NCBI GenBank assembly: GCA_963668015.2 | Contig: CAXXCR010000012.1 | Coordinates: 162,892 to 226,891 of the forward strand | Source of the DNA: an uncultured Ilyobacter sp. | GTDB taxonomy: Bacteria; Fusobacteriota; Fusobacteriia; Fusobacteriales; Fusobacteriaceae | Reading direction: 5' to 3' | Length of the DNA: 64,000 nucleotides | Shown here: positions 1 to 64,000 of the stretch, one piece after another | How the letters are laid out: every line of letters begins with the position of its first letter | Numbering within the stretch: position 1 is the first letter of the stretch | Made by a program: the position numbers and the translations under genes | Notes under the pieces: generated by a model | What the model was told of the DNA's origin: nothing | Databases searched by the model: none | What the model saw: the letters and a program-made list of their open reading frames with translations, nothing else

Positions 1-468
1 ATTCTAAAAAGAATAAAATAATATCTTTTTCTGATCAAGTTGTTCTAGCTTGACTACTCTTGATCTCGTAAAGAACAAAAATGAATCATTTTAGAACACG
101 AAAAGTATAGAATATAAATTTGAAAATGTAAAGCATTTTTTTGTTTAAATTTTTAGTTTTCATTTGCAGAGGTTAAAAAAGCCCGTATTTACAAGGGTTA
201 TTCGCATTAAAAAAAAAATAAAAAAATGCTTTACAAATGAGTCGGAATGATGTAAACTTTAATCAAAACTGACAATAAGTGTGCGCGAACACATAAAATT
301 TTTAGCATCTTTGAGGAAAATCTGCTACTTAAAAATATATTGAATTTTAAATATGGTTCCATACAGAATAATTTAAAATTAAAGGTATTTTTGAACGGTC
401 TTAAAACAGTTTATATTTTAATTTTTACAATATAAAAACTAAAACGATATAAAATAAGGAGGAGTAAA

Positions 469-1488
469 ATGAAAGTATTTAAAGTTGGAATTATCGGAGC
501 TGGAAGAATAGGGAAGGTTCATGCAGAGAGTCTTTGCTACCATGTTCCAAACGCAGAGGTTAAAGCTATCGCAGATCCGTTCTTAAACGAAGCTACTAAA
601 GAGTGGGCAAAATCATTAGGAATTGAGAATGCTTACACAGATCACAAGGATATCTTGAGCGATCCTGAAATCGATGCTGTATTCGTTTGTTCTTCAACAG
701 ACACTCACTCTCAAATATCAATAGAGTCTATGGAAGCTGGGAAACACGTATTCTGTGAAAAACCAATCGATTTCGATTTAGACAGAATCGCAAAAGTACT
801 AGAAACTGTAGAAAAAACAGGAGTTAAATTCCAAGTTGGATTCAACAGAAGATTTGACCACAACTTCAAAACAGTTCAAGAAACTGTAGCGGCTGGAAAA
901 ATTGGAGATCCTCATATGATCAAAATCTCGTCAAGAGATCCTCAAGCTCCACCAGTATCTTACGTAAAAGTATCAGGAGGAATATTCCTAGATATGACAA
1001 TCCATGATTTCGACATGGTTAGATTCCTTTCTGGAAGCGAAGTTACAGAAGTTCATGCATACGGAGCAGTATTAGTAGATGAAGGAATAGGAGAAGCTGG
1101 AGACATTGATACAGCAATAGTTACTATGAAACTTGAAAATGGTGCAATGGCTGTAATCGACAACAGCAGACAAGCATTATACGGATATGACCAAAGAGCT
1201 GAAGTATTCGGATCTTTAGGTATGGTAGAAGCGTTAAACGACCAACCATCTACAGCAGTTATCTCAACAGCAGAAGGAACTAAATCAGAGTGTATCAAAA
1301 GTGCTCTTTTAGATAGATACCTTCAAGCATATGTTGACGAAGCAAAAGCATTCATCGAAGCAGTTGCTGAAGATAAAGAAGTATCAGTACAAGGAATCGA
1401 CGGACTTAAACCAGTTCTTATTGGTCTAGCTGCAACAAAATCGTTAAAAGAAGGAAGACCAGTAAAAATTTCTGAAATAGAAAAATAA
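469..1488 (+). CDS. iolG: Gfo/Idh/MocA-family NAD-dependent oxidoreductase, myo-inositol 2-dehydrogenase-like
   Basis: 339-aa ORF preceded by AAGGAGGAG RBS. N-terminal Rossmann motif GIIGAGRIGKVH, EKP motif (FCEKPI) and GFNRRFD motif are typical of IolG/Gfo-Idh-MocA enzymes. Confidence 0.7.
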   Translation: MKVFKVGIIGAGRIGKVHAESLCYHVPNAEVKAIADPFLNEATKEWAKSLGIENAYTDHKDILSDPEIDAVFVCSSTDTHSQISIESMEAGKHVFCEKPIDFDLDRIAKVLETVEKTGVKFQVGFNRRFDHNFKTVQETVAAGKIGDPHMIKISSRDPQAPPVSYVKVSGGIFLDMTIHDFDMVRFLSGSEVTEVHAYGAVLVDEGIGEAGDIDTAIVTMKLENGAMAVIDNSRQALYGYDQRAEVFGSLGMVEALNDQPSTAVISTAEGTKSECIKSALLDRYLQAYVDEAKAFIEAVAEDKEVSVQGIDGLKPVLIGLAATKSLKEGRPVKISEIEK

Positions 1489-1516
1489 GAAGAAAGAATT
1501 AAGAGAGGTGAAAAAA

Positions 1517-2299
1517 ATGAAAACATCAGCTTGTATAGAAACACTATTTACAGAGCTACCTTGGAACGAAAGATTTAAAGCTGCCAAAGAAGCAGGATTC
1601 GACTACATAGAATTCTGGAGCTGGACAGATAAAGACTTAGATGAGTTAAAAAGACTTGCTGAAGAAGCAGGAATAGGGATCAGCGGATTCAACGGAGATG
1701 CTGACTACTCGCTAGTAGACCCAACTCACAAAGAAAAATACCTAGACTTCCTAAAGCAGTCAATAGAAGCAGCGAAAAAAATCGGAGCAGAAAGTGTAAC
1801 AATCCACTCGAACGCTTTAGGAGACGGCGGAATTGTTGTAGAGCATTACACAGACTTATCAGAAACTGTAAAACTTTGCTCAATGTTCGATATGTTAAAA
1901 GAAGTGGCTGTAATAGCAGAAGAAAGTGGGATCACTTGTAACCTTGAAGGGTTAAACATTACAACAGACCATGTAGGAAACTACTTAAAAAACACACAAA
2001 TGGCGGCAGAGATTATCCGTTTAATCAACTCGCCAAAAGTAAAAATACTATATGATGTATACCATATGCAATTAAATGAAGGGTCTATCTGTGACACATT
2101 AACAAAATATGTGGACACAATAGGACACATCCATATTGCGGATGCACCAGGAAGACATGAGCCAGGAACAGGGGAGATCAACTACCCTAACGTGATAAAA
2201 CACCTAAGAAAATTAGGATGCGAAGCGAAAATAGGGTGCGAATTATTTCCTGCAGAAAACACAGAAAAAGCAGTAAAGGCTATAATGGATATTTTCTAA
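1517..2299 (+). CDS. Hydroxypyruvate isomerase-like / xylose-isomerase-like TIM-barrel family protein
   Basis: ORF track starts at GTG 1508. ATG 1517 is better spaced from the AGAGAGGTG RBS. Family assigned from overall resemblance to Hyi/IolI-type sugar isomerases (CIETLF..., IHIADAPGRHEPGTGEI). Confidence 0.7.
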   Translation: MKTSACIETLFTELPWNERFKAAKEAGFDYIEFWSWTDKDLDELKRLAEEAGIGISGFNGDADYSLVDPTHKEKYLDFLKQSIEAAKKIGAESVTIHSNALGDGGIVVEHYTDLSETVKLCSMFDMLKEVAVIAEESGITCNLEGLNITTDHVGNYLKNTQMAAEIIRLINSPKVKILYDVYHMQLNEGSICDTLTKYVDTIGHIHIADAPGRHEPGTGEINYPNVIKHLRKLGCEAKIGCELFPAENTEKAVKAIMDIF

Positions 2300-2324
2300 A
2301 TCTTGCATGGTCCAAATTTTAAAT

Positions 2325-2360
2325 AAAATAGGAGGAAAATATTATTCTCCTCCTATTTTT
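2325..2360 (+). terminator. Intrinsic terminator after the isomerase gene
   Basis: AAAATAGGAGGA (2325-2336) pairs with TCCTCCTATTTT (2348-2360), followed by a T-tract. Confidence 0.6.
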
Positions 2361-2580
2361 AAAAATTAGAATTTATTCAGTATGGGAACAGGAGCATTTG
2401 CAAGGTCTGATGTTTCAGTGACTTCAATATAGAAACTTTCTCAAGTTTAAGAGTATAAATGAACTATTTTAGAGTTGAATGAATAAAAATTTTGAAGTGA
2501 CTAAAGTATGGGATCTTTTGAAATAAATAATTACTGTAATTTGGCAGTTTTCTTAAAATGATAAAGGAGAAAAAAGTTCT

Positions 2581-3519
2581 ATGAAAAGGAAAATATTCTT
2601 AATCCTTGTAGTAATGTTCTTGAATTTTTCTTTTGTTGGGTGTGGCGAAAAATATTATGGAAAAATTAAAATAGGGGTTACTTTAGGAAATTTTGAAGAT
2701 ACCTTTATATTAAGTTTAAAAAATTATATAGATTCTTATGTGAAATCAGAATATGCCGATGAAGTAGAAGTTGTTTTTGCCGATGCCAAAGATGACGATT
2801 GTATTCAAATTGGTCAGGTTGAGAATTTTATTGCACAACAAGTAAATGTGGTGATAATCTTGCCAGTGAACACAGAGCGTACAGATCCTATGACTTTAGC
2901 CTGTAAGGAAGCTAAGATCCCTGTTGTATATTTAAACAGGGAACCAAGAAAACTAGGAGACTATGTTTTTTACATTGGTTCTGATGAAAAACAAGCAGGA
3001 AAACTTCAAGGGGAATATATAGCGAAGGCGCTTAACGGCAAAGGGAATATAGCCATATTGATGGGGCAATTGGATACAGAATCTACTTTCAAGAGGACAG
3101 AAGGAGTAGAAGAAGCAGTTCGGGATTATCCAAATATAAAAATTGTAAAAAAGCAAACGGGAAATTGGAAAAAGTCTTTGAGTATGTATATCACGAAACA
3201 CTGGTTTTTAAGCGGTAGCAAAATAGACGCTATTATATCAAATAATGATGAGATGGCAATTGGTGCGATAAGATATTTAGAGGGGGCAGGAAAATTAGAC
3301 AAGACCAAGATTCTTGGGATAGATGCAACCTTGGATGCGATTGCTGATTTGGAAGCTGAACGTATTACTGCTACAGTATTCCAAAATGGTAAAGTTCAAG
3401 CAGAGGGAGCTGTAGATAAAGCTGTAAAAGTTGTTAAAGGTGAAAGTGTGGATCAGATAACTTGGATACCGTTTCAATTAGTGACAAAAGATATTTACAA
3501 AGATATAGTTGTCAGATAA
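2581..3519 (+). CDS. Periplasmic sugar-binding lipoprotein (ABC-type substrate-binding protein, RbsB/MglB-like fold)
   Basis: 312 aa. Signal peptide with lipobox (FSFVGC). Periplasmic-binding-protein type I pattern (AIISNNDEMAIGAI, GIDATLDA). No permease or ATPase gene adjacent. Confidence 0.75.
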   Translation: MKRKIFLILVVMFLNFSFVGCGEKYYGKIKIGVTLGNFEDTFILSLKNYIDSYVKSEYADEVEVVFADAKDDDCIQIGQVENFIAQQVNVVIILPVNTERTDPMTLACKEAKIPVVYLNREPRKLGDYVFYIGSDEKQAGKLQGEYIAKALNGKGNIAILMGQLDTESTFKRTEGVEEAVRDYPNIKIVKKQTGNWKKSLSMYITKHWFLSGSKIDAIISNNDEMAIGAIRYLEGAGKLDKTKILGIDATLDAIADLEAERITATVFQNGKVQAEGAVDKAVKVVKGESVDQITWIPFQLVTKDIYKDIVVR

Positions 3520-3597
3520 TAATTATAAGCTAATACTCTAATTTTAAATAAAATCAACCCATGAAGAAAGAGGAGTACAGCCCCTCTTTACTCCCTG

Positions 3598-3626
3598 AAA
3601 AAGGTAGGTTCGTCCCCTACTTTTTT
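3598..3626 (+). terminator. Intrinsic terminator after the binding-protein gene
   Basis: AAAAAGGTAGG / CCTACTTTTTT hairpin with one bulge and a T6 tail. Preceded by a second hairpin, AAAGAGG (3567-3573) / CCTCTTT (3583-3589). Confidence 0.6.
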
Positions 3627-3738
3627 CACGTTGTATGAAAAAATGAACGAATAAGATTATTAGTTGGTATAGGAAAAGATTCGTTAAAGGGGACTTAAAT
3701 TAAAATTGGGATAAAATAGTTTTCGTATCTGTTATAAG

Positions 3739-3761
3739 AACTAGCAATAGCTAGTTTTTTT
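3739..3761 (+). terminator. Orphan terminator-like hairpin with no ORF upstream
   Basis: AACTAGC (3739-3745), loop AATA, GCTAGTT (3750-3756), then a T-run reaching 3761. Lies about 110 nt after the previous terminator. Confidence 0.4.
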
Positions 3762-4161
3762 ATTTTATATTTTGTAAAGAATGTGTGTTGCAGAGGCTGC
3801 ATATTTTAATAATTGACAAAGACAATCCAGCTTGTGACTTTACGATACACTTGATTAAAAAGTATTATTTTTTAATCTTATAACAATAATCATATATTAT
3901 TTTTTACTAACTTTTAAGTTTTGGTTTAAAAAATATAAAAAGAATAACGCTGCAGTACTAATTTTTTAGTATAGATATTAGTGCTTAAGGTACCTTTAAA
4001 CAGTTGATTGTTTATGAGGAGGTTTGTGTGTGTACTAAAAAAATATACAGTTGGCATAAAATTAAAGGAAGATTAACAAAAAAAACCTTGAACTATTACC
4101 TGGAATTTGCTACACTTATACTAAGTTTTTAGACGAAGAAAAATATAGGAGGAAATACTTT

Positions 4162-5343
4162 ATGAAGAAATTAGGATTATTGCCAAGGCTGTTTGCTGCT
4201 ATTTTAGCGGGTATAGTTTTGGGAAGTACGGGAATAGTTCCGTTGGTAAAAATTATGGCAACTTTCAACTCTATATTCGGAAATTTTCTAGGGTTTGTAA
4301 TCCCTTTAATTATAGTTGGATTTGTGGCACCAGGTATAGCTGATCTTGGAAAAAAAGCTAATAATATATTTTTGTCTACAGTTGCACTGGCGTATACCTC
4401 TACAGTAGTTGCAGGACTTCTGGCATTTTTTACTGGTAAAACACTGCTTCCTAAAGTTGTGGATAAATTAGGTGTGTTGAGTGAGCAGGGTGGAACGAAA
4501 ATAACCCCTTACTTCACGATTGAGATGCCTGCTGTTATGGGTGTTATGACTGCTTTGGTTCTTGCATTCGTTTTAGGACTAGGTATGGCAAATCTAAAAG
4601 AAAAAAATCTATTTAATGCTATGTCAGATCTGCAAAAAGTTATCAGCGGACTTATATCTAAATTTGTAATACCTTTGATACCGGTACATATAGCTGGTAT
4701 ATTTTCAAAGATTACTGCCGAAGGAAAACTTTTCCCTACAATAAAGGCGTTTTCTTCGATATTTGCACTGATATTATTGCTGCAAGCTTCTTACGTTGTG
4801 ATTCAATATGTTATTGTAAATGTTTATACAGGAAAATCTCTGGTTAAATCTATTAAAAATATGCTTCCTGCATACTTTACTGCAATAGGAACTCAGTCTT
4901 CAGCAGCTACAATACCTGTAAGTTTAGAGTGTTCTAGAAACAACGAGGTTGAAGAAGACGTAGTCGATTTCGTAGTACCTCTTTGTGCTACAATACATCT
5001 TGCTGGTGATACAATTGCGCTTGTTGTTGGAAGTATGGGGTTCTTGATGGGAATGGGTGTTGACCCTACGCTGTCTATGATGTTCCCGTTCATCCTGATG
5101 CTGGGGGTAACAATGGTAGCAGCTCCTGGAATTCCTGGCGGAGGAGTAATGGCTGCTCTAGGATTACTTGAAAATATGCTTTCGTTGGGAGCGTCACAGC
5201 AAGCACTTATGATAGCGCTGCATTTCTCACAAGACAGTTTCGGAACAGCTACAAATGTAACTGGTGATGGAGCAATAGCTCTCATAGTAAATAAAATATC
5301 TAAAAAAGCAAGCAAAGAAGAAGTGGATTTGGAAACAGCTTAA
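4162..5343 (+). CDS. Dicarboxylate/amino acid:cation symporter (DAACS) family transporter, SstT-like
   Basis: 393 aa and polytopic. AGGAGG RBS. Segments SSAATIPVSLEC... and LCATIHLAGDT resemble the conserved DAACS re-entrant loops. Confidence 0.75.
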   Translation: MKKLGLLPRLFAAILAGIVLGSTGIVPLVKIMATFNSIFGNFLGFVIPLIIVGFVAPGIADLGKKANNIFLSTVALAYTSTVVAGLLAFFTGKTLLPKVVDKLGVLSEQGGTKITPYFTIEMPAVMGVMTALVLAFVLGLGMANLKEKNLFNAMSDLQKVISGLISKFVIPLIPVHIAGIFSKITAEGKLFPTIKAFSSIFALILLLQASYVVIQYVIVNVYTGKSLVKSIKNMLPAYFTAIGTQSSAATIPVSLECSRNNEVEEDVVDFVVPLCATIHLAGDTIALVVGSMGFLMGMGVDPTLSMMFPFILMLGVTMVAAPGIPGGGVMAALGLLENMLSLGASQQALMIALHFSQDSFGTATNVTGDGAIALIVNKISKKASKEEVDLETA

Positions 5344-5346
5344 CAG

Positions 5347-5376
5347 GAGCCCATCGGGCTCTTGTTTTATTTTTTG
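5347..5376 (+). terminator. Intrinsic terminator
   Basis: GAGCCC-ATC-GGGCTC hairpin followed by TTGTTTTATTTTTT. Confidence 0.7.
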
Positions 5377-5398
5377 TTTGTGGAGTTGTTTTTTAGAT

Positions 5399-5974
5399 AA
5401 ATTACTGAATTGTTATACTTTCTTTGCTTGTCCAAAGCACCTACAGGTATTCACTCCCTTTGTTCGATCAAAGTACCAAAGAAATGACACCCGTAAGATT
5501 AATGAAACTTGTAAAAATAAATTTTACAAGGATTAGAAAATATATTCGTTTCTCTCATTATTTTCCAAGTCTACTCACTTCCGAACTAACTTTCTATTGA
5601 AATATAGTCGGCAAGCCTCTTTATTTCAATGAAAGTGGATTTCAGAAGATGATTTCTTAACGTAATTTTTTAAATGGGTTGAGGTTCAATACTGTAAAAG
5701 CTTCTATATTTCGGCCATTGAAAACATCAGCGTTAAGAAAGATCGAGAAAAAATCTTTAGAAAAGTTTTAGTGTCTGAAGGCGTGATTTTCGCCAAGTTT
5801 GGCCAAAAATCAAAGAACAAAGTGATTATGATTTGTGAGCCCTCAGAAAATCATTTTCTGAGTTTTACCCAGATTTTCGAGAGATTTTAGCTGATTTTTC
5901 ACAGGCCTGGATTTTTCTTTGTTACTTTCTTTTCATCAGGAAAAGAAAGTAAGCTTCTCATAAATTCAGTATTT
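5399..5974. repeat. Hairpin-dense noncoding island bounded by inverted TACTGAATT motifs
   Basis: No ORF. Perfect or near-perfect hairpins at 5508-5530, 5589-5636, 5842-5862 and 5922-5952, plus a 10-bp inverted repeat (5653-5662 / 5731-5740). Left end AATTACTGAATT (5400-5411) is identical to the start of the repeat at 48112-48123. Right end AAATTCAGTATTT (5962-5974) is its inverted form. Confidence 0.35.
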
Positions 5975-6134
5975 GTTCAGAAGTTTAAACAAATGTTTAA
6001 ATGCAAAAAGTATTTTACGAAGACTTGTCTGAGGTAATAAAAAACTTTATTGTGGGTTTGAATTATGATATACTTTGTAGTGGAGTATTTTGCTTTAAAT
6101 ACTTAAAATCATACTTTGAGAGAGTGGTGTTGAT

Positions 6135-9100
6135 ATGTCTAAAAAGTTAAATTTTGGACTTCTTTTTTTATTGGGATCTATGACTTTTTCACAGGAAAAT
6201 ATGGAAACCACATCTTTTGTTGACGAGGTTACCATAGACCTGAAAGATGAGAAGATTACAGCAGAGGGCGGAGTAAACTTTAAATTTGATAATATAAGAT
6301 TGAAAGCGTATGAAATTGACAGAGACACAGAGAATAACATTGTGGAAGCCAGAAAGGATGTCATCGCTCAGATAAAGGAGGAGAATTCTGACGTAAAATT
6401 CGAAACAGGTTCATTGAAGTTAGACCTCAATGAAAAGAAGTTTTATTTTGCAGACGGCCTTGGTAGACTTAAGGTGGATACAGGGGCGGAAGCTTCAGAT
6501 GACAAGATATATTTCGGAGGTAAAAGTGGGGAAGGTACTGAAGAAAAAGTTACAGTAAAAGACGCTTGGATGACTACAACAAGAAAAGTACTGGAAGTGG
6601 AGGACCCTAAAGATTCGCAGTACCATATAGCTGCATCGGAGATAGTTGTTGAGCCGAATGAAAAGGCAAGCTTCTATGACAACAGGCTTTATATAGGAGA
6701 CAGAGAGATACTGTGGTTGCCATGGTACTCGATAAACCTTAGGCCTGGATCCGAAGTCCCACTTTTCCCAGTTTTTGGATCGGATGAGGATTATGGTTTC
6801 TATACCAGTTGGGGTCTGATTTACGGGAAAAACAGCAGATTTTTTAAAGGCGGGATAGCACCTAAGTTTGCAGACGAACTGGGGCTTTTGATAGGAAGAT
6901 TTGAAAACAGGTGGCAGCCAACAGACAAAACTTGGGGGCAGCTCAACTTGACTGATACACTGGTGTATAAAAAGGACAGTGATATAGACGACAGATGGGA
7001 TATGGACTATACACAGGTCTATGAAAGTAGTGGAGGAGACATCGAGTTTTCATATAGGAATGTCACAGCCAACAACTGGGAGCAGCTTGAGAAGTTAAGG
7101 GATGAAAAAGAGGATGACGGCGAGTATACAGAGAGTGATCCGAGACCTAGTGGATCTGAAAATATTCAGTTCTACACTCTGGATTCGGATGTAAAAGGTG
7201 CTGGATCCGGAAAAGATATAGATTTCTACAGCAGTATGTATCTTGTAGATGAAAAGGATATACTGCAGGAAGTGGTGGACGATGAACTAGAAGATGCGAG
7301 TTATTTAAGTGTTTCCGACCACGACCTATATACAGATTTGGAGTTTAAAAAGGATAATGATGATTATGCTGTTTCGGCCAACTACCATTACCTAGACGAC
7401 TTGGATGCCGGGTCTAGCCCCGAAGACCTTCAGTCAAAAAGGGAGGACTTCGGATTTGGCATAGAGTTGAAAGATTATAAGTTTTCAGCCAAGTACTCCG
7501 AAGAAAACGGCGACGAGTACAGGGGATTAAGGTACTGGGAAAGAGACCCCAACTTAAAGGAGCTTTTGGAGCTAGATTATGTTCCTTGGACAGTTCCTCT
7601 ATACGACGAAGCTGAATCGAAAAAATCCGAGTTAAAGTTAGGAGAATACGGATTTTTAGGTACTGAGCTTAGCCTTGACTATGAAAATAAACACGAGGAG
7701 AAAACCCTGAATACAGATGACGACTCTCTAAGGGGCTTTGATACTGAGAACGAAAGGGACAGCCAGTATAACAGATTTGAAGACCTTGTTTATAAAAATG
7801 TGGACGAAGAGAGTTTCGGCGGCACAGTTTCTTACGACTCGCTGAAGTTGAGAGTGAGTACAGGTAGAACAGAAGAGGAGATCTGGGACAGAGAGGGGAT
7901 ATATTCCTATACAGACTTTGGAGCTGGTGATGCTTATGATGTCTATGAAAATGAATCTGACTTCGTACAGTTTCAGGTGGAAGAACAAGACCTGCCTCTA
8001 TGGGTTCTCGGTAGTCTGGGCGCAGGTTACACACTTAGAATGGACGAGTACGACGAAGGCGACGAAACTGAAAGGCATGAGTTCTACATTTCTCATAAAA
8101 AGAGCTTTGAAACCGGTGAAGACAGCAGTCTAGCTAACAGCTTCAAATATTCGGAGTCGTACAACCAATATTCTTTGGATGACAGGGATTCTGTGGACGT
8201 AGACGCTGATGAAGCTGCCAGACTGAAAAACAGGGATGATTATAAGCAGTATACAGACACCCTTGAATTTGAATTTGGTGAAAAGAGTGCAGCTTACACC
8301 TTTGACTACAAAGAGAGATTTGATCCATTCAGGGATGGTAAAGAGGGAGATGTTCTGGGGAACCAATTCAGGTTTGATTTTGGAGAAAATCACAGCTTAA
8401 ATCTAGCTAGCAACCTGGATAAAACTGATAAAAATGATTTCGAGAACTCCAAGGGCGAGATCTATGATATAGACTTAGACAGTAATGCTTACTCATTGGA
8501 GTATGAGTACGGCGGAAACAAAGTCTACTATAGGGGCGAGGAGATCGACTACGGTCTTATAGGTAAGAATGCAGATGCCACTGATGCAACGGATGATGTG
8601 GACGAAAATCTTTTGGAGGCTATTTACGGTTATGAACTTTCAAGAGGAGACGACAAGTGGAATTTTGAATATAAGGTAGGAGAGAGTGAAAGATATAACC
8701 TCAGCAGCGACGTTATCGATCTGGACAGCAAAAACAACGGTTACTCGGTATCCTACCTAGACGGTGGACAGGTAGAGAATTTTTATAAAATAAACTACGA
8801 GGTCTATGATAAACTAGAGGCTGACTATTTAGACGGAGACAAAAGCTATCAAGAAGACCTGGTATCTCTAAGATACGAGTACAGAAATAAAGGTGAGACT
8901 GAAGAAGGGGAAACTGCAAGAGTCGACCTTAAAAGTATAAGGGAAGAGGCTGCAGAACTTCCGGATTACAAGAACTTTTTTGCCGTATCTCTACTTGCTA
9001 GAAGACACAAGGAATATTACGATCAAAGCGGGGACTTCTTCGACAGTTTGAAGGAGAGCGAGGTCAGGCTGGAAGCCGGATATAACAGGCTGAAGCTTGG

Positions 9101-9515
9101 GTACGCCTTCGACCAAACGGCTGATTTCGAATACGGTGCCGGCGAATGGATAAAAACTGAAACCGAAAGGGAGCATGAGCTTGCCATGCAGACGAAAATA
9201 GGAGATCCTAGCAGATCTTGGAAGCTTAAACTATTTACCAGACTTGATGAAGACTCCGCAAAAGATGATGACGGAAAACTTTTTGACGAGTACGGGGTGG
9301 AACTTGGTAAAGAGAGAGAGTTTTACGAACTTTCGGTGGCGTTTAAAAATGAGTGGGACAAGACCACAGAGGATTACGAGTGGACGGTTTCGTTTGAATT
9401 TGCACTGTTGACATTCCCGAACATGCCGATATTCGGAGCTGAAAAGTCTTATGATGCAAGCTGGAGACCTTTGTTTATGGGTAGCGGAGTAGATATAGAC
9501 AGTTATGTGGATTAG
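6135..9515 (+). CDS. lptD: LPS-assembly outer-membrane protein LptD/OstA-like (oversized, highly acidic)
   Basis: 1126 aa with a signal peptide. N-terminal OstA-like segment (ITAEGGVNFKFDNIRLKAYEIDRD). LptD-type motif LWLPWYSINLRPGSEVPLFPVFGSDEDYGFYTSWGLIYG. Long alternating Y/D/E-rich stretches consistent with a beta-barrel. Confidence 0.75.
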   Translation: MSKKLNFGLLFLLGSMTFSQENMETTSFVDEVTIDLKDEKITAEGGVNFKFDNIRLKAYEIDRDTENNIVEARKDVIAQIKEENSDVKFETGSLKLDLNEKKFYFADGLGRLKVDTGAEASDDKIYFGGKSGEGTEEKVTVKDAWMTTTRKVLEVEDPKDSQYHIAASEIVVEPNEKASFYDNRLYIGDREILWLPWYSINLRPGSEVPLFPVFGSDEDYGFYTSWGLIYGKNSRFFKGGIAPKFADELGLLIGRFENRWQPTDKTWGQLNLTDTLVYKKDSDIDDRWDMDYTQVYESSGGDIEFSYRNVTANNWEQLEKLRDEKEDDGEYTESDPRPSGSENIQFYTLDSDVKGAGSGKDIDFYSSMYLVDEKDILQEVVDDELEDASYLSVSDHDLYTDLEFKKDNDDYAVSANYHYLDDLDAGSSPEDLQSKREDFGFGIELKDYKFSAKYSEENGDEYRGLRYWERDPNLKELLELDYVPWTVPLYDEAESKKSELKLGEYGFLGTELSLDYENKHEEKTLNTDDDSLRGFDTENERDSQYNRFEDLVYKNVDEESFGGTVSYDSLKLRVSTGRTEEEIWDREGIYSYTDFGAGDAYDVYENESDFVQFQVEEQDLPLWVLGSLGAGYTLRMDEYDEGDETERHEFYISHKKSFETGEDSSLANSFKYSESYNQYSLDDRDSVDVDADEAARLKNRDDYKQYTDTLEFEFGEKSAAYTFDYKERFDPFRDGKEGDVLGNQFRFDFGENHSLNLASNLDKTDKNDFENSKGEIYDIDLDSNAYSLEYEYGGNKVYYRGEEIDYGLIGKNADATDATDDVDENLLEAIYGYELSRGDDKWNFEYKVGESERYNLSSDVIDLDSKNNGYSVSYLDGGQVENFYKINYEVYDKLEADYLDGDKSYQEDLVSLRYEYRNKGETEEGETARVDLKSIREEAAELPDYKNFFAVSLLARRHKEYYDQSGDFFDSLKESEVRLEAGYNRLKLGYAFDQTADFEYGAGEWIKTETEREHELAMQTKIGDPSRSWKLKLFTRLDEDSAKDDDGKLFDEYGVELGKEREFYELSVAFKNEWDKTTEDYEWTVSFEFALLTFPNMPIFGAEKSYDASWRPLFMGSGVDIDSYVD

Positions 9516-9525
9516 GAATTATTTC

Positions 9526-9554
9526 TTGACATATGGTCTTAAAAATGTTTTAAT
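9526..9554 (+). promoter_or_regulatory. Sigma70-like promoter P1 for the thrS-upstream leader unit
   Basis: TTGACA (9526-9531), 17-nt spacer, TTTAAT (9549-9554), with an extended -10 TG at 9546-9547. Confidence 0.5.
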
Positions 9555-9585
9555 TGGTGTAATCTTATTTAAGAGGAGAATTTAT

Positions 9586-9627
9586 ATGTTAGAACTTTTA
9601 ATCTCAACAACGGAAACCACAGACTAG
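9586..9627 (+). CDS. Candidate Thr-rich leader peptide (MLELLISTTETTD)
   Basis: GAGGAG RBS (9573-9578) lies 7 nt before ATG 9586. 13 codons, with 4 Thr codons at 9607-9612 and 9616-9621, stop TAG 9625-9627. Sits between promoter P1 and a strong terminator, upstream of thrS. Confidence 0.35.
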   Translation: MLELLISTTETTD

Positions 9628-9708
9628 GGTTTGTTCCTTTTTAGGTGCAAGCCCGCTGACAGTTTCAAGAGTTTGTGCCTTTGGTTGAGATTAAAGTTTT
9701 GTTGATTG

Positions 9709-9747
9709 AGGCCATTTGGGCGGTTCGCCTAAATGGCCTGTTTTGTT
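9709..9747 (+). terminator. Strong intrinsic terminator in the thrS upstream region
   Basis: 14-bp stem AGGCCATTTGGGCG (9709-9722) / CGCCTAAATGGCCT (9726-9739) with one G-T pair and loop GTT, followed by GTTTTGTT. Confidence 0.75.
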
Positions 9748-9765
9748 ATTCAGCCCTTTTAAAAC

Positions 9766-9794
9766 TTGAAAAAATAGTGGATATACTTTATAAT
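9766..9794 (+). promoter_or_regulatory. Sigma70-like promoter P2 proximal to thrS
   Basis: TTGAAA (9766-9771), 17-nt spacer, TATAAT (9789-9794). Lies downstream of the terminator and about 55 nt before the thrS start codon. Confidence 0.55.
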
Positions 9795-9848
9795 ATTCTA
9801 TATTTATAAATTGAAATGATTAAGAATTAGCATACATGAGGAGGAAAG

Positions 9849-11768
9849 ATGATTAAGGTAAGTTTGCCAAGTGGTGATGTTAAGCAATTTGAAAATGCGG
9901 TTAATATGTTTGAAATTGCAAAGAGTATAAGCAACTCCCTTGCGAAAAAAGCTCTTGCTGCAAAAGTGGACGGGGAAATGGTTGACATGAGATATATCCT
10001 AGACAAGGATGCAAGTGTTGAGATTATTACTACGGAAACAGAAGAAGGGGTTGAAGTTATAAGACACAGTGCCGCGCATTTGATGGCACAGGCAGTTATC
10101 AGGTTGTTTCCTGGAACTAAGGTAGCTATAGGTCCGTCAATAGAAAACGGTTTCTATTATGATTTTGATCCTAAAGAGCAGTTTGTAGAGGGAGACCTAG
10201 AGAAAATAGAAGCTGAGATGAAGAGAATAGTAAAAGAGGATATCAAAATAGAGAGAGTCGAGATGCCCAGAGAAGAGGCGATCAAGTATTTTGAGGATCT
10301 TGGGGAAGAGTATAAAGTTGAGATAATAAAAGAGATAGCAAAAGGTGAAATGCTGAGTTTTTACAAGCAGGGTGATTTTATAGATCTTTGTAGAGGGCCA
10401 CATGTGCCATCCACAAAGTATTTAAAAACATTTAAGTTGAGATCACTTGCAGGTGCTTACTGGAGGGGAAGCTCTGACAATAAAATGCTTCAAAGGATAT
10501 ACGGTTTTGCATTTGCAAGCGACAAGGAGCTAAAGACTCACCTGAAATTCCTTGAAGAGGCTGAAAAAAGAGACCATAGAAAACTTGGAAAAGAGCTTGA
10601 ACTGTTTTTCATGTCCGACTATGGACCGGGATTCCCGTTCTTTATGCCTAAGGGGATGGAGTTAAAAGATACACTGATGGATTTGTGGAAGAGAGAGCAT
10701 AAAAAAGCAGGGTACAGCATGATACAAACTCCCATAATGCTTAATAAAGAACTTTGGGAGACATCAGGGCATTGGTTCAATTATAGAGAGAACATGTACA
10801 CTTCGGAAATAGACGAAAATGAATTTGCAATAAAACCAATGAACTGTCCTGGAGGAATGTTGGCTTATAAAAACGGGCTTCATTCGTATAAAGATCTTCC
10901 TCTTAGAGTGGGAGAGTTCGGCCACGTTCATAGGCATGAGTTTTCAGGAGCCTTACATGGGTTGTTCAGAGTAAGATCATTTACTCAGGATGATACGCAT
11001 GTATTTATGACAAAAGACCAGATAGAAGATGAAGTAATCAGAATAATAGATCTGTATGATAAGTTTTATACATTGTTTGGTCTTAGCTACCAGATAGAGT
11101 TATCTACAAAGCCTGAAAAAGCTATAGGTTCTGACGAAATTTGGGAGATTTCCGAAATAGCCCTTGCAAATGCAGTAAAAAGATCTGGAAAAGATTATAA
11201 ACTTAATCCTGGGGACGGAGCGTTTTATGGACCTAAGTTAGACTTTAAATTAAAAGATGCTATTGGAAGAATATGGCAGTGTGGAACTATACAGCTTGAT
11301 ATGAATCTTCCTGAAAGATTTGACCTGTTCTATATAGGCGAAGACGGAGAAAAACATAGACCTGTAATGATACACAGAGCTATGTACGGAAGTATAGAAA
11401 GGTTTATGGGTATTCTTATAGAGCACTATGCCGGAGCTTTCCCTCTATGGCTTGCACCTACTCAAGTAAAAATACTTACTATAAACGACGACGTTGTTCC
11501 GTATGCAAAAGAGGTTGCTGAACTCTTGGAAGCTGAAGGTATAAGGGTAGAGATTGACAGCAGAGCCGAGAAGATAGGTTATAAAATAAGGGAAGCAAAC
11601 GGGAAATATAAAATACCTGTACAGCTTATAATTGGTAAGTCTGAAGTGGAAAACAAAGAGGTAAATGTAAGAAGGTTCGGATCAAAAGACCAGGCTACTC
11701 AAAATCTGGACGAGTTTATTGCTCAGATAAAAGAGGAAGCAAAAGTAAAATTTGACGGGGATAAGTAA
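9849..11768 (+). CDS. thrS: Threonine--tRNA ligase
   Basis: 639 aa. TGS N-terminus, editing-domain HSAAH motif, class II core (FRVRSFTQDDTHVF, GAFYGPKLDF), C-terminal anticodon-binding domain. GAGGAGG RBS. Confidence 0.97.
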   Translation: MIKVSLPSGDVKQFENAVNMFEIAKSISNSLAKKALAAKVDGEMVDMRYILDKDASVEIITTETEEGVEVIRHSAAHLMAQAVIRLFPGTKVAIGPSIENGFYYDFDPKEQFVEGDLEKIEAEMKRIVKEDIKIERVEMPREEAIKYFEDLGEEYKVEIIKEIAKGEMLSFYKQGDFIDLCRGPHVPSTKYLKTFKLRSLAGAYWRGSSDNKMLQRIYGFAFASDKELKTHLKFLEEAEKRDHRKLGKELELFFMSDYGPGFPFFMPKGMELKDTLMDLWKREHKKAGYSMIQTPIMLNKELWETSGHWFNYRENMYTSEIDENEFAIKPMNCPGGMLAYKNGLHSYKDLPLRVGEFGHVHRHEFSGALHGLFRVRSFTQDDTHVFMTKDQIEDEVIRIIDLYDKFYTLFGLSYQIELSTKPEKAIGSDEIWEISEIALANAVKRSGKDYKLNPGDGAFYGPKLDFKLKDAIGRIWQCGTIQLDMNLPERFDLFYIGEDGEKHRPVMIHRAMYGSIERFMGILIEHYAGAFPLWLAPTQVKILTINDDVVPYAKEVAELLEAEGIRVEIDSRAEKIGYKIREANGKYKIPVQLIIGKSEVENKEVNVRRFGSKDQATQNLDEFIAQIKEEAKVKFDGDK

Positions 11769-11783
11769 TAAAGCGAATAGAAG

Positions 11784-11819
11784 ATCGGAGGCGGATAAAT
11801 CCAGCCTTCGATTTTTTTA
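11784..11819 (+). terminator. Intrinsic terminator after thrS
   Basis: ATCGGAGGC / GCCTTCGAT stem (one G-T pair) followed by T7. Confidence 0.6.
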
Positions 11820-11882
11820 TCCTAAATTTATAAAGATCAGAAAAAATGGGCCTGAAAGCAGGTGTCTTTTATTTTCAAATGA

Positions 11883-11911
11883 TTGAAAAAACAGTATAGA
11901 TATGGTATAAT
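11883..11911 (+). promoter_or_regulatory. Sigma70-like promoter
   Basis: TTGAAA (11883-11888), 17-nt spacer, TATAAT (11906-11911), with TGG immediately upstream of the -10. Confidence 0.5.
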
Positions 11912-11968
11912 TTTTAAATTACGTAGTTTTTTAAGTAGGGATAAATATTAAGTGTAAAAGGTGGAGAA

Positions 11969-12358
11969 ATGAGAAACAGTGTTATTTTGAGAAGAGAGAA
12001 AAACATAGGAGATATAGGACTTATAGCTAAATGGGAAAATGACCTGGAATTAGGGTCATATTTTTTGCCAAAATATAGGGGAAACAGAGATTTTGAGGGT
12101 GTAGAAAAAATTGAAATAATAAAAAATATGGGGAAATACAGCAAAACCATCTATATGGTGGAATATGACGAAAAAACAATTGGGTACGCCAGTTATGATA
12201 CAGGATTAAACGCAGCTGATGAAGATGAAAAATCAGCCTGGGTAAATATAGTTTTGGGGGATAAAAGTTACCTGAACAAAGGGATAGAAGAGATAGTTGT
12301 CCTGGAAATAGAAAGAGAACTTGGACGTAGAGGGGTAAATAGGCTTGAGTTCAATTAA
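11969..12358 (+). CDS. GNAT-family N-acetyltransferase-like protein, apparently C-terminally short
   Basis: 129 aa. N-terminal RimJ/RimL-like pattern (ILRREKNIGDIGLIAKWENDLEL). Ends shortly after ...GRRGVNRLEFN, where GNATs usually continue through the last beta strands. Confidence 0.5.
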   Translation: MRNSVILRREKNIGDIGLIAKWENDLELGSYFLPKYRGNRDFEGVEKIEIIKNMGKYSKTIYMVEYDEKTIGYASYDTGLNAADEDEKSAWVNIVLGDKSYLNKGIEEIVVLEIERELGRRGVNRLEFN

Positions 12359-12487
12359 CGAAAAGAGTACTCTATATGTACTAAGTTTATATGTTATATA
12401 GTTTTATTTATAAAAAGAATGTTTTTAATGGATTTTTTTAGGAAATGTATAGACGAGAATGGGGAAAGATCTATAAAGGAGATAGGT

Positions 12488-13447
12488 ATGAACGATAAAT
12501 TTAAGGTGTACGTGGCTCCCATAGCCGGTGTGACCGATTATAGCTATAGAAGAATATTAAACGAATTTGACCCTGACCTGCTTTTTACAGAAATGGTGAG
12601 CGCCAATGCCGTTATGATGGCAAATGAAAAAACTGTAAACCAGCTTTTAAAACTGAATCCGGGTGATGGTGTGCAGATATTTGGAAGAGATATAGAGTAT
12701 ATGAAAGACAGTGCTAAGTTTGCCGAAAAAGCAGGCGCTAATCAGATCGACGTAAACCTGGGATGCCCAATGCCCAAAATAGTAAAAAACGGGTACGGGT
12801 CAGCGCTGTTGTCAGACCCAGAGCATGTAAGAAAGATGATGCATGAAATAAAGGGTGTTTTAAGTGATGACACAACCCTTTCTATGAAAATAAGGATAGG
12901 GTATAAGGAGCATAAAAATCCGCTGGAGATGGCAAAAATCGCAGAAGAACTTGGATTAAGCCATATAACTATACACGGAAGAACCAGGGAGCAGATGTAC
13001 AGTGGCAAGGCCAACTGGGAAGTTATAAAAGAGGTCAAAGAAAGCGTTTCCATACCGGTAATCGGGAACGGAGACATATTTACAGCTGCAGATGCCTTGG
13101 ACAAAGTAAAACTTTCAGGTGTAGACGGGGTTATGCTTGCCAGAGGGATGTTTGGAAACCCTTGGCTGGTAAAACAGACAAGGGAATTATTGGAAACTGG
13201 TGAGATCAAAACAGAGGTGACAGCCAACGATAAAATAGATACGGCAATAAAACACATTGAATATGTAATGGAAGATGTAAAAGAGAGGGAGTTTTACTTT
13301 GAGATAAGAAAGCACCTTTGTTGGTATATAAAAGGGCTTAAGCACTCAAGCCATGCAAAAAACCTGATAAACAGATCGCAGAATTACAAGGAACTTTTGG
13401 ATATTTTAGAGAAACTTAGAGAGATAAACACAAGAGACGAGGTGTAA
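12488..13447 (+). CDS. dusB: tRNA-dihydrouridine synthase
   Basis: Dus signature (VAPIAGVTDYSYR, IDVNLGCPMPK, ITIHGRTREQMYSG). ATG 12488 has an AAGGAG RBS. The ORF-track start at 12419 lacks one. Confidence 0.85.
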   Translation: MNDKFKVYVAPIAGVTDYSYRRILNEFDPDLLFTEMVSANAVMMANEKTVNQLLKLNPGDGVQIFGRDIEYMKDSAKFAEKAGANQIDVNLGCPMPKIVKNGYGSALLSDPEHVRKMMHEIKGVLSDDTTLSMKIRIGYKEHKNPLEMAKIAEELGLSHITIHGRTREQMYSGKANWEVIKEVKESVSIPVIGNGDIFTAADALDKVKLSGVDGVMLARGMFGNPWLVKQTRELLETGEIKTEVTANDKIDTAIKHIEYVMEDVKEREFYFEIRKHLCWYIKGLKHSSHAKNLINRSQNYKELLDILEKLREINTRDEV

Positions 13448-13453
13448 GAAATA

Positions 13454-16084
13454 ATGGCTAAAGAAACACCGCTTATGAAGCAGTATAAAGAAATAAAATC
13501 CCAGCACAAAGATTCCATCCTTTTTTTCAGGCTGGGTGACTTTTATGAGATGTTTTTTGAAGATGCGGTGATAAGCTCTAAAGAATTGGGGATAACTCTC
13601 ACTAGCAGAAATAAAGAGAAAGACCAAGAGGTACCGCTTGCAGGTATACCTTTTCATTCAGCTGCATCATATATAAGCAAGTTAGTGGCCAAGGGATATA
13701 AGGTGGCCATATGCGAACAGGTAGAAGACCCGAAAGAAGCCAAAGGTATCGTGAAAAGAGAGGTAGTAAAGATAATAACTCCGGGGACAGTTATAGACAC
13801 GGAATATCTGGATGAAAAGAGCAATAACTACCTTTTGGGGATAAAAATTTCAGACGAGTCAGCTGCACTTGCATATGTGGATATAACAACAGGTGAATTT
13901 AGAACCACTGAAGTTGTAGGCGAAAACCTGATATTTAAAGTCCTAAACGAGGTGCACAAGGTTGCTCCGAATGAAATAGTTTTAAATGAAGCCAATTACG
14001 AAAAATACAGTGCTGAGCTTGAAAATTACGCCTCTTTGAGCGAGGTGGTTATAAATAAAATCAGGGAGCCTAAAAATAGTGAAGAGCTGCTGAAGGAGTA
14101 TTTTGGGATTGTTTCTTTGGAAAGCTACGGCCTTTCTCATAAAGAACTTGTGGTTCAGGCCTGTGGGATGACTTTGAATTATGTTTTGGAGCTGCAAAAA
14201 TTTGCAGAACTGCCAATAGACAAAATATCCTATGACAGCAGGGAAGAGTATATGGAGCTTAACCTGACTACACAGAGAAACCTGGAGCTGATACAAAATC
14301 AAAATGAAAAGACCAGCCACGGAACGCTGCTTTGGGTTCTGGACAGGTGTAAGACATCTATGGGTACCAGACTTTTGAAAAGGATTATAAAAAGTCCGCT
14401 TCTAAACTCGGTTAAAATAAGAGAGAGACAGGAAGATATTGGCCATTTTATAGAAGAAGTATTGGTACGTGAAGAGGTAAAGGAAAAATTAAAAGAAGTA
14501 TACGACCTTGAAAGGCTTATGGGGAAAATAATACTTGGAACAGAGAATGCCAGAGATCTCATAGCTATGAAAAAATCAGTGAAGTCGGTACTTGAAATAA
14601 TAAAAGTCTTGGGTGAAAAACAGGTATTCCAAACGGATATAGAGAGACTTATATCCGTATACAATCTAATTGAAAAAGCTATCTGCGACGAACCTCCTTT
14701 TTCTGTTAGGGAAGGAAACATGATAAAGAGGGGATATAACGAGCACCTTGATGAACTTCATGAAATATCCAAATCTGGTAAGGACTACCTTTTGGCTATA
14801 GAGAGCAAGGAGAAGGAAAAAACAGGTATAAGGAACCTAAAGGTGAAGTACAATAAAGTTTTCGGGTATTTTCTGGAGGTTACGAAATCAAATGTACACC
14901 TTGTGCCAGATGACTATATAAGAAAACAGACACTTACAAATTCCGAAAGATATATAACATCGGAATTGAAAGAGTATGAATCCAAGATATTAAACGCTAA
15001 AGAGAAAATAGAAGCCTTGGAGTACGAACTTTTTAAGGAGATATCTGCTGAAATAAAAGAGTCAAAACTCCTTGTAAAGGAGCTTGCTTACGGGGTTTCC
15101 TACTTAGATGTAGTTATATCTCTGTCTGACGTGGCCACGAAAAATAACTATGTCTGCCCTGAGATAGGCGAGGGCTATGAACTTGAAATAAAAGATGCCA
15201 GACATCCAATAGTTGAAAAGCTCATAGGTGAGGAGGAGTTTGTTAAAAACGATATAAAACTGGATGAAAAAGAAAGGGTAGTAATACTGACAGGGCCGAA
15301 CATGGCCGGGAAATCTACTTATATGAAGCAGAACGCCCTTATAATACTTATGGCTCAAATAGGTTCATACGTGCCGGCATCATATGCCAAAATAGGTGTG
15401 GTGGACAAGATATTCACAAGGGTAGGGGCAAGTGATGACTTGGTCAGTGGGCAATCTACATTCATGGTTGAGATGAGCGAGGTAGCCAATATAGTCAACA
15501 ACTCAACTGAAAACTCATTTGTTATATTGGATGAAGTCGGGAGAGGAACATCTACTTTTGACGGGATATCCATAGCCAGCGCCATAACAGAGTACATACA
15601 CAACAAGATAGGAGCAAAAACAATATTTGCAACTCACTACCATGAGCTCACAGAGTTGGAAAATAAATATGACAAGGTAATAAACTTCAGAATAGAGGTA
15701 AAGGAAACCGAGGAAAGTGTAATATTTTTGAGGGAGATAGTCAGGGGCGGAGCAGACAAGTCCTACGGTATAGAGGTAGCCAGATTGGCTGGTCTGCCAA
15801 AAGAGATACTGAAAAAATCAAAGCAGACTCTGAAGATGCTGGAAGAAAAGCGGGCTATCATAGAGAAAAAAATCAAAGGGGAGCAGCTGCTGCTTTTTGG
15901 AGGGCAAAATATGGTGCCTGAGACAGAAGAGATAGAAGAGGTTGAAGAAGTAAAAGAGGTACTGAGCGAAGAGAAAAAAATAGTTTTGGAAGAAATAGAA
16001 GCTGTAGATCTCAACAACCTAACGCCGTTGGACGCACTTATAAAATTAAACGAACTCAAGAAAAAGTTGAGAGAGGAGATATAG
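13454..16084 (+). CDS. mutS: DNA mismatch repair protein MutS
   Basis: 876 aa. N-terminal mismatch-binding motif (FFRLGDFYEMFFEDA), Walker A GPNMAGKST, STFMVEM, DEVGRGTSTFDG. Confidence 0.97.
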   Translation: MAKETPLMKQYKEIKSQHKDSILFFRLGDFYEMFFEDAVISSKELGITLTSRNKEKDQEVPLAGIPFHSAASYISKLVAKGYKVAICEQVEDPKEAKGIVKREVVKIITPGTVIDTEYLDEKSNNYLLGIKISDESAALAYVDITTGEFRTTEVVGENLIFKVLNEVHKVAPNEIVLNEANYEKYSAELENYASLSEVVINKIREPKNSEELLKEYFGIVSLESYGLSHKELVVQACGMTLNYVLELQKFAELPIDKISYDSREEYMELNLTTQRNLELIQNQNEKTSHGTLLWVLDRCKTSMGTRLLKRIIKSPLLNSVKIRERQEDIGHFIEEVLVREEVKEKLKEVYDLERLMGKIILGTENARDLIAMKKSVKSVLEIIKVLGEKQVFQTDIERLISVYNLIEKAICDEPPFSVREGNMIKRGYNEHLDELHEISKSGKDYLLAIESKEKEKTGIRNLKVKYNKVFGYFLEVTKSNVHLVPDDYIRKQTLTNSERYITSELKEYESKILNAKEKIEALEYELFKEISAEIKESKLLVKELAYGVSYLDVVISLSDVATKNNYVCPEIGEGYELEIKDARHPIVEKLIGEEEFVKNDIKLDEKERVVILTGPNMAGKSTYMKQNALIILMAQIGSYVPASYAKIGVVDKIFTRVGASDDLVSGQSTFMVEMSEVANIVNNSTENSFVILDEVGRGTSTFDGISIASAITEYIHNKIGAKTIFATHYHELTELENKYDKVINFRIEVKETEESVIFLREIVRGGADKSYGIEVARLAGLPKEILKKSKQTLKMLEEKRAIIEKKIKGEQLLLFGGQNMVPETEEIEEVEEVKEVLSEEKKIVLEEIEAVDLNNLTPLDALIKLNELKKKLREEI

Positions 16085-16099
16085 AATTAGGGGGATGTT

Positions 16100-19000
16100 A
16101 TGCTGAAAAAAATTCTATACATATTGGGAGCTCTTTTATTTGCTTTGTTTATATACTTTAATTATTTTAAAGAGGATTCTCCTCTGAACTTTGATTTAAG
16201 CAATATAATAGAGACTAGGGGAGTGGTTTATAGGTCTAAAGACTATAAACTAAGAGCTGAAACACAGATCGATGATATTGAAAAGAAAGAAACTTCGTTT
16301 GAAAAAGCCAAAGCTATTTTCAAAAATATGAGCATAAGCTCTGATAGTGCAATGATAGATACCTTAAAAAACCTTGTTTTACATGGCAACATAGTCGGGG
16401 TTGGGAAAAACGGCTGGAATCTTAATGCTAACAAAGCCAGGTATTCTTCTACGTCTGAGAAACTTTATTCAGAAGGCGGTGTTCACGCATACAACGAGGA
16501 AAAGAAAATAGCTATATATGGGGACAAGTTTGAAAGTGACAAAAAAATGGAGGACATGATACTGTCCGGGAACATAAGAATGGAATCCCAGGGATTGAAG
16601 TTAAAGGGCGAGGAAGCTCACTACAACAACAGCACAGAGCTGCTGGAAATGGATGACGGCATAGAATTTTCTGCTGTTCAAGAAGATGGCGGCACTCCTG
16701 TGACCGGAAGTTTCGACGAATTAGAGTACGACGGAAAGAAAAAACTAGTCAGGGGCTGGGGGAATGTCGTTGCCAAGTACAACGGTATAGAGATGATGGC
16801 CGAGGAGTTTATATATTATGAAGACAGCGGCGACTTCGAACTATTGGAAAACCTGAAAGCTGTCGGTGATGACTTGGATTTGGGCTTGAAAAAGATATAC
16901 TATGACAGTTCAAAAAAAGAGATGCTGCTTTACGGGGAAATCAAAGGAAAAAGCGGTGAGTACAGTTTTTCTGCCGCAAACGGTGTGTACTATCTTGAAA
17001 GCAAGCTTTTGGTGCTGAATGGAAAAGTGTCTATACTGGGTGAAAAAGGTGACACAGTGAAAGCCGAACTTATTGAGTACAACACTGATAGCGGTGTTGC
17101 ACTGTTTTCGGCTCCCCAAAAAGGTGTCGTTGAGTATATATCTGGAAAAGAAAGACTCAGCAGCAAAAACTTTAGGTATAACTTAAAGAGTAAGGAGATA
17201 TCAACAGAGAGTAGCTACAGGTATTCAGGAGAAAAGTACAGTAGCACCGGTGACAGCATAAATTACAATACAGAGGGTAAAAAGGGCGTATTGAAGGGCG
17301 CCAGGATAGAAGATGGCAAAAACCTTTTAAGGGCATCAGAAGCCTATGTAGATTTTACAACGTCCAAACATGTATTGAGTGGGGATGTATTTGCCAGATA
17401 CGATGGATACGAGATACGTACTGAAAGAGCAGATATAGACGAAATAGAAGAATTGATAAGATTTGACAGGCAGTTCGAGCTGAAGCAACTGGAAAATGGG
17501 GTTAAACTTTCAGGAAGCGGAGGCTACTATTCGGCAAAGGATAAATTTGCAAAGATAAGCAAGGATGCCAGGGTTTCAAATACAGAATATACAATTAAAA
17601 GTAATAGAGCTGATTATGACCTGGAGAAGGGAGAAGCACAGTTTGTAGGGGATGTACAGGCTAAGGATGTAGAAAGGGGCTACATACTGAGGTCTGACTC
17701 GGGCAAGTACAAAAAAGATCAATATATAAGCTTAGACGGCGGTGTAGAAGCTGAGGTGGACGGATATAAAATATCATCTGATAGTGCAAAGTATGACAGC
17801 ATAGAAGAGCTTTTATACCTTCCGGGCAAAGTGAAATTTTCAGATAATGACATAAGTGGTGAAATGAACGAGGGATATTATGACTCTGAGAATAAAACTT
17901 TCAGTGGAAGAAATTTTTATGCAGTACCGCAGGGAAGGAAACTGAGCGGTGAAAATGGACGATACTATTCCCAGGGAAAAATTCTGGAGCTTTCTGGAAA
18001 CGTTCTTGTAAGAGATGGAGAAATGGAAGGCAGTGCACAAAGTTTAAGGTATTATAATGCCACTTCTTACGCAGTGGCCGATAAGGGAGTAGAGCTAAAT
18101 TATTCTGGCATAAGTATGGATTCACACTGGGCAGAGATAGATATGGAAGCTGGAAAAGCGCATGGAGGCGAAGTAGTTTTCCGTGACGTGAACGGACAAA
18201 ATATAAAAGGGAATAGGTATTCTGTGGACTTCAAGGATAATGTGCTGAAGCTAAGTGAAGATGTAAGCGGTACACTTGTACTTGAAAGTTCCCCTGAAAC
18301 CAGCTCGGATTCGGAAGAGCTTTATTTTAAGAGCGGGATTTTGAATTTGTTTCTAAAGAAAGAATCAGGTAAGTATACAGCTTATAAAAGCGAGCTCAGA
18401 AACAGTGTTGATTTAGACTATGGTGATCTTAGGCTGTCAGCACAGGAGTTGTTATTAAATCATATCAGCAGAGAAGCTGAAGCTAGAGGCGGATCAAAAT
18501 TAGAGTATGCAGGTGGAAATGAGATTTTATCTGATAACTTGAATTTGATCTCGGACAATCAGATTGCAGTGGCTGACGGGAATGTAAGTGTAAAAAGTGT
18601 TTCGGAAGAAGCTGGGGAAGTCTACATAAAATCGGATAAGGCTAAGTACGACAATCTCAACAAGAAAGCTGAGTTTACAGGAAATGTGGTTCTGGAAAAA
18701 GGCGGTACCACAATGTGGGCTGATGAGACTTACTATGATTTGAAAAAGGAACAGGTCAAAGGTAAGGGGAATGTTTTTGTAGAACATCTGAGCGATGTTG
18801 AAAGTGAAAAGAAAAAAGAGGAAGCGAAAAAGGCTGTACTCTTATCAAAAATTAAATCAGCTATGCTTGATGTGCAGGTACAGGAGTTTGTAGGAAACGA
18901 CAAAGCTAAAATTGAGTTGACACCTGCTTGGAATAATGTGAATATTCAGTGGGAATCCAGTGATGCTAAGATTTTGAGTGGGGAAGGGAAGGTAAGACAC

Positions 19001-19375
19001 CCAAAATACACTGAAGGCGATGCTGTTGTTAAGCTCACAGGGACCTTTACGTCTGAAAATATGAGCAGAAAAAAAGACTATTATATAAGCGTAGAAAAAG
19101 AGTCTAAAAAAGAGTATTTGAAAAGGGAACTTTCTGCAATAAACATAGGGAGCTATCCTATAGGAGCTACTTCGGTTAATCTTCCCGAAAAGTTTGGAAG
19201 AATTAAAGTTGAATGGGAATCCTTAGGAAGCTTTATAGATTCTACAGGGAAAATTGTGGCAAAACTAAAGAATGGGCCGGTTTTAAAAGGGGCATTTAAT
19301 TTCGAAGATCAGCTTGTTGAAAAGACTTTTTCTGCACTTATTGGAAGCAGAGAGTTTAAGTTGGTTTCCAAATAA
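16100..19375 (+). CDS. Membrane-anchored LptC-like / tandem LptA(OstA)-like repeat protein with C-terminal Ig-like module
   Basis: 1091 aa with one N-terminal TM helix. Recurrent OstA/LptA-type motifs, e.g. IKSDKAKYDNLNKKAEFTGNVVLEKGGTTMWADETYYD and IKSNRADYDLEKGEAQFVGDV. Lies 21 nt upstream of lptB. Confidence 0.65.
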   Translation: MLKKILYILGALLFALFIYFNYFKEDSPLNFDLSNIIETRGVVYRSKDYKLRAETQIDDIEKKETSFEKAKAIFKNMSISSDSAMIDTLKNLVLHGNIVGVGKNGWNLNANKARYSSTSEKLYSEGGVHAYNEEKKIAIYGDKFESDKKMEDMILSGNIRMESQGLKLKGEEAHYNNSTELLEMDDGIEFSAVQEDGGTPVTGSFDELEYDGKKKLVRGWGNVVAKYNGIEMMAEEFIYYEDSGDFELLENLKAVGDDLDLGLKKIYYDSSKKEMLLYGEIKGKSGEYSFSAANGVYYLESKLLVLNGKVSILGEKGDTVKAELIEYNTDSGVALFSAPQKGVVEYISGKERLSSKNFRYNLKSKEISTESSYRYSGEKYSSTGDSINYNTEGKKGVLKGARIEDGKNLLRASEAYVDFTTSKHVLSGDVFARYDGYEIRTERADIDEIEELIRFDRQFELKQLENGVKLSGSGGYYSAKDKFAKISKDARVSNTEYTIKSNRADYDLEKGEAQFVGDVQAKDVERGYILRSDSGKYKKDQYISLDGGVEAEVDGYKISSDSAKYDSIEELLYLPGKVKFSDNDISGEMNEGYYDSENKTFSGRNFYAVPQGRKLSGENGRYYSQGKILELSGNVLVRDGEMEGSAQSLRYYNATSYAVADKGVELNYSGISMDSHWAEIDMEAGKAHGGEVVFRDVNGQNIKGNRYSVDFKDNVLKLSEDVSGTLVLESSPETSSDSEELYFKSGILNLFLKKESGKYTAYKSELRNSVDLDYGDLRLSAQELLLNHISREAEARGGSKLEYAGGNEILSDNLNLISDNQIAVADGNVSVKSVSEEAGEVYIKSDKAKYDNLNKKAEFTGNVVLEKGGTTMWADETYYDLKKEQVKGKGNVFVEHLSDVESEKKKEEAKKAVLLSKIKSAMLDVQVQEFVGNDKAKIELTPAWNNVNIQWESSDAKILSGEGKVRHPKYTEGDAVVKLTGTFTSENMSRKKDYYISVEKESKKEYLKRELSAINIGSYPIGATSVNLPEKFGRIKVEWESLGSFIDSTGKIVAKLKNGPVLKGAFNFEDQLVEKTFSALIGSREFKLVSK

Positions 19376-19396
19376 AATTCAGAAGGAGTTAAACTT

Positions 19397-20122
19397 ATGA
19401 AATCAATTATAGCCAAGGACCTATGCAAGTCATACAAAAAAAGAAGAGTAGTAGACGGTGTAAGTCTTGAGGTAAACAAGGGAGAAATAGTGGGACTTCT
19501 GGGGCCAAACGGAGCAGGTAAGACAACTACTTTTTACATGATAACAGGGATAGTAAAACCGGAAACCGGTAGTGTATTTTTAAACGAAGTAGATATAACC
19601 GGCTACCCAATGTACAAGAGAGCCAGGCTGGGCATAGGGTATCTGGCGCAGGAACCGTCGGTGTTTAGAAATCTGAGTGTGGAGGAGAATATACTTTCCA
19701 TCCTCGAGATGAGGAATATAGAAAAAAAAGAGAGAAAAGAGAGTATGGAGCAGCTCCTGGAGGAGTTTAAGCTCACACATGTAGCAAAATCACTTGGGTA
19801 TGCACTTTCTGGAGGAGAGAGAAGAAGAGTGGAAATAGCGAGAACTATAGCAAATAATCCGGATTTTATTCTTTTGGATGAGCCTTTTGCAGGGGTGGAC
19901 CCTATAGCTGTGGAGGATATACAGAATATTGTAAGGTATCTGAAACAGAAAGGTCTGGGGATACTTATAACCGACCACAGCGTAAGAGAAACATTGAGCA
20001 TAACAGAAAGGGCGTACATAATGGCCGAAGGGAAGGTCCTTATAAGCGGTACCCCTGAAGAAATTTCAAATGACGATACAGCAAGAAGAATATACCTCGG
20101 CCAGGGGTTCAAATTGGACTAA
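19397..20122 (+). CDS. lptB: LPS export ABC transporter ATP-binding protein LptB
   Basis: 241 aa. Walker [10 protein letters not shown], signature [13 protein letters not shown], Walker [13 protein letters not shown], and an LptB-type C-terminus (RIYLGQGF). Confidence 0.93.
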
Positions 20123-20161
20123 AAGCTATGTTCTCTTGTAGTACTATCAAAATAAATTAAT

Positions 20162-20190
20162 TTGACAATTAATTTTAAATCTTATATTAT
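20162..20190 (+). promoter_or_regulatory. Sigma70-like promoter for alaS
   Basis: TTGACA (20162-20167), 17-nt spacer, TATTAT (20185-20190). Confidence 0.55.
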
Positions 20191-20226
20191 ATCTTTGGAA
20201 AATAGGCTTTTAGGAAGGAGAACAAA

Positions 20227-22833
20227 ATGCTTTCAGGAAACGAAATAAGAAGCAAGTTTATAGAATTTTTTAAAGAAAAAGAACACAAGCACTATGAGAG
20301 TGCATCACTTATACCGGATGACCCCACTCTGCTTTTGACAGTGGCAGGGATGGTACCGTTTAAACCATTCTTTTTAGGACAAAAAGAAGCACCTAACAAG
20401 AGGGTAACAACATATCAAAAATGTATAAGAACAAACGATTTAGAAAACGTGGGCAGAACTGCAAGACACCACACTTTTTTTGAGATGCTGGGGAACTTTT
20501 CTTTTGGTGATTACTTCAAAGAGGAGTCTATAAAATGGTCGTGGGAGTTCGTGACAGAGGTTTTGAAACTGGATAAAAGCAAACTTTGGATTTCCGTATA
20601 CAACGATGACGATGAAAGTGAAAAAATATGGATTGAAAAAATAGGAGTACCAAAAGACAGAGTGGTAAGACTTGGAGAGGACGACAACTGGTGGTCTGCA
20701 GGTCCAGTTGGATCGTGCGGGCCATGTTCTGAGATACACTATGATCAGGGAGAAACTTTTGGATGCGGTCCTGAATGTAAACTTGGGTGTGAATGCGACA
20801 GCGACAGATACTTAGAAATATGGAACCTTGTATTTACAGAGTGGAACAGGCTAGAGGATGGTTCTCTTGCCCCGCTTCCTAAGAAAAATATAGATACTGG
20901 TGCTGGACTTGAAAGAATAGCAGCAATTGCACAAGGAAAAGAAAACAACTTTGAAACAGACCTTCTTTTCCCAATACTTGAAGCAGCTGCAAAAGAATGC
21001 GGTGTAAAATATAAGACTGATGACGAGAAAGATTTCTCTCTAAAGGTTATAACAGATCATGCCAGAGCAATAAGCTTTTTAATCAACGACGGGGTTCTTC
21101 CTTCGAATGAGGGGAGAGGGTACGTACTTAGAAGAATACTTAGAAGAGCTGCAAGACATGGAAGACTTTTGGGGAAACAAGAAATTTTCCTTTACAAACT
21201 GGTGGATTTTGTAGTAGATATAATGGGAGGGGCTTATCCTGACTTAATCGACAACAAAGAGCACATACAGAAAGTTATAAGAATAGAGGAAGAAAAATTC
21301 TCGCACACACTTGACCAAGGAATACAAATGGTTAACGGTGAAATAAAAAAACTTAAAGCTGAAGGTAAAGAAAAGCTGGATGCAGAGACTGTCTTTAAAC
21401 TTTATGATACATACGGATTCCCTTATGAGTTGACTGAAGAGATCTGTGATGAGCACTCTGTAAAAATAAACTTTGACGAGTTCAAAGAAAAGATGGAGGA
21501 GCAAAAAGAGAGAGCCAGAAATGCAAGGGAAGTAGTAAAAGAAAAAGGTCAGGACAAATTCATAGAAGAGTTCTACGACAAATACGGAAAATCTGTGTTC
21601 GATGGGTATGAAAACTTTGAAATAGATGGGACTGTCTACCATGCAAAAGAACTTTCAGACGGGAAATTCATGGTAATATTTGACAGAACACCTTTTTACG
21701 CTGAATCCGGTGGACAGGCAGCAGATCATGGGACTATAAGCGGAGATGGGATAAAAGGTAAGGTAGTTGGAGTTCAAAAACAAAAAGAGATATACCTGCA
21801 CACGGTGAAAATAGAAGAGGGGGCTGAAAACCTGAAAAAAGGCGTTAAGCTGCACCTTGCTGTGGACAAGTATAGAAGAAACCAGATAAAAAGAAACCAT
21901 ACTGCAACTCACCTTCTACACAAGGCGTTAAAAGAAGTAGTTGGATCTCATGTACAGCAGGCTGGGTCATTGGTTGATGAAGACAGGCTTAGATTTGACT
22001 TTACACACTACGAGGCTGTTACAAGAGATCAGCTTGAAAAAGTAGAAGAGATAGTAAACAGGGTTGTATTCGAAAACCTTGAACTGGATGTAAACCTTAT
22101 GGAAATAGATCAAGCCAAAGAAAAAGGGGCAACTGCTCTTTTCGGCGACAAGTATGGAGACCTGGTAAGGGTTGTAGATGTACCTGGATTCTCTATGGAA
22201 CTTTGCGGGGGAACACATGTTGATAGAACAGGCGAAATAGGTCTTTTCAATATATTGACTGAAACTGGTATAGCAGCTGGTACTAGAAGAATAGAGGCAA
22301 CCACTGGATACATGAGTTTTAAAGTTGTGAACCAGATGGAAAGAATGCTACTTAGTGTGTCGGACACATTAAAAACTGATATAGGACATCTTGAGGAAAA
22401 AGCTGAAAAGCTTATGGAAGAGCTTAAAGAGACACAAAAAGAGCTTGAAAAATCAAAGTCTAAAATGGCCAACTATGAGGCAAACCAGCTATTTGACAAT
22501 GTGGAAGATATAAACGGAGTCAAGGTACTGGTGAAAGCATTCAAGGATAAGGAAGCTGGGTCACTTAGAGAGATAGTGGACAAGGCAAAGGATAAACTTG
22601 GATCATGTGTGGTGATACTCGGTACCGACAACGGCAAGGCTGTATTCTCTGTAGGGGTGACAAAGGACCTTATAGGAAAAGTAAAGGCTGGTGACCTGGT
22701 AAGAGAGATAGCCAAGATGGCTGGTGGAAACGGTGGAGGAAGACCGGACTTCGCCCAGGCAGGCGGGAAAGACGGTTCTAAAGTTTCAGAAGCTGTTGCA
22801 TTTGGAAAACAACTGTTAAATGATAAATTATAA
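20227..22833 (+). CDS. alaS: Alanine--tRNA ligase
   Basis: 868 aa. Class II AlaRS motifs (FFEMLGNFSFGDYFK, WSAGPVGSCGPCSEIHYD), editing-domain HxxxH (NHTATHLLH), C-terminal DHHA1-like domain. Confidence 0.97.
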   Translation: MLSGNEIRSKFIEFFKEKEHKHYESASLIPDDPTLLLTVAGMVPFKPFFLGQKEAPNKRVTTYQKCIRTNDLENVGRTARHHTFFEMLGNFSFGDYFKEESIKWSWEFVTEVLKLDKSKLWISVYNDDDESEKIWIEKIGVPKDRVVRLGEDDNWWSAGPVGSCGPCSEIHYDQGETFGCGPECKLGCECDSDRYLEIWNLVFTEWNRLEDGSLAPLPKKNIDTGAGLERIAAIAQGKENNFETDLLFPILEAAAKECGVKYKTDDEKDFSLKVITDHARAISFLINDGVLPSNEGRGYVLRRILRRAARHGRLLGKQEIFLYKLVDFVVDIMGGAYPDLIDNKEHIQKVIRIEEEKFSHTLDQGIQMVNGEIKKLKAEGKEKLDAETVFKLYDTYGFPYELTEEICDEHSVKINFDEFKEKMEEQKERARNAREVVKEKGQDKFIEEFYDKYGKSVFDGYENFEIDGTVYHAKELSDGKFMVIFDRTPFYAESGGQAADHGTISGDGIKGKVVGVQKQKEIYLHTVKIEEGAENLKKGVKLHLAVDKYRRNQIKRNHTATHLLHKALKEVVGSHVQQAGSLVDEDRLRFDFTHYEAVTRDQLEKVEEIVNRVVFENLELDVNLMEIDQAKEKGATALFGDKYGDLVRVVDVPGFSMELCGGTHVDRTGEIGLFNILTETGIAAGTRRIEATTGYMSFKVVNQMERMLLSVSDTLKTDIGHLEEKAEKLMEELKETQKELEKSKSKMANYEANQLFDNVEDINGVKVLVKAFKDKEAGSLREIVDKAKDKLGSCVVILGTDNGKAVFSVGVTKDLIGKVKAGDLVREIAKMAGGNGGGRPDFAQAGGKDGSKVSEAVAFGKQLLNDKL

Positions 22834-22884
22834 AGTAAGGGTGAGTTATGCTCACTTCTTGCTTTTTATTCGGGAGAAAATAAG

Positions 22885-23307
22885 ATGAAGAAATATCTGG
22901 CTCTGGATATAGGCGATGTGCGTATAGGAGTGGCAAAATCAGACATAATGGGGATGTTTGCGTCTCCGCTTGAAGTTATTGATAGAAGAAAAACAAAGGC
23001 AGTGAAACGTATAAAAGAGATCTGTGTAGTTGAGAACACAAAGAATATAGTAGTTGGGATCCCTAAAAGTCTGGATGGAACCGAAAAAAGACAGGCTGAA
23101 AAAGTAAGGGAATTCTTGGGAAAACTAGAAAAAGAGATAAAAGGTTTGAACATAATAGAAGTTGATGAAAGATTTTCAACTGTTTCTGCAGACCGGATGC
23201 TAAATGAAATGACTAAAAAAGATGCAAAACAGAAAAGAAAGGTTGTAGACAAGGTAGCTGCAACAATTATTCTGCAGACCTACCTTGATATGAATAGTAG
23301 AAAATAA
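22885..23307 (+). CDS. ruvX: Holliday-junction resolvase-like protein RuvX/YqgF
   Basis: 140 aa. LALDIGDVRIGVA N-terminus and DERFSTVSA motif typical of YqgF. Confidence 0.9.
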   Translation: MKKYLALDIGDVRIGVAKSDIMGMFASPLEVIDRRKTKAVKRIKEICVVENTKNIVVGIPKSLDGTEKRQAEKVREFLGKLEKEIKGLNIIEVDERFSTVSADRMLNEMTKKDAKQKRKVVDKVAATIILQTYLDMNSRK

Positions 23308-23339
23308 AAAGAGTTTTTAACTCAACGGGGGAGGACATC

Positions 23340-24560
23340 ATGAGAAAATCACTAGTTATTAAACTTGTACTAATCCTTATTGTCTTGTGTGGCGCTGCAT
23401 GGCTCAGTTTTGTAAAGCCTACAAAATTAGGTCTTGACCTAAAAGGTGGAGTTTATGTTGTTCTTGAGGCAAAGTCTGAAGAGGGGGAAGTAATCGACAA
23501 TTCCGCAATGGAAAGGCTTACAGAAGTGCTGGATAGAAGAATAAACGGTCTCGGTGTAGCAGAGTCTGTTGTGCAAAGATCAGGTGAGAAAAGGGTAATT
23601 ATCGAACTTCCTGGAGTAAAAGATACCGAGGAAGCGATAAAACTTATCGGTAAAACTGCACTTTTGGAATTCAAACTGGTAAATGAAGATGAAAGTCTTG
23701 GAGAAACACTTTTAACAGGTAAAGACCTGGTGAAAGCCGACGTAACATATGATAATTTAGGAAGGCCTCAGATTGCATTTGAATTAAATGCAGAGGGGGC
23801 AAAACTGTTTGCGGAAATAACTAGAAAAAATATAGGTAAAAAATTAGCAATTACACTGGATGGAGAGATTCAAACAGCTCCGGTGATAAACACTGAGATA
23901 CCTGGAGGAGCGGGTGTGATAACAGGAAACTACACTGTAGAGGAAGCAAAGGCTACAGCTACACTTTTAAATGCAGGGGCCTTACCTGTAAAAGCAGAAA
24001 TACTTGAAACTCGTGCAGTAGGTGCTTCATTAGGAGACGTTTCTATAGCTAAGAGTAAAAAAGCTGCTATAATTGCAGTAATGCTAATAACTGTATTTAT
24101 GGTTTTATGGTACAGAATTCCAGGATTAGTTGCAGATTTGGCTCTTTTTAGTTTTGGACTGCTGGCTTTTGGAACTTTGAACTTCTTAGATGCTACATTG
24201 ACATTGCCAGGTATAGCGGGACTTATACTTTCACTTGGAATGGCAGTAGATGCCAACGTAATCATATTTGAAAGAATAAAAGAGGAACTTAGATACGGAA
24301 ATACCATATTATCTTCTATAGAAAGCGGCTTCAAAAAAGCCTTCACGGCTATTTTCGACTCGAACCTGACTACCCTTATAATAACATTTATACTATTTAC
24401 AATGGGTACAGGTCCTGTAAAAGGGTTCGCCATAACATTAACGATAGGTATATTTGCTTCGATGTTTACGGCTATAACATTTACCAGAATTTTACTTAAA
24501 GGTTTCGTAATTCTATTTAAAATTGAGAAGCCTGAACTATTTGGTGTTAGGGGGAACTAA
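23340..24560 (+). CDS. secD: Protein translocase subunit SecD
   Basis: 406 aa. LGLDLKGGV motif, periplasmic domain, then six C-terminal TM segments. Confidence 0.93.
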   Translation: MRKSLVIKLVLILIVLCGAAWLSFVKPTKLGLDLKGGVYVVLEAKSEEGEVIDNSAMERLTEVLDRRINGLGVAESVVQRSGEKRVIIELPGVKDTEEAIKLIGKTALLEFKLVNEDESLGETLLTGKDLVKADVTYDNLGRPQIAFELNAEGAKLFAEITRKNIGKKLAITLDGEIQTAPVINTEIPGGAGVITGNYTVEEAKATATLLNAGALPVKAEILETRAVGASLGDVSIAKSKKAAIIAVMLITVFMVLWYRIPGLVADLALFSFGLLAFGTLNFLDATLTLPGIAGLILSLGMAVDANVIIFERIKEELRYGNTILSSIESGFKKAFTAIFDSNLTTLIITFILFTMGTGPVKGFAITLTIGIFASMFTAITFTRILLKGFVILFKIEKPELFGVRGN

Positions 24561-24563
24561 AAA

Positions 24564-25448
24564 GTGAAAATAGATCTTATAAAAAATACAAAAATTTGGC
24601 TTGGAATTTCGGGCATACTAATAGCAGTGGCGTTATTCGGTTTAATATTTAAGGGGCTTAATTATGGAATCGACTTTACCGGAGGAAATCTTTTTCAATT
24701 GAAATTTGAAAAAGAGGTAACTTTGGACACTTTGAATCCGGTATTGGACGATATAGCTAAAGATATAGAGCAACTTGACTCTAGAAGCAGAAAGGTTCAA
24801 ATTTCAGACGGTAATGTCGCAATAATAAGAACTCCTGAGATGTCCGAGGATGAGAAAACTAAGTTTTTGAGTCAGCTTGAATCGCATTCTAAATACGAGC
24901 TTCAAAAGAGTGAGAAAGTTGGAGCTTCAATCGGTTCCGAGCTTAAAAGAACAGCTGTATATGCACTAATAATAGGTGGATTATTGATAGTTTTATACAT
25001 AACTCTTAGATTTGAATTTAAGTTTGCACTTGCTGCTATAATCGCTCTGTTTCACGATATAATTATAGCAGTTGGTTTTATGGCAATTTTAGGATATGAA
25101 CTGAATACACCTTTTATTGCCGCTGTTTTAACTATACTAGGTTACTCTATAAACGATACTATAGTTGTGTTCGACAGGATAAGGGAGAATTTGAAAAGGA
25201 AAAATATAGGTTCGCTGGCAGAATCTATAAATATAAGCATAACTCAAGTTATGACTAGGTCAATAAATACATCTTTGACGACATTTTTGGCGGTTATAGC
25301 TATACTGATTTTCGGAGGAGATTCACTTAAAACTTTTATAACAACACTTTTAATAGGGGTTGTTGTAGGAACGTACTCTTCTATATTTGTTGCTAGTCCA
25401 GTTGTAAATATTTTAGAAAAGAAAGAAAAAGTAACGGAGGTTCAATAA
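24564..25448 (+). CDS. secF: Protein translocase subunit SecF
   Basis: 294 aa with GTG start. GIDFTGG motif, and YSINDTIVVFDRIREN typical of SecF. Confidence 0.93.
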   Translation: MKIDLIKNTKIWLGISGILIAVALFGLIFKGLNYGIDFTGGNLFQLKFEKEVTLDTLNPVLDDIAKDIEQLDSRSRKVQISDGNVAIIRTPEMSEDEKTKFLSQLESHSKYELQKSEKVGASIGSELKRTAVYALIIGGLLIVLYITLRFEFKFALAAIIALFHDIIIAVGFMAILGYELNTPFIAAVLTILGYSINDTIVVFDRIRENLKRKNIGSLAESINISITQVMTRSINTSLTTFLAVIAILIFGGDSLKTFITTLLIGVVVGTYSSIFVASPVVNILEKKEKVTEVQ

Positions 25449-25654
25449 TGAGATATACCAGTGAAAGAATTGGAAAAAATGCGGGTGAAATATGGGAATC
25501 TTTAAGTATTACGTCTAACCAAACTCTTTCATCGCTTGAAAAGACTACAGGATTAAAAAAGGAAGACTTGCTTCTTGCGATAGGTTGGCTTATGAAAGAA
25601 GACAAACTTGTGTCTGAAAAGTTTGGCAAGTCAATAAAATTTACATTAAAGTAG
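25448..25654 (+). CDS. Small winged-helix protein (DUF2582-like)
   Basis: 68 aa. IGKNAGEIWESL...LLLAIGWLMKEDKL pattern. Its ATG shares one nucleotide with the secF TAA stop. Confidence 0.6.
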   Translation: MRYTSERIGKNAGEIWESLSITSNQTLSSLEKTTGLKKEDLLLAIGWLMKEDKLVSEKFGKSIKFTLK

Positions 25655-25657
25655 AAT

Positions 25658-25690
25658 ATATTCCCTTGCCTTTTGGCAAGGGAATATTTC
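25658..25690 (+). terminator. Hairpin terminator after the secDF-wHTH unit
   Basis: 13-bp perfect stem ATATTCCCTTGCC / GGCAAGGGAATAT with TTTT loop. The trailing T-tract is short. Confidence 0.6.
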
Positions 25691-25909
25691 AATACAAGAA
25701 AATTTTTAATAAAAATTTCTTTGTAAGTTATTGATTTTATCATATTTTCTTTTACAAAAAATAAAGAAAGCCTTTATAAAATCAATAATTTGCTAAGAAG
25801 GCTAGCTTATTAGATAAAATAAATAAAAAACAGGTGGTCTAGCTAAGATGCATAGAATTTGCGGATAAATAAAAGTAGGCCGGGGATCAAATTAAAAGGG
25901 GAATATTGA

Positions 25910-27085
25910 ATGGCGAGAGTAATTTTAAACAGAGGAAAAGATAAGAAAATAAGGAACTTTTATCCAAATGTTTTTAAGGATGAGATAAAGGAGATCATAG
26001 GAGATGTAAAAAACGGGGATGTAGTGGACGTATGCGACAGTGAGATGGGATTTGTTGGAAGGGGTTACGTTACTGAAAACACATCATCTTTCATAAGAGT
26101 TCTTACTACAACAGATGAACCGATAGACAAAAAATTTATAATGAATAAAATAAAAACTGCATATGAAAGAAGAAAGCACTTGGAGGAAGAGACAAACTGC
26201 TCAAGAATCTTTTTTTCCGAAGCTGATGGAATTCCTGGACTTATTGTGGATAAATTTGACAAATATCTTTCAGTTCAGTTCAGAAATTCTGGTATAGACG
26301 TATTTAGACAGCAGATTATAAATGCGTTGAAAAAAGTGGTAAAACCAAAGGGGATATATGAACGTTCTGATGTTGAAAACAGGACAAATGAAGGGGCAGA
26401 ACAAAAAACCGGAGTAATATACGGAGAGATCCCAGATGAAATTATAATGGAAGATAATGGATTGAAATATATTGTGGATATAATCGGTGGACAGAAGACA
26501 GGTTTCTTTTTAGACCAGAGAGACAGCAGAAAGTTTATCAGAAAATATCTAAACGAGAAAACTAAATTTTTGGATGTATTTTCTTCCAGCGGAGGATTTT
26601 CAATAGCTGCACTTAAAGAAGGCTGCGAGAAAGTAGTTGCTATCGATAAAGAACCGCATGCCATAAAGCTGTGTTATGAGAACTATAAGTTAAACGGTTT
26701 TACAGGAAATTTTCAAACAAACGAAGGAGATGCCTTTACACTACTGGAAGTTATGGCAAAACGTGGAGAAAAATATGACGTTATAACCTTGGATCCACCA
26801 TCACTCATTAAGAAAAAATCGGATATAAAAAGAGGTAGGGATTTTTTCTATAAACTTTGCAACGACAGTTTTAAAATGCTAGATAAAGGTGGTATACTAG
26901 GGGTAATAACTTGCGCATACCATATATCTTTGCAAGACTTACTGGAAGTTACCAGAATGGCTGCTTCTAAAAATGGAAAACTTTTACAAGTTATCGGTGT
27001 TAACTACCAGCCTTCAGACCATCCTTGGATACTGCATGTTCCGGAGACTCTTTACTTAAAAGCTTTGTGGGTAAGGGTAGTATAA
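25910..27085 (+). CDS. Class I SAM-dependent rRNA methyltransferase, RlmI/YwbD-like (PUA + MTase)
   Basis: 391 aa. N-terminal PUA-like region. QKTGFFLDQR motif and a SAM-binding fold (VLDVFSSSGGFS, ITLDPPS). Confidence 0.8.
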   Translation: MARVILNRGKDKKIRNFYPNVFKDEIKEIIGDVKNGDVVDVCDSEMGFVGRGYVTENTSSFIRVLTTTDEPIDKKFIMNKIKTAYERRKHLEEETNCSRIFFSEADGIPGLIVDKFDKYLSVQFRNSGIDVFRQQIINALKKVVKPKGIYERSDVENRTNEGAEQKTGVIYGEIPDEIIMEDNGLKYIVDIIGGQKTGFFLDQRDSRKFIRKYLNEKTKFLDVFSSSGGFSIAALKEGCEKVVAIDKEPHAIKLCYENYKLNGFTGNFQTNEGDAFTLLEVMAKRGEKYDVITLDPPSLIKKKSDIKRGRDFFYKLCNDSFKMLDKGGILGVITCAYHISLQDLLEVTRMAASKNGKLLQVIGVNYQPSDHPWILHVPETLYLKALWVRVV

Positions 27086-27106
27086 AATAAAAAACAGGTG
27101 ATAGAG

Positions 27107-27643
27107 ATGTATTTGGATATTTGTTTACTAACAATAGTGTTTATATCTGTATTTTTGGGTTATAAAAAAGGTGTTTTACTTGAAATTTTTTCTTTTGTAG
27201 GGGTTATAGTGGCAGTACTTGCAACAAAAACTTTGACTCCAAAAATAATAAAGTTTTTTAAAGTGACAGTGGATAGAGAGGATAAATTTAATTATATACT
27301 TTTGTATTTTATAGTTTTTTGTATCCTTTATTTATTGATCATTATATGTACCTCTATTTTGAAAAAAATCAGTCAGGGAGGAATTTTAAGGTCTGTAGAC
27401 CAGCTAATCGGTGGGATTGTAGGTCTTTTAAAAGGGCTTATAATTGCATTGGTATTCTTGGTACTTGTTATATTTTTTAGCAAGTACAGCAAAAAAGTTG
27501 ATGAATTTGGTAAAAAGTCCTACTCTAAAAAGTATTTTTTGGAGTATTCGTCAAAGTTCGAAGGGGTTTTACCAAAAGAGATTAAAAATATGCTTGAGGA
27601 TTTCAAATATGAAGGAAGAATTGAAAAGTATTTAGAGGAGTAA
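27107..27643 (+). CDS. CvpA-family membrane protein
   Basis: About 178 aa with four TM segments. N-terminus DICLLTIVFISVFLGYKKG is typical of CvpA. ATG 27107 is preferred over GTG 27098 on RBS spacing. Confidence 0.7.
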   Translation: MYLDICLLTIVFISVFLGYKKGVLLEIFSFVGVIVAVLATKTLTPKIIKFFKVTVDREDKFNYILLYFIVFCILYLLIIICTSILKKISQGGILRSVDQLIGGIVGLLKGLIIALVFLVLVIFFSKYSKKVDEFGKKSYSKKYFLEYSSKFEGVLPKEIKNMLEDFKYEGRIEKYLEE

Positions 27644-27645
27644 TA

Positions 27646-28722
27646 ATGAAAACAATAGACAAATATGTAATAAGGGAGATGCTGCTTCCGGTTTGCTTCG
27701 GGGTTACCCTTTTTACTTTTATATTTTTAATAGATATATTGATTCAAATGATGGAGAGCATAATAGTCAACAAGGTATCTGCGCTGGCAGTTCTTCAGAT
27801 GCTTTCGTATTACCTTCCGCCCATACTGTCTCAGACACTTCCAATGGGTTTTTTCCTGGGGGTAATGATAACATATGGAGGGCTTACTAGTACAAGTGAG
27901 TTGACTGCGATGGTTTCTATGGGGATGAGTTTGAAAAAAGTAATAAAGCCCAGTTTTTTTGTGGCGTTTATACTAACTATTTTTGTATTTTTTATGCAGG
28001 AAGAGATAATACCAAGATCTTTTGTCAGATTAACTCAGCTGACAAAGAAGATTGCATATACCACCCCTCCAATACAGCTAAAGGAGAAAACTTTTGTAAA
28101 GGGCATAGGAGACTACAGTGTATATATAGACAAGATTGGGGATAAGGAAAATAGTGCCAAGAACATAGTATTTTTTAAAACTAATGATGACAGCAAATTT
28201 CCAACCGTAGCACTTTCAAAACAAACTAGCTGGGAAAAATCTAAGATGATAATGGAAAATGTGGAATTTTATCAGATGGATGAAACAGGAAAAACAGATA
28301 TCAGTGGAAGTTTTGAAAGTCAGACAATACCATTGGCATCGTTTTTGGATAAAATAGAGGCTAAAATTGATGATGTAGAAGCGTTGCCAATCAAGGAAAT
28401 ATTAAAACAAATGGACAGCAAAAAAGGGGAAGAGCGCCTTGCGTATATAGTGGAGCTTCATAAAAAAATAGCCGTTCCGCTATCTACAATTTTACTTGGC
28501 ATACTTGGGGTCTTGTTTTCTGTTGGCCATCATAGAACGGGTAAAGGGGTAAGCTTTGGTATAAGCATAGGCGTAATCTTTTTCTATATAGCATTCATAA
28601 ATGTTGGAATTGTTATGTCATTAAAAGGTAAAATTCCACCTGCTTTTGGTATATGGTTTCCCAATGTGGTACTTATGTTACTAACATATATTACGTATCT
28701 AAGAAAATCAAGGAGCAGGTAG
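27646..28722 (+). CDS. lptF: LPS export ABC transporter permease LptF (YjgP/YjgQ family)
   Basis: 358 aa. YjgP/YjgQ architecture: three TM segments, a periplasmic beta-jellyroll insert, then three TM segments. N-terminus IDKYVIREMLLP. Confidence 0.8.
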   Translation: MKTIDKYVIREMLLPVCFGVTLFTFIFLIDILIQMMESIIVNKVSALAVLQMLSYYLPPILSQTLPMGFFLGVMITYGGLTSTSELTAMVSMGMSLKKVIKPSFFVAFILTIFVFFMQEEIIPRSFVRLTQLTKKIAYTTPPIQLKEKTFVKGIGDYSVYIDKIGDKENSAKNIVFFKTNDDSKFPTVALSKQTSWEKSKMIMENVEFYQMDETGKTDISGSFESQTIPLASFLDKIEAKIDDVEALPIKEILKQMDSKKGEERLAYIVELHKKIAVPLSTILLGILGVLFSVGHHRTGKGVSFGISIGVIFFYIAFINVGIVMSLKGKIPPAFGIWFPNVVLMLLTYITYLRKSRSR

Positions 28723-29787
28723 ATGAAAAAAATAGATGTATACATAGCCAAAAATTACATGAAAGCTGTACTTGTTAGTTTATTTGGCTTCATAAATATA
28801 TATATAGTGGCAAGACTGTTTAAAATTATAAAGTATATAACAAGCGGTAGGATGACAGCACCTAATGCTTTTTTATATCTTTTTGCCAATCTTGCAGATA
28901 CAATAGTTGATATGATGCCTTTGGCTGTACTTTTGGGATCGCTGATAACAATCAGTAAGATGGCCAAAAGTCTGGAGGTCATCGCTTTAAAAACTTCCGG
29001 TGTGAGTTTTTCCAGAATAGTCAGGGTGCCTATAATCCTTTCGTTGATGCTTGCAATTTTTACATATTGGTTTAATGATAATGTGGTGCCTATGGCGAAC
29101 AAGAAAGCAAGGACGCTTAAAAATGGTCAAGATGAGAAAGTATTTAAGAAAAAGGGTAATCTCTTTTTCAAAGGCAAGGGCCCTTACATATACTATATAC
29201 AGGAAATTGACGGCCAGAAAAAGTCTATGAAAAACGTGGAAGTGGTAAAGCTTTCTGAAGATATGAGTGAAATATTGGAGATCATAACTGCAAAAAGCGC
29301 CACCTATGTAAAAAACAGTTGGGAATTTTATGACGTGGTGATAAACAGAGTTAAAAATGATGAAGAGTTAGAACTCTTCACCTATAGGGCACCTTATTTG
29401 GAGGAAAAAGTAGAGGATTTTTTAAAGGATCAGATAAGAGAAAAAGAACTTCACGTAAGAGAAATGCGTGATGCTGCTAACTTTATAGCCTCTGTAGGTG
29501 GAAATTCCAACGAGATATTAACTGCTCTGTATAAAAAGATAGCTTATCCTTTTGCCTGCTTTATAGTAAGCTTTTTAGGTTTATCCCTTGGCAGCAGATA
29601 CGTCAGAGGGGCATCTGCTGTGAGCATTACCCTCAGCTTGGTTTTAGGTTACTCATATTATGTTGTTCAGGCAAGCTTAGAGGCTATGAGTCAGGGTGGG
29701 ATAATACCGCCAATAATTGGAGCCTGGATACCAAATGCAATATTTCTGGGTATAGGAATTATAAGTATGAAAAGGGCGGAATATTAA
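28723..29787 (+). CDS. lptG: LPS export ABC transporter permease LptG (YjgP/YjgQ family)
   Basis: 354 aa, immediately abutting lptF and with the same architecture. N-terminus IDVYIAKNYMKA. Confidence 0.8.
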   Translation: MKKIDVYIAKNYMKAVLVSLFGFINIYIVARLFKIIKYITSGRMTAPNAFLYLFANLADTIVDMMPLAVLLGSLITISKMAKSLEVIALKTSGVSFSRIVRVPIILSLMLAIFTYWFNDNVVPMANKKARTLKNGQDEKVFKKKGNLFFKGKGPYIYYIQEIDGQKKSMKNVEVVKLSEDMSEILEIITAKSATYVKNSWEFYDVVINRVKNDEELELFTYRAPYLEEKVEDFLKDQIREKELHVREMRDAANFIASVGGNSNEILTALYKKIAYPFACFIVSFLGLSLGSRYVRGASAVSITLSLVLGYSYYVVQASLEAMSQGGIIPPIIGAWIPNAIFLGIGIISMKRAEY

Positions 29788-29811
29788 AAATACATTTTGA
29801 AGGAGTAAACT

Positions 29812-31044
29812 ATGCAAGCAGTTCAGCGTGAGTTAAAAAATGGGATACCGGTTTTAATAGAAAACATCGAGAATCTAGATTCAGTAACAATAGGTGTGTA
29901 TGTGAAGACAGGTTCTAAAAATGAGCTTAGTGGAGAAGATGGGATTTCTCATATTTTAGAACACATGATGTTTAAAGGTACTGAAAAAAGAAGCTCAAAA
30001 GAGATTTCTGAAACTATAGACAATATAGGCGGTCATATGAATGCCTACACCAGTAAGGAAGTGACTGCTTATTATATAAGCATGGTGCATAAGCATCTGG
30101 ATACAGGTGTAGATGTTTTATCTGACATGTTTTTGAACTCAACCTTTACCGAAGATAATTTGGAAAAGGAGAAAAAGGTAATAATAGAAGAGATAAAGAT
30201 GTATGAAGATGTTCCCGAGGAGCAGCTACACGACTTGAATTTTGCTTACGCAATAAGCGGGAATCATTCGAGATCTGTACTGGGGACCCCAGAAACTGTT
30301 AATGGTGTTACAAGGGAGATGCTCGTTGAGTATTTTAAAGCAAGATATACAGTAGATAACCTTGTAATATCAATAGCTGGTAAGGTGGAAGAAGAAAAAG
30401 TAATGAAGCTTTTAAATGAAAAATTCGGAAGCTTAGACAGGAAACTTGCATCCAGAATATATGATGATTCTTTCGCTATAAATAGAGGGGAGAAAAAATT
30501 TGTAAGAGATACAAACCAGGTGCATCTGTGTGTGAATACAAAAGGGGTATCTTTTTTAAGTGACGATAGATACGAACTTTCTATAATATCAAATATTTTA
30601 GGCGGAAATATGAGTTCTAGGCTATTCCAGAAGATAAGGGAGGACAGAGGGCTAGCTTATTCTGTGTACACTTATCTTTCTTCTTATGAAGAGGGGGGGC
30701 TTTTTACTGTTTACGCAGGAACCAGCAAGGAAGATTACAAGACTGTGATAGAACTTATAGAAGGAGAGTTTCGGGATATAAAGAGAAACGGGATAAGCCA
30801 GGAAGAACTGACAAAAGCAAAAAACCAGCTTTTGAGTATGCTTATACTGGGGCTTGAAACTAGTAAGGCTAGGATGTCTAGGATGGCAAATTCGTATTTA
30901 ATGTTTAAAAGGGTAAAACCAATAGAGGAAATAACAAAAAAAATAGAAGATATAAAAGTGCAGGATATTGAAAGGGTGGCAAGGGAAGTATTTGATGAGA
31001 AATACTACTCGATAACTGTATTAGGGGACATAGAAGAGAAGTAG
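29812..31044 (+). CDS. M16-family zinc peptidase (pitrilysin-like)
   Basis: 410 aa with the inverted zinc motif HILEHMMFKGT (HxxEH). Confidence 0.85.
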   Translation: MQAVQRELKNGIPVLIENIENLDSVTIGVYVKTGSKNELSGEDGISHILEHMMFKGTEKRSSKEISETIDNIGGHMNAYTSKEVTAYYISMVHKHLDTGVDVLSDMFLNSTFTEDNLEKEKKVIIEEIKMYEDVPEEQLHDLNFAYAISGNHSRSVLGTPETVNGVTREMLVEYFKARYTVDNLVISIAGKVEEEKVMKLLNEKFGSLDRKLASRIYDDSFAINRGEKKFVRDTNQVHLCVNTKGVSFLSDDRYELSIISNILGGNMSSRLFQKIREDRGLAYSVYTYLSSYEEGGLFTVYAGTSKEDYKTVIELIEGEFRDIKRNGISQEELTKAKNQLLSMLILGLETSKARMSRMANSYLMFKRVKPIEEITKKIEDIKVQDIERVAREVFDEKYYSITVLGDIEEK

Positions 31045-31085
31045 TTTACATATTATAAAAACATAAGTAAAGGGGTGGGAAAGTC

Positions 31086-31877
31086 ATGGGTATTGTTTAC
31101 GTAGTAACTTCTGGAAAAGGCGGAGTTGGTAAGACTACTACTACTGCAAATATAAGTACTGGTCTTGCTTTAAAGGGGTATAGGGTAGCAGTCATAGATG
31201 CCGATATAGGCCTCAGGAACTTGGACATAGTTATGGGACTTGAAAATAGGATAGTCTACGACCTTGTCGACGTAATTGAGGGTCGTGCAACAATTAGACA
31301 GGCTATGATAAAGGATAAAAAATTAAAGGATAACCTTCAGTTGTTAGCTGCATCACAAACGAAGGATAAGGATTCTGTAACTCCTAAAGATATGGTTAAA
31401 CTTACAGATAAACTTAGGGAGGAATTTGATTTTATTTTTATAGATTCTCCAGCGGGGATTGAAAGTGGATTTAAGAACTCAGTTGCCGGTGCGGATGAAG
31501 TATTAATAGTTACAAATCCAGAATTGTCAGCTATAAGAGACGCGGATAGAATCATAGGAATACTGGATTCTTATGAGAAAAAAATACCAAAACTAATTAT
31601 AAACAGAATTAGACCTGAAATGGTTAAAAAAGGGGAAATGGTAGATATAAACGATATCATCGAATCACTGGAAATAGATCTTTTGGGAATAGTCCCTGAT
31701 GATGAAGCAGTAATAATTTCTACAAACAAGGGTGAGCCTATTGTAAAAGATAATTCTGCATTAGCGGGAAAAGCTTATGAAAATATAAGCGGAAGGCTTT
31801 CAGGAGAAGAGATACCTATTATGTCGTTCAGGTCTAAGGGAGTATTTGATAAATTTAGACAGTTGTTTAAAAAATAG
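31086..31877 (+). CDS. minD: Septum site-determining ATPase MinD
   Basis: 263 aa. Deviant Walker A SGKGGVGKTT. C-terminal amphipathic helix (GVFDKFRQLFKK). Confidence 0.95.
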   Translation: MGIVYVVTSGKGGVGKTTTTANISTGLALKGYRVAVIDADIGLRNLDIVMGLENRIVYDLVDVIEGRATIRQAMIKDKKLKDNLQLLAASQTKDKDSVTPKDMVKLTDKLREEFDFIFIDSPAGIESGFKNSVAGADEVLIVTNPELSAIRDADRIIGILDSYEKKIPKLIINRIRPEMVKKGEMVDINDIIESLEIDLLGIVPDDEAVIISTNKGEPIVKDNSALAGKAYENISGRLSGEEIPIMSFRSKGVFDKFRQLFKK

Positions 31878-31892
31878 AGAAGGTGGTTTACT

Positions 31893-32159
31893 ATGTTTAA
31901 AGAGCTTTTTCATAAATTATCAAGAGAAGATAAAAGTGCCAATGTTGCAAAAAATAGACTAAAAGTTATAATAGCACAGGACAGAACTCTTTTGAGCTCC
32001 AAAACATTAGAGCTTTTAAAACAAGATGTTATAAAGGTGGTTGAAAAATATCTTGAGATAGAAAGACAGGGGCTTGAGTGTAATTTGGCTAAAGAAGATA
32101 GAAGAAATGTTGGGTTAGAAATATCAGTCCCTATAAGGAAAATAAAACACGGTGGGTAA
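31893..32159 (+). CDS. minE: Cell division topological specificity factor MinE
   Basis: 88 aa. AKNRLKVIIAQDR motif. Confidence 0.9.
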   Translation: MFKELFHKLSREDKSANVAKNRLKVIIAQDRTLLSSKTLELLKQDVIKVVEKYLEIERQGLECNLAKEDRRNVGLEISVPIRKIKHGG

Positions 32160-32165
32160 ATTTTA

Positions 32166-33269
32166 ATGAAAAGTAACAGAGATATAAAAATTTTAGTAAA
32201 AAAGTTAAAAAAAGTGAGTTACCCCTTGGTACTAAATATGATTTTTATATGCTTGACCAGTCTGATGACTGTTTACAGTGCTACATATACAAGGACAAAT
32301 TCATTTTTTTTAAAAGAAATCATATGGACGATTTTAGGTATAATTGTATTTTTTGTTTTTTCACTCATAGACTACAGACTTTACCTGAAATATTCTAAAC
32401 TGGTATATGCTTTTAGTGTGGTGATGTTATTTTCAGTATATGCATTTGGTACTACAATACTGGGAGCTAAAAGATGGATACGTGTAGGTCCGCTTAGTAT
32501 ACAGCCGTCAGAGTTTGCAAAACTGTTTATAGTACTTACATTTTCGGCACTGTTAGTTGTAAAATATAGGGAAAAGTTTACTGGGCTAAAAGCTGTGGTT
32601 TTCACGGGCTTACATTTTATACCGATATTTTTATTGATAGTTAAGCAACCTGATCTTGGTACATCATTAGTATTGTTGTTTTTATACTGCCTTTTGATCT
32701 TTATACATGGGATCGACATAAAGTCATTTTCCATATTAATAGGCAGTGGCTTATCATTCATACCGGTAGCCTATTTTTTCCTTTTAAAGGAGTACCAAAA
32801 ACAGAGGATAAAAACATTTTTAAATCCCGAGGCTGATGTACTTGGTAGTGGCTGGAATGTTATACAATCTAAAATTGCTATAGGATCCGGCGGGATTTTT
32901 GGAAAAGGAATACTAAAGGGGACTCAGAATAAACTAAGATTTCTTCCTGAATCTCATACTGATTTTATTGGATCAGTTTTGCTGGAAGAAACCGGCTTTA
33001 TTGGTGGGATGATGCTTATATTGCTGTACTTTCTTCTCATAGTGAATATTTTTATGATAGCCCAAAAGAGCGACAGTGAATATGGAAAACTTGTAGCATT
33101 AGGTATATCAGGAATAATATTTTTTCATACAGTAGTAAATTTGGGTATGATAATGGGAGTAATGCCTGTAACTGGTTTACCTTTGCTTTTAATGAGCTAT
33201 GGAGGGAGTTCGTTCTTGTTTACTTTCATGATGTTGGGGATAGTACAGAGTATAAAAATATATAGCTAA
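32166..33269 (+). CDS. rodA: SEDS-family peptidoglycan polymerase (RodA/FtsW)
   Basis: 367 aa and polytopic. QPSEFAKL, LPESHTDFIG and SYGGSS motifs. Confidence 0.8.
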   Translation: MKSNRDIKILVKKLKKVSYPLVLNMIFICLTSLMTVYSATYTRTNSFFLKEIIWTILGIIVFFVFSLIDYRLYLKYSKLVYAFSVVMLFSVYAFGTTILGAKRWIRVGPLSIQPSEFAKLFIVLTFSALLVVKYREKFTGLKAVVFTGLHFIPIFLLIVKQPDLGTSLVLLFLYCLLIFIHGIDIKSFSILIGSGLSFIPVAYFFLLKEYQKQRIKTFLNPEADVLGSGWNVIQSKIAIGSGGIFGKGILKGTQNKLRFLPESHTDFIGSVLLEETGFIGGMMLILLYFLLIVNIFMIAQKSDSEYGKLVALGISGIIFFHTVVNLGMIMGVMPVTGLPLLLMSYGGSSFLFTFMMLGIVQSIKIYS

Positions 33270-33291
33270 AAAATATGTATTTATTAAAAAT

Positions 33292-33316
33292 AAAAAAGCC
33301 GCTTTGCGGCTTTTTT
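33292..33316. terminator. Bidirectional terminator between convergent rodA and the lipoprotein gene
   Basis: AAAAAAGCCGC-TTT-GCGGCTTTTTT. Confidence 0.75.
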
Positions 33317-33941
33317 AAATATCAAAATTAATTTCTTCATTGCCAACCTTACTGTCAGCGGTATTTTCTACTAAATTAGCAGCAGTATCTATAGGTTTTT
33401 TATCCCCAATCTCATAACTGGAAATTTCCTGTCTAACTTTTTTTAAGTCACTTAATACCTTGTCTAAATGTTCAACAAAGATATTTTTTGTCTCATCAAC
33501 CACATCTTCTTTAGCGACACTTATAAGAACAAAAATTTCTCCGGTATCGTACTCCCACTCTTTTTTCGGTGTGACATCCTGTAAAACTTTTTTTGCCACA
33601 TACTCGCTTAGATTCTTGATTATATGCTTGTTCAACTTTTTCTCGTATATATCAGCACTGCCGGAAAAATTTTGGAGTAGCTTATGGGATTCTTTTTTCA
33701 CTTTTTCGTCCAAAAGTTCATTTGCCTCCTCCACAGCTTTCATTCTGGCAACCTTTATTCCACTTTCTTCTATCTTAAACCCTCCGATGCTATATAGTTC
33801 TTCTTCGGGATTAACAGAAGTCTCAATTATTGTCTGAAACTGCTTTTCAGTACTACCTTTTTTCCCAAGGATACTGCTGTTTGTACATGCAAAACTAAAA
33901 AATACCAAAACCAAAAACAATGAAAACTTAAAAAACTTCAT
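33315..33941 (-). CDS. Hypothetical lipoprotein
   Basis: Start set at the ATG preceded by a GGAGG RBS (MKFFKFSLFLVLVFFSFAC). Lipobox FSFAC. The N-terminal extension to 34037 in the ORF track lacks an RBS. Confidence 0.6.
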   Translation of the reverse strand: MKFFKFSLFLVLVFFSFACTNSSILGKKGSTEKQFQTIIETSVNPEEELYSIGGFKIEESGIKVARMKAVEEANELLDEKVKKESHKLLQNFSGSADIYEKKLNKHIIKNLSEYVAKKVLQDVTPKKEWEYDTGEIFVLISVAKEDVVDETKNIFVEHLDKVLSDLKKVRQEISSYEIGDKKPIDTAANLVENTADSKVGNEEINFDI

Positions 33942-34178
33942 GCTGCCTCCTCTGTTGATGTTTTTTAAAAGGAAATCAAACGATAAGTACATATAGAATA
34001 TTATGTAAAAATAAATAAATTCACATAATATTTGCAAATATTTTACTGAAAAGTATAATACATTATTTTATAATAAAAGATCTGAAAAATCAATTTCTAT
34101 TTGCATAATTTTATAAAATTTTGTAGAATAGGTAGGATGTTCATAATTATGGTATTGAACCACATGAGGTTGTAAGGG

Positions 34179-35051
34179 GTGATAAAATTGAAAATTTTTT
34201 CAAAAAGAAAGAAGTACGCAACTGTAAGTTCAAAAGAGAAAACTGAGATAAAAATTGTACAAAAGAAGCCGGAGACGGAAACTTCAGGTCTATGGATAAA
34301 GTGTCCTGAGTGTGGCGAGATTGTGTATAAAAAAGATATAGAGGCTAATCTTCAAAAGTGTCCTAGCTGCGACAACTATTTTAGAATGTCGGCAATGGAA
34401 AGAATAGAACTTTTGATAGACGAAGGGACTTTCATAGAGTATGACGAGAACATGGTCTCAAAGGATTTTTTGACATTTCCACAGTATGCTGAAAAATTGG
34501 AAACAGCAAAAGAAAAAACAGGTATGAAAGACGGGGCTATAGCTGGAATAGGTGAAATGAACGGATTGAAAGTCAGCCTGGCAGTTATGGATTTTGATTT
34601 CATGGGTGGAAGTATGGGATCAGTAATAGGAGAGAAACTGACACGTAGTATTGAAAGAGGTGTAGAGATGGGACTGCCTGTAATAATAGTGTCTACATCA
34701 GGTGGAGCTAGGATGCAGGAGGGGCTTGTATCATTAATGCAGATGGCTAAGACCTCTGCAGCGCTGGATAGACTGAGAGAAGCTGGACTTCCGTACATAG
34801 CGGTTCCTGTAAACCCTACGTCAGGTGGTGTAACAGCATCATTTGCAATGCTTGGGGATGTTATCATTTCAGAACCTAAAACGCTTATAGCATTTGCCGG
34901 TCCTAGGGTAATAGAGCAGACTATAAAACAAAAACTTCCTGAAGGATTCCAAAAAAGTGAATTCCTTTTAGATCACGGGATGGTTGATGTGATAGCAAAA
35001 AGAGAAGAATTGAAATACACTATACACAGGGTACTGAGTAATTTAGTGTAA
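34179..35051 (+). CDS. accD: Acetyl-CoA carboxylase carboxyltransferase subunit beta
   Basis: 290 aa. N-terminal zinc ribbon CPECGE...CPSCDNY and carboxyltransferase core (GGSMGSV, SGGARMQEG). Exact start uncertain (GTG 34179 or TTG 34188). Confidence 0.93.
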   Translation: MIKLKIFSKRKKYATVSSKEKTEIKIVQKKPETETSGLWIKCPECGEIVYKKDIEANLQKCPSCDNYFRMSAMERIELLIDEGTFIEYDENMVSKDFLTFPQYAEKLETAKEKTGMKDGAIAGIGEMNGLKVSLAVMDFDFMGGSMGSVIGEKLTRSIERGVEMGLPVIIVSTSGGARMQEGLVSLMQMAKTSAALDRLREAGLPYIAVPVNPTSGGVTASFAMLGDVIISEPKTLIAFAGPRVIEQTIKQKLPEGFQKSEFLLDHGMVDVIAKREELKYTIHRVLSNLV

Positions 35052-35087
35052 ACCTAATTCGTGAAAGAAGCTTTAAGGAGGGGAAAA

Positions 35088-36029
35088 ATGGAATTTGAAA
35101 AAGAATTGGAAATATTGAGCAACAAGTTGTCTGAGCTCAAGAAATTTTCAGAAGAAAAAGAGATAGATCTTTCAAACGAAATAGATAAACTTGAAAAAGA
35201 GCTAAATATAAAAATAGAAGAAGTATATAAAAACCTTAATCCGTGGGAAAAATCACAGGTGGCAAGACACCCGAACAGGCCTCATACGCTGGACTATGTG
35301 AAATATATAGCGGAAGACTTCGTAGAACTCCACGGAGACAGACTTTTTGGTGATGATCCTGCAATTGTTGGAGGACTGTGCAAGATAGATGGGGAAAAAT
35401 TCGTTATTATTGGGCATCAGAAAGGTAATAACCTCGAAGAAAACCTTTATAGGAACTTTGGTATGGCAAATCCTGAAGGTTACAGAAAAGCTTTGAGGCT
35501 CATGAAAATGGCAGAGCGTTTTAAAATCCCGGTATTAACACTTATGGATACACCAGGAGCTTACCCAGGTAAGGAAGCCGAAGAACGTGGACAGGGGGAA
35601 GCTATAGCAAGAAACCTGATGGAAATGGCAGGTCTTGCTACACCTATAATCTCTATTGTGGTGGGAGAAGGTGGTAGTGGAGGAGCTATAGGGCTTGGAG
35701 TAGGAAATAAGGTTTTGATGCTTGAAAACAGTGTATACTCAGTAATATCTCCAGAAGGCTGCGCTGCAATACTTTTTAAGGATGCAAAGAAAGCTCCAGA
35801 AGCAGCAGTGAGTCTTAAAATAGATGCACAAAGTCTCCTAGACTTGAATGTTATCGACGATATAATAGAGGAACCTGTGGGAGGGGCACATAGAAACCCT
35901 GAACAGATGGCAGGAAACTTAAAGAAAAAAGTTTTGGAAGCACTTTCCGAACTTAAAAGTATGACGGTGGAAGAGATCAAGGCTCAAAGGTATGAGAAAT
36001 TTAGGAACATGGGATTTTTTAATCTTTAA
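35088..36029 (+). CDS. accA: Acetyl-CoA carboxylase carboxyltransferase subunit alpha
   Basis: ATG 35088 follows an AAGGAGGGG RBS. Motifs DTPGAYPG, AEERGQGEAIA, GEGGSGGA. Confidence 0.93.
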   Translation: MEFEKELEILSNKLSELKKFSEEKEIDLSNEIDKLEKELNIKIEEVYKNLNPWEKSQVARHPNRPHTLDYVKYIAEDFVELHGDRLFGDDPAIVGGLCKIDGEKFVIIGHQKGNNLEENLYRNFGMANPEGYRKALRLMKMAERFKIPVLTLMDTPGAYPGKEAEERGQGEAIARNLMEMAGLATPIISIVVGEGGSGGAIGLGVGNKVLMLENSVYSVISPEGCAAILFKDAKKAPEAAVSLKIDAQSLLDLNVIDDIIEEPVGGAHRNPEQMAGNLKKKVLEALSELKSMTVEEIKAQRYEKFRNMGFFNL

Positions 36030-36048
36030 TACAAAAACGCAAGGTTTT

Positions 36049-36071
36049 ATGGGGGGATACCCCCATTTTTT
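36049..36071 (+). terminator. Intrinsic terminator after accA
   Basis: ATGGGGG-GATA-CCCCCAT followed by a T-tract. Confidence 0.7.
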
Positions 36072-36137
36072 ATTAAAAAAATAATACCCTTTTACCTTTT
36101 ATTTGATACAAAATTCTCTTGAAAGATTAAAAAAAAG

Positions 36138-36166
36138 TTGAAAAAAAAATAGATATATTATATAAT
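36138..36166 (+). promoter_or_regulatory. Sigma70-like promoter for pfkA-pyk
   Basis: TTGAAA (36138-36143), 17-nt spacer, TATAAT (36161-36166). Confidence 0.55.
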
Positions 36167-36244
36167 TTAAGCAAAAAATGCTTAAATGCATTTTAAAAAA
36201 AGATGTTTAAAAATAAAAAGGGTTGTTAAGAAAGGGGAAGTACT

Positions 36245-37207
36245 ATGAAGAACATTGCTATTCTGACTAGTGGTGGGGATGCTCCTGGTATGAATACAGC
36301 AGTAAGAGCTGCTGCAAAGTATGCATTTTCAAAGGGCATGAAAGTTTACGGTATTAAAAGGGGATATGCCGGAATGCTTAATGATGAAATTTTTGAGATG
36401 AAACCTATCGATGTTAGTGGAATCATTGACAGAGGTGGGACAGATCTTTTAACTGCAAGATGTCTTGAGTTCAAACAAAAAGAGGTAAGGGCAGAGGCAG
36501 TTAAAAATCTTCAAAAGAGGGGAATAGAAGGTCTTATTGTAATCGGTGGGGACGGATCTTTCCACGGGGCAGACCTTTTATACAAAGAACACGGGATAAA
36601 AGTAATAGGGGTTCCCGGTACTATTGACAATGATATTGCAGGTACAGACTATACAATAGGATATGACACTGCTTTAAATACTATATTAGATGCTATAACA
36701 AAAATAAGAGACACTGCTACATCTCACGAAAGGACATACCTTATAGAGGTAATGGGAAGAGCCTGCGGAGATTTAGCTCTTTATTCCTGCATGGCAGGAG
36801 GAGGGGATGGACTTCTGATCCCTGAAGTGCATTTTTCTATAGAAGAGCTGGCAGACCAGTTAAACCAAAGAAGAGCTCAGGGTAAACTACACGATATAAT
36901 TCTAGTAGCAGAAGGAGTAGGCTCTGCAATTGATATAGCAAGAGAACTTGAAGGAAAAGTAAAATCAGAGATGAGGGTTACTGTTCTAGGACACGTGCAA
37001 AGAGGAGGGGCTCCATCTGCGTTTGATAGAGTTCTTGCTACAAAATTAACAGCCCATGCTGTGGATCTGTTGGCAGAAGGCGAGAGTGGAAAAATGGTTG
37101 GACTGGAAAAAAATGTTCCTGTAAGCCACCCTATTTCTCATGCTTGGGAAAACAAAAAACATCCAGTGCCAAAAGACTATGCATTAGCACAAGCTTTGGC
37201 AGAATAG
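36245..37207 (+). CDS. pfkA: ATP-dependent 6-phosphofructokinase
   Basis: 320 aa. TSGGDAPGMN, GGDGS, PGTIDND, MGR motifs. Confidence 0.95.
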   Translation: MKNIAILTSGGDAPGMNTAVRAAAKYAFSKGMKVYGIKRGYAGMLNDEIFEMKPIDVSGIIDRGGTDLLTARCLEFKQKEVRAEAVKNLQKRGIEGLIVIGGDGSFHGADLLYKEHGIKVIGVPGTIDNDIAGTDYTIGYDTALNTILDAITKIRDTATSHERTYLIEVMGRACGDLALYSCMAGGGDGLLIPEVHFSIEELADQLNQRRAQGKLHDIILVAEGVGSAIDIARELEGKVKSEMRVTVLGHVQRGGAPSAFDRVLATKLTAHAVDLLAEGESGKMVGLEKNVPVSHPISHAWENKKHPVPKDYALAQALAE

Positions 37208-37253
37208 AGTAAGCTAAGCAGATTTTACAATAAATTCTAGGAGGTAAGATTAA

Positions 37254-38669
37254 ATGTTGAAAAAAACTAAGATTGTATGTACTATCGGACCTAAGTCTGA
37301 ATCAAAAGAAATGCTAGGAAAATTAGTAGCAGCTGGAATGAACGTAATGAGACTTAACTTCTCACACGGTGACTATGAAGAGCACGGTGGAAGAATCACA
37401 AGTCTAAGAGAAATCATGGCTGAAACAGGAAGTCAAGTTGCTGTATTACTAGACACTAAAGGTCCTGAGATCAGAACTATCAAGCTTGAAAACGGAGACG
37501 ACGTAATGCTTGAAGCTGGACAAGATTTCACAATCACTACCGACAAAACTGTAGTAGGAAACAAAGAAATAGTTGCAGTTACTTATGAAGGGTTAACAGA
37601 TGACCTTAAAGCAGGAGATACAATTCTTCTAGACGATGGATTAGTTGGATTAACTGTAAAAGAAGTAGCAGGAAACGAAGTTAAATGTGTTGTAAACAAC
37701 AGTGGAGAACTTGGAGAAAACAAAGGTGTTAATTTACCAGGTGTATCAGTTAACCTTCCTGCACTATCAGAAAAAGATATAGCTGACCTTAAATTTGGAT
37801 GCGAAGTTGGCGTAGACTACGTAGCTGCTTCATTCATAAGAAAAACTTCAGACGTTAAAGAAGTAAGAAATATATTAGATGAAAACGGTGGAAAAAACAT
37901 CAAAATCATCTCTAAAATAGAAAACCAAGAGGGTGTAGATAACTTCGATGAAATCTTAGAATTATCAGATGGAATCATGGTTGCAAGGGGAGACCTTGGG
38001 GTAGAAATTCCTGTAGAGGAAGTTCCATTCGCTCAAAAAATGATGATAGAAAAATGTAACGAAGCTGGTAAAATGGTTATAACAGCTACTCAAATGTTAG
38101 ATTCTATGATCAAAAACCCTAGACCTACAAGAGCAGAAGCAGGAGACGTTGCTAACGCTATCTTAGACGGAACAGATGCAGTAATGCTTTCAGGAGAATC
38201 TGCAAAAGGTAAATACCCTGAAGAAGCTGTAAAAACTATGGCTAAAATCTGTGAAAAAACAGACTCTGTTATGATGTATATGCCAATGGATTTTGAAGGA
38301 CCAACTACAGTAACTGAAGCAGTAGCTAAAGGAAGTGTAGAAGCAGCTGAAAATTTAGGAGCAAAATTAATAGTTGTTGCTACTGAAACAGGAAGAGGAG
38401 CAAGAGCAGTAAGAAAATACTTCCCAACTGCACAAATCTTAGCTATCACAAACAACGAACAAACAGCTAGACAGCTTATGCTTTCAAAAGGTGTTTACAC
38501 AGCAGTTGAAAAAGATGCATTAACAGTAGAAGAGTTCACAGCTAAAGCTGAAAAATTAGCTGTAGAAAACGGATTCGCTCAAACTGGAGACGTAGTTGTA
38601 ATAACTTACGGAGAAGGAATCTTCAAACCAGGAACAACAAACAGTTTCAAAGTATCAGTAATCAAATAA
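37254..38669 (+). CDS. pyk: Pyruvate kinase
   Basis: 471 aa. [31 protein letters not shown] motifs. Confidence 0.95.
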
Positions 38670-38678
38670 GCATAAATT

Positions 38679-38706
38679 AAAAATCGGCCAATTGGCCGAT
38701 TTTTTT
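38679..38706. terminator. Bidirectional terminator between convergent pyk and the permease gene
   Basis: AAAAATCGGCCAATTGGCCGATTTTTT, a perfect palindrome flanked by A and T tracts. Confidence 0.8.
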
Positions 38707-38718
38707 ATTTACACTTAA

Positions 38719-40092
38719 TTATACAACTCCAAATGATGCAAAAATAACTGCAATTGCTGTAGCCACTAGAGGGATAACAACGGTACACATACCGATATCT
38801 TTATATGATTCTCTGTGTGTTAAGCCGGTTATACCCAATAAAGTAATTATGGCACCGTTGTGCGGAAGTGAATCCAGCCCTCCACAGGCCATTGCAGCTA
38901 TTCTATGGAAAGCCTCAGGGTTTATATTGTACATCTGAGCCTTCTGTATGTAAGCATCACCAAGGGCACTTAGAGCGATACTCATACCCCCAGAAGCTGA
39001 ACCAGTGATACCCGCCAGAACACTCGAAGAAACAGCAAGTGATATAAACGGAGTACCAGGAATAGAAAGTATAGCAGTTTTAATGATAACAAATGCAGCA
39101 AGAGACTTTATTACATTACCATATCCAACTTCAGAAGCTGTATTTATAATTGGAAGCAGTGATCCAAAAGCACCTTTGTTGAGAGTTTCCTTTAAATTTT
39201 TAAGCTGTTTTCTAAATACGATGGCGGCCGTTATAATGGAAGCCATAAGAGATATAAGAAGACTCCAAGATCCCTTTACCTTACCAAAAGTAGTACCATA
39301 ATCTTTTAAATAATCAGCATTGTAATCAGCGTAGAATATATTTCCTATGATAAAGTTTAAAACAAGAACGATTACAATGGGTGCTAACGCAGCTTGTAGT
39401 GAAGGCAGATTTTCAGAACTAATTTTTGCGATGTTGTCATTGTGATCTCCGTATCCTTCTCCTGCTAAACGGGCAGCTTTTTCTCTTCTATTCAACCAAA
39501 GCATACCACCAAGAAACATTATAGTTGCACCGATTAAACCAAGTACAGGTGCGGCATAGGCTGTTGTGCCAAAAAAAGGCATAGGTATTGTATTTTGTAT
39601 TTGAGGCGACCCTGGAAGAGCAGTCATTGTAAAAGTGAAAGAACCCAGTGCGATTGAAGCTGGAATCAATCTTTTAGGGATATCGTTTTCCCTGAACAAT
39701 TCAGCTGCAATTGGATATACAGCAAAGGCCACAACAAACATTGAAACCCCACCATAAGTCAAGACAGCAACTGAGAGAACAACAGCTAAGATGGAGTTCT
39801 TTTTACCTACTTTTTCAGTGAAAAAGTGGGAGATAGTTTTTGCTGAACCGGATTCTTCCATCAACTTACCGAAGATTGCTCCAAGTAAGAATATCGGGAA
39901 GTATGCTTTAACGTAGGCCGAGAAATTGTTCATAAATACTTCTGTATAGGATGCCATAATCGGTGTTCCTCCAGAAAAAAGAACAGCAAGCAGTGCAAGA
40001 ACAGGAGCGATTAATATTACTGCAATCCCCCTGTAGGCAAGATAGATTAATAAAACCAGTGATATAATAATACCGACGATACCTAAATCCAT
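38719..40092 (-). CDS. GntP-family (gluconate / hydroxy-acid:H+) permease
   Basis: 457 aa and polytopic. AGGAGG RBS. N-terminal region and overall layout resemble GntP/DsdX-type transporters. Confidence 0.75.
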   Translation of the reverse strand: MDLGIVGIIISLVLLIYLAYRGIAVILIAPVLALLAVLFSGGTPIMASYTEVFMNNFSAYVKAYFPIFLLGAIFGKLMEESGSAKTISHFFTEKVGKKNSILAVVLSVAVLTYGGVSMFVVAFAVYPIAAELFRENDIPKRLIPASIALGSFTFTMTALPGSPQIQNTIPMPFFGTTAYAAPVLGLIGATIMFLGGMLWLNRREKAARLAGEGYGDHNDNIAKISSENLPSLQAALAPIVIVLVLNFIIGNIFYADYNADYLKDYGTTFGKVKGSWSLLISLMASIITAAIVFRKQLKNLKETLNKGAFGSLLPIINTASEVGYGNVIKSLAAFVIIKTAILSIPGTPFISLAVSSSVLAGITGSASGGMSIALSALGDAYIQKAQMYNINPEAFHRIAAMACGGLDSLPHNGAIITLLGITGLTHRESYKDIGMCTVVIPLVATAIAVIFASFGVV

Positions 40093-40271
40093 AAAAAATC
40101 CTCCTTTTTTTGATTGACTTTAAACATTAGTCATTAATCGGAATTAAACTTATTTCGATAAAAGTCTCTAATTTGTATATACCATAAGTGTAGGAAAAAT
40201 CAAAACAAAAAAACAAAAAATTACTTTAGTTTTAATTTCTCGGAATATATTCAAAAAAAAAACTGACAATA

Positions 40272-40319
40272 AAAAAAGAAGACTTTGTGAATTTTAAAAC
40301 TCACAAAGTCTTCTTTTTT
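40272..40319. terminator. Long hairpin terminator downstream of the small minus-strand gene
   Basis: AAAAAAGAAGACTTTGTGA (40272-40290) pairs with TCACAAAGTCTTCTTTTTT (40301-40319). Confidence 0.7.
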
Positions 40320-40330
40320 GAAAAAGCAGA

Positions 40331-40531
40331 TTAATTCTCCTTTTTTCTATTTAGTTTATACATGTAAACAAGTATGGAGATTAATATTATAGGGTAGAAA
40401 TAGTAGGCAACTACAGGGAAGAGACCTAAGATGGCAGTTTTTAAAACCCCAAACTCTTTCAAGGAGTGGAACAAAGTAATTCCCAAGGTGCTAAATAAAA
40501 TGAAAATGAAAAAAATATTCATATTTATCAC
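40331..40531 (-). CDS. Hypothetical small membrane protein
   Basis: 66 aa with two predicted TM helices. Followed by a terminator. No recognisable family. Confidence 0.4.
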   Translation of the reverse strand: MINMNIFFIFILFSTLGITLFHSLKEFGVLKTAILGLFPVVAYYFYPIILISILVYMYKLNRKKEN

Positions 40532-40718
40532 CTTCTTCTCTATATAAATATTTACAAAACTAAAACTGATATCCTTTAAAATTAAATCTCAAGATTTTTA
40601 TGTAAGTGAAGATTAAAGACAATAGACTATAAATTATTAGGAGGAAAATATTTATAGCTTAGGTAAATTAATAGTAAATATACTCTGTAAAAGAATTATT
40701 TCTAAGGGGATGAAGAAT

Positions 40719-43424
40719 ATGGATAAAAAATATGTCTATCTGTTTGGACCAAATGGATCTGATGGCGATGCAAGCATGAAAGAGCTTTTGGGAGGTAAGG
40801 GTGCAAACCTTGCTGAAATGGCAAGAATAGGCATACCGGTTCCTCCAGGATTCACAATAAGTACGGAGATGTGTACCCTTTACAATGAAAAGGGGAAAAG
40901 CGAAGTGAAGAAGTTATTGGAAAAAACAATAAAAAGTTCTGTAGAATTTGTAGAAGATATAGTTGGAATGGAATTTGGAAATCCTGAAAACCCCTTACTT
41001 TTTTCGGTAAGGTCTGGTGCCAGAAAATCAATGCCTGGGATGATGGATACGGTTTTGAATCTGGGTATAAATGATAAGATAATCAATGGACTTGCAGAAA
41101 AAACCGGCAACGAGAGATTTGCCTGGGACTCATACAGAAGATTTCTGCAAATGTATGGTGATGTGGTATTGGGGATGAAGCCTGAGTCAAAAGATGACGT
41201 AAATCCTTTTGAAAAGATTATAGAAGATATGAAGGAAGCTTTGGAAATAAAAAATGATATAGACTTTAAAGTGGAAGATCTAAAAGTTTTGGTGAAAAAA
41301 TTTAAAGTACTGATTAGAAAAAAAACCGGGAAAGATTTTCCGCAGGATCCATGGGAGCAGTTGTGGGAAGCCATAGTAGCTGTATTTGACAGTTGGATGA
41401 ACGACAGGGCTATTATATACAGAAAATTAGAAAAAATACCTGATTGGTGGGGAACAGCAGTAAATGTACAGGCAATGGTATTTGGAAATATGGGTGAAAA
41501 CTCGGCAACTGGAGTTGCATTTACAAGAAATGCTGCAACAGGCGAAAATAAATTCAATGGTGAATTTTTGGTAAATGCCCAAGGTGAAGATGTAGTGGCA
41601 GGTATAAGAACACCGCAAGAGATAACCCGCGAGGAATCGGTCGAGTGGTCTAAAAGAAACAATATAAGCGAAGAAGAGAGGGTGAAAAAGCATCCTTCAC
41701 TAGAAGAGATAATGACTGATGTCTATAAAGAGTTGTATGAAGTGCAGGAAAAATTGGAACAACATTATAAAGATATGCAGGATTTGGAGTTTACTATACA
41801 GGAAGGGAAACTGTGGTTATTGCAGACAAGAACAGGAAAAAGAACAGGTCAGGCAATGATAAAAATTGCAATGGATCTATTAGATGAAGGTATTATAGAT
41901 GAGTTAACTGTTTTAGACAGGTTGGATATAAATAAAATAGGTGAACTACTTCATCCGATATTTTCTGAAAATTCACTAAAAAAAGCTAAAGAAATTACTA
42001 AAGGACTGCCAGCAGCCCCCGGTGCCGCAATAGGACGTGTGGTTTTCTTTGCAGATGAGGTTGAAAAATATGATGATGCCATACTGGTAAGACTGGAAAC
42101 TTCTCCAGAAGATATAAAAGGTATGACCCTTGCAAATGGATTTTTAACAGTACGTGGAGGGATGACATCCCACGCAGCCGTTGTTGCCAGAGGAATGGGG
42201 AAATGCTGTGTGGCAGGTGCCGGAGAGCTCAGAGTCGACTACAAGAAAAGGATATTTGAAGTCGCAGGAAAAGTTTTTAAAGAAGGGGACTGGATATCCT
42301 TGAATGGTAGAACAGGAGAAGTTTATGAAGGAAAACTTGAAACAACTGAACCTCAACTTGGCAGTGATTTTGAAAGAGTTTTAAAACTGGCAGACAAAGT
42401 AGCCCGTGTTGAGGTTAGAGCAAATGCAGATACTCCATTAGATGCCAGCCAGTCGCTTAAGTTCGGTGCAAAGGGAATAGGGCTTTGCAGAACTGAGCAT
42501 ATGTTTTTTGAGCCGGATAAAATAAAACCAATGAGAGAAATGATATTGGCTTCCGATGAAAAAGGCAGGAAAAAGGCTCTCGAAAAATTACTTCCTCTAC
42601 AAAGAAAAGATTTCGAGGAGATATTTGAGGTTATGGGTGAATTTCCTGTTACCATAAGGCTCTTAGATCCTCCATTACATGAATTTTTGCCTCATACAAA
42701 GGAGAAACAAGAGGAACTTGCCTTGGAACTGCATGTTAAAGCCAGTAAAATACGTGAAACTGTAGAACATCTGAAAGAATTGAATCCTATGTTGGGACAC
42801 AGGGGATGCAGACTCGGTAATACATATCCAGAGATCACAATAATGCAAACTAAAGCGATAATAGAAGCAGCTATAAATGTGAAAAAAAGGGGAATAGATG
42901 TATTCCCGGAAATAATGGTTCCGTTGGTAGGAACTTTAGAAGAATTGAAACTTCAAAAATTATATATAGAAAAGACGATAAAAAATGTGTTTGAAGCCAA
43001 AGGAGAGAGAGTTAGGTATAAGATAGGAACTATGATAGAAATACCTAGAGCCGCTTTGACCGCTGATGAGATTGCAAAGCATGCTGAATTTTTCTCATTT
43101 GGAACCAATGATCTCACGCAGATGACTTTTGGATATTCGCGTGATGATGCCAATAAATTCTTACCTATATATTTAGAAAAGAAGATATTAAAAAGAGATC
43201 CTTTCCAAGTTTTGGATAGGGATGGTGTTGGTCAGCTTATGAAAATTGCATTTGAAAAAGCTAAAAAAGTGAATGAAGATATAGAAATTGGAATATGCGG
43301 AGAACACGGAGGGGAACCTCAATCCATAGAATTTGTAAGTAATCTAGGATTTGACTATGTTAGCTGTTCTCCATATAGGATACCTATAGCTAGAATTGCA
43401 GCTGCAAAAGCTGCAAAAGGTTAA
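40719..43424 (+). CDS. ppdK: Pyruvate, phosphate dikinase
   Basis: About 901 aa. GGKGANLAEM, phosphohistidine region GGMTSHAAVVARG, PEP/pyruvate domain GLCRTEHMF and FFSFGTNDLTQ. ATG 40719 is better spaced from the RBS than ATG 40710. Confidence 0.95.
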   Translation: MDKKYVYLFGPNGSDGDASMKELLGGKGANLAEMARIGIPVPPGFTISTEMCTLYNEKGKSEVKKLLEKTIKSSVEFVEDIVGMEFGNPENPLLFSVRSGARKSMPGMMDTVLNLGINDKIINGLAEKTGNERFAWDSYRRFLQMYGDVVLGMKPESKDDVNPFEKIIEDMKEALEIKNDIDFKVEDLKVLVKKFKVLIRKKTGKDFPQDPWEQLWEAIVAVFDSWMNDRAIIYRKLEKIPDWWGTAVNVQAMVFGNMGENSATGVAFTRNAATGENKFNGEFLVNAQGEDVVAGIRTPQEITREESVEWSKRNNISEEERVKKHPSLEEIMTDVYKELYEVQEKLEQHYKDMQDLEFTIQEGKLWLLQTRTGKRTGQAMIKIAMDLLDEGIIDELTVLDRLDINKIGELLHPIFSENSLKKAKEITKGLPAAPGAAIGRVVFFADEVEKYDDAILVRLETSPEDIKGMTLANGFLTVRGGMTSHAAVVARGMGKCCVAGAGELRVDYKKRIFEVAGKVFKEGDWISLNGRTGEVYEGKLETTEPQLGSDFERVLKLADKVARVEVRANADTPLDASQSLKFGAKGIGLCRTEHMFFEPDKIKPMREMILASDEKGRKKALEKLLPLQRKDFEEIFEVMGEFPVTIRLLDPPLHEFLPHTKEKQEELALELHVKASKIRETVEHLKELNPMLGHRGCRLGNTYPEITIMQTKAIIEAAINVKKRGIDVFPEIMVPLVGTLEELKLQKLYIEKTIKNVFEAKGERVRYKIGTMIEIPRAALTADEIAKHAEFFSFGTNDLTQMTFGYSRDDANKFLPIYLEKKILKRDPFQVLDRDGVGQLMKIAFEKAKKVNEDIEIGICGEHGGEPQSIEFVSNLGFDYVSCSPYRIPIARIAAAKAAKG

Positions 43425-43431
43425 GATGCTT

Positions 43432-43695
43432 ATGATAAGTGGAAAAGTCGTAATAATGAATGAAACAGGTTTACATGTAAGACCCGGACATGAACTCGTT
43501 ATAATGGTGAAAAATTTTAAGAGTAGTATAGAGTTTGAAAACGAAGATGGGAAAAGAGTACGTGGTAATTCATTACTGAAGATACTTAGTCTGGGTTTGA
43601 AAAAAGGTCGTGAGATAAGGGTGTATGCAGACGGAGAGGATGAAGCTGAGGCTGTAAAGAAAATAGTAAATTTTATGCAAAACTTAAAGGATTGA
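43432..43695 (+). CDS. ptsH: Phosphocarrier protein HPr
   Basis: 87 aa from ATG 43432, which puts His at position 15 (NETGLHVRPG). A regulatory-Ser-like region follows (GNSLLKILSLG). An alternative ATG at 43426 lies 1 nt after the ppdK stop. Confidence 0.85.
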   Translation: MISGKVVIMNETGLHVRPGHELVIMVKNFKSSIEFENEDGKRVRGNSLLKILSLGLKKGREIRVYADGEDEAEAVKKIVNFMQNLKD

Positions 43696-43706
43696 CTATG
43701 CAGTAT

Positions 43707-43742
43707 AAAAAAATAGAAGATACATTGTATCTTCTATTTTTT
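43707..43742 (+). terminator. Hairpin terminator/attenuator between ptsH and ptsI
   Basis: ATAGAAGATAC (43713-43723), loop ATT, GTATCTTCTAT (43727-43737), flanked by an A-run and a T-run. Confidence 0.7.
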
Positions 43743-43772
43743 AAATAATTTGTAGGCTGGAGGGATATGCAG

Positions 43773-45497
43773 ATGGGGAAAGTGTTCAAGGGTATGGTGA
43801 CCTCTGCGGGGCTGGCAGTATCTAGGGCCCATATATATGAGAAAGAAGAGGTTTTGATAAATAAAAACAGCATACTCGGTGCAGAAGCCGAAAAAAAGCG
43901 ACTGATAAATGCCCAGAAAAAAACGAGGGAACAGCTTTTGAAATTTAAGGAAAAAACCCTTCGAATAATGGGGGATGAAGAAGCCGCTATATTTGACAGC
44001 CACATAAACTTGTTAGAGGACGAGTTTATAATGGATCAGGTTCATGCTTTTATAGAGAGTGAGATGGCATCTGCTGAGTATGCATTGAAATGTGTAATAG
44101 AAAAAAATTGTGAACTGATGTCGAGCCTTGAAGATGAATTTTTTAGGGAAAGAGTAGCCGATATTAAAGATATAGGTAAAAGATGGGTGTATAATATATT
44201 GGAAATAGATTTAGAGGATGACTTAGAGTTTGAAGATAGCACAATAATTGTAAGTGAGAGCATAGATCCTTCTGATATTATGAAACTGGACCTGAAAAAA
44301 GTGGAAGGTTTTGTAAGTTTTAACGGTGGAAAGATGAGTCATGCTTCCATAATGGCTAGATCCTTAGGAATACCGTTTATAGTAGGGATAGAGTTGAAAA
44401 ACGAAATAGAAAATGGGGATTATCTTATACTGGATGCAATAGAAGGTATGGTCATAGTAGATCCGGATAAAAAAGAGATTAAGAGCTACAGGTTAAAAAT
44501 AGAAGAGTATAACAACGAAAGAGAAAAGCTTAACAGCTTAAAATGGAAAAAAGCAGTTTCAAAAGATAAATTTGAAGTACATATGTTGGCAAATATTGAG
44601 AGTGAGGAAGATGTGGAGCTGGTCTTGAAATATGGAGCAGATGGTGTGGGACTTTATAGAACTGAATTTTTGTTTATGAATTCAGAAAAATTTCCAAGTG
44701 AAGAAGAGCAGTTTAGTTCTTATAGGAAAGTTGTTGAAGGGATGCAGGGACGACCTGTTATAATAAGAACAATAGATATAGGCGGAGATAAATTTCCAGA
44801 ATATATGGACTTTCCAAAAGAAGAAAATCCGTTTTTGGGCATGAGGGCACTTAGAATATCACTGAAAGATTTGGAAAATTTTAAAGCTCAGATAAAAGCT
44901 ATTTTAAGAGCATCTGCCTATGGGAATGCGTACATAATGTTTCCGATGGTGATCTCTATTGATGAGATAAGGGATGCCAAAAAGGTTATAGAAGAGTGTA
45001 AGGATGAGCTGAGGCAAAATGGAATAAGCTTCGACGAGTACGTTAAAGTGGGGATATTGGTAGAGACTCCTGCAGTGGTTATAAGAGCACAAAAGTTTGC
45101 TAAAGAAACCGACTTCTTTTCAATAGGAACAAATGATTTGACACAGTATATACTGGCAGTTGACCGGGGAAATGAGTATGTATTTGATCTGTATGATCCG
45201 TACCATCCAGCGGTTCTTCAGGCCATAAAAACAGTTATAGATGAGGCAAAAAACTCTAAAATAGAGATATCTATGTGCGGAGAGTTCGCAGGTGATGAAA
45301 GGGCTACAGCACTGCTGTTGGGAATGGGTCTTGAAGCTTTTTCAATGTCGCCTATTATGATCCCGAGGATAAAAAGCAATATAATGAAACTGAATAAAAG
45401 TGAATGTGAACACCTAGTAGAAAGGGTATTAAAAATGGGGACTGCTGATGAGATAAAAGATGAAATAGATAAATTTTTTGAAAAAATTGACAAATAA
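43773..45497 (+). CDS. ptsI: Phosphoenolpyruvate-protein phosphotransferase (PTS enzyme I)
   Basis: GGKMSHASIMARSLGIP phosphohistidine motif, GLYRTEFLF, FFSIGTNDLTQY. ATG 43773 is preferred over 43767 on spacing from the GGAGGG RBS. Confidence 0.93.
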   Translation: MGKVFKGMVTSAGLAVSRAHIYEKEEVLINKNSILGAEAEKKRLINAQKKTREQLLKFKEKTLRIMGDEEAAIFDSHINLLEDEFIMDQVHAFIESEMASAEYALKCVIEKNCELMSSLEDEFFRERVADIKDIGKRWVYNILEIDLEDDLEFEDSTIIVSESIDPSDIMKLDLKKVEGFVSFNGGKMSHASIMARSLGIPFIVGIELKNEIENGDYLILDAIEGMVIVDPDKKEIKSYRLKIEEYNNEREKLNSLKWKKAVSKDKFEVHMLANIESEEDVELVLKYGADGVGLYRTEFLFMNSEKFPSEEEQFSSYRKVVEGMQGRPVIIRTIDIGGDKFPEYMDFPKEENPFLGMRALRISLKDLENFKAQIKAILRASAYGNAYIMFPMVISIDEIRDAKKVIEECKDELRQNGISFDEYVKVGILVETPAVVIRAQKFAKETDFFSIGTNDLTQYILAVDRGNEYVFDLYDPYHPAVLQAIKTVIDEAKNSKIEISMCGEFAGDERATALLLGMGLEAFSMSPIMIPRIKSNIMKLNKSECEHLVERVLKMGTADEIKDEIDKFFEKIDK

Positions 45498-45524
45498 GAA
45501 AAACAGGGGATCCCCCCTGTTTTT
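45498..45524 (+). terminator. Intrinsic terminator after ptsI
   Basis: AAAAACAGGGG-ATCC-CCCCTGTTTTT. Confidence 0.75.
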
Positions 45525-45620
45525 CTTATTTGGTTTAAATTATAATTTAAATTTTGAACTTATCATAATCTTATTTTAGTTTTATATTTAACTCAAGTTG
45601 CTACTTGAAATTATTGCGAT

Positions 45621-45886
45621 AAATTATTGAATTTATCTAAAATTATTTTTTGGACATAGAGTTTAAAACAAGAGTTTCAAAGAGAAAACCTCAGCCCAAT
45701 TTATAGATTGTAGAGAACAGTGAATAGATATTTAAACTATTCTTTATTCATTATTAACTACTAACTGATTTATTTACTCTTTGAAACTCACTCTTTTCAT
45801 CTGTGCCACTCTGTGACTCAGGTTTTTTATTTTAATTCGTGACCAAAAAAGCTTTTTATCTGCTTGCAAGAAATTGAATATTTTAT
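45621..45886 (+). repeat. Structured intergenic repeat, copy A (~266 bp)
   Basis: Aligns with 48111-48405 in direct orientation. Conserved left arm (AAATTATTGAATTTATCTAAAA...TTTTTTGGACATAGAGTTT...AAAACAAGAG) and right arm (GAAACTCACTCTTTTC.T.TGTGCCACTCTGTG...TTCGTGACC.AAAA.GCTTTT...CTTGC.AGAAATT.AAT), with a divergent centre. Confidence 0.7.
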
Positions 45887-45921
45887 TACAGGTAACAACT
45901 TAGGTTATTTAATGTGGAAAA

Positions 45922-46605
45922 TTATTTGCCAAATACCTTGATATAATCCACATAAGCAGTAGCCTCTTCACCGGTATTATCGGAATCTGCCATTATTGCA
46001 ATGCTGGCTTTTTGTGGGGGATCCTCACGGAAAGCAGCCCTGTAATCTTCTAAAATATTTCTTTTTTCAACTATCCATTCACCAAGTTTAGCATTACTGC
46101 TTTCCAGAGCAAGAGTCCTTGAAAAATCAGAGTAGGGGTTTTTAATAATTTCCCCTTTTTCCAGTTTGCTTGCCCAGACATAGTTAAGAGCACTGTGTGG
46201 CGGATATTCTCCGTATAACTTTTTCGTCAGTTCATATTTGATTTTTTTAAAACCCCTGCTGTTTTTCGGTGAGTATTGGAATATAAGGTAGACTCTTATG
46301 GGAAAATCATCTCCGCTTTTTAAAGCGGCGTTTCCTTTTTGGTAAATATTTTCTACTTTCCACTTCCATTCTGCCAAAGGGTATTTATATACATCGAATT
46401 TTTGAGAATATATTATGGCAGATGCCCCGTTTTTACTATAAGCTTTTAAAATATCATTGTCTATGATGTTATAGTTCGAAAGAACATTGATTTTCTTAAA
46501 TTTTAAACTGTTCCAATTATTTAGATTATAAAAATCTTCATTTACAATTATTTCTGAAAATGAAGCCTGGTATAAAAAAATAAGAATAAAAAACAGTTTC
46601 TTCAT
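45922..46605 (-). CDS. Secreted DUF3047-like protein
   Basis: 227 aa with a signal peptide. Motifs WKWKVENIY..GDDFPIRVYLIF and LNYVWAS resemble the DUF3047 family. Confidence 0.65.
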   Translation of the reverse strand: MKKLFFILIFLYQASFSEIIVNEDFYNLNNWNSLKFKKINVLSNYNIIDNDILKAYSKNGASAIIYSQKFDVYKYPLAEWKWKVENIYQKGNAALKSGDDFPIRVYLIFQYSPKNSRGFKKIKYELTKKLYGEYPPHSALNYVWASKLEKGEIIKNPYSDFSRTLALESSNAKLGEWIVEKRNILEDYRAAFREDPPQKASIAIMADSDNTGEEATAYVDYIKVFGK

Positions 46606-46758
46606 AAACCCACCTCCTGTTGTAATATATATTCACAAAACTCCTGTAATATCATTTTAAATAAAAAAATATATTTAGATAACTGTGTACAATAGAGGAT
46701 AAATTATATTTTTTTGGTATATTATTTTAACTTAATACAAGTTTAAGTAGGGGGAGAC

Positions 46759-47355
46759 ATGAACGATAACGTATTGAGAAAAGAATATTTGAATGAAAAT
46801 CCTATATTGGAAATGGAAAAATGGCTTCATTTTGCATATGAAAATAGTGTGAAATTTCCAAATCTGATGTGTCTTGTGACAGACATAGATGGTAAAATAA
46901 CTTCTAGGATGGTTTTTTTGAAGCGGATAAATGATAAAGGATTTATTTTTTTCGACAGCTTAGAACCAGATTTTAAACCTGTAAAAAATGATGCAATTAT
47001 AAATTTTATATGGCGTGATATTAGCAGAAACATATGCATAGAGGGCAAATTAATGAGAATGGAAAGGGCAATTGAGGAAGAACATTATCAGCTTTTGCCT
47101 AAAAACCTGAAATTAAAATACTATGTTATGAATTCTAAAGAAACAGTGGAATCTAGGCCGAGAATGAAGGAGATATATCTGGAAACTGAAGAAAAATTTG
47201 AATGGGAAGATATACCAATGCCTGAAAATTGGGGAGTGTATTTATTTGAGCCCAATTATTTTGAATTTATAAATGGGAACCTATTGGAATTGCCGGATAA
47301 GTTTATCTATCGAAAAGAAAATGGCGTATGGTACCTTGCAAGAAGTATTTTATAG
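46759..47355 (+). CDS. pdxH: Pyridoxamine 5'-phosphate oxidase-like protein
   Basis: 198 aa, colinear with PdxH: LRKEY..., MCLVTDIDGKITSRMVFLK..KGFIFF, C-terminal FEFINGN....DKFIYRKENGVWYLARSIL. Confidence 0.65.
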   Translation: MNDNVLRKEYLNENPILEMEKWLHFAYENSVKFPNLMCLVTDIDGKITSRMVFLKRINDKGFIFFDSLEPDFKPVKNDAIINFIWRDISRNICIEGKLMRMERAIEEEHYQLLPKNLKLKYYVMNSKETVESRPRMKEIYLETEEKFEWEDIPMPENWGVYLFEPNYFEFINGNLLELPDKFIYRKENGVWYLARSIL

Positions 47356-47376
47356 GCTCAAAAGAGCCTTTTTTTA
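47354..47376 (+). terminator. Intrinsic terminator
   Basis: AGGCTC-AAAA-GAGCCT followed by T7. Confidence 0.7.
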
Positions 47377-47448
47377 TTAAAAAAATTAAAGTATTTCTTG
47401 ATAAATATTACAATAGAATAATATAAGAGCTGTTTGGAGGTGGAGAAA

Positions 47449-47987
47449 ATGCTAATCAAAGTGTTACTATTTATTTTATTGGGCGGGTTTATTTTTGCAG
47501 GCAAAGCTGAGGTAAGCTGGCTTAATGAGAATGTTTTTAAAAGTCATGAGGAAAACAGCAAAGAAATAAAAGCTGAACTGAAAAAAAACTTAGTCCTATT
47601 CAATATAAAGTAAGTCAGGAAAACGGTACAGAAGCACCCTTTAAAAATGAGTACTGGGACAACAAGGAAACAGGTATATATGTAGATATAGTTTCCGGGG
47701 AGGCGCTCTTCAGTTCTAAGGATAAGTACAAGTCTGGTACAGGATGGCCTAGTTTTACGAAACCTTTGGAACCCGAGAACCTAGTTTACGTGGAAGACTG
47801 GTCGTTTTTCTCTAAAAGGATTGAGGTAAGGAGTAAAAAAGGGAAATCTCATTTGGGTCATGTTTTTCCAGATGGTCCGAGACCTAGCGGACTAAGATAC
47901 TGTATGAACTCTGCTGCTATGAAGTTTATACCTGTTGCCGATCTAGAGAGTGAAGGTTATGGAGAGTATATGGGATTGTTTGAATAG
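47449..47987 (+). pseudogene. msrB: Secreted peptide-methionine (R)-S-oxide reductase MsrB, disrupted by a frameshift in an A8 tract
   Basis: GGAGGTGGAG RBS and ATG 47449 encode a signal peptide (MLIKVLLFILLGGFIFAGKA). That frame stops at 47611-47613. The MsrB domain ([18 protein letters not shown]...GWPSF...[11 protein letters not shown]) is open in another frame from 47577 to 47987. The two frames overlap at A8 (47581-47588). Confidence 0.8.
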
Positions 47988-47988
47988 T

Positions 47989-48013
47989 GGGGCTGCTTGT
48001 CAGCCCTATTTTT
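47989..48013 (+). terminator. Intrinsic terminator after msrB
   Basis: GGGCTG-CTTGT-CAGCCC followed by TATTTTT. Confidence 0.6.
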
Positions 48014-48110
48014 ATGTGTTAAATATTTAAGTACATCGAGTTTGAGATATTTAAAGATAATGGTAGATATTAGTTGATTGATATAAGCTGCAGATTAAAA
48101 ATTATGTAAT

Positions 48111-48405
48111 TAATTACTGAATTTATCTAAAAACTTTTTTGGACACAGAGTTTCACAGAGATTTAAAACAAGAGCTTCGCAGAGAGACCCTTTAAATCAA
48201 AATCATTTTTTGTCACAAATTACATTAATCTCACAATTTATTAAAAATATAGAGAATTAAAGGTTTTTAGAATTTCTCTGTGAAACTCACTCTTTTCCTT
48301 TGTGCCACTCTGTGGCCAAGGTTTTGATTTTCTATTAGTGTTTATTTTTGCGATTCGTGACCCAAAAGGCTTTTATGTACTTGCGAGAAATTCAATGTTT
48401 TAATG
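48111..48405 (+). repeat. Structured intergenic repeat, copy B (~295 bp)
   Basis: Direct repeat of 45621-45886 (see copy A). Contains a perfect 13-bp internal inverted repeat, GAGTTTCACAGAG (48148-48160) / CTCTGTGAAACTC (48276-48288). Confidence 0.7.
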
Positions 48406-48526
48406 TGAAGACATTGAGCAGTTTAAATGAATTATTCAAATATATATGATAATTTTGACAAGGCTGTATTGAAAAAATATTTTAAATGGTTTAAAATATT
48501 CTTAGAGTATCTATGGGAGGGATAAA

Positions 48527-49123
48527 ATGGCAACTAAATCACTTGAAAAAATGATAGATGAATTCAACAAATTTCCTGGTATAGGTAGGAAAACAGCTGC
48601 AAGACTGGCATTTCATGTTATGGACATGGAAGAGTTTGAAGTGAAAAACTTCATACAGGCATTAAAAGATGTAAAAGAAAAAATAAAGAGATGCAGTATA
48701 TGCGGGAACCTAAGTGAAAGTGAAACGTGTGAAATATGTGGTGATGAGTTCAGAGACAAGAGCATTATATGTATCGTAGAAGACAGCAAGGACATTATAT
48801 CACTGGAGAAAGCTAGATCCTATAAGGGAGTCTATCATGTACTTCAAGGTAAAATTGATCCCTTGAATGGCATAGGGCCTGATAAGCTGAACATAAAGGC
48901 ACTCTTACACAGGGTAGCAAACGAAGATATTAGTGAGGTTATCCTTGCATTAAATCCCGATCTGGAGGGTGAAACAACCTCAATGTACCTTGTGAAATTA
49001 TTAAAGCCGTTTGGGTTGAAAATTAGCAAAATAGCAAGTGGGATACCCATTGGCGGGAATATAGAATTTGCAGACATAGCAACTATAGCAAAATCTTTAG
49101 ATGCTAGGCAGGAAATAAAATAA
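48527..49123 (+). CDS. recR: Recombination protein RecR
   Basis: 198 aa. HhH (FPGIGRKTAARLAF), C4 zinc finger (CSICGNLSESETCEIC), Toprim (ICIVEDSKD). Confidence 0.95.
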   Translation: MATKSLEKMIDEFNKFPGIGRKTAARLAFHVMDMEEFEVKNFIQALKDVKEKIKRCSICGNLSESETCEICGDEFRDKSIICIVEDSKDIISLEKARSYKGVYHVLQGKIDPLNGIGPDKLNIKALLHRVANEDISEVILALNPDLEGETTSMYLVKLLKPFGLKISKIASGIPIGGNIEFADIATIAKSLDARQEIK

Positions 49124-49258
49124 ATTTGAACTTAAAAAGAGGAAAAAAGAGGGTAAAATTATAAAATTATAAGAAGGGAGTTTAGAAGGAGACGTTAGTT
49201 CTGTAGACTCCCTTCTTAATATATAAGCAGATAAGCATACTGTAGATGGGAGGTATTA

Positions 49259-49603
49259 ATGAGAAAAATCATTTTAATAGCACTGTTGGGGGCACTTACA
49301 GTGTTATTGCTTTATCTATATACGGATTCCAGCAGCACATTTGTTGTCAACTATAATGGAGAAGAGACCGTTTATACGGCAGAAGGGATAAAATCCATAG
49401 GTTCGGCCGTTATGATGTCTGGAATACTTATGGGGGCATTTTTAATGACGCTTTTGCTTTTTTCAGGGGTGTTTTTATCCGTATTTTTTGTGTTCTTTTT
49501 CATAGCATTTTTCTTTTTGGGCAGGGCAATTTTACTTTTGTTGCCTCTGTTGCTTATATTTGCGATACTTATTCTGATATTCAAAAAAAGAGATAAATTC
49601 TAA
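49259..49603 (+). CDS. Hypothetical membrane protein
   Basis: 114 aa. GGGAGG RBS. N-terminal TM helix plus two or three F/L-rich TM helices. No family recognised. Confidence 0.45.
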   Translation: MRKIILIALLGALTVLLLYLYTDSSSTFVVNYNGEETVYTAEGIKSIGSAVMMSGILMGAFLMTLLLFSGVFLSVFFVFFFIAFFFLGRAILLLLPLLLIFAILILIFKKRDKF

Positions 49604-49622
49604 ATTAAGGGGATGATCTATC

Positions 49623-49934
49623 ATGGGAAGAGTTAGGAAAGGCCATATAACTTGGCATGATATAGAACTTTTTTTAGAGGAAAAATTAGAAAAAAAAGAC
49701 CTGATTCAGTTGAAAGATAAGTATAAAAAATATCTGAAGAGTGAATGGGATGAACTGGAAAGAATAAAGTTGGACGAGGATGACTTTGTGTGTGAATGTG
49801 AAATGGGTGATTTTCTCAAGAAAGCAACTGAGGAGGAAAAACTTTTAAATGCACTCAAGTTAATTTTTCCGGAGGACAGTGAAATAGGAGATTTGATAAA
49901 GGAACTTGAGCATGAAAAGGATTGGAAAGAATAG
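49623..49934 (+). CDS. Hypothetical small acidic protein
   Basis: 103 aa. AAGGGGA RBS. K/E-rich helical composition. No family recognised. Confidence 0.4.
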   Translation: MGRVRKGHITWHDIELFLEEKLEKKDLIQLKDKYKKYLKSEWDELERIKLDEDDFVCECEMGDFLKKATEEEKLLNALKLIFPEDSEIGDLIKELEHEKDWKE

Positions 49935-49951
49935 AGGAGGAGCTATAGTTT

Positions 49952-50665
49952 ATGAAGAAAGTGTACGAAATTCCCGTGGATGCAGAAGCCAATTTTTTAA
50001 AAAGATTAAACAGGTATTTGGCAGAGGTGGAGTTTGACAGCGGAGAAAAAGAGATGGTTCATGTACACGATCCCGGGAGATTAAAGGAACTTTTGTATGA
50101 AGGGAACAGAGTAAAACTGAGAAGGGCGAAAAATATAAACAGAAAAACAAAATGGGATGTAATTAGCGCAGATGCAGAATCTGAAGATATATTAGTTAAT
50201 TCGATGTACCACAGGTATATTTCACAGGAAATCTTGAACAATTCAGATGTTAATCCGCTAGGGATTTTGGACCAGGTAAAGGCTGAGGTTAAATACGGAA
50301 ACAGCAGGATAGATTATCTGGTGGAAAAAAACGGGGAAAAGATTTGGATAGAAGTCAAGGGGGTGTCGTTGTCAGAAAATGGATTGGCTATGTTTCCAGA
50401 CGCTCCAACCACACGGGGTCAAAGGCACCTGAAAGAGCTCATGGAGATAAAGGAAAAAGGTGACAGGGCGGCAGTATATTTTCTTATTCTGAGGGATTCT
50501 AAAAGTTTCAGGCCAAGATGGGAAACCGACCCTAAGTTTTCCCAACTGTTTTATGAGGCTATGTCCCAGGGTGTGGAGGTATATCCTATTTTATTGGAGT
50601 ACAAACAGGGGATAGTATATTATAAGGGTTTGATTGGAATAGAAGAACAGACTAGTTTTACTTAG
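49952..50665 (+). CDS. sfsA: Sugar fermentation stimulation protein A homolog (SfsA nuclease fold)
   Basis: 237 aa. FLKRLNRYLAEV, HVHDPGRL, IEVKGVSL and FPDAPTTRGQRHL motifs. Confidence 0.9.
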   Translation: MKKVYEIPVDAEANFLKRLNRYLAEVEFDSGEKEMVHVHDPGRLKELLYEGNRVKLRRAKNINRKTKWDVISADAESEDILVNSMYHRYISQEILNNSDVNPLGILDQVKAEVKYGNSRIDYLVEKNGEKIWIEVKGVSLSENGLAMFPDAPTTRGQRHLKELMEIKEKGDRAAVYFLILRDSKSFRPRWETDPKFSQLFYEAMSQGVEVYPILLEYKQGIVYYKGLIGIEEQTSFT

Positions 50666-50678
50666 GAATGATGCGGAT

Positions 50679-51719
50679 ATGAATAAGCAGATAAAAAAAT
50701 TGATAAGAGCACTAAAGGTCCTCAGTGTAATTTTTCTTATAGGTGTTTTTGGGTATGTGTACCTTGAGGATTATACTCTTTTAGATTCATTTTATATGAC
50801 CTCGATTACTCTTTCCACGGTAGGGTTTGGAGTTATAAAAGAGCTCAGTGATTTTGGGAAACTATTTACAATATTGCTTATATTTTCCGGGATGACTGTA
50901 GTGGTATACAGCTTTGGGGTGTTAGCCAGCTTTCTGATAGAGGGAGAGTTCAAGAAATATTTGAAAGGGGTAAAAATGAAGAAAGAGATATCCAAGCTAA
51001 ACGAACACTTTATAATTTGCGGATGTGGGAAAACCGGTGCTAAAATAATGGAAAAGTTCATGGAGAGAAAACTAGAATTTGTGGTAATAGAGAGGGAGCT
51101 TGAAGTTATAAACGAGCTGAAAGAAAGATACGGCGACACACTGCTTGTGGTGCACGGTGACTCAACAAAGGATGAAGTACTCACGCAGGCAGGAATCGAA
51201 AAAGCAAAAACACTGATTTCGGTTTTGGCCACAGATGCCGACAACCTATTTGTTACATTGAGTGCCAAAGACTTGAACAGCGGATTAAAGATAATAACCA
51301 AGGCGATGGAGAGCAACAACTCATACAAATTGAGGCGTGCAGGAGCTGACTTTACAATATCAACCCTAGATATTGCAGCGGAAAGGATATTTTCTACTGC
51401 TACGGAGCCCAATCTTGTTAGTTTTGTGGACATAGTAAGCAAAAAATCCCAGTTGGATGGTCTGAGGCTGGAGTTCATAATGATAGGCGATAGGAGTGAA
51501 CTGCACAATACGACATTAAGAGAAGCGAAAATACCTCAAAAGACCAACCTTGTTGTAATAGGGGTGGAAAAAGACGGGGATTTCAAGCTTAATCCCATGT
51601 CGGGTACCTTACTGACTTCAGGCAGCAAACTGCTGGTAATGGGGGAAGAGGGGCAAATTGAAAAATTAAAAAAACTGGCGGAAAAGAGCCTTCTGGAAAG
51701 GCAGGTACACATAGACTGA
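50679..51719 (+). CDS. Two-TM potassium channel with RCK (TrkA-N/TrkA-C) domains, MthK-like
   Basis: 346 aa. Selectivity-filter-like TLSTVGFG. Rossmann GxGxxG (ICGCGKTG). C-terminal TrkA-C-like region. Confidence 0.85.
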   Translation: MNKQIKKLIRALKVLSVIFLIGVFGYVYLEDYTLLDSFYMTSITLSTVGFGVIKELSDFGKLFTILLIFSGMTVVVYSFGVLASFLIEGEFKKYLKGVKMKKEISKLNEHFIICGCGKTGAKIMEKFMERKLEFVVIERELEVINELKERYGDTLLVVHGDSTKDEVLTQAGIEKAKTLISVLATDADNLFVTLSAKDLNSGLKIITKAMESNNSYKLRRAGADFTISTLDIAAERIFSTATEPNLVSFVDIVSKKSQLDGLRLEFIMIGDRSELHNTTLREAKIPQKTNLVVIGVEKDGDFKLNPMSGTLLTSGSKLLVMGEEGQIEKLKKLAEKSLLERQVHID

Positions 51720-51735
51720 TTTTTTGGAGGTTGAG

Positions 51736-51999
51736 ATGGGAGAGAAATATAAATTTGTGCAGAACAGGGAGTGTGAGTACTTTCCCTGCCATGAGATAGA
51801 AGATAAAAAGCGGTTTAACTGTCTATTTTGTTTTTGCCCGCTTTATATGTTGAGGGAAGAGTGTGGAGGCAATTATTTTTACTTAGAAAACGGGACAAAA
51901 GACTGTTCAAACTGTTTGTTACCGCATATAAAGGAGATAGGTTATAATCATATAATGACAAAAATGAGTCTTATTATTGAAAAAAGTAAAAAGGAATAA
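51736..51999 (+). CDS. Cysteine-rich small domain protein (metal-binding, function unknown)
   Basis: About 87 aa from ATG 51736, after a GGAGG RBS. Cys pattern CEYFPCH...CLFCFCP...C...CSNC. Confidence 0.55.
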   Translation: MGEKYKFVQNRECEYFPCHEIEDKKRFNCLFCFCPLYMLREECGGNYFYLENGTKDCSNCLLPHIKEIGYNHIMTKMSLIIEKSKKE

Positions 52000-52133
52000 A
52001 ATGACAGAAGACGATTAAATGATGTTGTATCTATATTAAATTCACAGATTGTATTTAAATACATTTTTTTACTTATACAGGTAAAGAATTATAAAAAACT
52101 TTTTTTAAATATTTGAAATGGTGGTGAAGCGAG

Positions 52134-54047
52134 ATGAAGTTAAAAAGGGAGCTCGGGTTTTGGGACGTTTTCAGCATATCTACCGGAGCAATGATAAGTT
52201 CTGGTATTTTTATTTTACCTGGTATAGCTTTTAGTAAGGGTGGACCCAGTATAATTATATCTTATTTTTTAGGTGGGATAATAGCTTTAATGGGCATAGT
52301 ATCAGTTATTGAGTTAACTACGGCCATGCCTAAAGCAGGCGGGGACTATTTTTTTGTTGAAAGGACGTTGGGGCCGCTGGTCGGCACCATATCTGGAGTT
52401 TTAAGCTGGTTTGCCATATCTCTTAAATCGGCCTTTGCCATATATGGTATGTCTGGTGTTATTGTTGGTTTGGTTTATGGCAGCTTTGACCCAAATAAAC
52501 TAGTTGTTATAGCTGCACTGATTACAGTTTTTTTCGTTGTTTTGAATATAGTTGGAGTAGAGGTGGCGAGCAAGTTTGAGGTAGTAATTGTAGCTGCCCT
52601 ACTAGGACTGATGGTTTTATATATAGCTCTGGGTATATTTAAAGTGGATCTAGGTTATTTTAAGCCTTTTTTTCAAAAGTTTGAAATAATCAACGGAACT
52701 GCCAAGAGTTTGGGGACTAAGGTTAGTTTCCAGTTTACTGATTTAAGGGTAGTTATATCCACGACAGCTCTTGTATTCGTATCTTTTGGTGGACTTTTAA
52801 AAGCTGCCAGCGTATCAGAAGAGGTAAAAGACACTCATGTAAATATAGTTTACGGGCTTATAAGCTCTATAATCTGTATCAGTGTACTTTATGTACTTGT
52901 ACTTTTTGTGACAATAGGTAACTTGGAGGGTGAGCGTTTAGCAAGCTCTATAACCCCGATAGCTGACGGCGCAAGAAATATTGCCGGCCTGCCTGGTTAC
53001 ATAGCTATAACAGCAGCAGCTATGCTTGCATTCATTTCCACAGCAAATGCAGGGATAATGGCAGCTTCTAGGTATCCGCTGGCACTTAGCAGGGATGGAC
53101 TGTTTCCTGAGTTTATAAGCAGGGTGAGTAAAAGATTTAAAACTCCAGTGATCTCCATTGTGCTTACAGGTTGCTTTATAAGTTTTTCATTGTTTTTACC
53201 TTTAGAAACCCTGGCAAAGACAGCTTCTGCGGTAATTCTAATGACCTACATACTGACTAATATGTCGGTTATAATTCTGCGTGAGAGCAACATGGTAAAC
53301 TACCAACCTACGTTCAAGGCGCCTTTTTATCCTTGGGTACAAATTTTCATTGTGGTAGTTTTTACATATTTTATAACCAAACTAGGATACAGCGCTGTAG
53401 AAACAAGCCTAGGCCTGATTGTGTTAAGTATATTTATATATTTTAAATATGGAAAGAAAAATGCGATCCAGGAGTATGCGTTACTGCATCTACTTATGAG
53501 GATAACCGAAAACTTAAAACTAGAGCATGACTTAGAGTCTGAATTCAGGGATATAATCCATGACAGGGACAGTGTGGAACTGGATGAATTCGACAAGCTT
53601 GTGAAAAATGCGGTCATCTTAGATTTGAAAGGGCATATTACCTTAGATGAACTTTTTGAAATAGAAGCCGAGCGTCTAGAAAAGATATTGGATGTGCCTA
53701 AAGAGGAGCTTATACACCTGTTTAATGAAAGGGAGAGGGAGAGTTCTACGGCGATAACAGAGTTCACGGCAATACCTCATATAGTGTTGGACAGGGAAGA
53801 CTTGTTTAATCTTGTTGTTATAAGATGTAAGGAAGGTATAAGGTTTAATGAGAAGAAACAGGCTGTAAAAGCAGTATTTTTATTTATAAGCAGCAGCGGT
53901 GTAATTAAGACTCACTTAAAAACCCTAGCCTCGATAGCTTCACTTACTACGGAAGAGGATTTTGAGTCCAAATGGATGTCTGCTAAAAACGAGAATTATT
54001 TAAGGGATATGATACTTCTCAGCAAGAGAAAAAGGTTTGTAAAATAA
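52134..54047 (+). CDS. APC-superfamily amino-acid permease fused to a C-terminal PTS EIIA-2 (PtsN/fructose-type)-like domain
   Basis: 637 aa. About 12-13 TM segments (through about residue 440). The soluble tail carries ERERESSTAITEFTAIPH, matching the EIIA-2 phosphorylation-site context (His codon 53778-53780). Confidence 0.8.
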   Translation: MKLKRELGFWDVFSISTGAMISSGIFILPGIAFSKGGPSIIISYFLGGIIALMGIVSVIELTTAMPKAGGDYFFVERTLGPLVGTISGVLSWFAISLKSAFAIYGMSGVIVGLVYGSFDPNKLVVIAALITVFFVVLNIVGVEVASKFEVVIVAALLGLMVLYIALGIFKVDLGYFKPFFQKFEIINGTAKSLGTKVSFQFTDLRVVISTTALVFVSFGGLLKAASVSEEVKDTHVNIVYGLISSIICISVLYVLVLFVTIGNLEGERLASSITPIADGARNIAGLPGYIAITAAAMLAFISTANAGIMAASRYPLALSRDGLFPEFISRVSKRFKTPVISIVLTGCFISFSLFLPLETLAKTASAVILMTYILTNMSVIILRESNMVNYQPTFKAPFYPWVQIFIVVVFTYFITKLGYSAVETSLGLIVLSIFIYFKYGKKNAIQEYALLHLLMRITENLKLEHDLESEFRDIIHDRDSVELDEFDKLVKNAVILDLKGHITLDELFEIEAERLEKILDVPKEELIHLFNERERESSTAITEFTAIPHIVLDREDLFNLVVIRCKEGIRFNEKKQAVKAVFLFISSSGVIKTHLKTLASIASLTTEEDFESKWMSAKNENYLRDMILLSKRKRFVK

Positions 54048-54152
54048 AAGCTTTGAGCAAGTTAGATTAAATTTATTTTATATATTATTTAATTGTAAAT
54101 CATATAAAAATATGTTAAAATCGAGTTATTATGTCTGAAAGGAGGAGGGATT

Positions 54153-55415
54153 ATGAGGATATACAACATATTTCCAAGTGTACTTGAAAATATAACGGAT
54201 TGGAAAAGCATACTTAATAAAATCAAGCATATGAACTTTGATCATATATATATAAATCCCTTTTTCCAGACGGGGTACTCGAAGAATCTTTATGTTCCTA
54301 AAAATTTTTATGAAGTATCCGATGAATTTTGTGACTATAATTCCCCTCTGGGCACTAAAGAACAGCTTAGGGAGTTTATAGATGAAGCACACAGTTTAGG
54401 TATTCGTGTGATTTTTGAGATGATATGTACACATACAGCCATAGATTCAGACTTGGTCCTAGAGCATCCTGAATGGTATCAGTCTGAAAACGGACAGTTT
54501 AAAAACTATACAATTAGCAATTCAAACAACTGGTCAGAGTGCATAGATGTATTGCATATAGACAACGGGACAGAGGATTTAAGCTTAAGAGATCAGATCT
54601 GGTCATACTGGGAAAACCTGCTTTTGTACTATATGGATTTTAATTTTGATGGCGTTAAGCTCCACTGGTCATTCGGACTGCCTGAAGATCTTGTTAAAAG
54701 GTTGATAAAAAAAGGAAAAGAAAAAAATGAAAACTTTGTATTTATAGGTGACAACCTCGGTGCAAACCTAGATGAGATATTAAATCTTGGGAGACTTGGT
54801 TTTGATTATCTGTTTACCAGTTTTAAATGGTGGAACTTTAAAGATGTTTGGTTTTTAGAGCAGCACTACAAATTGAAAAACAATGTGTCACTAATATCTT
54901 TTCCGGAAAATTATGATACAGAAAGAATAGCGAAAAAATATAATAAAAACCCGAATGCATCAATGGTTATGTACTCGCTTGCAGCATACATGAACAAAGG
55001 AGTTCTTATACCGATAGGTTATGAAAGCGGAAGCTCTGCAAGATTGGATGACACCAGAGTCTTTGATTTTGAACTGAAAGAAGACAGTATGCATCTGGAA
55101 GGATATATAAGAGAAGTGAATAGAATAAAAGGGTCTTATGAGATATTCAATGAAGAAACTGAACTTTTTTTCTTGAATAATCCCAATCCAAATGTACTTT
55201 TTCTAAAGAAAAGTACAGAAGATGAAAGCGTATTAATAATTGCTAATTTAAATTTTGACGGTGAAGAAAAAATTTCACTGGAAAATTTGGATAAACTTTT
55301 GGAGAGTGATTTAATAAAAGACATATCTCCTTTCGCATTGGAAAGAACCATTCCTAAAGCTTATGAAGAAGTTCTCAAGCCTGGGGATGTAAAAATATTT
55401 TATACAAAGAATTAG
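54153..55415 (+). CDS. GH13-fold, GlgE-like alpha-amylase-family protein with non-canonical catalytic positions
   Basis: 420 aa, colinear by eye with the GlgE catalytic core ([33 protein letters not shown]). It lacks the GlgE N-terminal domains. Confidence 0.65.
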
Positions 55416-55431
55416 AAGATGGGGTGATGAA

Positions 55432-56676
55432 ATGAATCAGGAACACTTAAAGCAAGTCGATTTAGAAGTTTATGAAGCTATTAAAAAAGAGGAAGACAGA
55501 CAGGAATACGGAATAGAGTTAATTGCTTCTGAAAACTTCGTTACAAAAGCCGTTATGGAAGCTGTTGGCGGAGTTATGACAAACAAATATGCAGAAGGAT
55601 ACCCGCATAAAAGATATTATGGTGGATGTCAAAATGTGGACATAGTAGAAGAACTGGCTATTGAAAGAGCAAAAGAACTGTTTGACGTTAAATATGTAAA
55701 CGTTCAAGCGCACTCTGGTTCACAGGCAAACATGGGAGCGTACCAAGCGGTGATTGAACCTGGAGACACAATAATCGGAATGAAACTAGATCATGGTGGA
55801 CACCTGACTCATGGATTTGGTATAAACTTCTCCGGAAAACTTTACAACGCGGTTTTCTACGGTGTGGATAAAGAAACAGAAACAATAGACTATGAAGAAC
55901 TTAGAAGCTTAGCACTTGAGCATAAACCTAAGCTTATTGTAGCAGGTGCAAGTGCATATCCTAGAATAATTGATTTCAAAAAATTCAGAGATATAGCTGA
56001 CGAAGTAGGAGCGTATTTAATGGTTGATATGGCTCACATAGCAGGACTTGTAGCTGCAGGGGAGCACCCAAGCCCAGTTCCATATGCACATATAGTTACA
56101 ACAACAACTCATAAAACATTGAGAGGTCCTCGTGGCGGGATGATAATGACTAATGATGAAGAGATAGCAAAAAAACTTGATAAGAGCATATTCCCAGGGA
56201 TTCAAGGAGGACCTTTAATGCACGTTATTGCTGCAAAGGCGGTTGCGTTTAAAGAGGCTCTTACACCTGAATATAAAGAATATCAAAAACAAATAGTAAA
56301 AAATGCAAAGGTTCTTGCTGAAGAGCTTGTAAACAAAGGGTTTAGAATAGTAAGTGGTGGGACAGACAACCACCTTATGCTTGTTGACCTTAGCGGAAAA
56401 GGGATAACAGGGAAAAAAGCTGAGGAAGCTCTTGTAAAAGCTGAAATAACTGTTAATAAAAATACTATTCCTTTTGACCAGCAAAGTCCATTTGTAACAA
56501 GTGGAGTAAGAATAGGAACTCCTGCAGTGACTCAACGTGGAATGAAAGAAGCTGAAATGAAAGAGATAGCTTCTCTTATTGAAAGAGTAATCGACAATAT
56601 AGAGGATGAAACTGAATTGAAGAAAGTTAAAGAAGATGTTCGTAAGCTTTCTGAGAAATTCCCGTTATATAGATAA
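55432..56676 (+). CDS. glyA: Serine hydroxymethyltransferase
   Basis: 414 aa. [35 protein letters not shown] (PLP lysine). Confidence 0.97.
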
Positions 56677-56680
56677 TATT

Positions 56681-56705
56681 AGGCACCCTCAGGGTGCCTT
56701 TTTTA
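56681..56705 (+). terminator. Intrinsic terminator after glyA
   Basis: AGGCACCCT-C-AGGGTGCCT followed by T6. Confidence 0.8.
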
Positions 56706-56770
56706 TTTTAACTTTCTATTTTTATTCTTATAATTATGGTATAATTTAAGAAAACGTCCAGGGGGAAATT

Positions 56771-59605
56771 ATGTTGGATAAAATAGTTATAAAAGGTGCC
56801 AGAGAACATAATTTAAAAAATATAAATTTAGAAATTCCGAAAAATAAATTTATCGTAATAACCGGCGTGAGTGGGAGCGGAAAATCAAGCCTTGCCTTCG
56901 ATACGCTTTATTCTGAAGGGCAAAGGCGTTATGTTGAGAGCCTATCGGCCTACGCCAGGCAGTTTATAGGGCAGATGAACAAGCCGGATGTGGACAGCAT
57001 AGAGGGACTGTCTCCTGCGATCTCAATAGAACAAAAGACCACCAGTAAAAATCCAAGGTCGACAGTGGGGACGATAACGGAGATTTACGATTATATGAGG
57101 CTTCTTTTCGCACATATAGGTACAGCCCACTGTCCTGTATGTGGCAGGGTTGTGGAAAAGCAGAGTATACAGGAGATAGTGGAAGGCGTGCTGGAAAACT
57201 TTGAAGACGGCGACAAGCTTATGGTGCTTTCCCCGGTTGTAAAAGGGAAAAAGGGAACCCACAAAAATCTTTTTATAAATCTTTTAAAAAAGGGGTTTGT
57301 AAGGGCAAGAGTCAACGGAGAGATACTCTATTTAGAAGATGAGATAGAGCTAAACAAGAATAAAAAGCATAATATAGAAGTGGTAGTGGATAGACTTGTA
57401 CTGAAAAAAGAAGATAAGGATTTCCAGGCTAGATTTACAGAGTCTGTTGAGAGTGCAGCCATACTTTCAGATGGAAGGGTAATGATAGATAGAAATGGTT
57501 CTGATTACTCATATAGCGAGAACTTTGCCTGTCCAGACCATGATGTGGACTTTCCAGATGTAAACCCTAGGTTGTTTTCATTTAACGCTCCTTATGGTGC
57601 CTGTGATGAGTGCAACGGTATAGGTAAAAAACTGGAGATAGACGAAAGCAGACTTGTAATAGATGAAAAACTTTCAATAAGAGATGGAGCACTTTATATA
57701 CCTGGAGGTAGTACAAAGAGAGGGTATGTCTGGAATATTTTTGAATCAATGGCAAAGGCTTTTGGTATAGATATGGACATTCCGTTTAAAGAGATAGATG
57801 AACAGAAAAAACAGGTGATATTTTATGGATCTGGAGGTAGAAGATTCAGGGTAGATTATAGGGGAAGAGATTTTTCATATAACGGAATGAAGGAATTTGA
57901 AGGCATAGTTAGAAATTTGGAAAGAAGGTATTATGAGACAAATTCCGAGTCTATGAAAGATGAGATAGAAAACAAGTATATGGTGGAAAGGGTATGTAAG
58001 GTATGCAGCGGTAGAAGACTGAAGCCCGAGGTTTTGGCCATATCTGTAAACAGTATGAATATAATGGATATATGTTTTTTAAGTATCAAAGAAGCTCTGA
58101 AATTTTTCAGCAACTTAGAACTCACTGAAAAACAAGAATTTATAGCCAAGGATATCTTAAAAGAGATAAAGGAAAGGCTTTCCTTTATGATAAATGTAGG
58201 CTTAGACTACCTTACACTCTCTCGAGAGACAAAGACCCTTTCTGGTGGAGAGAGCCAAAGAATAAGGCTGGCTACGCAGATAGGTTCGGGATTAACCGGG
58301 GTATTATATGTATTAGATGAACCTAGTATAGGTCTACACCAAAGAGATAATGATAAACTGCTTACAACACTAAACAGATTGAAAAAACTGGGGAACACAC
58401 TTATAGTTGTGGAGCATGATGAAGACACTATGCTACAGGCAGACTACTTGCTAGACTTAGGGCCTGGAGCAGGTAGATTTGGAGGGGATATAGTTGCCTT
58501 TGGAACTCCAAAACAGGTAATGAGAAAAAAAGGGTCTATAACTGGAAAATTTTTAAAGGGAGAAATGTTTATAAGTGTACCTGAAAACAGGAGGGACATA
58601 AAAACCCATTTGACACTGAAGGGAGCCCAGGGGAATAATTTAAAAAAGATAGATGTTAAGATTCCTTTGGGAGTAATGACGGTGGTTACAGGGGTAAGCG
58701 GCAGCGGCAAATCAAGTCTTATAAGCCAGACTCTCTACCCTATACTGTTCAATAAGTTGAATAAGGGAAAACTCTATCCTTTGGAGAATAAAGGTTTGGA
58801 CGGCATAGAAAACTTGGATAAGGTTATAGAGATAGACCAGAGTCCTATAGGCAGAACTCCCAGGTCAAATCCGGCAACTTATACTAAGATGTTTGATGAT
58901 ATAAGAGAGTTATTTGCAGCCACAAAGGAAGCCAAAATAAAGGGATATAAGAAGGGAAGATTTTCTTTTAATGTAAAAGGCGGCAGATGTGAAGTTTGCC
59001 AGGGTGCAGGAATAATAAAAATCGAGATGAACTTTTTGCCAGATGTGTATGTTGAATGTGAGGTGTGCAAGGGGAAAAGGTATAACAAAGAAACTCTTGA
59101 GGTTCACTATAAAGGCAAGAATGTATCAGAAGTTCTGGATATGAGTGTAGGGGAAGCATATGATTTCTTCAAGGCTATTCCTTCACTTGAGAGAAGATTA
59201 AAGGTTCTAATTGATGTGGGTCTGGACTATATAAAGCTTGGACAGCCTGCAACTACCCTTTCGGGTGGTGAAGCTCAAAGGATAAAATTGGCTACAGAGT
59301 TAGCTAAAATGTCTAGAGGGCACACCATATATATTCTTGATGAACCGACTACCGGTCTACATTTCGAGGACATAAGGAAGCTCTTAGAGGTTCTGAATAG
59401 GCTGGTTGAAAAAGGCAACTCCGTACTGATAATTGAGCACAACCTGGATGTGATAAAAACAGCTGACTACATAATAGATGTGGGGCCTGAAGGTGGAGAC
59501 GGCGGTGGTCAGATAATTGCCAGCGGGACACCTGAACAGATAGCAGAGGAAAAAATATCTTATACTGGGTATTATTTGAAGAAAGCTTTGGAGAGAAAAA
59601 TATAA
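56771..59605 (+). CDS. uvrA: Excinuclease ABC subunit UvrA
   Basis: 944 aa. Two ABC modules (GVSGSGKSSL twice, LSGGE twice) and zinc-finger CxxC pairs. Confidence 0.97.
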   Translation: MLDKIVIKGAREHNLKNINLEIPKNKFIVITGVSGSGKSSLAFDTLYSEGQRRYVESLSAYARQFIGQMNKPDVDSIEGLSPAISIEQKTTSKNPRSTVGTITEIYDYMRLLFAHIGTAHCPVCGRVVEKQSIQEIVEGVLENFEDGDKLMVLSPVVKGKKGTHKNLFINLLKKGFVRARVNGEILYLEDEIELNKNKKHNIEVVVDRLVLKKEDKDFQARFTESVESAAILSDGRVMIDRNGSDYSYSENFACPDHDVDFPDVNPRLFSFNAPYGACDECNGIGKKLEIDESRLVIDEKLSIRDGALYIPGGSTKRGYVWNIFESMAKAFGIDMDIPFKEIDEQKKQVIFYGSGGRRFRVDYRGRDFSYNGMKEFEGIVRNLERRYYETNSESMKDEIENKYMVERVCKVCSGRRLKPEVLAISVNSMNIMDICFLSIKEALKFFSNLELTEKQEFIAKDILKEIKERLSFMINVGLDYLTLSRETKTLSGGESQRIRLATQIGSGLTGVLYVLDEPSIGLHQRDNDKLLTTLNRLKKLGNTLIVVEHDEDTMLQADYLLDLGPGAGRFGGDIVAFGTPKQVMRKKGSITGKFLKGEMFISVPENRRDIKTHLTLKGAQGNNLKKIDVKIPLGVMTVVTGVSGSGKSSLISQTLYPILFNKLNKGKLYPLENKGLDGIENLDKVIEIDQSPIGRTPRSNPATYTKMFDDIRELFAATKEAKIKGYKKGRFSFNVKGGRCEVCQGAGIIKIEMNFLPDVYVECEVCKGKRYNKETLEVHYKGKNVSEVLDMSVGEAYDFFKAIPSLERRLKVLIDVGLDYIKLGQPATTLSGGEAQRIKLATELAKMSRGHTIYILDEPTTGLHFEDIRKLLEVLNRLVEKGNSVLIIEHNLDVIKTADYIIDVGPEGGDGGGQIIASGTPEQIAEEKISYTGYYLKKALERKI

Positions 59606-59619
59606 ATTTAAATATTGAA

Positions 59620-60444
59620 GTGAAAGTGGTGATTAAAATAGATAATAGGGCTATAGGAGTTTTTGATTCTGGCCTTGGCGGCCTCACTGTAGTAAAAGAA
59701 CTTAGAAGATTGCTCCCAAATGAAAATATAGTTTACTTTGGCGATACTGCCAGGGTACCTTACGGGGCCAAATCTAAAACGGTTATTTTGAGATATTCAA
59801 AACAGATATCCAAATTTTTGATTACAAAGAATGTTAAAATGGTGGTAGTGGCTTGCAATACTGCAAGTTCTCTTGCCTTAGAAGAACTGAAAAATGAGCT
59901 GGATATACCGGTTGTGGGAGTTATAAAGGCAGGAAGCAGGAGGGCTGCAACATCCACTAAAAATAATATAGTGGGTGTAATAGGTACAAAAAAAACAGTA
60001 TCCAGCGAGGTTTACCTCAGGGAGATAAAAAGCATAAATCCAGATATAACCGTGAGGCAGAAAGCCTGCCCGCTGTTCGTTCCGTTGGTGGAAGAGGGAC
60101 TGGAGAATGATATAATAACAGAAGAGATGGCTGAAAGGTATCTTCTAGAGGTAAGGGATGAAATTGATACTTTGGTCTTAGGATGTACCCACTATCCCCT
60201 TTTGAAGAATGTGATAAAAAGAGTCGTCACTGAACACAATATAAATCTTATAAATCCAGCTGAGGAAACGGCCATTGATGTAATGTACACCTTAAGCGAA
60301 TTAAACCTTCTCGGCGGGGAAGAAAAAAAAGGGGAGACAGAGTTTTATGTGAGTGATTCGCCAAATGATTTTGAAAAGCTTGGTGGGATATTTTTGAATG
60401 CCTCCCTGAATAATGTTGAAATGGTTGACATAGAAAAATATTAA
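59620..60444 (+). CDS. murI: Glutamate racemase
   Basis: 274 aa. IGVFDSGLGGLTV, VVACNTAS and LGCTHYPL catalytic Cys motifs. Exact start ambiguous (GTG 59620, 59626 or 59629). Confidence 0.93.
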   Translation: MKVVIKIDNRAIGVFDSGLGGLTVVKELRRLLPNENIVYFGDTARVPYGAKSKTVILRYSKQISKFLITKNVKMVVVACNTASSLALEELKNELDIPVVGVIKAGSRRAATSTKNNIVGVIGTKKTVSSEVYLREIKSINPDITVRQKACPLFVPLVEEGLENDIITEEMAERYLLEVRDEIDTLVLGCTHYPLLKNVIKRVVTEHNINLINPAEETAIDVMYTLSELNLLGGEEKKGETEFYVSDSPNDFEKLGGIFLNASLNNVEMVDIEKY

Positions 60445-60454
60445 GGAGATTGAT

Positions 60455-61054
60455 ATGTTTGAATATATAAAAGGTATACTGGAAGTGAAAAAGCCCGAGT
60501 ATGTATCCTTGGACGTCAACGGAGTGGGGTATAAAATATATATATCATTAAAGACATATGACAAGCTTAAACTAGGTACGGAAGAGAAGCTTTGCATATA
60601 CACTTATGTAAAAGAGGACACTTTTAAACTGATAGGTTTTTATGACGAAAGGGAAAGGGATATGTTTCAGCTGCTTTTAAATGTCAATGGGATAGGTATA
60701 AGCTTGGCACTGGCAATTCTGTCTACCTTTGATGTTTCTGATTTGAAGAAGGCCATTTTGGAAAACGATATAAACCTTCTGATAAAGGTGCCCAAGCTCG
60801 GAAAAAAGAAAGCTGAAAAGCTTATAGTGGATCTTAGAGACAAGGTCGGGACATTGAGTATTTTCGACACAGTAGATGCTGGCGATACCAAAGAAAAGCT
60901 TAAACTGGAAGAGGATCTTTACCTTGCACTTGAAGCTTTGGGGTACAGTAAGAGGGATATATCAATGATAGTAAAGAAAGAGGATATTGAAAGATATACT
61001 GATATAGAAGAGGCTGTAAAAGATGTTTTGAAAAAAATACAGATTATGAAGTAG
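60455..61054 (+). CDS. ruvA: Holliday junction DNA helicase subunit RuvA
   Basis: 199 aa. MFEYIKG N-terminus and HhH motifs (VNGIGISLAL, VPKLGKKKAEKL). Confidence 0.93.
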   Translation: MFEYIKGILEVKKPEYVSLDVNGVGYKIYISLKTYDKLKLGTEEKLCIYTYVKEDTFKLIGFYDERERDMFQLLLNVNGIGISLALAILSTFDVSDLKKAILENDINLLIKVPKLGKKKAEKLIVDLRDKVGTLSIFDTVDAGDTKEKLKLEEDLYLALEALGYSKRDISMIVKKEDIERYTDIEEAVKDVLKKIQIMK

Positions 61055-61146
61055 AGCTTGTACCATGGCTCTATTTTTATACGTAGGAAATATTATATAT
61101 TGTTTGTATATATTTATGAAGAATAACGTTGAGGTAGGTGATTTAA

Positions 61147-61665
61147 ATGCAGGATAAAAAAAGGGGGGTCACCCTATTAGAACTTATGATAGTTGTGGCA
61201 ATAATAGCAATACTTGTTGGAATGGCTATGTTGGCCGCAAACAACAGGCATGAAAAAAATGAATACTTGCGTATGAAAACCAAGATACCTGAGTTTTTCA
61301 GGGTAATTGCGGACAAATCTTTTGAAGAGGGGAAAAGCTATAATATATATGTGACTCTTCCTTCTAAGATGGAGATATATGATGGCTCAACAAGTCCGGC
61401 GGCTTTAGAGGAAAAACTGGATCTGTCTCAAGCTCTGGAATATAAAATGAGTACTTCGGATTCTGCATTTAACACAACAGTTACAGGGAATTTGAATCAA
61501 AATTTTTCCATCTATATTTTTAATAAGGACGAGGACCCACTTTACAGAATAGCAATGTACGCTACTAGACCGTATGTAAGGTATCTTCAGGTCAATACAT
61601 ACAAACCGAAATCTACTGCTACTAAAGACAATTATTTAGTTAATGATAATTGGATAAAAGAATAG
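61147..61665 (+). CDS. Prepilin-type N-terminal cleavage/methylation domain protein (type IV pilin or competence pseudopilin)
   Basis: 172 aa. Class III signal KRG|VTLLELMIVVAIIAIL. Adjacent to comEC. Confidence 0.75.
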   Translation: MQDKKRGVTLLELMIVVAIIAILVGMAMLAANNRHEKNEYLRMKTKIPEFFRVIADKSFEEGKSYNIYVTLPSKMEIYDGSTSPAALEEKLDLSQALEYKMSTSDSAFNTTVTGNLNQNFSIYIFNKDEDPLYRIAMYATRPYVRYLQVNTYKPKSTATKDNYLVNDNWIKE

Positions 61666-61673
61666 AGTTCAAT

Positions 61674-61698
61674 GGGGGGATTTGAATCCCCCGTTTTT
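61674..61698 (+). terminator. Hairpin terminator after the pilin gene
   Basis: GGGGGA (61675-61680), loop TTTGAA, TCCCCC (61687-61692), then GTTTTT. Confidence 0.6.
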
Positions 61699-61717
61699 AA
61701 ATTGGAAGGTGAAAACA

Positions 61718-63421
61718 GTGGAGTCTATATATTTATTGTTTTTTACAAGTTTTTTATTTTTTTTATGTACAGTTATATTTGAGATGCCTGCAGTTTTTGT
61801 GCTTTTACTCTTTCTTTTCTCAAGTTTCTTCATCCTTGCTGTGTGGAGAGATGATAAAAAAATATTTTTACTCATCTGCAGTGCTGTTTTATTTTTTGCT
61901 TTTAGGTATGAGACTGCAGTATACAGGGGTAAAATTGAATACGGAGGCAGGCATAAATTTGTAGTATATCAAAGTGACGGCAGTTCTAAGATTGTGAAGG
62001 TGGACGGGAAATACATTAAAAAGCCTGTGTATGCAAGTCTGGATGGAGAAAATTTAGACAGCGGGATTTATGAAGTATACGGTAAAATAACGAAAGTAAA
62101 AAATATAGATAAGTTTTTGTATTTAGATATTGATGCAGATGGAATTTACAGGGGAAGCTTTGATAGGTATAGGAGAGCTTTATCAGAAAAGATAGACAAT
62201 ATTACCTGGACTTACCCGAGGGAGTTTAAGGGATTTTTAAAAGCAATACTGCTGGGGAACAAAGATGGAATAGATGAGGATATGAAGGAAAGATTTTCTT
62301 ATACCGGGACAGCCCATTTAATAGTTATTTCCGGACTTCACATAGGAATGATTACAGCTATTTGCATATTTATTCTAAACTTTTTAAAAATACCATATCA
62401 AGCAAGATATCTTCTATCCGCTTTATTTCTGAGCTTCTACTGTTTTTCTATAGGATTTTCCCCCTCTACTATGAGGGCTTATATAATGGGGATTATATAT
62501 TTGTTTTCTAAAATATTTTATGAAGAATCAGACCTAAAAAAATCATTATGTCTTGCTTTTATAGTTTCCAACTGTATAAATCCAACTGTTATTAGCTCAG
62601 TTTCATTTCAGCTTTCGTATATGGCACTGTTTGCTATAGCATTTGTTTTTCCAAGTTTGAAATTGTATGTAGAAAAAAACAGTTGTCTGAAAAATATAAG
62701 CGATAATAAATTTATTAAAATAGTATTGGATTTAATGCTGCTGAGCCTTTCAATACAGCTAAGCTTAACGCCGATATTTTTATACCATTTCAGGACTCTC
62801 CCGCTGCTGTCATTTTTAATAAATGTTTTGGCAGTTCCACTGGGAAGCTTGGTGGTGCAGGCTTCTTTTTTAGCACTGCTGTTGTCTTTTCTAGGTGTGG
62901 GACAGTTTTTGATTCCGCTTGTGTACTTTGGCTACAGGCTGCTGATTTTATTTATAGATGCGTCTTCAAAACTACCTCTTCTAAGCCTGGATTTTTATAC
63001 AAAGATATCTCCTTTTTTATTTGTATACCTCTACTTATGCCTACTGCTTGCAGTATTTTATGGACTCAGATCAAAGTACATTATAGTAGGATCTGTTTTT
63101 ATAGGAGTACTGCTGATTAATTTAAATCTGAGCAGCGGTAAAGCTATGCTTAGCTTTAATGGCAATGAGTATATAGGGAATGAAGACAAAATTTTAATAT
63201 TGAACAATGCCCTGAGAAAAAAGGATATATGGTTATTGAAAGACAACAGGGTCGGCGAGGTGGATCTTATAATAAGCAGGTCCAATGTTGATGATGAAGT
63301 TATAAAAGCATTTAAAGTGATACGCTCATTAAAGCTTAATAACGGGGAAACAGTGAGGTATAGAGATTATGTTTTTAAAAATACAAAGGACAGGATAAGT
63401 ATAGAAGGGCAGATTTATTGA
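61718..63421 (+). CDS. comEC: DNA internalization competence protein ComEC/Rec2 (no recognisable metallo-beta-lactamase motif)
   Basis: N-terminal TM + OB-like region. Competence domain (FSYTGTAHLIVISGLHIG). GTG 61718 follows GGAAGGTGA. The ORF-track TTG 61682 lies inside the pilin terminator hairpin. No HxHxDH in the C-terminal ~100 aa. Confidence 0.8.
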   Translation: MESIYLLFFTSFLFFLCTVIFEMPAVFVLLLFLFSSFFILAVWRDDKKIFLLICSAVLFFAFRYETAVYRGKIEYGGRHKFVVYQSDGSSKIVKVDGKYIKKPVYASLDGENLDSGIYEVYGKITKVKNIDKFLYLDIDADGIYRGSFDRYRRALSEKIDNITWTYPREFKGFLKAILLGNKDGIDEDMKERFSYTGTAHLIVISGLHIGMITAICIFILNFLKIPYQARYLLSALFLSFYCFSIGFSPSTMRAYIMGIIYLFSKIFYEESDLKKSLCLAFIVSNCINPTVISSVSFQLSYMALFAIAFVFPSLKLYVEKNSCLKNISDNKFIKIVLDLMLLSLSIQLSLTPIFLYHFRTLPLLSFLINVLAVPLGSLVVQASFLALLLSFLGVGQFLIPLVYFGYRLLILFIDASSKLPLLSLDFYTKISPFLFVYLYLCLLLAVFYGLRSKYIIVGSVFIGVLLINLNLSSGKAMLSFNGNEYIGNEDKILILNNALRKKDIWLLKDNRVGEVDLIISRSNVDDEVIKAFKVIRSLKLNNGETVRYRDYVFKNTKDRISIEGQIY

Positions 63422-63477
63422 AAAAAAGATTTAAATGTGTTATGTTATACTAAACTCTATATAGCAGGTGGTGTATT

Positions 63478-64000
63478 ATGAGAAGATTTTGGGAAGAGTT
63501 CAAATATTTAAATAGGGATATGCCAAAAACAACCAAATATATTTTGTGGGTTTTGGGTGGGTTATTTATGGCAAATGCTGCCAAAACAGTGGCATTCAAT
63601 CCGGCGATACTGCTGATAATAGCGGTACTGCTTATTTCTGTTGTGCTGCACGAGGTATCGCACGGTTATGTGGCTTATCTTTTTGGTGACAATACCGCCA
63701 AAAACCAGGGTCGTCTGACGCTGAATCCGATAAAGCATATGGACATGTTTGGAACCCTGCTGCCGCTATTTCTGATACTGACAGGGTCGACATTTATAAT
63801 AGGGTGGGCAAAACCGGTACCGGTTTCATTTGACCTGCTAAGAAGAAGAAAAAATGCTGTTTTCTTTGTATCCATAGCAGGGGTCACAATGAATTTTATA
63901 TTGGCGTTTATAGGGGCAAGCATAATAAAATTTTTCCCGAATTTTGTATATGCAGATCCATATGCCTACACTGTGGTGAACTACCTTATAAGGATAAACC
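63478..64000 (+). CDS. Site-2 protease family (M50) membrane metalloprotease, 3'-truncated by the window end
   Basis: ATG 63478. Reading frame stays open to the window end. HEVSHG (HExxH) inside a TM segment, followed by NTAKNQGRLTLNPIKHMDMFGTL. Confidence 0.75.
   Translation, partial: MRRFWEEFKYLNRDMPKTTKYILWVLGGLFMANAAKTVAFNPAILLIIAVLLISVVLHEVSHGYVAYLFGDNTAKNQGRLTLNPIKHMDMFGTLLPLFLILTGSTFIIGWAKPVPVSFDLLRRRKNAVFFVSIAGVTMNFILAFIGASIIKFFPNFVYADPYAYTVVNYLIRIN

What the first reader, a model, noticed from the sequence alone, without database searches (positions are those of the whole stretch)
9526..9794. Thr-codon-rich 13-aa mini-ORF, long-range helix and strong terminator upstream of thrS: leader-peptide attenuator or independent sRNA
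Seen in sequence:
- A promoter P1 (TTGACA-17-TTTAAT with an extended -10 TG).
- A GAGGAG RBS and ATG 9586 opening the ORF MLELLISTTETTD. Four of its 13 codons are Thr (ACA ACG at 9607-9612, ACC ACA at 9616-9621).
- ORF nucleotides 9593-9608 (AACTTTTAATCTCAAC) are complementary to 9684-9698 (GTTGAGATTAAAGTT).
- That long helix encloses nested helices CACAGAC (9618-9624) / GTTTGTG (9671-9677) and 9627-9637 / 9644-9654.
- A 14-bp GC-rich terminator with T-tract follows (9709-9747).

Established knowledge: amino-acid operons (thr, trp, his) and E. coli pheST (pheM leader) use cognate-codon-rich leader peptides for ribosome-mediated attenuation. Known thrS controls are a T-box in Bacillus and a translational operator in E. 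coli.

Inference: a ribosome stalled on the Thr codons would occupy the 5' arm of the long helix and could remodel the leader. That would be an unusual control mode for a threonyl-tRNA synthetase.

Caveats: I could not identify a convincing antiterminator pairing by eye. A near-consensus second promoter P2 (TTGAAA-17-TATAAT, 9766-9794) lies after the terminator, so the unit may instead be a stand-alone ~180-nt sRNA or micropeptide gene.
Basis: partly seen in the sequence, partly recalled or inferred. Interest (0 to 1): 0.65.

Follow-up and report, generated by a model that had tools for sequence, protein, structure and literature searches.

The report
Threonine leader-peptide attenuator before thrS
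Upstream of the threonyl-tRNA synthetase gene of this Fusobacteriales bacterium lies a short threonine-rich leader reading frame, a folded RNA and a terminator that probably raise synthetase transcription when charged threonine tRNA runs low; the mechanism is a known kind, but it has not been described for this gene in this phylum.

Summary
The RNA fold is far more stable than shuffled sequence (z -6).

The window comes from a Fusobacteriales bacterium whose ThrRS is 82% identical to that of Hypnocyclicus thermotrophus. The same architecture lies directly upstream of thrS in five diverged lineages:
- a TTGACA promoter;
- a Shine-Dalgarno site 7-8 nt before the ATG;
- a 13-16 codon reading frame whose last eight codons hold 2-5 Thr, with varied ACN codons;
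- a stop codon abutting a hairpin;
- a long-range helix that pairs the Thr codons with a downstream strand;
- an intrinsic terminator.

The peptide sequence itself is not conserved. In three lineages no promoter-like site separates the terminator from thrS, so the leader must act in cis there.

One appears once the stalled ribosome is masked and the terminator's 3' arm is left out: the released downstream strand pairs with the terminator's 5' arm. This pairing beats shuffled sequence in three of six leaders but not in the window itself. E. coli thrL and pheM controls score similarly to those three.

No Rfam family matches.

Verdict: a probable ribosome-mediated, Thr-sensing attenuator, a new member of a known kind. 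Confidence is about 0.65.

The parts
9526..9554 (+). Promoter P1: -35 TTGACA (9526-9531), 17-nt spacer, -10 TTTAAT (9549-9554), with extended -10 TG at 9546-9547. The presumed start of transcription is about 9561.
   Evidence: Sequence. The perfect TTGACA -35 with a 17-nt spacer is present in all five leader-bearing lineages: 12/12 in L082 and L084, 11/12 in L090 and L107. The window's -10 lacks the A at position 2, so one search did not list it.
9573..9578 (+). Shine-Dalgarno site GAGGAG of the leader reading frame, 7 nt before the ATG.
   Evidence: The spacing between this site and the ATG is 7-8 nt in all five lineages.
9586..9627 (+). Leader reading frame MLELLISTTETTD plus UAG. Thr codons: ACA ACG at 9607-9612 and ACC ACA at 9616-9621.
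   Evidence: Across lineages 19 of 65 codons are Thr, all within the last 8 codons, against a background of 4.6%.
9590..9625 (+). Region 1: the 5' strands of the long-range helices, 9590-9608 (helix P1) and 9618-9625 (helix P2). It lies inside the reading frame and covers the Thr codons.
   Evidence: Minimum-free-energy folds. The ACA:UGU core pairing is kept in 3-4 of 4 lineages.
9627..9654 (+). Hairpin P3, which begins at the last base of the stop codon (9627-9634 with 9647-9654; 9636-9638 with 9643-9645). It may be a pause or synchronisation hairpin; that role is inferred.
   Evidence: It is 97.6% paired across 4 lineages, with 2 compensatory pairs. The stop codon abuts it in all five lineages. 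In L090 and L107 it is followed by a U-rich tail.
9670..9707 (+). Region 2. It holds the 3' strands of P2 (9670-9677) and P1 (9684-9701). In the alternative fold it supplies the antiterminator strand GCCU/UGGUU (9677-9680, 9682-9686) and the inner hairpin 9689-9694 with 9702-9707.
   Evidence: 2:3 structure -15.0 kcal/mol. UGG:CCA is invariant, and two flanking pairs vary but stay paired in 4 of 4 lineages. The pairing is not above shuffles in the window (z -0.3).
9709..9750 (+). Intrinsic terminator (regions 3 and 4): stem 9709-9722 with 9726-9739, loop GUU, and a T-rich tail to about 9750. The 5' arm positions 9710-9714 and 9718-9721 are the partners of the antiterminator strand.
   Evidence: -23.4 kcal/mol. 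It is 92.6% paired across lineages, with 3 compensatory pairs.
9766..9794 (+). Promoter P2: TTGAAA-17-TATAAT, a thrS-proximal promoter downstream of the attenuator.
   Evidence: 11/12. It is conserved, together with its upstream A/T block, in L083. It is absent or weak in L082, L084, L107 and L090.
9838..11768 (+). The thrS Shine-Dalgarno site (GAGGAGG, 9838-9844) and the thrS coding sequence (9849-11768): the regulated gene.

Best explanation
The region is a ribosome-mediated, leader-peptide transcription attenuator that senses charged tRNA-Thr and controls read-through into thrS.

Proposed sequence of events:
1. Transcription starts at P1 and the 13-codon leader frame is translated.
2. When Thr-tRNA is plentiful, the ribosome clears the Thr codons and terminates at UAG. 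Region 1 (9590-9625, inside the frame) pairs with region 2 (9670-9701). The terminator (9709-9739) then forms, giving a terminated RNA of about 185 nt.
3. When Thr-tRNA is scarce, for example because ThrRS activity is low, the ribosome stalls on ACA ACG or ACC ACA and masks region 1.
4. The freed region 2 (GCCU/UGGUU plus the inner hairpin) pairs with the terminator's 5' arm as that arm emerges. RNA polymerase then reads through into thrS.

P2 supplies basal thrS transcription in this lineage, so P1 plus the attenuator adds a Thr-responsive component.

What is shown: the sequence features, the stable fold, the conservation of the architecture, and the Thr enrichment. What is inferred: stalling, the switch between folds, a pausing role for hairpin P3, and the regulatory outcome.
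For: 1. The architecture is conserved directly upstream of thrS, in the same orientation, in five lineages. Their ThrRS is only 73-82% identical and their leader sequences are largely different. The lineages are window/L081, L083, L107, L090 and Hypnocyclicus L082/L084-89.
2. Thr makes up 19 of 65 leader codons, and all 19 lie in the last 8 codons. The proteome background is 4.6%, giving a pooled binomial probability of 7e-11. Taken separately, L090 gives 2e-4 and L107 gives 4e-4.
3. The third codon position varies (ACA, ACC, ACG, ACT) while AC is kept. The remainder of the peptide is not conserved. Both point to selection on Thr codons in a translated frame.
4. Spacing from the Shine-Dalgarno site to the ATG is 7-8 nt in every lineage, and the stop codon abuts hairpin P3 in every lineage.
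5. The Thr codons lie in the 5' strand of a long-range helix in every lineage. Leader folds without the terminator give z-scores of -4.9, -1.65, -4.3, -2.8, -4.0 and -5.4.
6. Masking the stalled ribosome and omitting the terminator's 3' arm pairs region 2 with the terminator's 5' arm in all lineages.
7. The 2:3 versus 3:4 energies are -15.0/-23.4 for the window, -13.8/-19.7 for L083, -13.5/-20.9 for L107 and -14.1/-11.6 for L084.
8. The homologous UGG:CCA core and two co-varying flanking pairs are kept in 4 of 4 lineages.
9. No promoter-like site lies between the terminator and thrS in L082, L084 or L107.
10. The same gene carries a T-box in Firmicutes, detected in 8 of 18 loci, so thrS is a usual target of tRNA-charging control.
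Against: - Antiterminator strength is not above dinucleotide shuffles in the window (z -0.3), L090 (+0.2) or L082 (about 0). It is above shuffles only in L083 (-1.9), L107 (-2.0) and L084 (-2.9). Established attenuators give -2.5 (thrL) and -1.5 to -1.9 (pheM) in the same test.
- With the full transcript at equilibrium, the terminator persists under every ribosome mask. This is expected for kinetic switches, but it means there is no thermodynamic proof.
- Only four or five distinct sequences are available, so covariation has little power.
- A strong, conserved promoter P2 follows the terminator in the window and in L083. thrS therefore does not depend on read-through here.
- The window's P1 -10 (TTTAAT) lacks the key A.
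- Hypnocyclicus has only 2 Thr codons.
- In L107 the ATG frame is one base out of register with the Thr run.
- No expression data exist.
Confidence: 0.65

Rival explanations
1. The unit is a stand-alone small gene. P1 to the terminator would give an sRNA of about 185 nt, or a dual-function RNA encoding a 13-aa micropeptide, that acts in trans. thrS would be transcribed from its own promoter P2.
For: The unit has its own promoter and a very strong terminator. A near-consensus P2 lies after the terminator and is conserved in L083. The antiterminator is not above chance in the window. Terminated attenuator RNAs can act in trans, as rnTrpL does (PMC6614838).
Against: The peptide sequence is not conserved apart from Thr. 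The unit is always directly upstream of thrS and co-oriented with it, in five diverged lineages. No promoter-like site lies between the terminator and thrS in L082, L084 and L107. Thr enrichment has no explanation under this reading. No second copy and no related sequence was found elsewhere in the window or in the loci.
Confidence: 0.15
2. The leader is a cis-regulatory element that senses something other than ribosome stalling. Candidates are direct binding of ThrRS (as at the E. coli thrS operator), of uncharged tRNA-Thr (as in a T-box), or of another factor. The reading frame would then be incidental.
For: thrS is controlled this way in E. coli and in Firmicutes (established knowledge; T-boxes were detected). 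The fold is highly structured and conserved.
Against: No T-box match, and no match to any other Rfam family, even at E<=10 in 9400-9900. I saw no conserved anticodon-like loop and no T-box sequence when reading the five leaders. This reading does not explain the conserved Shine-Dalgarno site, the ATG frame, the stop-codon position or the varied ACN codons.
Confidence: 0.1
3. The element is a 3' structure and terminator of the upstream 1126-aa gene, or non-functional intergenic sequence, and the Thr-rich reading frame is a chance feature.
For: The first terminator after the upstream gene's stop codon (9515) is this one. Two other short reading frames in the window that have a Shine-Dalgarno site reach 3 Thr in 6 codons by chance. 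Most Fusobacterium and Cetobacterium genomes have only 30-40 nt between the two genes.
Against: A perfect -35 promoter is conserved in all lineages. In L107 the leader lies about 250 nt from a different arrangement of the upstream gene, and in L090 the upstream gene has its own hairpin. So the element travels with thrS. Thr enrichment recurs independently.
Confidence: 0.05

Closest known systems
E. coli pheST attenuator (pheM leader peptide)
   Same: An aminoacyl-tRNA synthetase operon preceded by a leader frame of about 14 codons that is rich in the cognate codon ([14 protein letters not shown]), followed by an intrinsic terminator. The logic is alternative pairing of regions 1:2, 2:3 and 3:4, and the feedback acts on tRNA charging.
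   Different: The amino acid, the phylum and the sequence all differ, with no homology. Here regions 1 and 2 are about 60 nt apart and enclose an extra hairpin at the stop codon. In the window lineage a second promoter follows the terminator.
E. coli thr operon attenuator (thrL; Rfam RF00506 Thr_leader)
   Same: A leader peptide with Thr codons, including the shared 'ISTT' motif (thrL is [21 protein letters not shown]), followed by a terminator. It senses Thr-tRNA.
   Different: It controls the biosynthetic genes thrABC, not the synthetase. It has 8 Thr plus 4 Ile codons. There is no Rfam match here. Its antiterminator strand is a near-exact copy of the terminator's 3' arm, whereas here the mimic is degenerate.
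T-box leader upstream of thrS in Firmicutes (RF00230)
   Same: The same gene, the same position, the same output (read-through of an intrinsic terminator) and the same physiological signal (tRNA-Thr charging). Found in 8 of 18 Firmicute thrS loci.
   Different: A T-box binds uncharged tRNA directly and needs no translation. No T-box is detectable in any Fusobacterial locus.
Candidate leader peptides upstream of aaRS genes in Streptomyces (trpS and leuS, PMC1262725; thrL-thrS and alaL-alaS in S. lividans, PMC8079986)
   Same: A short reading frame with cognate codons ahead of a synthetase gene. The S. lividans 'thrL' (MKRVRPFLETTPGFVPAR) precedes thrS.
   Different: The Streptomyces thrL has two Thr, is leaderless, and has no clear terminator according to its authors. 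It is unrelated in sequence and phylum. The present element has a canonical terminator and comparative support.
E. coli thrS translational operator
   Same: Autoregulation of thrS through 5' leader RNA structure.
   Different: That operator acts on translation initiation, through ThrRS binding to anticodon-arm mimics next to the thrS Shine-Dalgarno site. Here the structure lies 100 nt upstream, ends in a terminator and contains a translated reading frame.

Membership tests
Classical ribosome-mediated (leader-peptide) transcription attenuator | A short translated reading frame with a ribosome-binding site, between the promoter and the structural gene. | tested here: met
   GAGGAG lies 7 nt before the ATG of a 13-codon frame. 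The same arrangement occurs in four other lineages. Translation itself was not tested.
Classical ribosome-mediated (leader-peptide) transcription attenuator | Enrichment of codons for the amino acid linked to the regulated gene. | tested here: met
   The window has 4 Thr in 12 codons after the ATG. Across lineages 19 of 65 codons are Thr, against a 4.6% background, and all lie in the last 8 codons.
Classical ribosome-mediated (leader-peptide) transcription attenuator | An intrinsic terminator between the leader frame and the structural gene. | tested here: met
   A 14-bp stem plus T tract at 9709-9750. A terminator is present in all lineages, with compensatory changes.
Classical ribosome-mediated (leader-peptide) transcription attenuator | Mutually exclusive pairings: the reading-frame region with region 2, and region 2 with the terminator's 5' arm (the antiterminator). 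| tested here: inconclusive
   The alternative pairing is predicted in all lineages at homologous positions. It exceeds shuffles only in L083, L107 and L084, not in the window, L090 or L082. Known attenuators score z -1.5 to -2.5 in the same test.
Classical ribosome-mediated (leader-peptide) transcription attenuator | Read-through responds to the supply of the cognate charged tRNA and needs translation of the leader. | not testable with these tools
   This needs reporter or term-seq experiments.
Rfam Thr_leader (RF00506) | A match to the family covariance model. | tested here: not met
   No match at gathering score in the window, and none at E<=10 in 9400-9900.
T-box leader (RF00230) | A match to the covariance model (Stem I with specifier loop, T-box sequence and antiterminator bulge). 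| tested here: not met
   No match in the window or in 20 Fusobacterial loci. The same search finds T-boxes before thrS in Firmicute loci.
Independent sRNA gene | Its own promoter and terminator, with the downstream gene transcribed independently of it. | tested here: inconclusive
   Met in the window and L083, where P2 is present. Not met in L082, L084 and L107, where no promoter-like site follows the terminator.

The most novel reading that the evidence does not exclude
This would be a previously undescribed RNA family: a Thr-codon leader-peptide attenuator that evolved in a Hypnocyclicus-related clade of Fusobacteriota to control the threonyl-tRNA synthetase gene. It would fill the role that T-boxes play in Firmicutes. 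It would be the first comparatively supported case for thrS and for this phylum. In the window lineage it is combined with a constitutive second promoter, giving basal plus starvation-inducible transcription. The abundant terminated leader RNA might also act in trans.
Probability: 0.55. Interest if true: 0.5.

Novelty: new member of a known kind. Interest (0 to 1): 0.45.

Why it matters
The element would add a third, independently evolved way of coupling thrS expression to tRNA-Thr charging. The two known ways are the E. coli translational operator and the Firmicute T-box.

It would also extend classical ribosome-mediated attenuation to Fusobacteriota. My paper searches found no cis-regulatory leader of this kind reported for that phylum.

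The patchy distribution among close relatives makes it a compact case for studying how attenuators are gained and lost. Some relatives have the leader. Others have a simple promoter, or have thrS fused to the upstream gene's transcription unit.

Practically, it gives a defined RNA motif for annotation, and a candidate Thr-responsive switch for genetic tools in Fusobacteria.

Tried and rejected
- Rfam, at gathering scores on the whole window and at E<=10 on 9400-9900. The only hit was a chance match to a terminator-like Streptococcus sRNA model at 21 bits against a threshold of 55.
- Mobile or repeated element. BLAST of 9516-9848 against the window and all loci found no second copy.
- Genome-collection scan with ThrRS. 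The clade was recovered instead through protein search plus contig look-ups.
- Metagenome scan with GGTTTG..CCATTTRGG..CCTARATGG. It returned 7 unrelated chance hits and did not even recover the L090 contig, so no extra sequences came from it.
- Search for relatives of the L090 ThrRS. That lineage is a singleton.
- Equilibrium folds of the full leader with ribosome masks. The terminator always persists. This is uninformative for a kinetic switch, so I replaced it with folds that leave out the terminator's 3' arm.
- Other leader-type terminators in the 64-kb window. None was found. The candidate at 56681 is simply the terminator of a serine hydroxymethyltransferase-like gene ahead of uvrA.
- Anticodon-arm mimicry for ThrRS binding. 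Reading the five leaders showed no conserved NGU loop.
- An A/C-rich structural tract as the reason for the ACN run. I rejected this as the main explanation because the third position varies, including G and U, and because the ATG-defined frame reads Thr in four of four lineages with an intact frame.
Full report
**1. The observation**

Reading 9200-10200 confirms every feature at the stated coordinates:
- TTGACA at 9526-9531, a 17-nt spacer, and TTTAAT at 9549-9554 preceded by TG;
- GAGGAG at 9573-9578;
- ATG at 9586 opening MLELLISTTETTD, with a UAG stop at 9625-9627;
- Thr codons ACA ACG (9607-9612) and ACC ACA (9616-9621).

The RNA 9560-9750 folds to -67.1 kcal/mol. Dinucleotide shuffles give -43.1 +/- 4.0, so z is -6.0 and none of 200 shuffles folds as well.
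- 9590-9608 with 9684-9701;
- 9618-9625 with 9670-9677;
- a hairpin at 9627-9654;
- a 14-bp terminator at 9709-9739 with a T-rich tail.

The terminator and P2 (TTGAAA-17-TATAAT, 9766-9794, 11 of 12) are also found by the consensus scan. P1 is not listed by that scan because its -10 hexamer has T instead of A at position 2. This is a real weakness of P1 in this lineage.

The downstream gene is thrS (Pfam TGS, tRNA_SAD, class II core and anticodon-binding domains). The upstream gene encodes a 1126-aa protein with no Pfam match.

**2. Known families**

Rfam finds nothing in the 64-kb window at gathering scores. At E<=10 in 9400-9900 it finds only a chance match to a terminator-like Streptococcus sRNA model, at 21 bits against a threshold of 55. 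The element is therefore neither a T-box nor a member of Rfam's Thr_leader family. It is not repeated in the window or in related loci.

**3. Organism and relatives**

The ThrRS is 77% identical or less to those of Cetobacterium and Fusobacterium. It is 82% identical to that of Hypnocyclicus thermotrophus, so the window comes from a sparsely sampled Fusobacteriales lineage.

In Fusobacterium, Cetobacterium and Streptobacillus (L001-L012), thrS follows the homologous upstream gene by only about 30-40 nt or has a plain AT-rich spacer. None has a leader. Contig look-ups for the closest ThrRS clusters gave the decisive comparison.

A leader with the same architecture lies directly upstream of thrS in five lineages:

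| Lineage | ThrRS identity to the window | Leader peptide |
|---|---|---|
| window and near-identical L081 | about 100% | MLELLISTTETTD |
| L083 | 81% | MLGYFSSTIKTTI |
| L107 | 79% | ..DTTTTLTNK |
| L090 | 80% | MYRQLDTTTTYTKR |
| Hypnocyclicus L082, L084-L089 | 82% | MNKFINIQITYTAK |

Four other relatives at 79% identity (L091, L092, L094, L096) have only a simple promoter 75-145 nt before thrS.

On a ThrRS neighbour-joining tree, leader-bearing and leaderless lineages are interspersed. The element has therefore been lost or gained repeatedly, or the tree is unresolved.

**4. What is conserved**

Apart from the window/L083 pair, the leaders are hardly alignable, yet they share:
- a perfect TTGACA -35 with a 17-nt spacer. 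The match to consensus is 12/12 in L082 and L084, and 11/12 with TG in L090 and L107;
- a Shine-Dalgarno site 7-8 nt before an ATG;
- a 13-16 codon reading frame;
- Thr codons concentrated at its end;
- a stop codon that abuts or overlaps the first base of a stable hairpin (P3);
- a long-range helix whose 5' strand contains the Thr codons;
- an intrinsic terminator.

The peptides are otherwise unrelated. Even between the window and L083, 7 of 13 residues differ, which argues against a functional micropeptide.

Thr accounts for 19 of 65 codons, and all 19 lie in the last eight codons. The background in this genome's proteins is 4.6%, giving a pooled binomial probability of 7e-11. The lineages that do not share the window's sequence give 2e-4 (L090), 4e-4 (L107) and 0.12 (Hypnocyclicus).

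The codons vary at the third position (ACA, ACC, ACG, ACT) while AC is kept, as expected for selection on Thr codons in a translated frame.

One caution applies. Within the window alone, 3 of 33 short reading frames with a Shine-Dalgarno-like site reach 3 Thr in 6 codons. The single-genome observation would therefore not have been convincing without the comparison.

**5. Cis or trans**

In Hypnocyclicus (L082, L084) and in L107, the only promoter-like site on the thrS strand is P1. Nothing promoter-like lies in the 50-70 nt between the terminator and thrS. There, thrS transcription must pass the leader terminator.

L090 has a weak site, matching 9 of 12. The window and L083 share a strong P2 with a perfectly conserved flank.

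The element is therefore best read as a cis-acting leader. In the window lineage it works beside a basal promoter.

**6. The antiterminator**

Full-length equilibrium folds keep the terminator whatever the ribosome mask. That is expected for a kinetic switch: from memory, the E. coli trp 3:4 hairpin is likewise more stable than the 2:3 pairing.

I then folded the transcript only up to the terminator loop, masking everything up to 13 nt past the A-site codon. This pairs the strand released from the reading frame with the terminator's 5' arm in every lineage. The pairings are:
- window: GCCU (9677-9680) with GGGC (9718-9721), and UGGUU (9682-9686) with GGCCA (9710-9714), around an inner hairpin 9689-9694 with 9702-9707. 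This structure is -15.0 kcal/mol, against -23.4 for the terminator;
- L083: GUUUGU-CC-GUGGUU with GGCCAU-GG-GCAAAC (-13.8 against -19.7);
- L107: UGUCUA-GUGG with CCAU-UGGACA (-13.5 against -20.9);
- L084: UUUGUAU-AGGG with CCCU-GUAUAAA (-14.1 against -11.6);
- L090 and L082 are weaker (-6.3 and -8.1).

In the four alignable leaders these pairings occupy homologous columns. UGG:CCA is invariant, and two flanking pairs change but stay paired in all four. The same strand is the partner of the Thr codons in the terminated fold, where the ACA:UGU core is kept in 3-4 of 4.

P3 is 97.6% paired with two compensatory pairs. The terminator is 92.6% paired with three compensatory pairs. Both are well supported.

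**7. How strong is the antiterminator evidence?**

I measured the ensemble free energy gained when the terminator's 5' arm is allowed to pair with the upstream RNA left free by the ribosome. I compared this with dinucleotide shuffles of that upstream RNA.

| Leader | z-score |
|---|---|
| L084 | -2.9 |
| L107 | -2.0 |
| L083 | -1.9 |
| window | -0.3 |
| L082 | about 0 |
| L090 | +0.2 |
| E. coli thrL (control) | -2.5 |
| E. coli pheM (control) | -1.5 to -1.9 |

Three of the six leaders behave like proven attenuators and three do not. The window is among those that do not. Its absolute gain (-8.3 kcal/mol) is similar to the others, but its G-rich arm pairs almost as well with shuffled sequence.

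The antiterminator is therefore plausible, and conserved in position, but it is not statistically established. With only four or five distinct sequences, covariation has little power.

**8. Mechanism proposed (inferred)**

Transcription from P1 is coupled to translation of the leader frame.
- A ribosome stalled with a Thr codon in its A site covers roughly 9592-9635. That is the 5' strands of the long-range helices.
- Region 2 is then free to capture the terminator's 5' arm as it emerges, and polymerase reads into thrS.
- With ample Thr-tRNA the ribosome reaches UAG and leaves. Helices P1 and P2 re-form behind it (leader domain z -4.9), region 2 is sequestered, and the terminator forms.

Hairpin P3 starts at the stop codon in all lineages and is followed by a U-rich tail in L090 and L107. 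It is a candidate pause hairpin that would synchronise polymerase and ribosome.

The physiological logic is that low ThrRS activity leads to uncharged tRNA-Thr, then stalling, then more thrS mRNA. This is the logic of the Firmicute T-box, which the same Rfam search detects before thrS in 8 of 18 Firmicute loci and in none of 20 Fusobacterial loci.

**9. Comparison with what is known**

Leader-peptide attenuation of synthetase genes is established for E. coli pheST. Candidates have been described for trpS and leuS in Streptomyces (PMC1262725). A transcriptome study of S. lividans listed a 'thrL' (MKRVRPFLETTPGFVPAR) before thrS, with two Thr and no clear terminator (PMC8079986).

A survey of premature terminators does not mention thrS leader peptides or Fusobacteria (PMC2965389). 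My literature searches found nothing on such a leader in Fusobacteria.

The element is therefore a new family in sequence terms and new for this phylum and gene, but it belongs to a well-known mechanistic class.

**10. Rivals**

- An independent sRNA or micropeptide gene remains possible for the window lineage because of P2. It does not explain the Thr codons, the non-conserved peptide, the strict linkage to thrS, or the lineages without P2.
- A protein- or tRNA-binding leader is not excluded. It leaves the conserved translation signals unexplained.
- A mere 3' structure of the upstream gene is unlikely, because the element keeps its own promoter and stays with thrS when the upstream context changes (L107, L090).

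**11. Verdict**

The switch itself remains unproven. Confidence is 0.65, novelty is a new member of a known kind, and interest is 0.45.

Noticed in passing
L107:1270-1320: In this fifth lineage the ATG frame of the leader stops after 7 codons (GUA UUU UUU UGA C), and the Thr run (GAC ACA ACA ACC ACA UUG ACC AAC AAA UAA) is in the +1 frame. A T7 homopolymer error in the long-read assembly is the simple explanation. However, 'UUU UGA C' also resembles a prfB-type +1 frameshift site.
   Followed up: partly
L090:2847-2940: Between the leader terminator and thrS lie a weak promoter-like site (9 of 12), a 19-codon reading frame (MKKRRCNLIGWSIMLLFYC) and a second terminator-like hairpin (GGAGCATCATGCTTC plus T6). 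This may be a second small unit or a second attenuator.
   Followed up: no
L009:about 2760-2960 (Fusobacterium watanabei): An insert of about 200 nt with a long inverted repeat (CCATTAATGT...ACATTAATGG) lies between the upstream gene and thrS, where sister species have about 20 nt. It is unrelated to the leader and looks like a small inserted repeat element.
   Followed up: no
L107:1040-1140: An inverted repeat, TTTTGTCACGAAT...ATTCGTGACAAAA, flanks about 70 nt just upstream of the leader promoter.
   Followed up: no
window:6135-9515: A 1126-aa protein with no Pfam match. It has a C-terminal motif (..YEW..LLTFP..IFG..) conserved across Fusobacteriales, and it lies directly upstream of thrS in the Fusobacteriaceae-type relatives examined (L001-L011, L081-L084, L086-L092, L094, L096, L107) but not in L012 or L013. 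It is probably an outer-membrane or secreted protein of unknown family.
   Followed up: partly
window:45491-45532 and 40273-40318: Two very long perfect palindromes, with 19-bp and 20-bp stems and T or A runs on both sides. They look like bidirectional terminators between convergent genes.
   Followed up: no
window:11969-12358: A 129-aa reading frame immediately downstream of thrS has no Pfam match. It is conserved in the near-identical assembly L081 but replaced by other genes (Bax1-I, radical SAM) in Hypnocyclicus.
   Followed up: no

Follow-up and report, generated by a model that had tools for sequence, protein, structure and literature searches.

A giant LptC/LptA-like protein encoded next to lptB in Fusobacteriota: a candidate single-chain LPS bridge

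In E. coli, LptC is a bitopic inner-membrane protein of 191 aa and LptA a periplasmic protein of 185 aa. The two are separate proteins that associate non-covalently. TamB and YhdP are very long single chains with an N-terminal inner-membrane helix and a continuous hydrophobic beta-groove that crosses the periplasm to an outer-membrane partner. Fusobacteria make LPS and therefore need an LPS conduit. It is an open question in the Lpt field how the bridge accommodates the width of the periplasm, and the copy number of LptA in the native bridge has been described as uncertain (PMC6164715). That a fused design can work follows from an engineered E. coli LptC-LptA fusion, which assembles with LptB2FG into a stable complex and delivers LPS to LptD in vitro in an ATP-dependent manner (PMC12065857). 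Outside the proteobacteria, the Lpt bridge of another diderm, Borrelia burgdorferi, has been studied by modelling; this organism has separate BbLptC, BbLptA and BbLptD and makes no LPS (PMC10353723).

The window analysed here, a 64-kb stretch of DNA, contains a giant LptC/LptA-like gene on the forward strand (16100..19375, ATG start, stop codon included), as seen from the ORF list, Pfam/NCBIfam profiles and an AF2 model. It encodes 1091 aa in one chain, 15 nt behind mutS (end at 16084) and 21 nt before lptB (start at 19397), as the preliminary description had it. Shine-Dalgarno-like sequences are present at the giant gene (GGGGGA upstream) and at lptB. Judged from its full-length match to TIGR04406 (E 2.6e-111), the identity of lptB, the LPS exporter ATPase (19397..20122, +), is unambiguous. 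About 8 kb downstream of the giant gene follow an lptF-like permease (27646..28722, +; TIGR04407, 8.2e-55) and an lptG-like permease (28723..29787, +; TIGR04408, 1.9e-65), both matching over the full length but under the curated cutoff. An exact-sequence lookup of the proteins of the window returned no record.

Thus the gene is a neighbour of lptB, as lptC is, and as in E. coli it lies directly upstream of it. This position is conserved. A search for related loci with a 4-sequence alignment found the order dus-mutS-gene-lptB-alaS in 12 of 13 loci from Ilyobacter, Cetobacterium and Fusobacterium; the contig of the thirteenth stops inside the gene. In all 12 loci that reach past the gene it adjoins lptB, and in none of them is there an lptA next to lptB. 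In Ilyobacter and Cetobacterium lptF and lptG are found at the same downstream position. At the present locus no other significant OstA-like ORF accompanies lptB, so that the earlier statement that no separate lptA or lptC is visible there stands; the locus has no free LptA with a signal peptide like that of E. coli.

Away from lptB, the rest of the window holds one weak OstA-like candidate, ORF 6135..9515, which is also the sole candidate for LptD. Its match is weak, and so is its hhalign alignment to the family profile (E 0.01-0.07). This ORF has no match in Pfam or NCBIfam, none in the PDB by sequence or profile, and no relatives in metagenome scans; a BLAST comparison with an approximate E. 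coli LptD sequence was not significant. Its single-sequence AF2 model is unusable (pLDDT 30), and the genes around it are not LPS-related.

The preliminary description had read the protein as an LptC-like anchor fused to tandem OstA/LptA-like units, and HMM searches returned significant matches to the corresponding families. Over the whole protein Pfam gives LptC (PF06835) at 7.5e-26 and LptD_N (PF03968) at 1.6e-25, with seven stretches each, and OstA_2 (PF13100) at 2.8e-11. The whole-protein scores are 91.2, 90.0 and 43.7 bits, respectively, at cutoffs of about 21, and the best single pieces reach 33.5 (LptC), 33.9 (LptD_N) and 27.6 bits (OstA_2). Separate pieces over aa 40-915 each match the OstA clan. 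By these profiles the OstA/LptA character of the protein is far above chance. The equivalog models have to be read with more care, because their above-cutoff scores are sums of partial matches and no lone unit passes. TIGR04409 (LptC, 6.4e-31) reaches 107.2 bits (cutoff 38), summed over seven partial matches; on single pieces it gives 26.8 bits for the N-terminal unit and 31.2 bits for the best piece. TIGR03002 (LptA, 7.6e-22) reaches 77.7 bits against 71.7, summed over five stretches, with 33.6 bits for the best single piece, and the LptA model NF008143 scores 15 bits against 234. The best LptC-equivalog match is the N-terminal unit and the best LptA-equivalog match the C-terminal unit. Sequence identity to E. 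coli LptC and LptA is too low for phmmer, which found no match to the 1091-aa protein among PDB sequences.

The transmembrane segment and all four example peptides quoted in the preliminary description were found in the translation. The predicted signal-anchor comprises aa 1-23 (16100..16168; AF2 helix 2-23) and ends in a GYFNYF-type motif conserved in the family. Its residues K3, K4, Y19 and Y22 are near-invariant in 37 homologues, and the N-terminal segment has a length of 34-35 aa in most family members. Behind the helix and a short linker, AF2 with DSSP assigns 73 consecutive strands without any linker (aa 36-896). The protein thus shares the layout of LptC, a lone N-terminal transmembrane helix directly before an OstA-type jellyroll. 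The AF2 model, computed from a 37-sequence alignment, has a pLDDT of 87.4, mostly 85-95 in the roll; the pTM is only 0.51. In Foldseek, parts of the model align structurally with LptA (2r1a/2r19, TMt 0.75-0.85, rmsd 1.4-2.6 A), LptC (3my2/4b54, TMt 0.75-0.77) and LptH (4uu4, TMt 0.76), and LptD chains are hit with E 1e-10. The predicted fold is thus a twisted two-sheet jellyroll of the OstA clan, superposable on solved LptA and LptC structures. AF2, Foldseek, the Pfam pieces, a self-profile and autocorrelation support one continuous Lpt-type beta-jellyroll at aa 36-896 (16205..18787).

The two ends of this roll can be assigned more specifically. The LptC-like head at aa 36-161 (16205..16582) contains the best TIGR04409 stretch (aa 46-161 against model positions 54-178/180) and stands out in the conservation profile. 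At the other end, the conserved jellyroll edge at aa 841-896 (18620..18787) resembles the N-terminal part of LptA, aligning to positions 1-77 of the LptD_N model and 4-60 of TIGR03002, and ends with K-G-N-V-F-V. Presumably this is the docking edge for LptD.

The preliminary description had spoken of six to eight tandem units. The recurring OstA-like sequence is real: profile self-alignment gives off-diagonal E-values from 1e-45 to 1e-7. Plain self-BLAST found no internal repeats, and since profile methods are needed to see them, the repeats are ancient and very diverged. Discrete domains were not found; instead there is one seamless roll with a period of 29 aa (autocorrelation). In the superpositions an LptA chain takes up about 125-135 residues of the model; the 861-aa core thus corresponds to about 6.6 LptA units, and the number given earlier is about right. 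LptC, by comparison, is a single jellyroll of about 190 aa, whereas the present roll has 861 aa and no domain boundaries; LptA is soluble, about 160-185 aa long and made with a cleavable signal peptide, whereas here the LptA-like units lie inside a membrane-anchored chain. The engineered E. coli fusion shares the covalent joining of LptC and LptA with this protein, but it is artificial and has two units; the fusobacterial chain is natural, conserved in the phylum and has no visible seam.

If straight, the roll would have an estimated length of about 28 nm (about 59 rungs of 4.8 A, from the 29-aa period). A second estimate, based on jellyroll lengths of 42-55 A each from the Borrelia Lpt modelling (PMC10353723), gives 28-36 nm for 6.6 units. 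A value of about 18 nm, which takes every DSSP strand for half a rung, was discarded, as LptA covers about 125-135 residues and the 29-aa hairpin period makes each long strand a full rung. Both estimates exceed the periplasm widths of 10-16 nm quoted in the Lpt literature (PMC6164715, PMC10353723); a literature search found no value for the fusobacterial periplasm. Hence there may be no room for a simple bridge standing at right angles to the membranes. The earlier suggestion that the extended protein could be longer than a typical periplasm is wide is in line with these numbers, but as straightness is assumed it is plausible only.

Relatives of the protein exist beyond this genome. The family comprises about 45 cluster representatives; all named ones are from Fusobacteriota, and repeat homologue searches started from alignments added few members. 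A survey of the architecture found the layout conserved across the phylum, with an LptC match and an LptD_N match in all 37 aligned homologues. Conservation is concentrated at the two ends, with a variable middle: it is highest at aa 36-161 and climbs again at the C-terminal edge, where G890 is near-invariant in the 37 homologues. Compared to the Ilyobacter homologue, identity is 80% in the head, 54% in the middle and 59% overall. Complete variants of 680-808 aa also exist; they have both ends, including in every case the C-terminal edge, and lack internal segments only.

Taken together, we consider it probable that the gene encodes the periplasmic LPS conduit of Fusobacteriota, in which LptC and LptA are covalently joined in one polypeptide reaching from LptB2FG to LptD. 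The claim of the preliminary description that an LptC anchor and an LptA bridge are united in one chain holds for the architecture (profiles, AF2, Foldseek, synteny); docking to LptB2FG and LptD, transport in the groove and the replacement of free LptA we infer. The N-terminal helix and the first jellyroll unit would act as LptC and dock on LptB2FG, whose genes are the adjacent lptB and lptF/lptG 8 kb downstream. The remaining chain, with about 5-6 further seamless LptA-equivalents, would substitute for the non-covalent LptA oligomer, giving one long lipid-A-binding groove, and at the outer membrane strand pairing would join the conserved C-terminal edge to the N-terminal jellyroll of LptD. 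The bridge would presumably follow the head-to-tail logic of E. coli, and LPS, extracted by LptB2FG with the energy of ATP, would be pushed along the groove in the manner of the E. coli "PEZ" model. Bridge length would be genetically set, with lineages gaining or losing internal jellyroll segments while the docking ends are kept. The resemblance to the AsmA-like proteins TamB and YhdP is then a functional and architectural analogy and no homology: AsmA/TamB/DUF490-type Pfam profiles gave no match to the 1091-aa protein at E <= 10, fold and neighbours are those of Lpt, and the system would be driven by an ABC transporter with LPS as the presumed cargo.

Alternatively, the protein could be an extended LptC that does not reach LptD, with a free LptA encoded elsewhere completing the bridge. 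LptC is the best equivalog assignment and also NCBI's own name for such proteins, the gene inventory covers 64 kb of the genome, and the shorter natural variants imply that the full length is not obligatory. In E. coli, moreover, jellyroll modules are interchangeable, and suppressor mutations in LptF are reported to bypass LptC, leaving a bridge of six proteins (PMC9972910). Yet a chain of about 6.6 LptA-equivalents and 28 nm is already longer than the roughly 15 nm of Borrelia LptC, LptA and the N-terminal part of LptD together (PMC10353723). Its C-terminal unit fits the N-terminal part of the LptA and LptD_N models and is conserved like a docking edge, and lptA is absent beside lptB in the 12 loci extending past the gene. 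We therefore regard an extended LptC as unlikely.

The length of the core invites another interpretation, namely that the protein is mainly a spacer or tether that fixes the distance between inner and outer membrane, or a carrier of cargo other than LPS, for example lipoproteins or further lipids, in line with a proposal for the Lpt-like system of LPS-free Borrelia. In the 37 homologues the core measures 856 +/- 19 aa at a median identity of about 25%, which looks like the behaviour of a ruler, although the statistic is biased by the choice of these homologues for full-length alignment. The middle evolves fast (59% overall identity to Ilyobacter against 86-94% for the flanking genes), and lipoproteins are among the proposed cargoes of Lpt systems (PMC10353723, PMC11784454). 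The domains at the C-terminus described below could bind envelope components. These points are outweighed by the tight, conserved linkage to lptB and lptF/lptG, by the fold, which is that of a lipid-A-binding jellyroll, and by the required LPS conduit, for which no other candidate is seen at the locus. Moreover, a ruler could at the same time be a conduit. A role mainly as spacer or carrier of other cargo thus seems improbable to us.

Extending the single-chain conduit to the phylum, we put forward tentatively that in Fusobacteriota the whole bridge is one covalent chain of genetically encoded length without free LptA, about 28 nm long in most lineages and shorter in those with internal deletions, and that its length tracks or sets the distance between inner and outer membrane. 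If so, it would be a natural molecular ruler and a counterpart of fixed stoichiometry to the E. coli bridge. The fixed number of rungs in a natural one-chain bridge would define the stoichiometry, and such a chain would be a target for cryo-EM or cryo-ET of the whole bridge. The shorter variants would provide a built-in length series relating bridge length to envelope spacing. Fusobacterium is a medically important genus, and inhibitors such as peptides of the thanatin type act where LptC meets LptA, where LptA meets LptA and where LptA meets LptD; a fused chain would leave them no interfaces but those at its two ends.

The last ~195 residues are not OstA-like and had been overlooked in the preliminary description. 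After a low-confidence hinge (aa 897-902), AF2 predicts an alpha-helix at aa 901-924 (18800..18871) and then two small beta domains. The first, at aa ~930-1000 (18887..19099; AF2 strands), is an aBig_2 (atrophied bacterial Ig) domain according to PF20578 (1.3e-11 at aa 944-1000, 44.6 bits at a gathering cutoff of 27). The second, at aa ~1015-1091 (19142..19372), is a divergent aBig_2-like domain suggested by AF2 strands (1018-1090) and database alignments (aa 933-1078); scanned alone against Pfam it gave no match. E. coli LptC and LptA have no such tail, and only six of the 37 homologues do. In this lineage the helix and the two Ig-like domains would hang from the outer-membrane end of the bridge and may have an ancillary binding function close to the outer membrane or peptidoglycan. 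Equally, ~195 additional residues past the C-terminal edge could hinder end-on docking here.

The aBig_2 region matches many large multi-repeat proteins, one of which also has SLH domains. One homologue bears the label "S-layer protein", which it owes to the tail; we rejected this label, as so few family members have a tail. The occurrence of aBig_2 tails in very large multi-repeat proteins, including the one with SLH domains, together with this label might point to a surface protein, or one of the S-layer type, that has no part in LPS transport. But Pfam finds no SLH domain in the 1091-aa protein, the signal-anchor looks uncleaved and is conserved family-wide, Lpt jellyroll makes up about 80% of the chain, and the gene is locked to lptB; a surface protein is hardly credible.

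The proposed single-chain bridge would be a variation on the known Lpt system. The NCBI pipeline gives the relatives the name "LPS export ABC transporter periplasmic protein LptC", and a literature search turned up no paper that describes a giant LptC in fusobacteria or discusses its size or architecture. If the fused reading is right, the plain annotation as LptC hides the combined LptC and LptA function. Chains with more than one Lpt jellyroll-equivalent also occur in other lineages, as in P0166 (662 aa), P0015 (608 aa) and P0167 (489 aa), but these are much shorter and align with 5-10% query coverage. The N-termini of P0015 and P0167 look like signal peptides, and their units are of the OstA_2 type. 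P0166 contains low-complexity linkers, but like the fusobacterial protein it has an N-terminal transmembrane segment as well as LptC and LptD_N matches, and its gene directly precedes one for an ABC ATPase that occupies the place of lptB, with rpoN-hpf-ptsN behind it.

The gene lying between mutS and lptB (16100..19375, + strand) has an ATG start and encodes a protein of 1091 aa. ORF calling returned exactly the coordinates given in the preliminary description, together with its gaps of 15 nt to the end of mutS at 16084 and of 21 nt to the start of lptB at 19397; the transmembrane segment and all four peptides quoted as examples were found in the translation. A full-length match to TIGR04406 (E 2.6e-111) identifies lptB beyond doubt. 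Shine-Dalgarno-like sequences precede the starts of both the giant gene and lptB. A hairpin scan of window 12000..23500 placed no terminator-like site in either of the two gaps that flank the giant gene, and by consensus matching alone a strong promoter-like site was found before alaS only.

In Pfam scans, the giant protein matched LptC (7.5e-26) and LptD_N (1.6e-25) in seven stretches each and OstA_2 at 2.8e-11. The NCBIfam LptC equivalog TIGR04409 (6.4e-31) had its best stretch at aa 46-161 and the LptA equivalog TIGR03002 (7.6e-22) at aa 835-887. When the protein was scanned piecewise, every part of aa ~40-915 matched the OstA clan. The OstA/LptA-type sequence units noticed earlier are borne out by all three kinds of match. 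The above-threshold equivalog scores are sums of partial matches, and no lone piece reaches the cutoff: the best scored 31.2 bits for LptC (cutoff 38) and 33.6 bits for LptA (cutoff 71.7). Self-BLAST detected no repeats and phmmer matched no chain among the PDB sequences, which indicates that the jellyroll units are ancient and very diverged. Aligned with itself by hhalign, the family alignment gave off-diagonal matches of E 1e-45 to 1e-7 across aa ~20-900; judged from these profiles, the repetition is overwhelming.

An AlphaFold2 model was built from a 37-sequence family alignment (pLDDT 87.4, pTM 0.51). It has a helix at aa 2-23, a low-confidence linker at aa 24-34 and then 73 consecutive beta-strands (aa 36-896) with neither linker nor domain break. 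A hinge (aa 897-902), a helix (aa 901-924) and two small beta domains (aa ~930-1000 and 1015-1090) follow. In a Foldseek search against the PDB the model matched LptD chains (E 1e-10 to 1e-7), the whole LptA chains 2r1a and 2r19 (TMt 0.75-0.85, rmsd 1.4-2.6 A, 114-134 columns), LptC (3my2 and 4b54, TMt 0.75-0.77) and LptH (0.76). Sequence and fold alike place the protein in the OstA clan. From the LptA superpositions one LptA corresponds to ~125-135 residues here, so that the 861-aa core amounts to ~6.6 LptA units. The previous count of six to eight tandem units therefore holds as a number, given this value and the seven Pfam stretches; as tandem domains they do not hold, since the modelled roll runs through without a seam.

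In the autocorrelation of the core profile a period of 29 aa was dominant; smaller peaks fell at 7, 14-16 and 22, and multiples of the period appeared at 57-58 and 86. This period probably represents a beta-hairpin of two ~14.5-aa rungs, which would make ~30 hairpins and ~59 rungs. At 4.8 A per rung the modelled roll would be ~28 nm long if straight; by analogy with Borrelia proteins, whose jellyrolls measure 42-55 A each (PMC10353723), it would be 28-36 nm. The periplasm is ~10 nm wide in E. coli (PMC6164715) and ~16 nm in B. burgdorferi (PMC10353723). Against these widths, the earlier suggestion of a chain that might be longer than a typical periplasm is wide is reasonable. No figure for the fusobacterial periplasm was found in the literature; cryo-ET tomograms of F. 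nucleatum exist, and the text of that paper gives no width (PMC12397386).

An exhaustive search of 1.84 billion representatives yielded 436 matches; in ~45 representatives, 862-1125 aa long, the alignment covers the giant protein from residue 1 to ~896. All homologues whose source is named come from Fusobacteriota (Cetobacterium, Psychrilyobacter atlanticus, Propionigenium maris and Fusobacteriaceae/Fusobacteriales MAGs). Most records carry the name 'LPS export ABC transporter periplasmic protein LptC', some are called 'OstA-like protein' or 'LptA', and one is called 'S-layer protein'. A genome scan found 13 loci in Ilyobacter, Cetobacterium and Fusobacterium. The order dus-mutS-gene-lptB-alaS is present in 12 of them, and in the thirteenth the contig ends within the gene. 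The run downstream to lptF-lptG is kept in Ilyobacter and Cetobacterium.

Across these 13 loci the giant protein diverges at a much higher rate than the proteins encoded beside it. Its identity to the Ilyobacter counterpart is 59%, whereas MutS, LptB and AlaS reach 86-94%; compared with Cetobacterium and Fusobacterium the values are ~25% for the giant protein and 76-81% for LptB. Most of this divergence falls within the central part of the jellyroll and the tail. Identity to the Ilyobacter protein starts at 77-80% in the N-terminal part, drops to 54% in the middle, recovers to 73% over aa 841-896 and is 50% for the tail. Within the family, where the median pairwise identity is 25%, conservation peaks at aa 1-160, where the anchor and LptC-like head lie, reaches its minimum in the middle and is higher again at aa 861-900.

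The core length is 856 +/- 19 aa, almost gap-free, in the 37 aligned members, a set biased by having been picked for full-length alignment. Complete shorter variants of 680, 741, 744, 748, 776, 802 and 808 aa also exist. All seven share the N-terminal anchor motif of the family, and the five without an aBig_2 tail end in its C-terminal G-N-V/G-K-V strand motif. According to the family HMM, each of the seven keeps both ends and misses internal stretches. Thus the jellyroll behaves like a pair of conserved docking ends with a spacer between them that varies in length. A protein that serves as a spacer, a tether or a carrier of other cargo is the alternative to which we give the second weight.

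The giant protein has the topology and the gene context of an LptC, but not its size. It is not a strict LptA, since it is not soluble, lacks a signal peptide and is no separate chain; in function it would resemble the pair of LptC and LptA oligomer. Of the alternative readings, most weight goes to an LptC with an extension that would still depend on a free LptA from a gene outside the 64 kb analysed here. The protein's architecture and fold, its synteny and its pattern of conservation are established by the analysis. The best-supported reading is a single chain that combines LptC and LptA, and we infer that no free LptA takes part. In such a bridge the transmembrane helix and the first jellyroll unit would sit in LptB2FG in the manner of LptC, LPS would move outward along the continuous groove, and the conserved C-terminal edge would pair with the jellyroll of LptD. 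A useful precedent is an engineered E. coli LptC-LptA fusion, which forms a stable complex with LptB2FG and delivers LPS to LptD in vitro in an ATP-dependent manner (PMC12065857).

The architecture also recalls the single-chain bridges TamB and YhdP, to which Pfam shows no homology. Intermediate multi-jellyroll Lpt proteins occur in other lineages, so fusion as such is not unique. P0166, a database protein of 662 aa (L014 8001-9989), is TM-anchored and combines LptC and LptD_N; its gene comes just before an ABC ATPase gene that stands where lptB would, and rpoN-hpf-ptsN come next. OstA_2-type proteins have 489 and 608 aa, and the gene of the latter (L015 8001-9827) adjoins genes that encode an LptD_2 and an MlaD protein. 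What sets the giant protein apart is its size of 6-7 units and its conservation throughout the phylum. A full-text literature search found no paper describing it, and in databases it is already named LptC; the feature is genuine and represents a variation on a system already known. As a natural fixed-stoichiometry bridge with a natural length series, it bears on two open questions, namely the stoichiometry of LptA and the relation of bridge length to periplasm width.

The last ~195 aa are not OstA-like, which the preliminary description had missed. Pfam places a first aBig_2 (atrophied bacterial Ig) domain at aa 944-1000 (1.3e-11). The AlphaFold2 model and database alignments indicate a second, divergent aBig_2-like copy, which had no Pfam match when scanned alone. 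In the exhaustive search the tail (window 18887..19372, aa ~930-1091) matched many very large multi-repeat proteins, among them P0018 with 6385 aa and 35 matched stretches and P0014, which also has SLH domains. Only six of the 37 full-length homologues carry the tail; in a crude UPGMA tree they fall into one cluster, along with four tail-less members. The reading as a surface protein is disfavoured.

Profile scans recognised no LptD within the 64-kb window. The sole other match to the family HMM among the window ORFs was an ORF of 1126 aa (6135..9515, + strand), in which residues 30-107 show a weak similarity to the C-terminal LptA-like unit (domain i-E 3e-4; E 0.14 for the whole sequence). 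The N-terminus of this ORF resembles a signal peptide and the rest is rich in D, E and Y; a 72% identical homologue occupies the same position upstream of thrS in an Ilyobacter MAG (L016:3-2258). No Pfam, NCBIfam or PDB-sequence match was obtained, a single-sequence AlphaFold2 model had a pLDDT of 30, and none of the attempts to verify its identity as LptD succeeded or gave a significant result. From its sequence it may be a very divergent LptD, and we regard it as a lead only.

In the window (19397..29787) as in Ilyobacter and Cetobacterium (L016 and L017), the giant gene is followed by lptB, alaS, ruvX, secD, secF, an rRNA methyltransferase gene, a CvpA-like gene, lptF (27646..28722) and lptG (28723..29787). 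The genes for the inner-membrane part of the Lpt machinery are thus gathered, with housekeeping genes in between, in a single co-oriented block of ~13 kb. Window 12000..23500 holds 16 terminator-like hairpins, compared with 6.5 +/- 2.9 in shuffled sequence, most of them within coding regions. GC skew is positive in all 2-kb bins of window 1..64000 and nearly every long ORF is on the + strand, which is consistent with a segment of the leading strand that contains neither an origin nor a terminus of replication.
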